In this document: positions 1 through 52,574 of the stretch, piece after piece
Layout: each line of letters opens with the position of its first letter
Numbering within the stretch: the first letter of the stretch is position 1
Origin: Paraphysomonas bandaiensis
Taxonomy: Eukaryota; Protista; Chrysophyceae
Reading direction: 5' to 3'
Assembly (NCBI GenBank): GCA_965644295.1
Contig: CBFFRP010000116.1
Coordinates: forward strand, 1 to 52,574
Length of the DNA stretch: 52,574 nt
Translations under genes and position numbers: made by a program
Notes under the pieces: model-generated
Told to the model about the DNA's origin: nothing
Seen by the model: the letters and a program-made list of their open reading frames with translations, nothing else
Database searches by the model: none

Positions 1-497
1 CATTTATATATATCACTATATATTGCAACATATTTAATAATTGCATTTGGTCTTGCAAATATTGTTATTATTATTTTTCTTTTTGCTATCCGTAAATACG
101 AATGCTTATTTTAACCCGTAAAGTATTATGATAGGAGTGTATGTAGGTACTCTGCAGTACGTTATGGTGTAGGACATTAAGGGATTTCTATATGACTAAA
201 TCATACACTGGACTACACACTGGGAATGTCTGAGTGACGACATTCATGGCGGCAAATATCAAGAAAGCTCATTGTCCAACAAGAAATAAACCTAAACCAA
301 TCAATTAGCTTCATATATGTCATGCATAATATGTTCAGCTTTAAATAATATAGCCCAGCTAAACATAGACGGTGGTCTTGGGATAGCAAAAAATAGCAAC
401 GCACACAATACCCTTCGGTGTTATCTCTCAGAAGTCGATAAATATATATATAGCTACAGGAATTCTTACTGTATGACAGATGGAAACCAAACAGTCC

Positions 498-3400
498 TCA
501 AGACGCCAGCGCATCCACCTTGTCAGATTCAGTCGATGAAGAGTCATACAACGACAGGCGACTAACTGAGCTATCATGTGAGCTCTGGTATAGAGCGTTG
601 CTAATCGACGAGCTGGAAATCGAGTATTCATCACGTGATCGAACGCTTTTACTACAGGAGCTGTCATGTTGACTATCCGAAAACTCAGAAGATGAAGGGG
701 TGGAGTAAATTTCGCCACGGGATGACTCACCACTAGTAGAGGAAGGAGAATCCTCGCGATGTTCACTAATATTTCCCGAGTCCAACACATCGCCCCTTGT
801 TTTCGCCTCATACTCACTATCTGAGACTGCGTAATACAGCTCATCGAGATCAGAGATGCCGGTCAGCTTTATTCGCATTGCTTCATTTTCAACAGGGGCT
901 CTTTCAGTGGCATTGTCATACTCATCCCCATTTGAGGAATTAAAACTACTTGACCTAATCCTCACCGAGAGCTCTTCGCAAGCTGTTGATATACCAGTTC
1001 GGCGTGTAATATTGTATTCCTCATCACTCACACTGCCAACACTTCTATCCGATTCGTAGCCCAGGACACTGTTTCTCGATACCTCTGCACTGTCTAATCC
1101 GAATGAGCAACTGTGTTGTCTCACAATGTTGGCTGGAGAGACAGTAGGCACCCACTTCGACCTTTGTTGAGACAAATTTCCGTTATCACTGCAATTCGAT
1201 GCAAGTCTCCATGTGACCTGGCCAATTTCAGATGATTCAGCTTCTGATGATATATCAACTATTGGTGACATACTATCAGGTATTGGCTTGGTAACTGTAC
1301 GCTTTGTTACCACGCTCCTTACACACTCGATCAAAATGACACCTAGCAACATGTAGCCGTACAATGGGTTGGACTGAAGGTTGGAAAACAGTACAAACAC
1401 AAATGCGACTATAATTGGCTGTGCGGTATGAAGTATAACTTGCTGAACGCGGATATTTACGGTTCCAATATATTTGAGTAGAGTCATTAATATTGCAACA
1501 ACACTTACACGCCCCAATAATCCCATAACACCCCCTCGTGTGTGACTCCTACAGCGCTTCAACCCCAGCATATTACTACTGCCATTTTCTCGCCAATCGC
1601 TGCTCATACGTGACGGTGGATAGTAGGAGTGAAACGCCAGCACAATTGAACTCTCAAATAAATCACTGAAGTTTTCAGCGACTCGAGTGCTCACAAAGAA
1701 ATATGAAGGTGTATCTAGCGGGGGGCGCTTTCTCTTCACTGTTGAAAAAGCGTAATCAATGGTGTCCGTAAGGGCCGTAATTGTGCGCTCTACATCAGAG
1801 CTAACAAGCTAGGAGTGGTATTAACACGTGACAGATATTAAGCAATCACTTACTTGCGGGATATTATAATTGATCCATACACATTCAGAGGTCTCGTAAA
1901 ACACAACTTCAATGATGAGTTGAATAGCGCATGCTACGCAGTACCCTTTTTGCCAGCCATAGGACCTGGTCATACCACGAAGGATGGAAAAATAGGCAAA
2001 AAATAAGTTCAAAAAGACAACACAAATCCATGCCAGGATCTTTGCTGTCTTGGTGACTACAAATGAGTGCTTGAAACTGCAAGTAACGAATCTTACATAA
2101 CAAAATTATGGAATTTTAAATCTACGTACTCCTCCTCAGTCTTCGTCTGAAATATTTTTCCAGCCGGACTATTTCGCCCAAGGAGATCAATAACAAACAG
2201 GTGAAGCAACTCCAATCCTAAACACGTACAACATAACAGCATATTCGCTACATGGATAACTGCACTGACGCACCTATATGTACATCTGTCGCGATCCGTA
2301 GTTTATTGATTTTTTCGTTGCATATAGAAGACACATTCTTCATTTCCATGTCAATCAAATTTTCAATCGATGGTGTACACGGAAATGTCGAAACCCTATC
2401 AGTCTTAAAACGACCGATTCTGGCGTCCCAACTTCAAGCAACAGTTACTTATACACAGATATAAATACGATTCGTCTTACCCCCATCGTTCATCAAAATC
2501 TCGAAGACTTTCTCCAGTTAAAATGGCACGTTGATCATTGAAATCTTCTAAAAATTGGTCATATGTGACTGAAACCATCATCTCGTTGGTAATTTCTTCT
2601 GGTCTCACTGATGATGTCGATCGAATCTCATGGGATGGTATCTTGCCGCAGCGTCTCGCCAGTTGGGGTCCTCTTCTATGCGCCTTACTGTTGCACACAA
2701 TTGCATCAAGACTAATTGTGCTGGACTGACTCAGCACATTAGAATCCCCCCTTTCAGTATCTTCAATGATATCTTCACTCGAAAGTCGCCTGAAGGAGTT
2801 TCCCAGTGCACCCCTGGCTAAGGCGTGGCTCTGTATTACTGCTGGGGGCAGTGTGCGAGTAGTTTCACTAAATGGCCGATTTCCCACTTTCGCTTTATTT
2901 ATACTATTAACAGCTGCATCCAAGGAAGACCTAACTACACTGGATGGTCTTCGTGCCACCTGCTTCATTCGGCGTCCCATATTCTGTACCAAAGAATCTA
3001 CTTTATTTTCATCCGCTGTTGGGGCGCTCAATATGTCCTGCCGCATTGCACACATTATACAAAAACCAATGGTGCATTAATTCAAACCTCGAAGAGAAAA
3101 TCAACAACCAGATTTATGGGCGCGGTGAGAACAGCTATCAGCACAGATATAATGACAATAACCTAGCAAGTCTGTCAACAGGAAACATATCATGTGTACA
3201 TCGTCACTGCACCTTATACGATATCGTCGGCTCCACCCATACACATGAGCCACCGCCATCGTCGCTAAGATTCCACTCACACGTGGTCGTACTCGTATCG
3301 AACATCGACCGTTCTGACAGACATGATTTCTCGTCGACATATGTACCACACGTGCCATCATCAGTGGGGTACTCAACATCATAGAAAATTGCAAGCAAAA

Positions 3401-6400
3401 ACATCAGCATCGTCTGCACAGTTAACATATGCAGCCCAGCTTGTAGCCGTATTTCTTCAGCACCTGGTCCACTGGCTGAAAACATAACAACATATCTGTC
3501 CAGTTGGCTTTTATGACAAAAAAAGTGTGAGGCGAACATCTCACCTGTGGTGCTTTGCTACCTCGGAAAGTAGGCACTGCCATGAAGAGCCATCAGACCG
3601 AAACACAGACGGCACAAGTTCCCTACGTTGTATAAATGAAGTTCAAGTACGTGTACAAACTTAAACACAATACCTGATATAATTAAGCAAATACTTTTTC
3701 TGCACGCTCGTGTCACTCTCCTCTAAGCCACATTTAGTATTTCGATTCCTAACTACTGATTTGTGTTGAATCTTGTTTCGTTTATGCGTGAACGATACAC
3801 GAGTTAGTTCTAGCATGGAAACCAAACCTACCGCCCACATAGAAAAAAACATGATGATCACTAGTAAAACATCCCTACGAAAATCGTATTACACAACGAG
3901 TGTATTTGCATACATATGTACAATACCTAACGCCACCAACTGTAATATTATCTGACTCCAAAATAGTTTCAACAAAATCAGTATACGAGTTTTCCATTAT
4001 AGCAGCTACTTCCAGTGAACCAGAAGAGCGTACTGTGCTGTCGCCAGTTGACGACAACAATCTTTTCGATTGCGCGTAGTTGATCATGCACCAACATGTT
4101 GTATCGGTCACAGTGAAATCAACCACTTCGCATGCGTTGCTTCCAGAATCCAGAACTCCACCAACGAGGACACGACACACTGGCATTGTCTGGGAGATTG
4201 GGCAAGTGGTTTTCAGTATTCTTGGAGTTCCGGCGCACTCGTGGGAGACTATCGAATTTGATCCTGGACAAGTATAGTTGTGTGTGCTGTGCTCGTTATC
4301 TGAGCACCTTGTCGTGAAAGACGTGTTTGTGGTGTTAAATAAGCTGTCGTGTAATGTATAGTGATTTCGAAGCACCACTGTAATTTCTTCAAATGCTTTC
4401 CCGCTAGTAGCGGTCGAAACTCGAACATTTATCGGGTTACAGGTAAAATTAGAGTTGTTTCGATACAACTTAGCTGCGGTTTCAACAACACTTACAGCGA
4501 CGGAGGACACGCCTTGTGTTTCACTTCCATTGATTATAACCATGGACTTCTGAATATCAAGAGCCTCCTCCTCACTCGTTCGTGGTAATGTAACCGCTAA
4601 CCCATTCCCATCCAATGTTCGCACAGCAGACACAACCCGTGACAAGGACTGTACATAGGTCACATCTTTTTGACCCTCCACTATCTGTGAAGAAATTAGG
4701 TCAGAGTACTTGTCGACCAGTTCGGCGGATGATGTCCAGTTGCTGAAGGTAGTTAACCGTCGTCGAGATGACAGAGTTGTAACAATTGAGGAGCACGTAT
4801 CAATCGCTCCATATACGTTAACCACATCATATGCCAATTCGAGTTCACCAGCACTATCGAGCAAGAAGTCTACAAGATCATACAATATAACACACGCATC
4901 GGGAGTCAGCTCAACAGGATTCGCAGACAATTGTGACACCGTAGCAACAGTACTTCCGATGTTATCCGGGGTAGGTTCATTGTACATAACAGTTGTTGAC
5001 ACAGAGTCAATTAAGTGCCACCTCGACTGCTGCTTAATTTCAAGCACCTCAGTTGATATATCACAAGCGTCACCAGAAAAGCCGTTGTCACAAATACAGA
5101 CAGCTCGACAAGAAACATCATCAGCTCGACAACTATCTGTGACCTTTCCCGTCGAAATTTCTTCCATTTGACATGTCCCTCTTCTCGTACAGTTGCGAGG
5201 ACATTGTTTCAACATGTACTCGCAAACTTGATCCGTACAGCTCTGATATATTCCACAGTCATTATTCGTACTGCAGAACAAACCCAGTGTATCCATATTC
5301 GAAGAGCCCGAGTAGCACATAGAATTCGCATCTCCTTCTGCTCCAAAGTATCCAGTCCAGCATTTACCACAAGAGTGCGATGTAGAGGCACAACCATTCC
5401 GATGGAGTGAAACGCAATCAGGGGCTAGAGAACAATTTACTGCATTGATAACGCCAGTGAGTATGGCAATTGCCTGCGTAGTCGAATCTATACTGCTTTC
5501 ACCTTCCTTTAAAAGGTTAATAACAAGAGTTGACAAGTCTTCTGAGGTCGAGGTTACTGGCTCAACAGTTACAGTGTAAAACTCCATAGCATTGGCATCC
5601 ATCAAATTGTACACGGTAACTTGACAAGTCACACTATGATTCGCACTGGGAGAGCCCGCGGGAAGAGTGCTGCCGATGTATGTCAACTCCGACCTCGCGT
5701 GCAGCGTCAACAGATCACCACTGGCAGAAATATAGCCAAACGAATACGTCAGTGGTAGCTCCGAATCTGTCCACCGTGATGCCACCATCATAAATTTGTC
5801 TTGTAGTTCATAACCACTTGTGGGGTCAACCACAAATCTGCCAGGTAAAGGGGGGGCTATCACATCCACCGTAACAGATGATGAAGTTGTTCCCACTGAG
5901 CAGGTAAACGTAAAAGAGGCTCCCATATGGAGTGTACTACCGCCCAATACAAGGTTGAATGCAGTTACTCCACCTGGTGTAACTACTCTTCTAACTTGTG
6001 TCAATGCAGATGACACCAAATCGATGCTGCCATCATTGACGAGCCACTCAGCTGTAGCAGAGGAAAATACTTCAACAAAAGCACGAACTACAACCTTTTC
6101 AGCGTAATTCACTTTTCTCGACAACAATGACAAGGAAACCTTGGGAGACAGTGGTGGAGTGATTCTGACTCTCACTATGGCGACATCAGAGCGGTTATAG
6201 GAACCAGACACTGTCAGGGTCACGAAGGTTTCTGTATTCACCAGTGACTCTGAATCAGCGGTAATGGTCACAGTTTCGAGACTTGCACTGGGAGTCAAAG
6301 TTAAACCACACCCATTGCCACTGCTATCGACAGAGTTCACACAACTCCACATCAACGAAAGGCCAGCTGCCACACCGCCGACATCATACAGATCACTGTC

Positions 6401-7870
6401 ATAACTTCCAGACCCATCCAACACAAGGGATTCCCCATATCGCATAGTCTGAACCGAACCCCCTTCAATAACAGCGACTACAGGTGACGGTAGAACGCTT
6501 ACTTCAATAGATGAAGAAGTGCTAACCTTCGATCCATCATGCGTGACAGCGAGGACTATGACATAAACTTCTCCCACATCAAGAGAATACGGCAATAATT
6601 TGAATTTGGACGAATCGGGGTTGGTGTTAATAAGATTGTCCTGTTTAGTCCCATTCTTTACAACTAACCAATCAAATGATAGTCCCCTTTGGGTTTCATC
6701 AGCCCCGCAGCTCGCCGTATATGCATGCGATGATAACACAAGCGGATAGTGTCGATACGCATTTCGTTGAGCCTGACCGACTATAGTCGCAACAGGAACG
6801 CTTGTGGCCTTAACAACAACATTGTGGGTAGCGGAACTGCATTTCTGAAGGAAGTTGCAAAGCCTAATCTCGAAAGTGTATACCTCATCGGCTTTGAGGT
6901 ACGAACCAGGAAGGGATGTGGGAGGTGTATATTTGTATAAACTACGATAGAAACGTCTGATGTCAGAAGCATTCCGAAGAGAATACGAGGAATTAGAAGC
7001 GCTGAACACATCCACAGAAAAATCGTACCAGTCACGTCCACCCGAACCACTTGACCCCGAAATATCCACAACAAAATCATCACACTGGCCGATAGTAGAT
7101 GGTGCGGATATGGATACAACTGGAGATATGGGGTTTGGAGGAGGCAGCACGATGCATGACTGGGAACTAGCTGTTGTCCATTTGGAGCACTCAACTTTAC
7201 TGGCTCCAGAAGGACACATCGCACGAAGTATGCCCCCTTTCATAGTGACAGAATCACCAACATCTATAATAGATGAAGCTGAATGAAGCCACACTGTCGA
7301 CGCACCTTCCTTCCAGCGACATACGAAACTACCAGATGCACTAAAATTAAAAAGCTGTGAGCATTGAAACTGGCTACCAAGTTCACCCATATCAGAGGCA
7401 GCATCCAGTGCAAGAATCACATAGCTTCCATCGTTAGAAAAAGTACAGGTCTGTAATTTCGGAGGCACCATGGGTACGACAGTGGGACTGAAAGTAGGAG
7501 AAAACGTAGGAAGTTGAGTCGGTGGAATCGTATCGCCGAGAAGAGTAGGTTTATGTGTTGGTCGCAAGGTTGGATGCTCTGATGGAATTGCCGTAGGTAC
7601 ATAGCTTGGAAGTGGCGAAGGAGATGAAGTGGGTACTGGCGATGGAACGGAGGAAGGTTGGGCGGTAGGTTGGTAGCTTGGTAGACCAGTTGGCACCTCT
7701 GAAGGCAGAGAACTGGGCGTAGACGAGGGATGAAATGTCGGGGAGCTAGAAGGATGAGCTAAAGGTGTTCCAGTAGGACTGGGAGATGGCATGCCCGACG
7801 GCTCTTCGGAAGGTTTTCCAGATGGCGCCCCAGTAGGTTGACCTGATGGTGCACCGGTTGGCTGACCAGA
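498..7870. repeat. Left arm of a ~7.4-kb inverted duplication (pairs with 13999-21453)
   Basis: Reverse complement matches the right arm. Paired coordinates sum to 21869 over 3875-7800 (3875/17994; 7800/14069) and to 21885 distally (1739/20146). Introns are included. Similarity ends at the stop codons. Confidence 0.97.
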
Positions 7871-9819
7871 AGGCTGAACAGTAGGCTGTCCGGAAGGCAT
7901 TCTAGTAGGCTGTTCTGATGGTGCACCAGTTGGCTGACCAGACGGTTGAACAGTAGGTTGTCCTGATGGCGCCCCACTAGGGTGGCCTGATGGTGCGCCA
8001 CTTGGCTGACCAGAGGGTTGAACAGTAGGCTGTCCTGATGGCGCCCCACTAGGGTGGCCTGATGGTGCACCAGTTGGCTGACCAGAGGGTTGAACAGTAG
8101 GCTGTCCTGATGGCACCCCAGTAGGTTGTGTAGATGGTGCACCGGTCGGCTGAACAGTAGGCTGTCCAGAAGGTATTCTAGTAGGGTGACCTGATGGCGT
8201 ACCAGTAGGTTGACCAGTCGGTTGAACAGTAGGCTGTCGTGATGGCGCCCCAGTAGGTTGTTCAGATGGTGCACCGGTTGGCTGAACAATAGGCTGTCCA
8301 GAAGGTATTCCAGTAGGGTGTCCTGATGGCGCCCCACTAGGGTGACCTGATGGCGTACCAGTAGGTTGACCAGACGGTTGAACAGTAGGCTGTCCTGATG
8401 GTGCACCACTTGGCTGACCAGACGGTTGAACAGTAGGCTGTCCAGAAGGCTCTGTTGTAGGGTGACCTGATGGCGCACCAGTAGGTTGACCAGACGGCTG
8501 AACAGTAGGCTGTCCAGAAGGCATTCTAGTAGGTTGGCCTGATGGTGCATCAGTTGGTTGACCAGACGGCTGAACTGTAGGCTGTCCAGAAGGAGTTTCC
8601 GTAGGTTGCCCTGATGGTGCCCCAGTAGGTTGACCTGATGGTGAACCAGTTGGCTGACCAGACGGTTGAACAGTAGGCTGTCCTGATGGTGCCCCACTAG
8701 GGTGACCTGATGGTGCACCACTTGGCTGACCAGAGGGTTGAACAGTAGGCTGTCCAGAAGGTGTTATCGTAGGTTGTACTGATGGTTTCCCAGATGGCGC
8801 CCCAGTAGGTTGACCTGATGGCGCGGTTGGCTGACCAGAGGGTTGAACCGTAGGCTGTCCAGAAGGTGTTATCGTAGGTTGTCCTGATGGTGCACCAGTT
8901 GGTTGACCAGAAGGCTGTCCAGAAGGTGTTACTGTAGGTTGTTCAGATGGTTTTCCAGATGGTGCCCCAGTAGGTTGACCTGATGGTGCGGTTGGCTGAC
9001 CAGACGGTTGAACAGTTGGCTGACCAGAAGGAGTTTCCGTAGGTTGTCCTGATGGCGCCCCAGTAGGTTGACCTGATGGTGCGGTTGGCTGCCCAGAAGG
9101 CTGAACAGTAGGCTGTCCAGAAGGAATTTTCGTAGGTTGTCCGGAGGGATAATTCGTCGGCAACGATGTAGGACTATCTAAATTTTAAAGAGTATCTATT
9201 ATTTCAAATATTTCTCATTTCTTATTAGTTGCTTACCAGTTGAGATTGCCTGGGTGTACAGTGAGCGAATTCTCATGGTATTTCTATGCGGCCGATAACC
9301 AATGACAGTAATGTCTTTGTCGTAATTTTCACTAAATATAAGATCACCATCCACCCAGAATTGCATAATATTACTTGTGCGAACAATTTCTACATCGATA
9401 TAGACATTCGCTGGAGGACTCGGTGCACCATACCGAATTGAAAAACTTGCTCCTTCTAAGAAGTATTGCTCGTATCCATTACCTCCATCGAATCCAAAGT
9501 GTTCTAATCCAGAGTTCGTATTTTTAAATATAAACGAAGCGGCTGTAAAATCAATTGTCTCCAAAAGTACTTCAGATTTAATGATAAAATCTCCAGTGAA
9601 TGTTACTGGAAGGCTCCATTCGAGAAACTTACCCACAGTTGATATGGAGTAGTAGCCTCCTGAGGAGTAGAATCCGGATGTTGCCGTACAGCCCGGTTGG
9701 AGCACACCGTCTAATACACCTGCATGCTCATAGGTTGTTTGGGGCTGGAAGGAGACTGTATGTACTCCGCATATGATGGAGAGCAAAAGGAGGGCGAAGT
9801 GTGTGGGGTTGGTCCACAT
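498..9819 (-). CDS. Multi-exon surface receptor A: signal peptide, beta-sandwich (ConA/lectin-like) head, PSGQ/PTxx stalk, REJ/polycystin-1-like ectodomain, EGF-like Cys region, GPS-like motif, multi-TM region, Ser-rich tail
   Basis: ATG 9819 with hydrophobic leader MWTNPTHFALLLLSIICG. A GT-AG intron at 9236-9178 joins the 206-aa ORF in frame to the 1762-aa ORF (..ISTD-SPTSLPTNY..). REJ/PKD-type motifs LVLDGSGSYDSD and SRWTDSELPLTYSFGY. Downstream exon fragments (3861-3661, 3539-3204, 3055-2477, 2012-1821, 1739-498) mirror gene B. Not every 3' splice site was resolved. Confidence 0.8.
7801..9170 (-). repeat. Coding 12-bp tandem repeat (P-[S/T]-x-x: PSGQ, PTVQ, PTGA), mucin-like stalk of receptor A
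   Basis: More than 100 tetrapeptide units visible in the translation. Confidence 0.95.
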
Positions 9820-10243
9820 GGGCTATGTGAGCAAGATACAAGTGACTAGATGAGAGGGAGCGTGCGATATGATAATATATCCATATGTATACAACTGAGC
9901 TTGAAACTATCGATTTTAATTCACCTGACAGCTGGACATACATGCACTGTACACATACAGGGGGAGACGATAGGCTGCACTGACCTGCTGGGATGATAAG
10001 GAGTATTGGTAATTATAATCATCTCATACAGCATACAGTCATATGGGAAACTGTGTCTATCACCCTCATAACAAGTACAGCATCCATACAACTTGGAACT
10101 CCATAAACTAGTAGATATGAAGATATCCATATCGAGCAGTTCTACTCATAAAATCATGTATTATTAGTATCATATTTCTCCAAAATGGGGTATTTTTAGA
10201 TTCTCTTTGCAGTATTTATATATATACTGTATATAGTATACAG

Positions 10244-10413
10244 GGGGTGGTTGTGCATATCGATTTCATCGATTTGTTCATCATTTATTTCATTGAAAAG
10301 TCATCGATTTTTCAGTGAAAAGTGAAAAAAAGTGATTTTAAAAGAAAAAACGATGATTTTTCGATGAAATAAACGATGAACAAATCGATGAAATCGATAT
10401 GCACAACCACCCC
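10244..10413. mobile_element. 170-bp palindromic MITE-like element (PIF/Harbinger/Tourist-like ends)
   Basis: About 70-bp imperfect inverted arms GGGGTGGTTGTGCATATCGATTTCATCGATTTGTTCATC... and ...GATGAACAAATCGATGAAATCGATATGCACAACCACCCC. Flanked by CAG on both sides (10241-10243, 10414-10416), a candidate 3-bp TSD. Confidence 0.75.
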
Positions 10414-10826
10414 CAGTATGGACTGCACAATATATGAGAGGGATTGCGGTTATTTACACAACTCTCGAAAATCCTGCTTTTAGTTTTACATACACAGTAA
10501 ATCGGTGGGTTTTTAATATCTAAAAACACCCGTATTTGGGATTCTTTGTTGGAGGGATGCAGGGATTTAGGGAGAAGAGTTCGATCATCCATCACTTGAT
10601 TGTGTCTGTGCTGTGACAGGCGCATATATCAGAGAAGGTTTAGCTACAGATGCCGAGAAGATGCATGTGACTCCATCACACTCCGAAGTGACTATGCGGA
10701 GATATGTATACATAACAAGAGTGAGTGTGATGGTTAAACACAACTAACAAACACACATATACACACTCTCATCAGATCAGACACTCTTCAGCCTCTTCAG
10801 TCCCAGTGCTCTGCTCATCCACTGAT

Positions 10827-13800
10827 ATGCTGCCTGAGTTGTGTCTGTTCCTCTGCGTGGCTGTTATGGGATATCAACCATCTCAAGGTAATGGTTCGTG
10901 TTATCATACTAACATAATGATCATATGATTGATTAGGCCATAATATATCTGAGTTACATCGTCACTTATCTCATCAACAACAACTCTATTCGCTCACTTT
11001 TATAGCTGGAAACGGTGAAGAGGGACACTATGATGCAATTGGGACAAACTCAAAGTTCACCCGACCCGGAGCCCTGAAGTTATACTCCTCCGATCAATAT
11101 GCATTGATTGGTGATTATACCCGTATACGTAAAATCGATATGGCTACAATGACAGTAACCACTGTGGCTGGAAATGGAAGTATTGGTAACACTGATGGTG
11201 TTGGAACCAATGCACAGTTTGTGGCGCCATATGGATTAGCAATTTCTTCAGACAATGGCTTCGCACTGGTAACGGACTTTGACAGTAATTATATACGACA
11301 ATTGTTTTTATCATCCAGACAAGTCATTACGCTTCATCAACCACTTTCTGGAGGTGGAGCACAGAATAATGCAACAGCCATTAATTTCAATAGTTCACGT
11401 GATATAGTTCTCTCTGGGGATAATACCTATGCTATTATTGTCGACGGAAATAACAATCGAATTCGGAAATTTGTGCTGAGCAACAAGGTGGTTACAACTG
11501 TTGCAGGCGGCACGGTTGGAAATGCCGATGGTATTGGTACTAACGCTCAATTCGAAAATCCCATGGGTATGTGCATGTCCTCTGATGAATCTTTTATATT
11601 GATAACGGAATTTTATGGTAATCGTGTGCGTAAGATGGTATTATCAACATCTATGGTGACTACCATTGCAGGATCTGGGGCTCGGGGTATATTAGATGCA
11701 GTGGGAACTTCAGCTTCCTTCTCTTCTCCATCGTCGGTGACTCTTTCCCAATCGGACAGTGTGGCATATGTGTCTGACCTTAGTGGAAACACCATTCGAC
11801 ACATTGATATGGCTACACTGAATGTGACTAGCGTTGTTGGAACAACAATAGATGATAATGTGAAAGGTGTAGGTACCAATGCTTTATTTAGTTCTTCTTC
11901 ACTTGGTATTTCTGATGAGGAGTCATTCATGTTGGTTTGTAGTATGAAGAGCCATCGTATTTTCAAGGTGAATAATATTCTCTCGCTCAGCACCAGTTTC
12001 CCTACTAGTTCCCCCACTGTTTTGCCGTATAATGCTACCGAGGCGAGTGTTTTATGTCACATGATATCTTCCACGAATATTGAGAGTATATTATCAGAAT
12101 GGGTATGTGGGAATACTGGTTGGTGCACTTGGACGGGAATTACGTGCGAGGAGTCGGCTATAACTCGAATTAATTTGGGGTGGAGTTTAATGACGGGTAC
12201 TATACCGTCATCTATTGGGTGTTTGACAAAGCTTACGAATTTCGATATGTCTTCTAATAGTTTGACCGGATCCTTGCCCAGTTCTTTATCATATTTGTCG
12301 AAGTTAGGAGAACTACGATTACGGAGGAATTTACTTAGTGGTTCCTTGCCATCGAATATTGGTTTGATGACCAGTTTAGGTTTGATTGATTTAAGTAAAA
12401 ATCTGTTTAGTGGCAGTATTCCTAGTTTTAGTGGACAGATGACCAAATTATCGTTGTTGAAGTTGGAAAACAATTTGTTTACTGGAGTAATACCATCAGA
12501 GTTGTCACTTCTCAGCTCTTTGAGTCGTGTGCTATTGTACAGTAATAGCCTTTCAGGAACTATTCCATCCGAACTGGGTGATATGGCGTCGCTTAATAGT
12601 TTCGTTGCCCGGGACAACAGACTGACCGGAACACTTCCCTCCTCACTTGGAAAGCTTTCTGACTTGGAAATATTGATCGTCAAGAACAATTCACTGTCTG
12701 GAACAATTCCAAGCTCATATACCAGTCTGTTTCAATTGAGAAATCTTATCTTGGATGAAAACAACTTTCAATCGACTTTTCCATATGAAATGTGCGCTAT
12801 TGGGAGTTTATCAGCATTTTACATTTCTCAGTCAGCGATTCATGAATGCCTACTTCCAACTGCTACACCCACCCCACAACCAACTTGTATCCCCTCAGGT
12901 GATCCATCAAGCCATCCTACTGGGACACCATCAGCTTACCCCACTGTTATACCTACTAGTACACCCTCAGGCCAGCCTACTGTGACACCTACAGTGCAGC
13001 CAACGGAAACCCCGTCTCAATGTCCCACTGGCGACCCCTCTGTATGTCCAACTGGTGGACCATCAGGGCAACCTACTGGGGTGCCTTCTGGACAACCTAC
13101 TGGGGTGCCTTCTGGACAACCTACTGTTCAACCGTCTGTTCAGCCAACCGGTACACCATCAGGTCAACCTACTGGGGCGCCGTCAGAACAACCCACTAGA
13201 ATGCCTTCTGGACAGCCCACTGTTCAACCCTCTGGTCAGCCAACCGGTGCACCATCAGAACAACCTACTAGAATACCTTCTGGACAGCCTACTACTCAAC
13301 CATCTAGTCAGCCAACCGGTGTACCATCAGGTGAACCTACTGGGGCGCCATCAGGACAGCCAACGGAAACCCCTTCTGGTCAGCCAACCGGTGCACCATC
13401 AGAACAACCTACTGGAATACCTTCTGGACGGCCTACTACTCAACCATCTAGTCAGCCAACCGGTGTACCATCGGGTGAACCTACTGGGGCGCCATCAGGA
13501 CAGCCAACGGAAACCCCTTCTGGTCAGCCAACCGGTGCACCATCAGAACAACCTACTAGAATACCTTCTGGGCAGCCTACTACTCAACCGTCTACTCAGC
13601 CAACCGGTGCACCATCAGTTCAACCTACTGGGGCGCCATCAGGACAACCTACTAGAATGCCTTCTGGAGAGCCTACCGTTCAACCCTCCGGTCAGCCAAC
13701 CGGTGCACCATCAGGTCAACCTACAGGGATGCCATCAGGACAGCCTACTACTCAACCATCTAGTCAGCCAACCGGTGTACCATCAGGTGAACCTACTGGG

Positions 13801-16800
13801 GCGCCATCAGGACAGCCAACGGAAACCCCTTCTGGTCAGCCAACCGGTGCACCATCAGAACAACCTACTAGAATACCTTCTGGACAGCCTACTACTCAAC
13901 CGTCTACTCAGCCAACCGGTGCACCATCAGTTCAACCTACTGGGGCGCCATCAGGACAACCTACTAGAATGCCTTCTGGAGAGCCTACCGTTCAACCCTC
14001 CGGTCAGCCAACCGGTGCACCATCAGGTCAACCTACTGGGGCGCCTTCTAGAAAACCATCCGAAACGCCGTCGGGCATGCCATCTCCCAGTCCTACTGGA
14101 ACACCTTTAGCTCATCCTTCTAGCTCCCCGACATTTCATCCCTCGTCTACGCCCAGTTCTCTGCCTTCAGAGGTGCCAACTGGTCTACCAAGCTACCAAC
14201 CTACCACTCAACCTTCCTCCGTTCCATCGCCAGTACCCACTTCATCTCCTTCGCCACTTCCAAGCTATGTACCTACGGCAATTCCATCAGAGCACCCAAC
14301 CTTGCGACCAACACATAAACCTACTCTTCTCGGCGATACGATTCCACCAACTCAATTTCCTACGTTTTCTCCTACTTTCAGTCCCACTGTCGTACCCATG
14401 GTGCCTCCGAATCTACAGACCTGTACTTTTTCTAACGATGGAAGCTATGTGGTTCTTGCACTGGATGCTGCCTCTGATATGGGTGGACTTGGTAGCCAGT
14501 TTCAATGTTCACAGCTTTTTAATTTTAGTGCATCTGGTAGTTTCGTATGTCGCTGGAAGGAAGGTGCGTCGACAGTGTGGCTTCACTCAGCTTCATCTAT
14601 TATAGATGTTGGTGATTCTGTCACTATGAAAGGGGGTATACTTCGTGCGATGTGTCCTTCTGGAGCCAGTAAAGTTGAGTGCTCCAAATGGACAACAGCT
14701 AGTTCCCAGTCATGCATCGTGCTGCCTCCTCCAAACCCCATATCTCCAGTTGTATCCATATCCGCACCATCTACTATCGGCCAGTGCGATGATTTTGTTG
14801 TGGATATATCGGGGTCAAGTGGTTCGGGTGGACGTGACTGGTACGATTTTTCTGTGGATGTGTTCAGCGCTTCTAATTCCTCGTATTCTCTTCGGAATGC
14901 TTCTGACATCAGACGTTTCTATCGTAGTTTATACAAATATACACCTCCCACACCCCTTCCTGGTTCGTACCTCAAAGCCGTTGAGGTATACACTTTCGAG
15001 ATTAGGCTTTGCAACTTTCTTCAGAAATGCAGTTCCGCTACCCACAATGTTGTCGTTAAGGCCAGAAGCGTTCCTGTAGCGACTATAGTCGGTCAGGCTC
15101 AACGAAATGCGTATCGACACTATCCGCTTGTGTTATCATCGCATGCATATACGGCGAGCTGTGGGGCTGATGAAACCCAAAGGGGACTATCATTTGATTG
15201 GTTAGTTGTAAAGAATGGGACTAAGCAGGACAATCTTATTAACACCAACCCCGATTCGTCCAAATTCAAATTATTGCCGTATTCTCTTGATGTGGGAGAA
15301 GTTTATGTCATAGTCTTCACTGTCACGCATGATGGATTGAAGGTTAGCACTTCGTCATCTATTGAAGTAAGCGTTCTGCCGTCACCTGTAGTCGCTGTTA
15401 TTGAAGGGGGTTCGGTTCAGACTATGCGATATGGGGAATCCCTTGTGTTGGATGGGTCTGGAAGTTATGACAGTGATCTGTATGATGTCGGCGGTGTGGC
15501 AGCTGGCCTTTCGTTGATGTGGAGTTGTGTGAACTCTGTCGATAGCAGTGGCAATGGGTGTGATTTAACTTTGACTCCCAGTGCAAGCCTTGAAACTGTG
15601 ACTGTTACCGCGGATTCAGAGTCACTGGTGAATACAGAAACCTTCGTGACCCTGACAGTGTCTGGTTCCTATAACCGCTCTGATGTCGCCATAGTGAGAG
15701 TCAGAATCACTCCACCACTGTCTCCCAAGGTTTCCTTGTCATTGTTGTCGAGAAAAGTGAATTATGCTGAAAAGGTTGTTGTACGGGCTTTTGTTGAAGT
15801 ATTTTCCTCTGCTACAGCTGAGTGGCTCGTCAATGATGGCAGCATCGATTTGGTGTCATCTGCATTGACACAAGTTAGAAGAGTAGTTACACCAGGTGGA
15901 GTAACTGCATTCAACCTTGTATTGGGCGGTAGTACACTCCATATGGGAGCCTCTTTTACGTTTACCTGCTCAGTGGGAACAACTTCATCATCTGTTACGG
16001 TGGATGTGATAGCCCCCCCTTTACCTGGCAGATTTGTGGTTGACCCCACAAGTGGTTATGAACTACAAGACAAATTTATGATGGTGGCATCACGGTGGAC
16101 AGATTCGGAGCTACCACTGACGTATTCGTTTGGCTATATTTCTGCCAGTGGTGATCTGTTGACGCTGCACGCGAGGTCGGAGTTGACATACATCGGCAGC
16201 ACTCTTCCCGCGGGCTCTCCCAGTGCGAATCATAGTGTAACTTGTCAAGTTACCGTGTACAATTTGTTGGATGCCAATGCTATGGAGTTTTACACTGTAA
16301 CTGTTGAGCCAGTAACTTCGACCTCAGAAGACTTGTCAACTATTGTTATCAACCTTTTAAAGGAAGGTGAAAGCAGTATAGATTCGACTACGCAGGCAAT
16401 TGCCATACTCACTGGCGTTATCAATGCAGTAAATTGTTCTCTAGCCCCTGATTGCGCTTCACTCCATCGGAATGGTTGTGCCTCTACATCGCACTCTTGT
16501 GGTAAATGCTGGACTGGATACTTTGGAGCAGAAGGAGATGCGAATTCTATGTGCTACTCGGGCTCTTCGAATATGGATACACTGGGTTTGTTATGCAGTA
16601 CGAATAATGACTGTGGAATATATCAGAGCTGTACGGATCAAGTTTGCGAGTACATGTTGAAACAATGTCCTCGCAACTGTACGAGAAGAGGGACATGTCA
16701 AATGGAAGAAATTTCGACGGGAAAGGTCACAGATAGTTGTCGAGCTGATGATGTTTCTTGTCGAGCTGTCTGTATTTGTGACAACGGCTTTTCTGGTGAC

Positions 16801-19800
16801 GCTTGTGATATATCAACTGAGGTGCTTGAAATTAAGCAGCAGTCGAGGTGGCACTTAATTGACTCTGTGTCAACAACTGTTATGTACAATGAACCTACCC
16901 CGGATAACATCGGAAGTACTGTTGCTACAGTGTCTCAATTGTCTGCGAATCCTGTTGAGCTGACTCCCGATGCGTGTGTTATATTGTATGATCTTGTAGA
17001 CTTCTTGCTCGATAGTGCTGGTGAACTCGAATTGGCATATGATGTGGTTAACGTATATGGAGCGATTGATACGTGCTCCTCAATTGTTACAACTCTGTCA
17101 TCTCGACGACGGTTAACTACCTTCAGCAACTGGACATCATCCGCCGAACTGGTCGACAAGTACTCTGACCTAATTTCTTCACAGATAGTGGAGGGTCAAA
17201 AAGATGTGACCTATGTACAGTCCTTGTCACGGGTTGTGTCTGCTGTGCGAACATTGGATGGGAATGGGTTAGCGGTTTCATTACCACGAACGGGTGAGGA
17301 GGAGGCTCTCGATATTCAGAAGTCCATGGTTATAATCAATGGAAGTGAAACAGAAGGCGTGTCTTCGGTCGCTGTAAGTGTTGTTGAAACCGCAGCTAAG
17401 TTATATCGAAACAACTCTAATTTTACCTGTAACCCGATAAATGTTCGAGTTTCGACCGCTACTAGCGGGAAAGCATTTGAAGAAGTTACAGTGGTGCTTC
17501 GAAATCACTATATATTACATGACAGCTTATTTAACACCACAAACACGTCTTTCACGACGAGGTGCTCAGATAACGAGCACAGCACACACAACTATACTTG
17601 TCCAGGATCAAATTCGATAGTCTCCCACGAGTGCGACGGAACTCCAAGAATACTGAAAACCACTTGCCCAATCTCCCAGACAATGCCAGTGTGTCGTGTC
17701 CTCGTTGGTGGAGTTCTGGATTCTGGAAGCAACGCCTGCGAAGTGGTTGATTTCACTGTGACCGATACAACATGTTGGTGCATGATCAACTACGCGCAAT
17801 CGAAAAGATTGTTGTCGTCAACTGGCGACAGCACAGTACGCTCATCTGGTTCACTGGAAGTAGCTGCTATAATGGAAAACTCGTATACTGATTTTGTTGA
17901 AACTATTTTGGAGTCAGATAATATTACAGTTGGTGGCGTTAGGTATTGTACATATGTATGCAAATACACTCGTCGTGTAATACGCCGATTGTAGGGATGT
18001 TTTACTAGTGATCATCATGTTTTTTTCTATGTGGGCAGTTGGTTTGGTTTCCATGCTAGAACTAACTCGTGTATCGTTCACGCATAAACGAAACAAGATT
18101 CAGCACAAATCAGTAGTTGGGAATCGAACTGCTAAAAGCGGCTTAGAGGAGAGTGACACGAGCGTACAGAAAAAGTATTTGCTTAATTATATCAGGTATT
18201 GTGTTTAAGTTTGTACACGTACTTGAACTTCATTTATACAACGTAGGGAACTTGTGCCGTCCGTGTTTCGGTCTGATGGCTCTTCATGGCAGTGTCTACT
18301 TTCCGAGGTAGCGAAGCACCACAGGTGAGATGTTCGCCGCACACTTCTTTTTGTCATAAAAGCCAACTGGACAGATATGTTGTTATGTTTTCAGCCAGTG
18401 GACCAGGTGCTGAAGAAATACGGCTACAAGCTGGGCTGCATATGTTAACTGTGCAGACGATGCTGATGTTTTTGATTGCAATTTTCTATGATGTTGAGTA
18501 CCCCACTGATGATGGCACGTGTGGTACATATGTCGACGAGAAATCATGTCTGTCAGAACGGTCCATGTTCGATACAAGTACGACAACTTGTGCGTGGAAT
18601 CTTAATGATGATGGAAGTGGTTCATGTGTATGGGTGGAGCCGACGATATCGTATAAGGTGCAGTGATGATGCACGCATGATATGTTTCCTGCTAACAGAC
18701 TTGCTAGGTTATTGTCATTATATCTGTGTTGATAGCTGTTCTCACCGCGCCCATCAATCTGGTTGTTGATTTTCTCTTCGAGGTTAGAATTAGTGACCCA
18801 TTATTTTTTACATAATGTGTGCGATGCTGCAGGACATATTGAGTGCCCCAACAGCAGATGAGAAAGTAGTTTTAATGACGCAGAGTATGGGACGCCGAAT
18901 GAGCCAGGTGGCACGAAGAACACTACATGGAATATCTTCTTCGGTGTATGCGACTATTAAGAGTATGGCTAAAAATAAAAAAGGATTGAGTCGCCTCACG
19001 GGCTCGCTAGTGTTGAATGAAACTACTCGCGCACTGCCCCCAGCAGTAGTACATAGCCATGCCTTAGCCAGAAGTGCACTGGGATGCTCCTTAAAGCGCC
19101 TCTCGAGTGAGGGTATCGTTGAAGATACAGAACAGGGGGACTCTAATGTGCTGAGTCAGTCCAGCACAGTTAATCTTGATGCCATTGTATGCAGCAGTAA
19201 GGCGCATAGAAGAGGAGCCCAACTGGCGAGACGCTGCGGCAAGACATCATCCCATGATATTCGATCAGCATCATCAGTGGGACCAGAAGAAATTTCCAAC
19301 GAGAAGATGGTTTCAGTCACATATGACCAATTTTTAGAAGATTTCAATGATCAACGTTCCATTTTAACTGGAGAAAGTCTTCGAGATTTCGATGATCGAT
19401 GGGGGTAAGACAAATCATATTTATATCTGTGTATAAGTAACTGTTGCTTGAAGTTGGGACGCCAGAATCGGTCGTTTTATGACTGATAGGGTTTCGACAT
19501 TTCCGTGTACACCATCGATTGAAAATTTGATTGACATGGAAATGAAGAATGTGTCTTCTATATGCAACGAAAAAATCAATAAACTACGGATCGCGACAGA
19601 TGTACATATAGGTGCGTCAGTGCAGTTATCCGTGTAGCGAATATGCTGTTATGTTGTACGTGTTTAGGATTGGAGTTGCTTCACCTGTTTGTTATTGATC
19701 TCCTTGGGCGAAATAGTCCAGCTGGAAAAATATTTCAAACGAAGACTGAGGAGGAGTATGTAGATTTAAAATTCCATAATTTTGTTATGTAAGATTCGTT

Positions 19801-21453
19801 ACTTGCAGTTTCAAGCACTCATTTGTAGTCACCAAGACAGCAAAGATCCTGGCATGGATTTGTGTTGTCTTTTTGAACTTATTTTTTGCCTATTTTTCCA
19901 TCCTTCGTGGTATGACAAGGTCCTATGGCTGGCAAAAAGGGTACTGCGTAGCATGCGCTATTCAACTCATCATTGAAGTTGTGTTTTACGAGACCTCTGA
20001 ATGTGTATGGATCAATTATAATATCCCGCAAGTAAGTGATTGCTTAATATCTGTCACGTGTTAATACCACTCCTAGCTTGTTAGCTCTGATGTAGAGCGC
20101 ACAATTACGGCCCTTACGGACACCATTGATTACGCTTTTTCAACAGTGAAGAGAAAGCGCCCCCCGCTAGATACACCTTCATATTTCTTTGTGAGCACTC
20201 GAGTCGCTGAAAACTTCAGTGATTTATTTGAGAGTTCAATTGTGCTGGCGTTTCACTCCTACTATCCACCGTCACGTATGAGCAGCGATTGGCGAGAAAA
20301 TGGCAGTAGTAATATGTTGGGGTTGAAGCGCTGTAGGAGTCATACACGAGGGGGTGTTATGGGATTATTGGGGCGTGTAAGTGTTGTTGCAATATTAATG
20401 ACTCTACTCAAATATATTGGAACCGTAAATATCCGCCTTCAGCGAGTCATTCTTCATAGCGCACAGCCAATAATAGTCGCATTTGTGTTTGTACTGGTTT
20501 CCAACCTTCAGTCCAACCCATTGTACGGCTACATGTTGCTAGGTGTCATTTTGTTCGAGTGTGTAAGGAGCGTAGTAACAAAGCGTACAGTTACCAAGCC
20601 AATACCTGACAGTATGTCACCGATAGGTGATATATCATCAGAAGTTGAATCGCGTGAAAATGGATCCTGCGTAATGAGCTGCGGTCACGAGGTCACACAG
20701 AAACTTGCATCGAATTCCATCGAAGAAAAGTTGTCTCATCAGAGGTCAAAGTGTATGTCAGCTAACTCTCCAACTGTCATTGTGAGACAACGCAGTTGCT
20801 CATTCAGATTAGACAGTGCAGAGGTATCGAGAAGCAGTGTCGTGAGCTACTTATCGGACAGCAGTGATAATAGTGTGAGCGATAAGGAATACAATATTAA
20901 GCGTCGAACTGGCATATCAACAGCATGCGAAGAGCTGTCAATGAGGGTTAGGTCAAGTAGTTTTACTTCCTCAAATGGGGATGGTTATGATGATGTCAGC
21001 GTAAGATTCCCTGTTGAATATGAGGAAGCGCAAATGAGGTTGACCGGTATCTCTGATCTTGATGAGTTGTATTACCCACTCTCTGACAGTGAGTATGAGG
21101 CGAAAGCCAGGGGCAATGCGATGGACTCAGAAGATATAAGTGAACAACGTGACGAATTTCTGATTGATTCTCCTTCATCGAGTAGTGGTGAGTCATCCCA
21201 TGGCGAAATTTACTCCATTACTTCATCTTCCGAGTCGTCCAAGGAATCTGTTCATGATATGATGCCTCATTTACTAGACTGTGAGGATAGTCAGCACGAG
21301 AGCTCCTGCAGTGGAGGTATTGGATCTCGTGATGAATACTCGATGTCCAGCTCGCCGATAAACAGGGATCGATACATGAGCTCTGATAGCTCAGTTAATT
21401 GTCTGTCGCTGTATGACTGTTCATCGAGTGAAACTGATAATGTGGATGCATAG
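10827..21453 (+). CDS. Multi-exon surface receptor B: signal peptide, NHL beta-propeller repeats, plant-type LRRs, PSGQ/PTxx stalk, then the same REJ/EGF/GPS-like/multi-TM body as receptor A
   Basis: ATG 10827 (MLPELCLFLCVAVMG). Intron 10888-10936 is in frame with the 2296-aa ORF. NHL motifs (TTVAGNGSIGNTDGVGTNAQFVAPYGLAIS) at about 10990-11975. LxxLxLxxNxLSGTIPSELG LRRs at about 12050-12830. Intron 17943-17994 leads into TM exons (DVLLVIIMFFSMWAVGLV; EVAKHHR-Y; LTVQTMLMFLIAIFYD). Stop at 21451-21453. Confidence 0.82.
12860..14070 (+). repeat. Coding 12-bp tandem repeat stalk of receptor B with higher-order 144-bp and 312-bp blocks
   Basis: Marker cagccaacggaaacccct recurs at 13357, 13501 and 13813, with matching flanks. 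Confidence 0.95.
13999..21453. repeat. Right arm of the ~7.4-kb inverted duplication (pairs with 498-7870)
   Basis: Near-identical translation from PSGMPSPSPTGTPLAHPSS onward in both large ORFs, and mirrored small ORFs throughout the ORF track. Confidence 0.97.
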
Positions 21454-22610
21454 CAGGGTTGCATTATATGAAGCTGAATATAATGTTCTCTTCCACTACA
21501 TGAAAATGGTATTTCGTTCCCTGAAAGTGTACGAGTGGTCACTCTTTCCTATTCTGTGTATGCTATTTCCTTCCAAGATGTGCAATTTGGTTACTAGGGT
21601 GTCATTCTTCTCATTGAGATCTTACTGCAGGTCCTCTATCATCTGATAAATTTGTTCCTTTCTCTGCCCTAGCAGATGTGCTATGTTTGTTGTATGTTTT
21701 GTCTCATTTGTCCTATTTTGTGGTCCTTTTGTTGAAAAATCTACAATATATGTGGACTCCATCTAAACTGATATGCTAGAGTCGTACCTCGTCGACTCAA
21801 AAATATCACGCGGCATTGTCCGGGATGTTAGCTCCGGATGCAGCTGTTTTAGTGAAATGAAACGATTATATGCAGTGTATTGTATCCGAAATTGATATTT
21901 TTCTAGGATGATATGAAGTAGGAAGTGAACGTTGAAACGACACTCTCTCAATAAATTATTAACTTTGTAAAGTTAAGATCTTCGTGGGCGGTTGTTTAAA
22001 ACAAATTACACAAGAAACGATCATTGGAAATATCTGTGAGTTTTTGAGGGTAGCGAAGCTAGATGACCTACTGTATGTGAAATGCACAATCTAAATTGAA
22101 AAAAATTCTAGTTTGTGTAACTAGAGCTAGAGCGAGCAACACGCCAGATTTCCCCACTGTTTTGAAGGTATATACATATAGTATATAGTACACTAATTTG
22201 AGTGTATGATTTATATATAGCTTCTCATAGTGTCCAGTGGATATTGATGTCGATGAGGATACGGTATCAGCCATTGTTGATGCGCAGCACATTCTGCGGA
22301 ACCTAATCTTCTCTAAACTCGATTATCATGTAACACCTGTGACTGCCTCCATATATACAGGAGGAGTGTATGTGTATGTATTCTCGACAAAATAAACAGG
22401 GTTATCAGGACGATGATAGAAAACACAGAAAAAATAAAAAATAACAGCAGTTAGAAATGAAAGAGATGGCTCCAATTCGTGTGATTAGTAAATAATACTT
22501 CTCTGTAGAAACCCTATATATTGATGATGAAACTATAGTTGTAACTGTAGTTGTGAATTTATATGATGTGAGTGCTTGTATACAACTGACTCCTCTGTTT
22601 AATTTTAGCT

Positions 22611-22761
22611 ATATATCGGCAGTCAGCATCTTAGTTTTCGGAAATATAACGAAGTAAATATTCTCTATATTACTGCAATACAACTACGGCTGAAATACAG
22701 ATAATTGTTGACTCAATATAAGAGGCATCTATGAACAAAAATGTACGAAGGATGCCGATAT
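22611..22761 (-). repeat. ~150-bp dispersed repeat, copy 1 (short terminal inverted repeat ATATCGGCA...TGCCGATAT)
   Basis: Reverse complement aligns along its length with 23892-24044 and 43313-43462 (core caacaattatctgtatt..agccgtagttgtattgcagtaatataga). Confidence 0.85.
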
Positions 22762-23891
22762 GTATAGAGTACAAAACAGGGCACATACATACACTCTGTA
22801 CAGACTATGTACACTGCTGCTGAAATGAGGAGCCTGTTAATTTATATAGTTTTACAGCAAAATATGTTTCTTAAATTCAAAAAAGCCTGATTTTTTGATG
22901 GTGTATTACGGTATGTCATTCCAAAAACTTCTACTGTATATATAACACCATTATGTTAGACCTCATGCTGACAATGTCGCTCAAGATATCCGGATATATA
23001 GCTGTAAAAATCAAAAACTACTGTTTTATGAGTATAAATCTACAGGATATCTGTATATATAATATAACATATTGTTATGAGGCACTAATAAGCCACAAGT
23101 TGATAGTAAACAACAGTGTTATTACCTTGTTTTATCAGGGTTATCTGTGATAATAATGACTTGTATCACTCATTCTATCACAGACTATACCTACACCAAT
23201 CCACTGTACATCTTGGACTGTGCATACACTACGGACACCATATTGTCATTAAACACCGTATATATTAGTAGGAATACTGTATCTAGCTGTTCACACTATA
23301 CGTATACACATACACCAACTGTATAGTGTCTTGATTACTTTGGCCATATGTAGAACTAAGCCAGGCAATAGATGGCTACGAGAAAGACATCAATGAACTG
23401 AAGAAGAAGGGGGTAAAAGTCAGTTAAATATGAATAGCTGTGACATGTTAGCGACGAATATGATGTTAATGGTTCCTGTGCCATTGCAGGCAGTCCTATA
23501 TCTTGTTCAGGTGGTCAGATTATGCACTTCGTTCCAAAGGGTTGGAGATTTACAGCCAGAATTCCATTGATCTGTCTGTACGATTTATGGTTTTATGGAG
23601 ATAGGGTGAGCGGAATAAGACCATATCGTCTCATAAGTCGTCGGTTTGATGTTTGACATACAGAAGAGTGTATGTTATTGCTTTTTTACTTGAGCTAGTA
23701 CAGTGCGTGATGTCATTTGTTAATACTAAACGATAATATATATGAATTACAGTGTTCAATGAAATATATCACGACCTGAATTAGTGAGAATATCTATTGA
23801 AGATACATACATGATCGTATACTATATCACACCAAGCTTTCACTCCAATGATCGCTAATCTCCTATACGGGAATGACAACACATATATCCG

Positions 23892-24044
23892 TATCAGCAT
23901 CCTTTGTATATTTTTGTTCCAAGATGCCTCTAATATTGAGACAACAATTATCTGTATTCTAGCCGTAGTTGTATTGCAGTAATATAGAAAAATTTTGCTT
24001 CAATTTATTCCCGAAATATAAGATGATGCTGACTGCCAATATAT
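23892..24044 (+). repeat. ~150-bp dispersed repeat, copy 2 (inverted relative to copy 1)
   Basis: tatcagcatcctttgtatatttttgttccaagatgcctctaatattgagacaacaattatctgtattctagccgtagttgtattgcagtaatatag...gatgctgactgccaatatat. Confidence 0.85.
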
Positions 24045-24789
24045 CATTGAAATGTATATGCTCAGTACCTCTCAGAGATATCCCTACAAGACCTCTGAAC
24101 TCATTGGCTACATTACTCTCTACATTAAACATCTTCTTCTATGAAATTCTTCATCTATATTATGTTTACTCACAACACTGCAGTGTGTTAGTATATGTAA
24201 CACTGCTCTCCATATATGTATATACCTCCACAGGACTCTCTCTACACTATACATGCATATAAACAACATAATAATATACTGTTATCTCATGTTTCAATTT
24301 TATTCAGATACTGTTTTCATTAATGTTTGTAATCACACTGGAATAGAGCATCCTCTACCTTGCGTATGAGCTCCTCAGGAGGTCCATCTTGAGATGTATA
24401 CTATCTTGGGTTGGTGATAGAACCAGACCCTACTTTTCTTCTGCCATACGAAAAATGTGGCATATATCTTTCCTTATGTCCGATTAATCGAAGTCAGAGT
24501 TATAGGAACTGCTACCAAAATAATATTTATAGTTAGTTATGATATTTAATAAGAGATATGCACCGTATTAGTTATATTGAAAGTCTTATTATTTAGCAAT
24601 AGGCGTTAAAAACTTGTACCAATATGGCTAGTTGAATGCTAGACATACTAGTGTTAGACCTCTACCCATAACTAATCAACACAAATTCTGTTATCCTATT
24701 ATTTAGCGCTACAGAAGCTGCTTATGTGCGTCGCCGAAGCATTAAGGTGTAACCACTTCTGTTCTTAAAGTTGAGTGAGAGTTTCGCCA

Positions 24790-25320
24790 TGATCGTGTGT
24801 CTTAGGACTCACTGGCGCGTGTTGTCCGGGGGTCTCCCCTTGGGATAATGTTCCACCAGTCTCTGAGGTACAGGGTTCGCATTAAGGTCCTGAGTGTACC
24901 GAGCACTAGATGTGTGGTGCTGAGAGGTGAATGGTGTGGTGGAATGTGGCGTTGTCGCCGTGCACCGTTTGGGTGGTTTCAAGCGGTCCAGTGCTATGGT
25001 CCTATGTGTATGAGTGGTGGAGTGCATATGAGCGGTGGGCGGTGTTCCAGTCTCAGGCCGTCTGTGGATACCTAGTAATCGTAGCACCCTTGGGCGTTTC
25101 CATTTCTGTCTATGTTTTGTCGCGGTAGTAGCCTCGGGGGTCCTTTCTGTAGGGTAACGTATCGTCTACTTCGATCTTGGATCATTAGCTTTGCTGCAGC
25201 GAAAAGCGGTAGAAGTAATCTGATGACCGCTGATTCGATGCTGCGCAGTCCTTGGGGTGTCAGTGACTCATGAATGTGGTCTCCGAATACCGATCGCGGG
25301 AGTAGCCTAGGGGGTTCTAT
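24790..25320 (-). mobile_element. Possible decayed fragment of a mobile-element ORF 3' end
   Basis: GC-richer island in AT-rich DNA with a C/A-rich minus strand. Two overlapping frames (LLPRSVFGDHIHESLTPQGLRSIESAVIRLLLPLFAAAKLMIQDRSRRY.. and ..HYPKGRPPDNTRQ*) separated by one frameshift. No diagnostic domain. Confidence 0.3.
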
Positions 25321-25953
25321 AGTTAAAATATAGCAATTGAAGACTTCACATTAAGAATTTCTAGTAGTATGATGGCAGACACGAGACACGATTGCAAGAG
25401 CATTAGAACCAACCACATATCGGCATATCTTGTAGTTTGTTCTTGGTGATTGCATATCCATCTGGTATGTCTCCTGAATTTGAATTGAGAGGGAGTGTTG
25501 AGTATTGCTATTCTTAGAGATATTGAAGGCTGTATTTTAAGGTTATTGAATTATAACCACTACTTGAATAATATAGTAGTCAAGAGATAGTACTATATGA
25601 TACACTAGGAGATATTATTATTATACACAACTGAAATATATATGGACTGTATGGGATCAGTGCGTGCCATGTTCACGCACAAGGTAGTAAATGGACTCGA
25701 AGTATAATGAATCACTCAAATTCATATATACAGCACGCGAGCGCTGTTGTCAGTGAGGTGAGGTGTCAAGTATCAGACAAAGTATACAAGCTTTTGTTAT
25801 ACAATTTCTATATCAGTGATAAATATTGAGCAACAAACACTTCTTGAATAGCTGAACCCAAATTGGATAGACACTCAAATCCTTGCAACGAAGTATGACC
25901 ACACTACATGATAAACAACAACAAACGTCTAATCTAATACCATAACTAAACAG

Positions 25954-28900
25954 CTACACCTCACTGGGACGTTCCCATTTCGGACCACTTTTTTCAAATG
26001 GTTGAATCGGAGACGCTTTCTTCTTCGCAATAAAAGTCACTTGTTTCGGTTTACCTGTGCCATGATGAATATATCTCGTAAAGTCCGTTGCTTCACCCGT
26101 TTGCTGTGTTGTTACAAATTTCGTTTTGTCTTCACCCCGTAGTAGGGATTTCTCCATGGCATTAGGTACATATTCACCCGTGTTCATTATCGTAAGAGGT
26201 GTGCTCTTATACTGGTACAACATATAAATTAAATATTTAGCTACTAAAGCGAAAAGATTACCGAGATATCTTTCCCTGACTGCGATTTCATATCACGTAG
26301 CTTAATGAGAGCTTTGTCTTTAGGTTCACCCTTAAGAATATCTGCCGTCCGATCGAGCTGAAGTGGCTTGTCTCGAACCTTGAAACCACCGACTTTGAAG
26401 TCTAGATGGTCTACGACAACCTTATCTTTCCATGATCTCTCTTCAGCTTCAGCAGCTTCTTGTTGTGCTTTGGCAGATTTGTCCCCACTTAAATGCACAC
26501 TCTGAACATGCACATATTTATCCCTGAATAAAATAAAGCTATACAAAGACCTGCCAGAATTTTTCATTTTGCTGTGTTCCACCTACAAGCATGCCACGGG
26601 GAAGTTTCTTTCGGTCCCCGACAAGACTAATCCAAATTATTAATACCACGTAACGCAACTAGAGCACGAAAGTGTACAAACCTCAATTCAAATTCTCTAC
26701 TAAACTGTGGGGGTTCTAACATTCCAAACGTTGAGCTGTCTACAGACTCCACTACGAAATCTCTCTCTCGCTGGCGTAGTACTGGGTCCTCCTCTCTGGA
26801 AACAAGTTCGACATTAAAATTTATAGAAGTTGCATGTGTGACACATCATCCCATTGAGTGATAGAAAATCAGTCTAAATCTTTGCACGTACATATTTTCA
26901 TTTGTAAAAGATTCGTAAGGCTCTTTCAGATCTTCAATACGAGCTTCATGAGGACGTTTAGGATGCTGAAGTAATTCCTACAGAAATGCAGTGAATATGT
27001 CATGTGAGTACGCTCTTATCGGTGCACCTTAATATTTTTTGGTGGAGGATACTGAAATCCTCTCTGTGTTGTCCACTTACTTCTTTCAACAATTTTATTC
27101 GCTTTTTTATCAGCTTCCTCATCAACCAATAAAATATTCTGCAACCACAATTTAACGTGATATCATTCGAAGTGTACTACCGAACTACCTGAGATAGGTA
27201 CTCCTGACTGTATGTGAACGTCGCCCCTTTCGTCGCAGCCAACTGTTTCCGACGTTCTGCCGCCATCATTTCAGTAAAGTTTTTACTCTGACCTGAGTAG
27301 CAGTGAATCTTAACGCCACGACCGTCCTCTATACCCAAAACCTGTGCCAAGTTGACATTAGAGCTCTTAGCGATACATCTGTTCCATGCAAGTGTCATAC
27401 CCTGGCAATGATGGCATCATCTTCAGCCTCTCTAGCCGCGAGACGATTAAGTGCTTGAGCCCAAGCAGCCTTACGAATTTCCTGCGTTTTACGTTAGCGC
27501 ACCGCCCCTTTTCCTGAGTTTGTGTCATACCCGCTGTTCTTGGAGCCGATCATGCCGAGGTTTGGAAGGATCCCGATTTCGCAAAAGGTCATCAAAAACT
27601 GGATTATGGCAATCTGTTGGCGCCAAACGACTTTCTTTTCCACGGTGCATCGAGGATGACCCACGGGCACTGAACTCCGCTGCTGATAAGAGGCTCGAGC
27701 CTTCTTCTAACATCTGTGAAGAATTCAGGTCACTGAAAGTCACAACATGATTGGAATCGGTTGGAACTATTGTTGTGAGCGCTCCATCAAGATCTTGTTT
27801 CGATAACGCATCTCCGTACAAGAGCTCCAACTAAATAGTATAACAGAAAAGTCAGTGCCATGTTGTGCGAATATATCAACACCGACCTGATTAATACATT
27901 CTGCGGTAGGATAACAGTCCAGCTCTTTAGTTGTCTTTAAGTCAGAGCACCGTCTGAAACATAAATTAGCACTACTGATCCTGTATCAGGCATTCTACAT
28001 ACTTCAGTTGCATCAGCTTGTCGATAGCTTCAAAACACTCTATATCAACTTGCTTTCGATTATATATTTCAGGCTTTTTCGCGAGTTTTCTCAGCTTCTC
28101 ACGGGGACGTACGCGCTTCAGATCGGGGCCGAATTCAGTGTATAATCTATACAGAGTACCTCTATAAATATTAATAGAGTCTGAAACATTTAACACACCT
28201 TTTGGGAAACAGAACTTCTGGATTACACAATATCTTCAGACTGTTGTCATTTTCCTTACGCCTGGGAATGTCTAATTTTTTACGTTAGCAAAGAATCGCG
28301 TCCTAAGGCGGTACAAATTACCCGCAAATATATTTTGCATTCCAAGCCCGATTCCACCAAGACCCTCCAAAACGATTAAACGAGTATCATCGTCGATCAC
28401 AGAGAATCCGCACACCACATCAAGATGTCCTTCGTTCGTAGCTTTAATATCCTCTTTACTAAATGAATACGATCGAAGAGTGCCCTATTTTAACCAAATT
28501 AATGAGAACAAAATACAAAAGCCACTCTACATAACAGCAATAAACCTGAATATCCGGAAGCGCCCGTGAGTTCACGGACGCCATCGCTTCATTTATCATG
28601 CTTAAAGTGTCGTTGTCATCGTACCTGCAACGAACACTAGTTGAACAGTACACGGCACAAGAAATTTATTTATATACTTGAACACGAAAACCATCCTTGC
28701 AAATGGCGTAATGCGCAGCCGTTTATCAAGAGCAGTTTCATCGCTTTGCCGCTTCGGAGTTGTGGCACGAATAGATCCGCCTGGAGACTTCGGTGTTGGG
28801 GGTAAAGGAGGGGTGGTAGAAGAGAGGCTCATATCAGTCCCCCGCTTAGGAGGGGCCACACTGACAGTATTTTCAGGGTGACGATACTTTCTGTAGAGGT

Positions 28901-30500
28901 GCACGTCAGTGATATTTAGCATTATGTAAACGCTAAACTCACCGGTGCAATTCAGCTGTCATATTTAAAACTGTATCACAGTCCTTATACAACTCATACA
29001 ACGGTCGACGTTGCCCACCCTTTCTAGTTGTCCCGGAAAGGGTCAACGTACCCGTCGTCGCCTTAGTACTGGTTCCAAACTGACCACTGACCGCCATGGC
29101 AGCCCGCTCGGCTTTGGACTTTTCAAGAGCAGACTTGAGAGATATATCAGATGGCATATGCCATCTTGGTGGCTGAGAAGGGCGAGTAGGCCTCACGATT
29201 GCATTATACTTCTCCTGCAATAAAATAAGATCACAGGAGAAGAACTGTTTCATTACTGTACCGATATGACTACATTCAACTTGCTATTGTCCCTCCCTGT
29301 GCGAGTTTTTTCGAATTCCATTAAGGCATCTGTCGCACACTCCAGTAAATGTTCCAGTCGGAACCTGATATTACCATGTGACTTGATCTTCTCACTAGCA
29401 TTTAACTCCTCCGTGATCCATCCGAGAATCATCTCGTCCAATGTACCCAAAACATTAGGTTCTTGATCAGTTGGGAAAGTCATGGTTTCATCTGGCAGCG
29501 GAGCTGAAGCTTTTCCACCTTTATCTTTTTTGCGCGGTGTACCATTCTTACTACCTTCTGCTTCACAGTTAAATCACGAATTACAATATAACGCACAAAA
29601 ATATAACCACCTGGAGAGACGGTCTTAGATGTGGCTGATAGGGGACGAGGAGACGGCTCAGCGACAGGACTGAACTCCTTATTATATTCCGTCAAACGCT
29701 TTTCACTGAACACACGACTACAAATGTCGTCTGTATGAATTTGAAGCGTGAAAGTGCTTGATGTAAGACTCTCTTTAAATTTGAGCACGTCGACTTCCCC
29801 AGCAAGAACACAACTTCGGAACCCAATAGGTACACTTGCCTGAGGTACTCGGGCGTCTTCTAAGTCACCTGCTGAATTAAAGTAGTTCACAGGACCCTTG
29901 GAGACCGCTCGATCACCCTGAGGATATGCTAGAATCTTCCGTTGCACACCACCAAAGTCCAGGCAGCCATAAATGTATGCATCTTTAAGATCCTCACCCA
30001 AGTCCACATCATCATAGGTTGGAAAGGCATCAAAACTACATAATATGACAGTTAATAGTTTAATTCCCACTTCGGCTTCACTGACCTGTCGAGAGAGAGT
30101 ACAAGAGGTTCCAGTGGTATGGTGGTAGCAGTTGCAACGAGCTGCTCAGGAGAAGAGAGCTGAACATCCATCATGATACCATCATGATATGAAGCACGAG
30201 AAGATACACTTCCACCCTGTAACAGTAGTGCACTACAGTCCAGATAAGTGAATGATATCATGTGTCGCTTGGTGCCAATATATCCCATTAAGATAGCAAA
30301 TAGTCCAGGTGCTCTATTAAACTCCAGTAGCTCATTATGACCCGATAATTTCGGATTAATTTGTCGAGACCATGTTGCAATATCAGGTTTTGGTTCCTCA
30401 CATTCAGTAGGATGAATCTCTTGCTCTGGTTGTTCATCTGTCTGATCTTCCGACTCATCTCTTTCATATATCCATTGTTCTGAATTTTCTGATACTACCT
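25954..30500 (-). CDS. CFAP92: Multi-exon CFAP92/KIAA1257 (DUF4550)-like cilia/flagella-associated protein; both ends approximate
   Basis: Exon translations ITPFARMVFVF / YDDNDTLSMINEAMASVNSRAL / LDVVCGFSVIDDDTRLIVLEGL / RLYTEFGPDLKRVRPREKLRKLAKKPEIY / HCYSGQSKNFTE..ATFTYSQEYLSQ match the conserved blocks I recall for this family, in the right order. Many short GT-AG introns. Confidence 0.7.
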
Positions 30501-30800
30501 ACGTATTATCTCCGTATTATTCATATAATAATATGTATATAAATGAATAATAGTGACCTCTGTAGTAATACAATCACACCATCTGCTTAATATACGTGTA
30601 TGTATATGAGTAAACCGTCTTTCTATTTGATTGATAGTTAATCGTATATTTAACTCCATTATAATGATTAGAGAAGTGAATCTAGTAGTATGAGATGATT
30701 AGGGATGAGTTGATAAGATGATATCAATCCCTTGTTTGATATGTGGGGTATGTATGTATGTAGATATGAGTGTGTTGGTTAATAGAGAACAGCGTCTTTA

Positions 30801-30853
30801 GTATGTATGTGTATGTATGTATATGTATGTCTATGTATGTCTATGTGTGTGTA
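30801..30853. repeat. (TATG)n microsatellite
   Basis: gtatgtatgtgtatgtatgtatatgtatgtctatgtatgt; a similar tract at 40133-40170. Confidence 0.8.
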
Positions 30854-31537
30854 TAGCTGGAGATGAAAAAAAAATATATAACCGTCTTATATATATGAAG
30901 TATGTATGTTTGATAGGTTGATTTTTACAGATATATATTTTAGTTTTTGTCCAGAGGTAATGTATGGAAGAAGGTGCATGATTGGGTAAAGAAATTTTGT
31001 AGTAGGACAAATATTGTAGTGTGAAATACGGAGATATACAGCAGTATACATACATATATACATACAAATATAAAACTGAAAATATTCATATGTCCATATA
31101 TACACCACTATACACAACACATGGATGTATATATATACACTTTGTGCTGTTCTGTACTTGCAACCTCCACATCACCATCTACAGTCCATACTATATACAG
31201 AGTACTCATAGATATGTACCTCTCTACAACAGTATGTACAGATGGACATATATATATGTAGTAGTTCATATACAGGCATTGTGTAGTATGGTACTTGTAC
31301 TTGTATATATCTGGCAGTTGAGATACGTGAAATTACGCCCCAATGGACCTTATTTGCACCATGGATTTCATGGGATCGTATGCATGAGATAGATATGTAT
31401 TTGCACTAAACTATTGTAATCTGATAAAGTACAAATGGACAGTGTACTATATCCTCTAATCATCATTGTTTCTATTTGTATCATTATTATCTACCAGATC
31501 AAGCAAGTCGATCAATACCTTCATAGTATAAAGCAAA

Positions 31538-34500
31538 ATGTGTGGGAACTTCGGCTTGATCATGCTGGGCAAGAACAGCCAGTCAAGCATGACTGCTGTG
31601 GATGAATTTGAGAAGAAGAAAACTAAGCAAGATGCTATGGATGTATCGTTGCATCAGACTTTACATGAAGTTAGCAGACTGCACGGATTAAGAGTTGTTG
31701 GAGATGCCAACTGGACCCATAACAAGTCTACCAGTGGTAAATATAACATAATTGAATCAACAAGTACCCATGCGGGTAATGCACAAATGTTGGAACCACT
31801 TCATATCTTGGAGGCGCAAACAGCAGCTACGGAAGTTCGTGGGGGACAAGCTGGTGGCATCAGCAGCATTGAGTACCGCAGTGAAAGTGGTTTAAAGTCA
31901 GTCCAATCGTCATATGAAGCAAAATTTGCTTCTTCAAATGAGCCCGTGCCCAATATGTTTCGTACAAGATGTGTTGCGCGTAAGCGATATCCTCTTGCTG
32001 CAGATTTAGCCAAGAAATTTCTCAACAAATTTGGTCGTCAGCCCGATGCTTCACTGGCAGTCACTTTCGTAGGACACACACGTTTTGCTACCTCATCCGT
32101 AAATGTGGAGTCTGAGCTTCATCCCCACGAATGGGTCCCCCCCAGAATGGAGAGAGTTTGGCGTATGAACTCAACTACAGGCAAGTTCGAGTCCACTAAC
32201 GTTAGCTATTGCCTGCACTTGACCCACAATGGGGATTTCGATGCCTTTGAGATGTACTCGTCCACTGTTGTTAACGGAGAACTGGGATTGTGGCTTGAGC
32301 GTGTGCTCTGGACTGAGAATCTTACACTGGGTGACTCTCCAAAACTGGCAGGTTTGATGGATGTTATGCGAGTGCAGGGAAGGTGGGGACCGGCCTGTCG
32401 CCTGGGTTATGTACGTCTGCTCAAGTCCGTCAATGATGTGTGTGACGGGGAGCAGATATCCAAGGAGGCACCCAATGTGTTTCCAACATTTGAATTTTTT
32501 CAGGAATGGGCTGAAGCACTCTTTGAGCCTTGTTTTCACATGCACAAGAACAACGTCATCAAAGTCAGCCAGGACAAAGATGTCACGGGATCCAGACAAA
32601 AGGTTGTGGAATACAGTATTGATCCTGCTGGAGAAGCTCAGTTCGTGGACGCTGTACTATCTCAGTTCGACTCTTGTGCAGATCGTTTTAATGCCACAGG
32701 GTGGAGTAAGAAAGAACGTCTGGCATTTGTAAGTCTGACGATTCGAGCTTTTCTCCGCAATGATCTGTATACTACACTCACTGAGATCATGTCGCGCGCT
32801 GAGGGATCATTCGGCATTCAATGTCACTGTACGATTGAGCCTGGTGTGGTAGTCATCGCAAGTAAAGGCCAACCAATGTCTGTGGCATTCAGTCCTGATC
32901 TTCCAGTGTGCCTTTATGGATCTGAGGCAGAAGCTATCGCAGTCCCAGTAGATGTCGATGGAGGGTGGCTTCCAGAACGCATAGATTTAGACTCCAAAGG
33001 AGAAGTCATGCGTCTTGGAGAGCCACGCCTATTTGTTGAGGGACGATTCAATCATATTCGCAAACAGACTGAAGAGGAAAAGGAGGGTGATAACTTTGAA
33101 AAGCAGTCGTCCATATCCGCACCTAGTAAGTACGAGGGACCCGTCATTCGCAAAACTTTGGGTAAGATCACTCGAGAAAAGGGGTTCGGAGAACGTTCGG
33201 GTATTCGTATGAGAGGAGGTGTAGAGATTCTCTCCTATTCTTTGGTGACGGATTGCGAGGCCATGGGCCAGGAGCTGGTAGACCGTGCAGTTACCATTAA
33301 TTCAGCCCCTATTCCCTATGATCCTAAGGCCGATCTTGTTGCCGCTGACCTTGCTATGACCCCGGGAATTCTGGATGCTATTGACAGAGGTAAGCACTGC
33401 AGGCATCACTTGTTGCCGCTCTCTTAGTATGTGCAGTACGCTAAAGACTGTATGTTGTGTAGCTTGGTCGAACACGAAGTCGGTCGAGTACATAGTGGCA
33501 GAAGAGTTTTGTGAGCATATGATTCGCTGTATGAAGCATAGGATTGATACACATACAGACTCAACCGATCTGCTCATAGGTAAAGTTTGAGAAGCCTTTG
33601 ATAGTTATTTGATTTTATTCTCACACGATTTATGTAGGTGGTGTAGAAGCCTCGCTGTGGGTCGCGGAGCAGTTTGCTGCAGATCTGCGTACTATTTTCC
33701 CCCAGCTCAATATTGTTACAGTTAGCGCAAACAAACTTCTCGGTCTCGCAGATGATGCTCCAGGAAAAGTGTTTTTCCCTGGCACCGACGCAGTGTTACC
33801 ACGTCGTATCGACAACTACACGTGCGCCTTGCTTATTTCTCAGTCTGGGCAAACCTTCGCAACACTCCACGCCACTCGTAAAATCGCCTCTCTCGTAGGG
33901 GACCGCATGTTTCTTCTAACAGGGTGTTTCAATAGCAAAATGGAGGTTGCCATGAAAGAGGACTACCAGATGCGCGGCAAAGTGTATGGCAAGAACCGTG
34001 TTTTCAACAACTATTCCGGCTATCGTCCTGCTGAGCCTACCTCAGCAGCAATCGTGGCTACATTCCATACTCTAACACGGTTGATCCTCCATCTAGTGGT
34101 GGCTACGCGCAAACGGTTTGCGGGCAGCCGTCTTATCCACAAGTGGGAGTATTCTGCTGCCACAGATCTTCTTCGAAAGTTAGTACGGCGTAAGACTGCA
34201 GCTCGTCGCAAGAGGCTACGAGAGGAAGCCGAAGCTGCGGGGAAGGAACCTCCAGCCGAACCTGATAACCAGAATGAGAATGGCAAAGAGTTCGTACCTT
34301 GGTATGAACAGGGAAGACAGACTATCCTTATGAATTTGACCGACGGCTGCATTGATGATATTCACAGCATTATGGCGACTTCTATGATTCCAAACATCGA
34401 ACGAATCGTTGGGTTTGACAAATATGGTGACCCCCTTGAAGGGAATGAGAAAGAGACGAACGAAGAACTCAGACAGGCCGGACAAGCGTGGGGGGACCAC

Positions 34501-35861
34501 GTTAGAGAGCCGTGGATGGTAATAGTGTTTGTGGCTATATACCTCTTGATATCGGTCGGTATGGGGTTGCCGCTTTTTGGGACCATCGCCACTATCGTGG
34601 TGGAGATTCTCAAGGCAGCGAACGTAGATATTGGAAATGGTACACTTGCTTGGAGCCCACGCTACCCGGACTTGATGGTGGATCAAGGTATTGGTTGGAC
34701 CCTGGTGGGGCTCGCACTTCAGATAATCGATGCTGTGTGGTTTATATATATTGGGAAGAACTTGACTTGGTTTTTGCGATGGGTCACGGGACGCCCCATG
34801 GCGGCCCGAATGGGAGGGCGGACCATTGTTGTCGTTGACTCTCCTTGCATTCACCAGTTAACAGAAAATTTTGCATCAAAACTTTTCTCCCAGGCCTACT
34901 CGTTCTGTATGCCTAATGTACATGGGGCCTCGGGGTTAGACCACTTTGTACATAGGTTCACCCATCGCGTTGTGAGGGGAGTACTGCTGGCAGTGGGCAG
35001 ACCGGATGGCCGACTCTGCGTTCTTGGTAATATTCATGATTTAATTTACTCGACCTTTACTGATTTTGATTTTGTGCAGCTAAATCAGAGGCGGCTGTAC
35101 TATTAGCTGTGAAACAGGCAGTGTTTATTGAGAATCCATCGTATTCTGGTGTTGGATCAGGTCCTGATGTCATAACTGTCGGGCATAATCCGTACGTCCC
35201 AAATTTGGGTCTTGCGAAGCATGTGGTGCTGAAAAGTGACAACCGACGCAAGTTTGTGGATGAGTATTTGTACGAGCGCTTGTATCTGGCCGCTAAGCCA
35301 TTTGCGGGTGCTATTCTGAGACAGCTTAGTAATGCTTACTCTGCTGCGGTGAAGGGACGTGCTGAGTGGGCAGATATTCCATATGGTGCTCAACATGTAA
35401 ACCCTAATGTTGAGCACAGTGATATGTTCACCGACTTCGTGTTGAACGCAAAAGAAGCAGGGATGCTCACCAAGAAGCAACTGCAAGCAGGTGTATCTGC
35501 TGGGACTCAGTCCAAGTCTTTTGACCCTGCTGTGCGCACTGCGTTTGCTGGTCGTTTGGACAGACAAGCCCAACGAGTTCAGGACTACCAGCAGATTGTG
35601 CAGCAGTTTTACGAATGTCGTGTGGCTGCCATTGAGCGTTATGTGTCTTTTTGTGTAATGTTCCATGCCATGGCGGAGAAAGCTCATGACCCCTGGTTCT
35701 GTGTTCCATGGGATATGGCACGATCTCAGAGTAACCTCAGAGTAGCCACCACGGCATCCCCTGTCGCTAATGAGGCAAGTGGTCACCATATCTCCAACGA
35801 AGTCAAAAAGTTAGCTCGTGATTTTGCTGAAGCACTGCGTGGGTATAGGGCGAACTTCTAG
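31538..35861 (+). CDS. Atypical GlmS/GFAT-like protein: class II (Ntn) glutamine amidotransferase domain, SIS-like domain and inserted transmembrane helices; 4 exons
   Basis: N-terminal MCGNFG, GHTRFATSS, HPH, HNGD, and SIS-like ISQSGQT. Introns 33390-33462, 33580-33637 and 35027-35079 give one continuous frame (..DLLIGGVEASLWVAEQFAADL..; ..GRLCVLAKSEAAVLLAVKQA..). Hydrophobic segments at about 34510-34780. Confidence 0.8.
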
Positions 35862-37435
35862 ACAAGACATCGAGAACTACCCCATGTGGTAGCCTAGTGA
35901 TACACATAAATTTAGTTGTGTATTTTCTGCCTCATTCAAGATGCGTAGTTTTAATTGTCTCTTTATCCTTTATCGATTTTCATGGCGTTATATAAACTTC
36001 ATTTAATAATCTGTAGTAGCTATGAACACTCAATGTCGTCAACTACCCACTTTTTACTGCTGTTCCCAGGGGTGAGGGTAGAAATTAGAATATACTCGAT
36101 GCAATAAAGCCCTTAATAAAATGATACATGACAGTGTATCGTATATCATTGCAGAGCACATTTACCCAAGCACAAGTTATACCGATCAATAGGAGCAGGG
36201 CTAGTGAACAATACATTGCAATACTGTTGGTTATTGTTAGATAGCATCCCATCAATAGTACTGATGGAGTCATTTAAACCGGTTAAACAATACTAACTTA
36301 AGCCCCGGGTAATAAAAATACAGTATTCGCTAAATTACTAGTTTGTACTACTCATTAATCAAATATATGGTATATGCGTATATGCCATTTGTGCAGAGAG
36401 AAAAAGATCAATAATAATAAGTTCTAACAAACAACAAGCATATCTACTGTAGCGAAAACGGTGGGTTTATGAACACCGTCGAAGAATAACAGGAAACGTT
36501 TTATACTCATATTATACACAGGTATACCTTACTCTGTATTGACTTTTGAAACGAAAGATAAGTTGTTAGACTAGATAGATTACTATTATTGCATAGGTTA
36601 TTATGAATCATCATGTAAAACAAATCAACAACACAATTTTATACTTATTTCTTATCCACCTCTGATTAAATTATGTATCTTGAATCGTCATGATACTTTA
36701 GTTTCACAGTTATAGCTGTATAGTATTTTTGACTACATATTACGAGTTTTACATTGTATTTAATGAAATCTTCAGATCAATCTTAGGGAAACATATATAT
36801 TCCAACATATCAAAGCTTGACACTATATGAGAAGTATTAACTTAACAGCAGAAGGTAAACTTATACTCAATGCTGAGAACTGAGAATTATAAATTATAAT
36901 CAATATCATCTCTTATTATTCAGCAATTTCATGTTGTCTCTACTACCACTCATTTCTCGTACAATCTTACTTCGTCACTACAACTTGCATCGTCATTATA
37001 TATTATATATTCCGTTTTACCACTATATTCTTATTGTCAAATCTCACAGTACGAAAAACAAGACTACAATTGTATACTACTGTAATTTAAATACCTTAAA
37101 ACTACAGCTTTCAATTACTCTAATATAGCAAACTCAACACAACACTTGGCTGAAACTTATTCATCAACTTTTAATCATATCTACGATATACCATGGAGCA
37201 GAAGCTTATTTGTTTCAATGATAACATGGGTACCAGGCACCCAAAAATTCTTGCATTGCTTGTTACTCACAGTAAGAAATACAACAATCTCACTTTATTC
37301 GCTATGACGTAAATATTTCTTATTAATATCACAACCTGTAAAATGGAGGATATAGAAGAGACAGAACAACAGCTATTCACCAAGGGTTCAGCAAGCTATT
37401 GTACATACTAGTACAACGAATACTAGTACAAAGTA

Positions 37436-39970
37436 TCAACCCCGGCCGCCAGTGTTGCGCATTTTCTTCATATACTCCTCGTGATACTTTTGTCCGTCGT
37501 CATCCTTCTTCGCATTAAAGTCCTCCAGCTGCTGGAAGTTCTTGCGCTTCGCAAGTAGCTTGTTTAGTGCTGGGGGATATACTCCCTTGCAGTACCAGCT
37601 ACCGGGGGCATCACAGATACGGTTAGCAGGGTCGGAAGTATAGTTCTTGGAAGCCTGAGACACACCAACTACCTCATATATTCGTACTTTTCCGTACTTG
37701 GATATGAACCTCTCCTTGAAGAGGTTCTGGTTGACGGTCACACCTGGTTTTTCGCGATATCTGTGAAGTTTGTAGAGCAGAGACTCAGCCATCATCGGGG
37801 TTGGGTCCATCTGTCGATTATAGAAGCCGAACTGCTGACAGGTGGGATCACCTGGACATATATCAGGGAAGACAGAATTGCCGATACGAGCCATGTGGGG
37901 GGACTTAGCAAGATCATCTCCTCCCCCTCCTGCCCAAATAAGAACATAGTCAGCGAGGTGCTTGATGATATTGTGGGCACGTTTCTCTGGAGAAGTCAAG
38001 CACCGCCCAAGTAAAGCAATATGCTGCATAAAAACAGTCATACACAACCCCGATAAGATCTATTATCTAACAACTATACACACTACTGTGCATGACAATA
38101 CCTCATGGTTCCAAGTGTTGCCATCTGCAATAGTAGTCCTGTTGCCAATGCCAGTTATTTGGTACCCGTAGTCCCACCAAGCCATGATGCGGGCGTCCTC
38201 AGGAGTCTTGTCTCGTAGCCACCAGTAGGCTTCTCGGTAGTCATCTACCATGATCACAGTACCATCTCCCAAACGTGCCTGGAACATCAGCGAGGGGTTG
38301 GAGAGGTGATGTCCCATCTGATTGGAGTAGGTATAAAATTCGGGAATATCCACAACAGCGAGGTAAACTATGGCCAGTGCGACCAACTTGCGGATGATCT
38401 TGACGACTGTTAGAGAGTTGAACTCAGCCCACTTCGATTCAATCATGTCAGTGATCGTATTAGATCCGGACACAGTACTCTTCGTAGCAGGTGTCGTTTT
38501 CTTACTAGACTTTCCAGAGTCGCTTTTGGCTTTCTTGCCTTTCGGGGTGGCGACAGTGGGTGGATCCTCAACTGAAGCTTCCTTCGAAAATGAAGCTAGA
38601 AGTTCACTCACCTCGCACCACAGAAAGTCGATCATAGCAGCAATTGCTATTCCGCTGAGGGCGGAAGATATTGGGCCCATGAGGAGCATCAGACGATTCA
38701 TCTTGGTAGAGAAATGGTACGCAACGATAGCATATGTGACAATAAAAACCATAGGGTCTGTGCTTGCATCTGTGTCCTTCTTTGGCTTAAAGAAAGGCTT
38801 AATGACCGAAGTATATAAAGCAACCACAAACCCTACGGGGGAGGTATGACACGCATAGTGGAGGAATTGCCAGAATGCCTGGGGACTGGCAGGCTGATGC
38901 TCCGCGACTGAGTCGACAAGGGGGTTGCCAGTTCGCGTGTGGGTCACAAAGAGTCCACGAACACGAGAGGACAGCGGTCCAAAATATCCGGTAGGCCACA
39001 GCATAGCAACCACCACTGAGGCAACAACGGCAGCAGCAGCAAACACCTGAGATCGGACCTTAAACCTCTGTCCTGCGGTCATGGTCTCAGCCTCCAACTT
39101 GTAGAGTTTCAGAAAACGAGGGTTTTCGCAAAGCTGTAAAAGCTGCATTAGGAAAAAGACACCCATAGGGGCAAGTTGCTCAAGGGATCTTAGTGGGGTC
39201 AGACCCACAACAGGTACGCGAGTGGCGCCGAAGGTTCCAACAATGTACCAAAGGGTATATGACCAGTAGAGTTTGTTCGAGAATCTACCAAGGATAACAA
39301 GAAGAAAGGCGTGCAAGCCGATAAGATTAAGGACGAATATATAACCCCCCCACGTAGCAACCATACATGTGTACGCAATGCCAGTTAAGATACCAACGAA
39401 GTTCATCTTGCGATCATCGGTTCCAGACAAAGAGTACATCCACAAGAGAAAAGTCAAGCACAGACACGAAATGGCAACCGATTCGTTATCGTATCCACCC
39501 CCAACAGAACGCATAATGTGAGCTGGAATAATGGACATGACAGCAGCAGCGGCAATCCCAGCTGTCTGTGACCCAGAAGCAACATAGGTACCTAAGCCAA
39601 GTAAATTGGTTGCTAAAACGCCAAACCAGACAGGAACATAACAACAGACGTCATTAAGAGACATTTCAATTCCAATACTGTTAAGAACATTCCAGATAGC
39701 AACAGATGCCATTTGCATGCCCGGATAAATAGTTGTTCCAACAGGTCGTCCAAGTGGGGACCAACTCATGTAATCATACCAATGAAAGAATTTCATAAGG
39801 CCATTATCAGCTAAGTATTGTGTTGCACGAAAATTAAACCATGGATCAAATTCATGAATAACTAAACCATAAATATTAATCGCATGCATACGTACACTGT
39901 ATGCTGAGTATCCGATAAAGATCAAAGCAATGATTTGGAAGATACGTAATGCAATAGATTGTAACGCCAT
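37436..39970 (-). CDS. STT3: Oligosaccharyltransferase catalytic subunit STT3 (2 exons)
   Basis: IHEFDPWFNFRAT, GGYDNES, SVAEHQP, WWDYGYQI, DGNTWNHE|HIALLG and DLAKSPHMARI motifs. Intron 38101-38024. Likely start MALQS at 39970. Confidence 0.97.
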
Positions 39971-40340
39971 ACTTATAATCAAATGACTTAAAATATAATA
40001 AAAATAAGATGAAATGCAATAGTCTTGCAACACCTGAACCGTTGAATCGGTTATATATTGGTGTTATGCAAGAGACACGCCTGTAAAGGGAACTAAATGG
40101 TTAGATGATACAAGCCCTTGCAACACCTCTGTGTATGTATGTATGTATGCATGTATGTATGTATGTATATGCACACATCAACTGACAATATGAGAGGCTC
40201 CACACCACACAAATACACGTACTGGTGTACCACACTATGACCCCCCACTACACTGCTATATACACTGCTGTACACTTGGCATCGTATGAGAGGATGTAGG
40301 TAGGTAGGTACAAGATTATGTTATGCATAGGTACAGTAGA

Positions 40341-40458
40341 TGTGTATATTTAGGTACAGGTGTATATATTTAGGTACAGATGCATATATTTAGGTACATA
40401 TATATTTAGATACAGGGATATATATGTACAGGGGTATACAGATATATATTTAGGTACC
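40341..40458. repeat. Degenerate ~20-bp minisatellite (TATATTTAGGTACAG core), about 5 copies, in the divergent STT3/HMG-like intergenic region
   Basis: tatatttaggtac recurs at about 40345, 40365, 40385, 40403 (variant) and 40445. Confidence 0.75.
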
Positions 40459-40620
40459 AATGTCTATCTATACAACTCTACAAGTACATATCTCCATCAC
40501 CACAATATATACACAGGTACACATGCCCCAATGGTGGAGAAACATCCCATCAAACTCTCATCTATAACTCACTCACTCTATTAACAAACACACTCATCAT
40601 ACATACATACATTCAAAACT

Positions 40621-41151
40621 ATGACAAAACAAAAAACTAATAAATTAAAATCATTACAAAGACACTCTCAACATACTAAAAATACACAACAAACATCATT
40701 ATCAACTAGCGATATCTCCCATTTAGCTGATATTATTAATATTAAAAACATTGAAACAAATGGTTTCTCTAAAGATATATGGATATCATTATCATATCAA
40801 GATAAATGTAATCTTCCTAGATATATAAGTATGCAATTTCGTACATCAAAGAATCCAAAAGAAAAAAAATTAAATATGAAACGTAAACAAGCATTAAATT
40901 CAACTGTTTTAAAGTATAAAAAATATGCTATGCAAAAATTTTATATGAAAAATAAAAAAGCAGTAAAAGAATTGCGTGATGAGAAGAAAATTAGTTCTAC
41001 TAAAGCAATTGGACTGTTATGGGATGCGCTCGATGAGACCTCCAAAAACGAGTGGCTTATAAATAATTGCGATATTCCGGAATCTAGAAATAGCTCACCG
41101 AAAGACGACGGTGAAGGAAGTGCAAGCGACGGTGAAAGTGATAGTGATTAA
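40621..41151 (+). CDS. Small basic protein with a degenerate HMG-box-like segment and acidic tail
   Basis: KKYAMQKFYMKNKKAVKELRDEKKISSTKAIGLLWDALDETSKNEW resembles HMG-box helices. Acidic C-terminus. 176-aa ORF in very AT-rich DNA. Confidence 0.5.
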   Translation: MTKQKTNKLKSLQRHSQHTKNTQQTSLSTSDISHLADIINIKNIETNGFSKDIWISLSYQDKCNLPRYISMQFRTSKNPKEKKLNMKRKQALNSTVLKYKKYAMQKFYMKNKKAVKELRDEKKISSTKAIGLLWDALDETSKNEWLINNCDIPESRNSSPKDDGEGSASDGESDSD

Positions 41152-41938
41152 TTAATCGTATGTGGCTTCGTCTTCAAGCATGACTGATAATAATATTATA
41201 TATTATACACTTTTTTACTCTATGTGGTTGTTGACATATTTTCTTCTACTCGTGTATACAACAAACTTGCTACTACAAGCAATACAGTATACTCTAGGTT
41301 TAAGTTGTTCGTTTGGCGAAGTAGTTAATGTTAGATCTGTCAATACGAATTTATGTCATCGTCAAAGGAAGTGAAAAACAAAACTATCCGACGGGAGCCT
41401 TTTGAATACTATCACAATATAATATTCTTGATGAATCCATTCCTCCGCTCCTCTGTCTACTGTGTGAATTACTTATCTGCCTGTGAAGCAAGCTCGTTTT
41501 CATATCCCTGCCAGAGACTGAAACTGAATTGTAGTTATAACATCGAAAAAATTAACTAACATTAAAAAAAATCTAATCGTATAATTGTCTCTGAAAACCA
41601 GTATCTAGAGCATCACGGATGACGGGTTTCTCAGTTTGAATATTACGTGTCATCTATATACACAAGCACCCCACCGCAGTAATATCGTAGCGCCAATCCT
41701 CCTCGAAAACTAACGACCACGCTAATACACTAATAAGAGCGAGGGGCTGATGCATCACCTATCCACAGTTTCACAGCGAATAAGAAGTCATATTGCAAAC
41801 CAAGTTCCAATAAGCGCTTGTACAAGGGTTGAGCTCTAACCAAACAGCACTACCATTTATATACCTGTACAAAATGATTCACACTCCGATCTGAAAATAT
41901 AGATAAGATACAACTGCCCCAAGGAGTACGCACGATTC

Positions 41939-42820
41939 CTACAGCTCATACGGATGTGCCGGTGGCGCGGACGGTACGACAACTGTTGATTCGCCAAAAG
42001 TATTCTGACTGCCTTCAACCGGTTCTGTGAATAGTTGCTGATGCGAAATAGGCTGCGCAATAACCGGTTCTTCATTTCTGGTAGGGATAACGGAATATCC
42101 ACTTAAATAGCCATTACTTCGTTCCTGGTGTAAGTGAGATTCTGACAGAAGCTGTAAAGTAACTAAAACATAAATCGGATAGAACATAACCCATATTGGT
42201 GGGAACGATTCCTCCAAACATTTGCCGATACACTGCAGCGCCCACGGTGCTGCGCATTCTTGCAGCATATCATCACCTTGTATATGAAATTGATAGCGGA
42301 AAACATTTCTAGCAGCAAAAGGAGTCATGCAGCAACATCCTAGGTAAAATGGCATACCCACAGCACGTTGCAACGCAGTTCCTACTGCGCATTGCATACA
42401 AAAACATGCATAGAGTCCATCTTGAAGGGATCCACTACCAAGAGGCGTTTGGAATTCTTGTGTATTGAATTGTCTACCAGATTGATACGTACGCCCAATA
42501 CGTTTAGAAGTTTGATATATTTGATTTGCAGAACAACAATAACAGAATGTAGGAATAATACAATCTGTACAGTCATCCCCATCATGAATATCATACGCAG
42601 TCCTTATCATCCATCTGATCATATTATTAATATATGAGTCTATAGTATATATATATATTTACCGTAAGGGACATGAAGGGACACAAAAGAGATTATATAA
42701 AAATGGTGAATCATCTAATTGTGTACGTGATAAAGCATATGCACAAGGGGAACAACAGCATGAGAATAAACAAGAATCCATTTCCCCAATATCAAATAAA
42801 TTAATTGAAAATCTAGGCAT
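41939..42820 (-). CDS. PLAC8/Cys-rich family protein with two PLAC8-like repeats (2 exons)
   Basis: MPRFSINLFDIGEMDSCLFSCCCSPCAYALSR.. joined by intron 42662-42615 to RWMIRTAYDIHDGDDCTDCIIPTFCYCCSANQ. Second repeat YACFCMQCAVG..ARNVFRYQFHIQGDD. Confidence 0.8.
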
Positions 42821-43030
42821 GGTTGATAAAAGTATAATAACAGAGTTTCTTATGGTAAAGTTGAATGGTTATATATATGTATGTGTGTCTTATATATGAT
42901 GGATATGGAGAGGATGTTCTCCTCTAGATACACTGATGTGAATGGGTCCTATTAATGGATTAGACTGCTGCTGATGATGTATATGGAGTGTCTCATTGGA
43001 CTCATAGTATACTCCTGTGTGTGGGAATAA

Positions 43031-43161
43031 TTGTGGATATTGATGCATTTTATGTTTATTTCATTGAAAAATCATCGTTTTTTCAATGAAAAGTGAAAAA
43101 AAGTGACTTTTTTAATGAAAAAACGATGACTTTTCAATGAAATAAATGAGCCACAACCACC
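43031..43161. mobile_element. Degenerate, internally deleted second copy of the 10244-10413 palindromic element
   Basis: Shares TTTATTTCATTGAAAA.TCATCG.TTTTTCA.TGAAAAGTGAAAAAAAGTGA...GAAAAAACGATGA.TTTTC.ATGAAATAAA and the terminal CACAACCACC. Confidence 0.8.
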
Positions 43162-43312
43162 TGGCTGAAAATAGCTTATCAAAAGTAGGAGCAGCAGACG
43201 ACATACTCCAAAAAATGAGGACTTGAATATAGAGAATACTGGTAGAATACAATTGTATTTCTGGGAATGTTCCTCACCATGTCCTCTCGCTGTCCCTCTG
43301 CTGCCAGTACGG

Positions 43313-43462
43313 CATTGGCATCATTTATATATTTTTGTTCAAAGATCTCTCTATTATTGAGACAATAATTGTCTGTATTCCAGCCGTAGTTGTATAGCCG
43401 TAATATAGAGTATTTTTACTTCAATTTATTTCCGAAAAATAAGATACTGCCTGTCGATACGT
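43313..43462 (+). repeat. ~150-bp dispersed repeat, copy 3, about 80 bp upstream of the DUF2828-like ATG
   Basis: tatatttttgttcaaagatctctctattattgagacaataattgtctgtattccagccgtagttgtatagccgtaatatagag...cttcaatttatttccgaaaaataagatactgcctgtcgatac. Confidence 0.8.
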
Positions 43463-43542
43463 ATGGCAACACATAGAGAGACACATTAACATCATTCTTA
43501 TTCACATATCTGCATACTGAGAGAGAAAAGAAGATCAATAGA

Positions 43543-45670
43543 ATGTCTGCCTTTGTACCTACATCTGTACCTATGTCTCCCTTCAAACGTGCTGTTTTTA
43601 ACAGTGAAAATCCTGATGATGGTATGCTGCGCACACGAGGAGAGAACAGACACCCTGCTCTAACAGCTGCTGGACTCGGCGACTCTCTTCTGGCTCTCTT
43701 CGATAAATTCTTTCAAGGAATTTCAGAGAATGATCTGCGTGAAAACATCCGCAGAGTGATCGAAGAGTCTCGCGCACAGTCTGATATTGAGATCATCGTC
43801 AATCTATTCGTAATGGCGTTCCACACGAGATGGTGTCGAGGAGGAAAAGGCGCTAAGTTACCTTTCTATCAGTGCCTCAAGATTCTCTATGAAGTGTTTC
43901 CTGTTCCCGTGGAGCATTTAATAAGCCTTATACCACAGTATGGATACTGGAAAGATTTACTGTTGTTACTAGAGGAGGTCAAGGAAAATCCTGTGCGTGG
44001 TGTAAACTATGAGCGTCTTGAAGATGTGGTTTGGAATGTATATATATGCTAAACAACTTTCTGAGGACTACGTTGCTTTACAAACTCATAAAGCAGCTGG
44101 AACTACACTTTCTTTAACTTTTGCGGGAAAATACGCCCCGCGGGAACATAAGCATTTGGATGGATCGCTGAAGGGGGTCAAAAATCTTACGAAGAGAATG
44201 TTCAAAAGCGATTCTAGCATTGTTATTTCCAGTCCTGGGCCAATCCATCCCGATGAAATTGATGACGGTGTACTCATTGACAATCAAGGCGAAGAAATAT
44301 TGGAAGGCAGCAAGAGTCTCCCCCACACCTTTTCCCTGAAACGTAAGTACCGAGAGGTGGTGTCATCACTGGCGACCGCATTAGACATACCGGAGGTTAA
44401 GATGTGTGCACATCAATATAGCGAGATTACAATATCAGGTATTCCCTCAAAATGCTTATCAAAGTACAAGAAAGCCTTTGCAAATGAAAAGTTGCATGAA
44501 GCCCCTCATGGCCCCGTCGAGGAAGAGAGGGGAAACCGATACCCACATAACCCTGACCGCGTCGGGTGTCGCAAGAACCTCATCAACGCGCTCAGCACAG
44601 GAAATGTAAAGGGTGCACTAAACTATCCACACGAGTACGTAGAAAAGGTTTTTAAGAGCAGGGAGATGTCATTTGTGAGCAAGCTGACGGTGAATGCACA
44701 ATGGGTCAGTATGAGGGGAAGTATTGAGCGCATGGTATCTCAGAGACGTGAGTCCAAGGGATCGACCTTATCTGAAGTGTCTCTTGGAAATCTTGTACCA
44801 ATATCGGATGTCTCCAGGTCAATGAGTGGGACTCCAATGGCGGTGGCTATTGGCTTGGGAATTCTATGCTCAGAGCTCTCTAACCCCGCTTTTAAAGACC
44901 TTGTAATGACGTTTTCCGCCGACGCGACGTGGGAGTACTTAGATGACTGCAATTCTTTTGTAGACAAGGTGAAGAAGCTCAAAGCAGCTCACTGGGGGTA
45001 TAACATTAACTTCATAAAAGCCCTGCAACGAGTTTCAGATGTGGTTGGAGACCACCATCTTGCTCAAAAAGATATACCTAACCTCCTGGTAATATCTGAT
45101 ATGCAGTTCGATGAAGCCTGTGGCAGCGATGAAACGGGATTGGCATGGAATACAGCATATGAAAATATAGAAAAAATGTTTCATGACCTTGGTATGGACA
45201 TGAATGGCACACCATTCACCCCGCCCTCTATCATTTTTTGGAACGTACGGGGGTCAGTGGGGTTCCCGGCAGCAGAAGACAACAAGGGAGTGATTCTTCT
45301 GTCGGGATACTCCCCTGCCTTAATGAAGTTTATCCTGTCGGGTGAGATGGAGAAAGAAGAGGAGGAAAAGTGTCAGAATGATCAAGGGGAGGTCATGGTG
45401 AAGAGAAGGAAAGTAGAAGTGACCCCAGCACAGGCATTGCATAACGTTCTTCATGATGAGGCATTTCTACCTGTTAGACATGCTCTCAGCGCCCTGTCCG
45501 AACACCTCGTTGTTCATACTAATAATTTGTTTTCTGATTTGCCACTTCTGAACTCCAATACGAATCGGAACCGGAATCGGAATCAAAAACGGAATCAGAA
45601 ACGGAATCGAATATTAAAATGGTGTAGGGATAAGAGTTGTCCATGGTCTTCAGATACATATAAGCAGTAA
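43543..45670 (+). pseudogene. DUF2828-family (TROVE-like plus vWA) gene split by a frameshift at about 44039-44047 (pseudogene or sequence error)
   Basis: FHTRWCRGGKG, IPQYGYWKDLL, AGKYAPRE, LDIPEVKMCA, PISDVSRSMSGTPM, VISDMQFD, IIFWNVR, LSGYSPALMK motifs. Two overlapping ORFs meet at a (TA)n tract. Confidence 0.75.
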
Positions 45671-46049
45671 AAGAAGAGGAATTAGAGGATGAAAGGGAGG
45701 AAGATGTAGATCGCTTTAGATGTATGATAGAAGCACTGTGTCATGTACACAATTTAGAATAAAATTTACATCGTCCAACATGTAGGAAGAATGATGAAGT
45801 GTTGTTTAATAAGAGTCTACAAAGTAAAGACTTTAACGTACTAGCGTTTTCGATTTGTGCATCCTAAGGAGTGAAACGCTTGCAACATAAAATACACTGT
45901 AATTAATTTCTAATCCTTTTACAACTCAGAACTCTTTGAGATACTGTGATATATTTACAGAAAATGTTAATCGACGGTGTAATAGATTATTTATCTTTGA
46001 ACACAACTCAGAAAATATTCTCTCTCTCTTCTGGTAAAAACACAGTTCA

Positions 46050-49000
46050 ACAAAAAGTTATACCTTTTTAGCTCGCTCCAAGCTCAATGTCTTTATTGAG
46101 ACCGTGGTTGTGTCCCATCAGCGGGTCCGGGCTCAGACTGTTCCCTTCTCTCCAAGCAGGGCAACATTTTGAAACACACCACACTGCCGACAAACATCTT
46201 GTCTTACCATGTTGTACATGCTCCCCGTTAGATAACGTGGCTTGGCAACCTTTCCCTTCACTAACGCCATCAGTTAAACTAAGTGCCTGCACCACTACAG
46301 CGCTGTCAGTCCCTATTGGACATTTCCCTTGTAGATGTATCTGCACCACACTCCGTTCTCTACGGTTACAACCACTCATCGCATGGCTCGTGCGGGTAGG
46401 CACTAGGAAAAGGTGCACTTGTTCATTCCCTAACACCTTTGCTCTCCATCGACCCCGCTACCTTGTAAGACAGGACCATTTCTTGGCGACCGCACAAACC
46501 CACTCCACATGGACAATCTATGGTGCACTCACCAAGCAATCCTCCACCTCTCACGGCTTACCTATCATTCCTATAGACTACACATCTCATTGGATGACTA
46601 CTATACTTTCTACGTGGTATGCGCGAATACAGTCGCTCTACACAGTATACAGCGTATCAAGCTGTACTCTCCCAGTCAACCTCGTCGACTACACAACACA
46701 CTATCACCACCGCATTTACCACTTATATGTGCACCTCTTATATAACCACTCTTTGGAAGCATATTTAATCAATACGTACTCCTTACAAAAATCACCTGAT
46801 ACAATGCAACGTGGAGCCACTCCCTCTACCAAACGAACTTACACCTCGAAGTTTGTTCTCCCTCCCTCCCATCAACTGATGGACAATGATGCGCATGTTA
46901 AGAACGCCCTATCGGATTTCAAGAAATCCAAAGCCGACGTGCCCAGACTTCAGCTTCCATCTACTCGCACGTTCTTGGAATGGAGCAGCTTCGAACCAGC
47001 CATGGAATACCGAACTCTAGTGGTCAGCAACCTGAAAATGACAGACGATACGGCGTTCTTTGGAATCATACATTATCTAATCAATGAATTGGGGTTTCCA
47101 ATTTCACTCCCTACCCCGCAAGACCTCGCTACTTTCAGGGCAGCCGAGGATGCGCGAACTTGCTCAGATTTACCGGCTCCTACGGCGAGCAGAGTAATAC
47201 GAGCATTCGCCCTTGGCAGACCTGGGTACGAGGTCAGGCCGGGTATGGGACAGAATGTCGCTGCTGATTCATGCATGCTCTCAGCGCCTCTCTGTTTTGA
47301 TCTACATATTGAAACTGGCACCTCAGTTGACGACAAAGGGCGTCAACGGACAGAAAGTCGACACGTTCAGTTGTCACTGTTTCAAACCCCAAGAGAACAA
47401 TTCGTCGATCGCTCCATAGAGGAACCAACTCTGGTACCCGTTGCTGCGATATATGGTATGACTGCTGATTCGGCCAGCACCAGGCCTGCACACGCCTACA
47501 GATTGCGGAATATACTGGACATGTTACTTCGCGCAGGAGGCTTTGCCACACTCCCCCCGTACGAAGTATTTTGGACTTTAACTCATTACAAAGGCAAAAC
47601 TAGGGCTACAGACAAAACCTATCGCTATTACCAGATTCTCCTACTTCACCACCCTGTTCGAGACCAAGACTTAAGAACGAAATTTTACAAAGCACTATTC
47701 AACAATGAAGTTGGTGGACATGTAGAACTCAGCCTAGGCTCACTGTGTTGCCGAATGACAAGCAGAGAATCACCCTCGCTTAAGCAATCCAACTGGGCAC
47801 CGACCCTTTCCCTATTTCACATCGCCCTTAAGTCGGAAACACTCCTGCATCCCGTGCAAGTATGGAAGGCATGTGATGCAATAGGGATCCCTGCTGCGGA
47901 TATACAAGACATCATATGGTCTGCGCGTAACCCGATCACTACCAACCGCAGGGAAAAAGAACGATTAATGGAACAAACTTACATCTGTCTTGACAATAAC
48001 AATGACAAGATCAAACTCACCTGGGAACTCTCTCGCCCTAGTATTAACACTTGCCTAAAAAGCGCCCTTGGGGACGAAAACTTACACCTTCTCTATCATA
48101 CCATACCGATTCCTCCAGATCTTCACTCCCAACGTTTTCTGTATGCTCTGAACGAGGCAATTGATACTGAGGACCACAGTTCCCACCACATATCGCCTCC
48201 CATATCCTTCCAGCCCTTTGGTCCAACCACTGTACCACAACAGAGGTCAGCAGCTACTCGTTCCTCCACACCCAAACGGCAAAGACAGGTAGACATTTCC
48301 CCCCCTACCACACCGGCACCGACTCCCACCTGCCCGGAGCTATGCGAAATTGCACTCCACGCGTCCTCAAATCTAGTTCCGCTAACCACGGTACACACCA
48401 TTCTGTCCCGATTGGAAAACGCGGTAACGGACCTTTACAAGATCGACATAGAGACCACACTCGTAGTGCTTGATTACTATAAACATAAAGTCGGCCAATG
48501 CCTACCGAAGAGGAATCAGGAAGACTACGAGCGCGATGACTCCGACATATTCGGGTCTGATTCCAACCGACTTCTACTGGACTGGGACACTTTGGAGGCG
48601 AACAGCACTACACAGATATTTAGTTTGCAAGAGGCCCCCAAGTGGTCACCCCCCAGTCCACACCTACTAAATCCTCAACACGTACTCACATTCGACATGA
48701 AACACACGCCCTTAGACTATCACCTCCGACCACCGCGCAAACCGCCAGACAAATTCCTACGCTCATCGAGCAGTGTACATACAACAAGATGGCATCATGG
48801 ACCAGAATATTCAAGCGACAGTAGTGGGGATGGACCGAGAAAGAGACCTGCCTCTGCTCAGTATAAGAGAAACAAACTCCGACGACAGAGCTGCACACGA
48901 AAACTACAGCAGTATCGTGATGGCACCATCCCATGCCTCCCGCCACATATCCAACGCAGACAGACACGCAGTGCGCTTCGCATGAGTCAATTCAATAAAC

Positions 49001-52000
49001 TCATCTGGAAGGAGCACCTTCGACATAAATCGCAGAAAAGTGAGGCCCCTCCACACCAGCCTGATACCACTCGACCGGCCAGGGATGACATGACTACGAA
49101 CCAAAGGCCGTCCCCCCATGACATAGTCCCACCGCAATCTACATCCCTCGAAAAGTCCACTCCACAAGCCTGCGCAGTGATGTCCTCAACAGATCACAGT
49201 GACAGCCCTCTATGCTCACACGAGATTGCAACATCGTATAAACCATCCACCAGCACTTCTACTCCTCAGGATGGTTCTGGGATAACACAACAAATGTGCT
49301 CCGCAGAACCGATTGAGACCCCACCAGTGTTCATACCGCATCCAGTACCAGCTGCTTTCCTAGACTCCACCCTCCAGGAATGGACGTTCTATTCGCCCAG
49401 TGGATTGCTTGCCATTGCTTTGCAGGAAGAGATGGTCAGCAGTGTGACACAACTACTACAGTTGGGACACGACACTCCCGCTATCCACAGCCACGTGCGT
49501 CGCTCACTGGAAGAGGGAAAAATGATTGTAGCACGCCATTATGCGTATTCAGAGTACAACAACACTCCTACGGCGGGGTTCTGCGGGCTGGCGGCAATTG
49601 CTTCCATTCACTACAAGAGCTCAAATGATAAGCTATACCCGTACCTGGACCCTGATGTTCCAGACTCGAAAGATAAACTGCTCCAAGTCATACAGACGAG
49701 CAGAGAAGTACTCAACTCATACACAACAGAGGAAGCCAAAAAGCTCAACATTGTGGCCATTTGCAAGGAGCTCAAACAACTACTCACCACATATCACAGA
49801 GCACTTCGTAGGAAGAAACCTACTGCCATCGGAATACCCACAGAGAAATGGGGACATACTGATACCATTGCCTTCTTAGCAGAAACCCTGAACATACGGC
49901 TCAGAGTATGGCAGGAAGAACCAGAAGTCCTAGGGCACAACTGGGCGTACTGGTCTACCTTTCACTCAGCCTTCATTCCCAAGACGCAAGAACGGCCATT
50001 TCATGAGGTGTTCTGTTCGGAAGATCATTTCTTCCTAGATACAAAGCTACCAGTAAAACTGGAACTCCACACGCTGTTGGACCGACTCCCTGAACTTGTA
50101 TGCGGACGGATACTCCAGGCACTACCACAACAATCTAATGAAGCTCAATGGCATCACCAGAATCAGGTAGGTACCCATCCTTCGCATAACTGCCAAGGGA
50201 AGGCATATTCCTCTGACAATAGTGGTGACGGACCGATACACCACCCCAAGAATAAGGTACCCAAACACGCCAAGGAAATTGTACCACCGCGTGCACTCCT
50301 CACTGACTATTTCCCTGTCAAATGGAGATCACCTGCTCCCACATCCCCCTCGTTGAATTCTGGCGACCCACCAGCACCGGACATAGCAGACTCAGCTCAC
50401 ACGAGTTCTTCCCCAGGCCCCATCCTACACGCTATGGGACAGGATTTCATGCCATTCCACTCTACGGTTCTGAACAACTGGGTGGAATACGATGACTTCC
50501 ACACCATAGCAGTCGCTCCACAGCCAGAACTAGTACAGGAGATACATTCGCAAATGCTGACCCCAACTAGGATCGCAAATTGGGATAGCTTCATTGACAA
50601 ATTCTCCAGGGCAGACAACTACATCTTTATGACCACATTTCCAAAATGTGAACATACGAAGGGTTCCACGTGCAGCGCACTCCAAATAGCACAGCAGTTG
50701 CAGACTTCCATCAAATCCAATGTGGAGTCCCCGCACGACATTTCCAAGCATATCAGAGCACTCTGCCTGACAAGAGGGGCACCACTTTCCTCCACAAAAT
50801 CACTTCGGATGAGGTTGCAACAATTTGAACACTCTCAAAGAAATCAACCAGACAGCGAACTGGAAATGGACGTGCAGGATTTTCAAATAATACTAGACCT
50901 ACTATCTATACCATACAGGTTATGGGAAGCTGATCAACCACATCTAGTGTCGGGCTGGGCGCAGCTAACGCCTTTCTTCCGGCACTCCCTTACAAGGAAC
51001 CTCACCACGGAAGATGTTACAACCCACGACATCGTCCAAAGCCAACACGGGTTTCACGTTCTTGCTACGACAGGCACTACTAGCATACCTGGTATCCAGT
51101 ACCGACTCAACACTGCTCTCGCACGAACCAAACAACGCATTTCCAACTTACTGCAGCACCTGCGTACCAGACAAGAAGGCGTCAGGATTGAGGATCCCCC
51201 AGATCCACGGCACCTTCAGATAGACACCATCTCGACACAGGCCGAGATACTTGATGTTTCTCTCTCCGCGAGAGTCCGACGCCACCTTGCACAAAGGTCC
51301 CCCAAGGATCATAACCACCTCAGGCAACTCATGTGCGCCATGGGCAGGGTGTATTGTCTAACCCTAAGACCCTCGGCGGTTAGAACACAACAACAAATAC
51401 CAAGCGACGGGTACTGTGCATATAGCACCCTTCATTACATCCATGTCCTTGCAGCCAAAGAGAGGCAAACTCGCTCTTGCTCGAAACTTGACCTCAGGCA
51501 CCACAGAGACCGTCTTACCCTTGCATCCTTCCTTACGAACCTAAGACACACTGCCTTACATGCGCTGTATCGGGATCACCAAGATACGAATTCCATACAA
51601 ACAATACGGAACAAGCTCGTGCATGCCCAAACGGCTCTTGGTATCCCGAACAAGACAACATACACTACGGCAGAGGATATCAACCATTGGCTTTCAGTAC
51701 GTGAGGTCCATATGCTTGCCGCCACTATCCTACCATGTACGACATGGGCACAAAATGGAAATACTCTAAGCATAGTGGGACTACCAACAGACGCACACAC
51801 ATACAATATCACATGGAAGATGGAGGAACTAAGAGACGCTGTCACAGACTCTTATCCACATGTTATACTGCAGGATGCGCATTACTTTCTACTGGACCCC
51901 ACAGGACTTGCCACGGCCCTTGACAACGCACTGCTCGCTCTTGAAAGTAGACTAGCAACCAGTCTCCTACCGACGGACAGCACCATATATAATAATGTAC

Positions 52001-52574
52001 CCGCCACAAACAAAGCTGTCAAGGTACGGCAAAGGACAACACAGAACCTCCTTGTCAGTAGACCTAGAAAGAGAACAACAAACAGCGGAGCCCCCGGACC
52101 CCACATAGTCACTAAGAAGAACCAAGGGAGACCACAAACTTGTCAAGCATCAGCCAGCCGATGCCAGCCAGCCCGCAAGGCAAAAAAGGACGTCAATTAC
52201 AGTGACAGTGATCCACAGACGGAACATCCCACTGACCAAAGTACCATCAACACCCCGTCCACCAGACCACTTCCACAACTCCAAACTGCTGATTGGGACA
52301 GGGACTGGCGAAATAAATTCTACATCGCGTACTCCGAAAAAGAAGTCAAAGGTCTATCCCTATATGCGAAGAAAAATTTAGAAGCTGACACCATTATAGC
52401 TGAGTACAAAGGTGACCGCATTCCGACTGTCGAGACGCGCACGCTCACACGCCGCTCAGACTTTATAGTACAAGACAGCACGGGCTCCTTTGCCATTGAC
52501 GGATACAACCATGACCGTCAGCAAGTAACATGTGCAGCGGGGTACATCAATGATCCTCTTGACACAGATATGGC
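46050..52574 (+). mobile_element. Probable 5' part of a large autonomous mobile element (non-LTR retrotransposon, Helitron-like or viral); class undetermined
   Basis: Abrupt shift to GC-richer, C/A-skewed sense strand. No introns over 6.5 kb in an intron-bearing genome. OTU cargo is known from some non-LTR elements, Helitron-like elements and viruses. No RT, endonuclease or Rep motif within the window. Confidence 0.6.
46087..52574 (+). CDS. Giant intronless polyprotein (at least 2162 aa, runs off the window): N-terminal region of unknown function, three OTU-like cysteine-protease repeats, SET domain
   Basis: Manual translation of frame +1: last stop TAG 46069-46071, first ATG 46087 (alternatives 46594, 46804), no stop to 52574. 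OTU-like motifs TPTAGFCGLAAIA..WGHTDTIAFLAETLNIRLRVW..DHF and IPSDGYCAYS..HWLSVREVHMLA..AHY. SET motifs KGLSLYAKKNLEADTIIAEYKGDRI..FAIDG..AGYINDP. Confidence 0.9.
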   Translation, partial: MSLLRPWLCPISGSGLRLFPSLQAGQHFETHHTADKHLVLPCCTCSPLDNVAWQPFPSLTPSVKLSACTTTALSVPIGHFPCRCICTTLRSLRLQPLIAWLVRVGTRKRCTCSFPNTFALHRPRYLVRQDHFLATAQTHSTWTIYGALTKQSSTSHGLPIIPIDYTSHWMTTILSTWYARIQSLYTVYSVSSCTLPVNLVDYTTHYHHRIYHLYVHLLYNHSLEAYLINTYSLQKSPDTMQRGATPSTKRTYTSKFVLPPSHQLMDNDAHVKNALSDFKKSKADVPRLQLPSTRTFLEWSSFEPAMEYRTLVVSNLKMTDDTAFFGIIHYLINELGFPISLPTPQDLATFRAAEDARTCSDLPAPTASRVIRAFALGRPGYEVRPGMGQNVAADSCMLSAPLCFDLHIETGTSVDDKGRQRTESRHVQLSLFQTPREQFVDRSIEEPTLVPVAAIYGMTADSASTRPAHAYRLRNILDMLLRAGGFATLPPYEVFWTLTHYKGKTRATDKTYRYYQILLLHHPVRDQDLRTKFYKALFNNEVGGHVELSLGSLCCRMTSRESPSLKQSNWAPTLSLFHIALKSETLLHPVQVWKACDAIGIPAADIQDIIWSARNPITTNRREKERLMEQTYICLDNNNDKIKLTWELSRPSINTCLKSALGDENLHLLYHTIPIPPDLHSQRFLYALNEAIDTEDHSSHHISPPISFQPFGPTTVPQQRSAATRSSTPKRQRQVDISPPTTPAPTPTCPELCEIALHASSNLVPLTTVHTILSRLENAVTDLYKIDIETTLVVLDYYKHKVGQCLPKRNQEDYERDDSDIFGSDSNRLLLDWDTLEANSTTQIFSLQEAPKWSPPSPHLLNPQHVLTFDMKHTPLDYHLRPPRKPPDKFLRSSSSVHTTRWHHGPEYSSDSSGDGPRKRPASAQYKRNKLRRQSCTRKLQQYRDGTIPCLPPHIQRRQTRSALRMSQFNKLIWKEHLRHKSQKSEAPPHQPDTTRPARDDMTTNQRPSPHDIVPPQSTSLEKSTPQACAVMSSTDHSDSPLCSHEIATSYKPSTSTSTPQDGSGITQQMCSAEPIETPPVFIPHPVPAAFLDSTLQEWTFYSPSGLLAIALQEEMVSSVTQLLQLGHDTPAIHSHVRRSLEEGKMIVARHYAYSEYNNTPTAGFCGLAAIASIHYKSSNDKLYPYLDPDVPDSKDKLLQVIQTSREVLNSYTTEEAKKLNIVAICKELKQLLTTYHRALRRKKPTAIGIPTEKWGHTDTIAFLAETLNIRLRVWQEEPEVLGHNWAYWSTFHSAFIPKTQERPFHEVFCSEDHFFLDTKLPVKLELHTLLDRLPELVCGRILQALPQQSNEAQWHHQNQVGTHPSHNCQGKAYSSDNSGDGPIHHPKNKVPKHAKEIVPPRALLTDYFPVKWRSPAPTSPSLNSGDPPAPDIADSAHTSSSPGPILHAMGQDFMPFHSTVLNNWVEYDDFHTIAVAPQPELVQEIHSQMLTPTRIANWDSFIDKFSRADNYIFMTTFPKCEHTKGSTCSALQIAQQLQTSIKSNVESPHDISKHIRALCLTRGAPLSSTKSLRMRLQQFEHSQRNQPDSELEMDVQDFQIILDLLSIPYRLWEADQPHLVSGWAQLTPFFRHSLTRNLTTEDVTTHDIVQSQHGFHVLATTGTTSIPGIQYRLNTALARTKQRISNLLQHLRTRQEGVRIEDPPDPRHLQIDTISTQAEILDVSLSARVRRHLAQRSPKDHNHLRQLMCAMGRVYCLTLRPSAVRTQQQIPSDGYCAYSTLHYIHVLAAKERQTRSCSKLDLRHHRDRLTLASFLTNLRHTALHALYRDHQDTNSIQTIRNKLVHAQTALGIPNKTTYTTAEDINHWLSVREVHMLAATILPCTTWAQNGNTLSIVGLPTDAHTYNITWKMEELRDAVTDSYPHVILQDAHYFLLDPTGLATALDNALLALESRLATSLLPTDSTIYNNVPATNKAVKVRQRTTQNLLVSRPRKRTTNSGAPGPHIVTKKNQGRPQTCQASASRCQPARKAKKDVNYSDSDPQTEHPTDQSTINTPSTRPLPQLQTADWDRDWRNKFYIAYSEKEVKGLSLYAKKNLEADTIIAEYKGDRIPTVETRTLTRRSDFIVQDSTGSFAIDGYNHDRQQVTCAAGYINDPLDTDM

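Follow-up and report, generated by a model that had tools for sequence, protein, structure and literature searches.

An inverted pair of REJ-domain receptor genes in Paraphysomonas bandaiensis: gene conversion between the arms and capture of a new head

Introduction

Can two neighbouring receptor genes with nearly the same body and unrelated heads exchange these heads, and how did one of them come by a head of its own? The question is raised by a locus of the marine protist Paraphysomonas bandaiensis, where two giant genes encoding REJ-domain surface receptors, predicted to be divergently transcribed, lie head to head in a stretch of about 8 kb that is duplicated in inverted orientation. A first-pass annotation proposed that the core between the inverted arms may be a cassette inverted by a shufflon-like mechanism, that two heads and two cytoplasmic outputs would thereby yield 2x2 combinations, and that the stalk of these receptors may act as a general adaptor for heads across the family.

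The R64 shufflon is an example of a bacterial system of this type. Bacterial shufflons and the hsdS 'epigenetic invertons' use short defined repeats, usually with an adjacent invertase, and possess one expressed and one silent copy with orientations mixed within clones (PMC7672463, PMC7394358). Inversions are also known from eukaryotes. A 24-kb flip/flop region on Saccharomyces chromosome XIV is present in both orientations in many strains (Salzberg et al. 2022, PMC9731477), and mating-type switching in Ogataea polymorpha is a flip/flop regulated by starvation signalling and acting through position-dependent silencing (PMC5720833). The REJ family itself is present in stramenopiles, Ectocarpus Esi0130_0068 being a REJ-GPS protein (PMC4700764).

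In this study, we analyse the window, i.e. the whole stretch of 52,574 nt in which the two genes lie. The locus is very probably an old inverted duplicate, the arms of which have been homogenised by gene conversion and in which one gene, here called gene A, captured its head from a small gene elsewhere in the genome.

Results

Structure of the two genes

Gene A is encoded on the minus strand. Exon 1 (9237..9819, read directly) begins with the ATG at 9819, encodes a signal peptide and a predicted all-beta head of about 170 aa and ends in phase 1 before the GT at 9236-9235. The predicted intron 1 (9178..9236, read directly) is 59 nt long, GT..AG and in phase 1. A Pro/Thr-rich stalk of about 440 aa follows (7857..9177), built of PSGQPT-type repeats of 12/24 nt (TRF periods 12/24/72/144; Pfam PT, E 2e-99). 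The ectodomain body (3875..7856) lies within an ORF of 1762 aa (3875-9163) and contains the REJ domain at about 5492-6613 (Pfam PF02010, E 1.5e-46, ORF residues 851-1224). The 3' part (498..3874) comprises several small transmembrane exons, a loop exon (about 2477-3040) and a last exon (498-1739) with three hydrophobic segments and then a Ser/Asp/Glu-rich tail; the positions of these 3' exons come from gene B by homology, and their splice sites are predicted.

The start codons of the two genes are separated by a divergent intergenic region of 1 kb (9820..10826, read directly), the putative promoter region. Within this region, a MITE-like repeat of about 180 nt that folds into a hairpin (-76.7 kcal/mol, z -19) occupies 10238-10419; the genome has at least 40 copies of it.

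Gene B is encoded on the plus strand. Its predicted exon 1 (10827..10887, read directly) encodes a signal peptide and ends in phase 1; across the predicted intron 1 (10888-11005) its frame joins an open frame starting at about 10933. Homology of gene B to its paralogs begins at 10672. The head (11006..12861) consists of NHL-type beta-propeller repeats (about 11006-12000), with weak Pfam matches to NHL (26.5 bits) and Str_synth (27.5 bits), and of leucine-rich repeats (about 12229-12807; Pfam LRR_14, LRR_1, LRR_8). The Pro/Thr-rich stalk of about 383 aa (12862..14012; TRF periods 24/48/72/144; Pfam PT, E 9e-73) is of the same repeat family as that of gene A. Both stalks are made of 12/24-nt repeats encoding PSGQ/PTxx units in the ORF frame, in agreement with the in-frame 12-bp repeats of one family described previously. 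The ectodomain body (14013..17994; ORF 11104-17994) carries its REJ domain at about 15223-16362 (Pfam E 3e-46), and the REJ matches of both genes cover about 400 of the 452 positions of the profile. Transmembrane exons, a loop exon (18842-19408) and a last exon (20146-21453) make up the 3' part (17995..21453), where the exons are supported by tblastx conservation with distant paralogs. Hydropathy per open segment placed hydrophobic segments at about 17984, 18430, 18708, 19616-19702, 19819-19914, 20353, 20446 and 20521; the count of at least eight across small exons is approximate, being based on single exons and not on the spliced protein.

A large REJ ectodomain above a multi-pass membrane region and variable N-terminal modules, lectin- or LRR-like, are features shared with polycystin-1, PKDREJ and the sea-urchin REJ receptors. 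The genes described here differ from these by their long Pro/Thr stalks, by the huge expansion of the family (at least 36 REJ bodies in the genome) and by the missing Pfam matches to other domains: PLAT was not matched in the 188-aa loop exon or the other exons, each searched singly, a search for GPS with E allowed up to 1 gave no match in the final 497 aa encoded by the large exon, and PKD_channel was not matched in the 3' part of gene B. Polycystin-1-like receptors are characterised by 11 transmembrane helices, with a GPS cleavage motif directly ahead of the first helix and a PLAT domain in the first cytoplasmic loop. A Cys-rich segment is seen in the receptor sequence.

The inverted arms

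By blastn, window positions 683-8701 match 21235-13096 in inverted orientation with 92.7% identity over 8152 nt. A repeat search resolved the inverted arms into the segments 3518-7960/13909-18351 (4443 nt, 98%), 1222-2872/19013-20663 (96%), 3006-3522/18348-18864 (94%) and 746-1179/20727-21160 (82%). In a 200-nt profile, arm A is 95-100% identical to arm B throughout 1276-7856 with the exception of one island at 2873-3057 (68%), and identity is 69-84% in the tail stretch 700-1275 and 58-79% in the stalks. The bodies are 98% identical in amino acids; the transmembrane cores are 97-100% identical, the loop exons 73% and the tails about 68.5-73%, which bears out the earlier description of near-identical bodies with differing loop and tail. 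The tails align right to both C-termini in a protein alignment; truncation of the gene A tail by the duplication breakpoint, as a noisy DNA alignment had suggested, was wrong.

Gene conversion and selection

The homogenised domain, delimited by identity profile and dS, comprises 1276..7856 in arm A and 14013-20609 in arm B. Between genes A and B, dS amounts to 0.041 in the body, 0.075 in the last transmembrane part, 0.20 in the loop exon and 0.33 in the tail, whereas dS to the nearest paralog, on contig C79, is 0.37-0.50 and even across all four segments. A body dS of about 0.04 against 0.33 in the tail, with uniform dS to the outgroup, means that the inverted arms do recombine. Moreover, the differences between the genes are clustered and overdispersed, with identical runs of up to 453 nt. 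Judged by these divergence patterns, the duplication is old and its body has been homogenised by gene conversion. Aligning low-complexity sequence may have contributed to the high dS of tail and loop, but the comparison with the outgroup speaks against it.

One island within the homogenised domain (about 2760-3045, partner 18830-19125) is unconverted and equally distant from its partner and from the outgroups. It falls in the coding loop exon, where all indels come in multiples of 3. Ectopic conversion of the island from a third paralog was considered and rejected: no more than six copies exist in the genome, and every island shows about 75% identity to each of the others.

Coding indels between genes A and B are all multiples of 3, the sole 1-nt indel lying in a presumed intron, and dN/dS of the body is 0.22. 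Since both genes are under purifying selection, they are, as far as can be judged from sequence, probably both functional receptors, and probably for different ligands.

These data also bear on the concern that the duplication could be a misassembly, with genes A and B originating from different loci misjoined, for example at the 180-nt hairpin repeat, or representing a collapsed or chimeric duplication. A dispersed repeat does lie in the core, related copies are found at contig ends, and the contig starts only about 500 nt past the gene A stop, indicating that the assembly is under strain there. Fold-back and collapse are excluded, however, by the 237 aligned columns that differ between the arms within 1290-7850, together with the fact that both frames are intact and selectively constrained. 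With contigs averaging about 90 kb, a repeat of 180 nt is not a strong candidate for causing a misjoin, and the strong conversion between the two genes fits close linkage. In addition, contig C380 independently has the same arrangement, an inverted head-to-head pair with blocks 96-98% identical and one head type on both sides; this pair shows that head-to-head pairing is a common route of growth of the REJ family. An artefact is thus very improbable.

Gene A is a chimera

The heads of the two genes are unrelated, as the first-pass annotation had stated: gene B has the propeller-like and leucine-rich repeats described above, and head A matches nothing in Pfam, even with E allowed up to 10. No relative of head A came out of a word-based protein search or of a profile search of PDB sequences, and none was found in a metagenome scan. 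For head A, which the first-pass annotation took for a beta-sandwich of about 190 aa, an AlphaFold model is all-beta with a pLDDT of only 41. Language-model features point to the concanavalin-like families PF06439 and PelX_N at 0.95, which we regard as a lead only.

Elsewhere in the genome, head A occurs in two copies only, on contigs C133 (91% aa identity) and C182 (78% aa identity). Both belong to small genes that lack a REJ body and consist of signal peptide, head, intron and a stalk of PTSSPT type, about 150 aa long; neither a large ORF downstream nor DNA matching the arms was seen near these genes. The similarity extends beyond the head. A 5' module of 777 nt in gene A (9167..9943, minus strand), which takes in exon 1 and intron 1 together with some 125 nt ahead of the ATG and the opening codons of the stalk exon, matches C133 (G000:C133:107113-107892) with 93.6% identity over 781 nt and C182 with 80.6% (blastn). 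Position and sequence of intron 1 are conserved in both small genes. The match to C133 stops about 10-25 nt into exon 2, the stalk exon. Homology of head A to its donor ends at about 9167, which forms the gene A side of the core, and on the other side the gene B stalk starts at about 12862; the limits of about 9170-12860 proposed for the core hold. Compared with C133, dN/dS of head A is 0.35.

The REJ subfamily to which the two genes belong has six bodies. All four besides those of genes A and B (C79, C516, C247, C609; 77-82% aa identical) have an NHL(+LRR) head just upstream of the body, as has gene B. Because the four closest paralogs carry this head and head A is otherwise restricted to small REJ-less genes, gene A is, on present sequence comparisons, a chimera of the stalk, body and tail of the duplicate with a captured 5' module from a gene of the C133/C182 type. 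Two parental sources and a defined junction are recognised: the body is nearest to gene B and the 5' module nearest to C133. Head A is joined to a REJ body only once in the 62.5-Mb genome, which indicates a single historical fusion and not active shuffling. As for the stalk as adaptor, it has been a junction in the past, the capture boundary of gene A lying just inside the stalk exon, in its first codons; present use across the family is not borne out by a head A that sits on a REJ body once.

Chimeric new genes arising by duplication and capture of 5' exons (exon shuffling) are exemplified by Drosophila jingwei. Like these, gene A has two identifiable parents, a junction at or near an intron/exon boundary and an open frame under purifying selection. 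Unlike these, its junction lies in a low-complexity stalk, both parents having Pro/Thr repeats of different types, and its recipient is an inverted duplicate still homogenised with the parent.

Does the core flip?

The geometry suggested by the first-pass annotation is correct: a crossover between the homologous arms would flip the core and join each head in frame to the distal part of the other gene. Homogenised inverted repeats of 6.6 kb each, 95-100% identical, flank a segment of about 5-6 kb, as expected of repeats at a flip/flop locus. The core holds just the two heads and the MITE-like repeat. In the one assembly, neither a second orientation nor a second copy of the locus nor a haplotig was found.

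With this geometry, a dedicated or regulated recombination might invert the cassette, with the stalk as a family-wide adaptor. The many head types on stalks across the family would suit such a system, and the persistence of a divergent loop island within the homogenised region could mean that selection maintains both variants. No recombinase or transposase domain, however, was detected by Pfam in the ten ORFs of at least 150 aa scanned at 21.5-52.5 kb, where a further open frame at 46-52.6 kb runs off the window; the only matches were STT3, DUF7788/DUF2828 and PLAC8. Nor are there short specific sites, the repeats being ordinary coding PT repeats that occur family-wide. Inversion of the C380 pair would swap nothing, and a single head A on a REJ body in the genome speaks against shuffling as well. 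The 2x2 combinations of sensor and output are allowed by the geometry, but the difference in output is thin: next to a nearly identical transmembrane core, the alternatives are a single loop, disordered-looking, and a single Ser/Asp/Glu-rich tail, each in two paralogous versions that are 68-73% identical. A shufflon-like mechanism is not supported, and we give programmed head swapping hardly any credence.

Inversion does not need a programme. Crossovers and gene conversions come from the same intermediates, and conversion between the arms is evident from dS and the clustered differences. Arm recombination might thus recurrently invert the core. Both orientations would then exist in populations or clones, and each head would come to sit with the loop and tail of the other copy. 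Any crossover in the arms stays in frame by homology, coding indels being multiples of 3 throughout. Recurrent re-inversion caused by homogenised inverted paralogs of 4 kb is known from Saccharomyces (PMC9731477). On the other hand, the assembly contains one orientation only, and, according to one study, noncrossover repair is usually favoured between intrachromosomal repeats (PMC5159554). Such recurrent flipping is compatible with an old, converted duplication with a captured head and adds one claim to it; we consider it possible but doubtful. The present pairing of the ancestral head with one tail says nothing for or against it.

Discussion

The data on the locus are best accommodated by the following course of events. 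A giant multi-pass REJ receptor gene would have been duplicated in inverted tandem, giving divergent copies that share a 1-kb intergenic region. Gene B would have retained the ancestral layout of the six-member subfamily, i.e. signal peptide, NHL propeller, LRRs, Pro/Thr stalk, REJ ectodomain, multi-pass membrane part and acidic Ser-rich tail. In gene A, promoter-proximal DNA, exon 1 and intron 1 would have been copied from a gene of the C133/C182 type for a small stalked secreted protein, with the first codons of the Pro/Thr stalk exon as the capture junction. Repeated conversion between the inverted arms keeps 6.6 kb of body and membrane exons near-identical, while the island of the cytoplasmic-looking loop, the tails and the stalk repeats escape. 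Duplication probably came first and head capture later, an order suggested by dS of 0.33 against 0.14 at few sites. If head A and C133 underwent conversion afterwards, this order would be less clear. Crossovers, and with them inversions, may now and then go along with the conversions, without any programme behind them; that homologous recombination inverts the core in this incidental way is plausible.

Among known systems, the Saccharomyces chromosome XIV flip/flop has much in common with this locus: inverted paralogs kept near-identical, a short unique segment between them, no dedicated recombinase, and recombination between the paralogs as the expected cause of inversion. In yeast both orientations are known, whereas here there is one, from a single assembly. 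Furthermore, the yeast repeats are whole genes; here they are the 3' nine tenths of the genes with the 5' heads inside the core, and inversion would re-pair protein parts. With bacterial shufflons and hsdS invertons the receptor locus shares inverted repeats in coding sequence and an inversion that exchanges modules in frame between two genes. Their short sites, invertase, silent copy and mixed orientations were not found at the receptor locus, and each of genes A and B has a start codon and a signal peptide of its own. Ogataea polymorpha likewise offers eukaryotic inversion between inverted repeats, there with a functional outcome, but its switch acts by silencing and not by re-pairing of domains, and no regulation is evident at the receptor locus.

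As it stands, the locus reveals no new mechanism, and nothing shows a programmed flipping switch. A natural flip/flop that re-pairs the heads with the loop and tail variants, with selection keeping island and tails distinct and up to four receptor combinations in a population or clone as the result, is improbable. If true, it would be a recombinase-free eukaryotic counterpart of the module-swapping invertons of bacteria, and a flip would alter protein composition and not merely gene order. What the locus does provide is an instance, in a stramenopile, of inverted gene copies evolving in concert, and a clean, datable case of a hugely expanded protist receptor family gaining a new sensor head, by grafting of a 0.78-kb promoter-plus-exon module at the Pro/Thr stalk onto a duplicated receptor body.

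Gene models of the two receptors

Each of the two divergent receptor genes contains a long open reading frame (ORF), at 3875-9163 on the minus strand in gene A and at 11104-17994 on the plus strand in gene B, and both encode Pfam PT repeats and a REJ domain (E 1e-46). By sequence reading, gene A starts with an ATG at 9819 (minus strand). Its first exon (9819 to 9237) encodes a signal peptide and a head (about 170 aa) predicted to be all-beta, followed by a phase-1 intron of 59 nt (9236-9178) and a second exon of about 5.3 kb with the Pro/Thr-repeat stalk and the REJ body. Gene B starts with an ATG at 10827 (plus strand), 1007 nt from the start codon of gene A. Sequence reading gives it a 61 nt first exon for the signal peptide, an intron at 10888-11005 and a second exon of about 7 kb comprising NHL, LRR, stalk and REJ body. 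Pfam detects the LRRs of head B, and its NHL/Str_synth matches are weak yet above threshold.

Several small exons 3' of each large exon were delimited by tblastx against distant paralogs. Hydropathy analysis of these exons, taken singly, reveals at least eight hydrophobic segments; Pfam searches of the individual exons detected no GPS, PLAT or PKD-channel domain. The loop exon (about 2477-3040, minus strand, in gene A; 18842-19408, plus strand, in gene B) is coding, and all its indels are multiples of three. A single A/B indel breaks the multiple-of-three pattern: it is 1 nt long, at 3522/18347, lies upstream of the conserved exon and is presumably intronic. The last exons share 73% identity in an alignment reaching both C-termini; therefore, the entire 3' end is part of the duplication. 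The neighbouring genes (37439-45667) are ordinary: an STT3 oligosaccharyltransferase (38066-40033, minus strand), a PLAC8-like ORF (41942-42622, minus strand) and a DUF2828/DUF7788 protein (43543-45667, plus strand).

Concerted evolution of the inverted arms

The window is contig C116, one of the 669 contigs of a 62.5 Mb protist assembly. A repeat search recovered four inverted arm blocks, 3518-7960/13909-18351 (98% identity), 1222-2872/19013-20663 (96%), 3006-3522/18348-18864 (94%) and 746-1179/20727-21160 (82%). With blastn the arms form a single alignment of 8152 nt (683-8701 versus 21235-13096, 92.7%). Re-examination of arms, ORFs and domains bore out the first-pass annotation in its description of the pair, including the limits of the unduplicated core at about 9170 and 12860. 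In a 200-nt profile, arm identity is 95-100% over 1276-7856, apart from an island at 2873-3057 (68%), and is 69-84% in the tail (700-1275) and 58-79% in the stalk repeats. The transitions are sharp, from 95% to 69% at about 1276 and from 96% to 70% at about 7857.

Synonymous divergence (Nei-Gojobori, with the paralog on contig C79 as outgroup) varies accordingly along the pair. Between A and B, dS is 0.041 in the body (1306 codons), 0.075 in the last transmembrane part, 0.20 in the loop exon and 0.33 in the tail. To C79, the same segments give 0.42, 0.37-0.41, 0.40-0.50 and 0.40-0.45; the local synonymous rate is thus uniform over the gene, and dS is lowered in the body for the A-B pair alone. 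Moreover, A/B differences are overdispersed, with a longest identical run of 453 nt. The uneven A-B dS, the even outgroup dS, the sharp transitions and this clustering show that the duplication is old, close in age to the subfamily, and that gene conversion from one inverted arm to the other has later homogenised the central 6.6 kb. The loop island has escaped conversion: its identity is about 74% in the A/B comparison and 75-76% to each of four outgroup copies, and no third-party donor was found for it.

Origin of the two heads

With the body as query, at least 36 REJ bodies are found genome-wide. Bodies A and B share 98% aa identity, and the next-nearest are four copies at 77-82%, one each on C79 and C516 and two on C247. 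An NHL(+LRR) head of the gene B type lies directly upstream of the body in all four; head B is therefore ancestral for the six-member subfamily. Three paralogs (C79:180-188 kb, C516:15-31 kb and C247:145-162 kb; loci L001-L009), 94-100% identical to one another in DNA, lie at or near contig ends. On C516, the NHL head of another gene follows immediately downstream. These copies probably represent an unresolved tandem array or haplotigs. Among other contigs, C506:7719-25640 holds one open frame of 6091 aa in which the REJ body matches twice, at 45% and 44% to the query; the frame could encode a giant receptor with two bodies, or it could be two genes read through.

Head A has no Pfam match, no detectable relative among PDB sequences and no match in a word-based protein search. 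Elsewhere in the genome it occurs in two copies only, at C133:107180-107767 (91% aa identity) and C182:138539-139120 (78%). Both belong to small genes (C133:106564-107767, minus strand, L015:8564-9767; C182:138539-139692, plus strand, L018:539-1692) with the signal peptide, head and intron of gene A, followed by a short stalk of the PTSSPT type (about 150 aa); no large downstream ORF and no DNA similarity to the arms was found near them. Window positions 9167-9943 are 93.6% identical in DNA to C133. This similarity begins about 125 nt 5' of the gene A ATG, continues through the first exon and intron, and dies out 10-25 nt inside exon 2, where the stalks part into different repeat types. Gene A is thus chimeric, because its 5' module matches C133 while the paralogs of its body carry the head B type. 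In it, the 5' module of a C133-type gene has been joined to an inverted duplicate from the gene B lineage, at the point where the Pro/Thr stalk begins. Head A differs from C133 by a dS of 0.14, a value from few sites that suggests capture later than the duplication. The dN/dS of 0.35 for head A against C133 and of 0.22 for the body indicate that both genes are constrained.

Assembly and proposed inversion of the core

The contig starts about 500 nt past the gene A stop codon; the assembly therefore breaks right beside a repeat arm. Within 1290-7850, 237 aligned columns differ between the arms, and both arms are constrained, which excludes an artefact of fold-back or collapse. Mid-way in the divergent promoter region, the core carries a MITE-like repeat of about 180 nt (10238-10419) whose DNA folds into a near-perfect hairpin (-76.7 kcal/mol, z -19). 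At least 40 copies of it are dispersed over the genome, and a misjoin at this element is unlikely. The locus is present as one copy in the assembly. A metagenome scan gave no relatives.

The core had been proposed to be an invertible, shufflon-like head-swapping cassette. Its geometry is right: a crossover between matching positions in the two arms flips the core and joins, in frame, head A to distal gene B and head B to distal gene A. The proposal is borne out in part: substrate, arm-arm recombination and the stalk as historical junction are real. Since the arms recombine, occasional inversion is a reasonable expectation, for which the best precedent is Saccharomyces chromosome XIV, where a 24-kb flip/flop region lies between continually homogenised 4-kb inverted paralogs (PMC9731477). 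That region has re-inverted recurrently in evolution and is stable at laboratory timescales (PMC9731477). A programmed swap, however, is not supported. A Pfam scan of the other ORFs of the window (at least 150 aa) found neither a recombinase nor a transposase domain. Discrete sites are lacking, as the 12-nt repeats are PT repeats of the ordinary coding kind, present throughout the family, and just one REJ body in the genome carries head A. Moreover, with the membrane core 97-100% identical between A and B, inversion could exchange merely the loop exon (73% identical) and the tail (68.5%).

A second inverted head-to-head REJ receptor pair, at C380:255708-278554 (L023-L025), has 96-98% identical blocks with less similar stretches between them, and carries homologous NHL heads on both sides, about 1.5 kb apart. 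With heads of the same type, it shows inverted duplication plus conversion to be a general route of family growth and not a head-swapping device. We consider it likely that genes A and B stem from an old inverted duplication and evolve in concert, and that one of the two became chimeric by capture of a 5' module. Both processes are of kinds already known: the first is a segmental inverted duplication subject to gene conversion, the second is exon shuffling within a receptor family.
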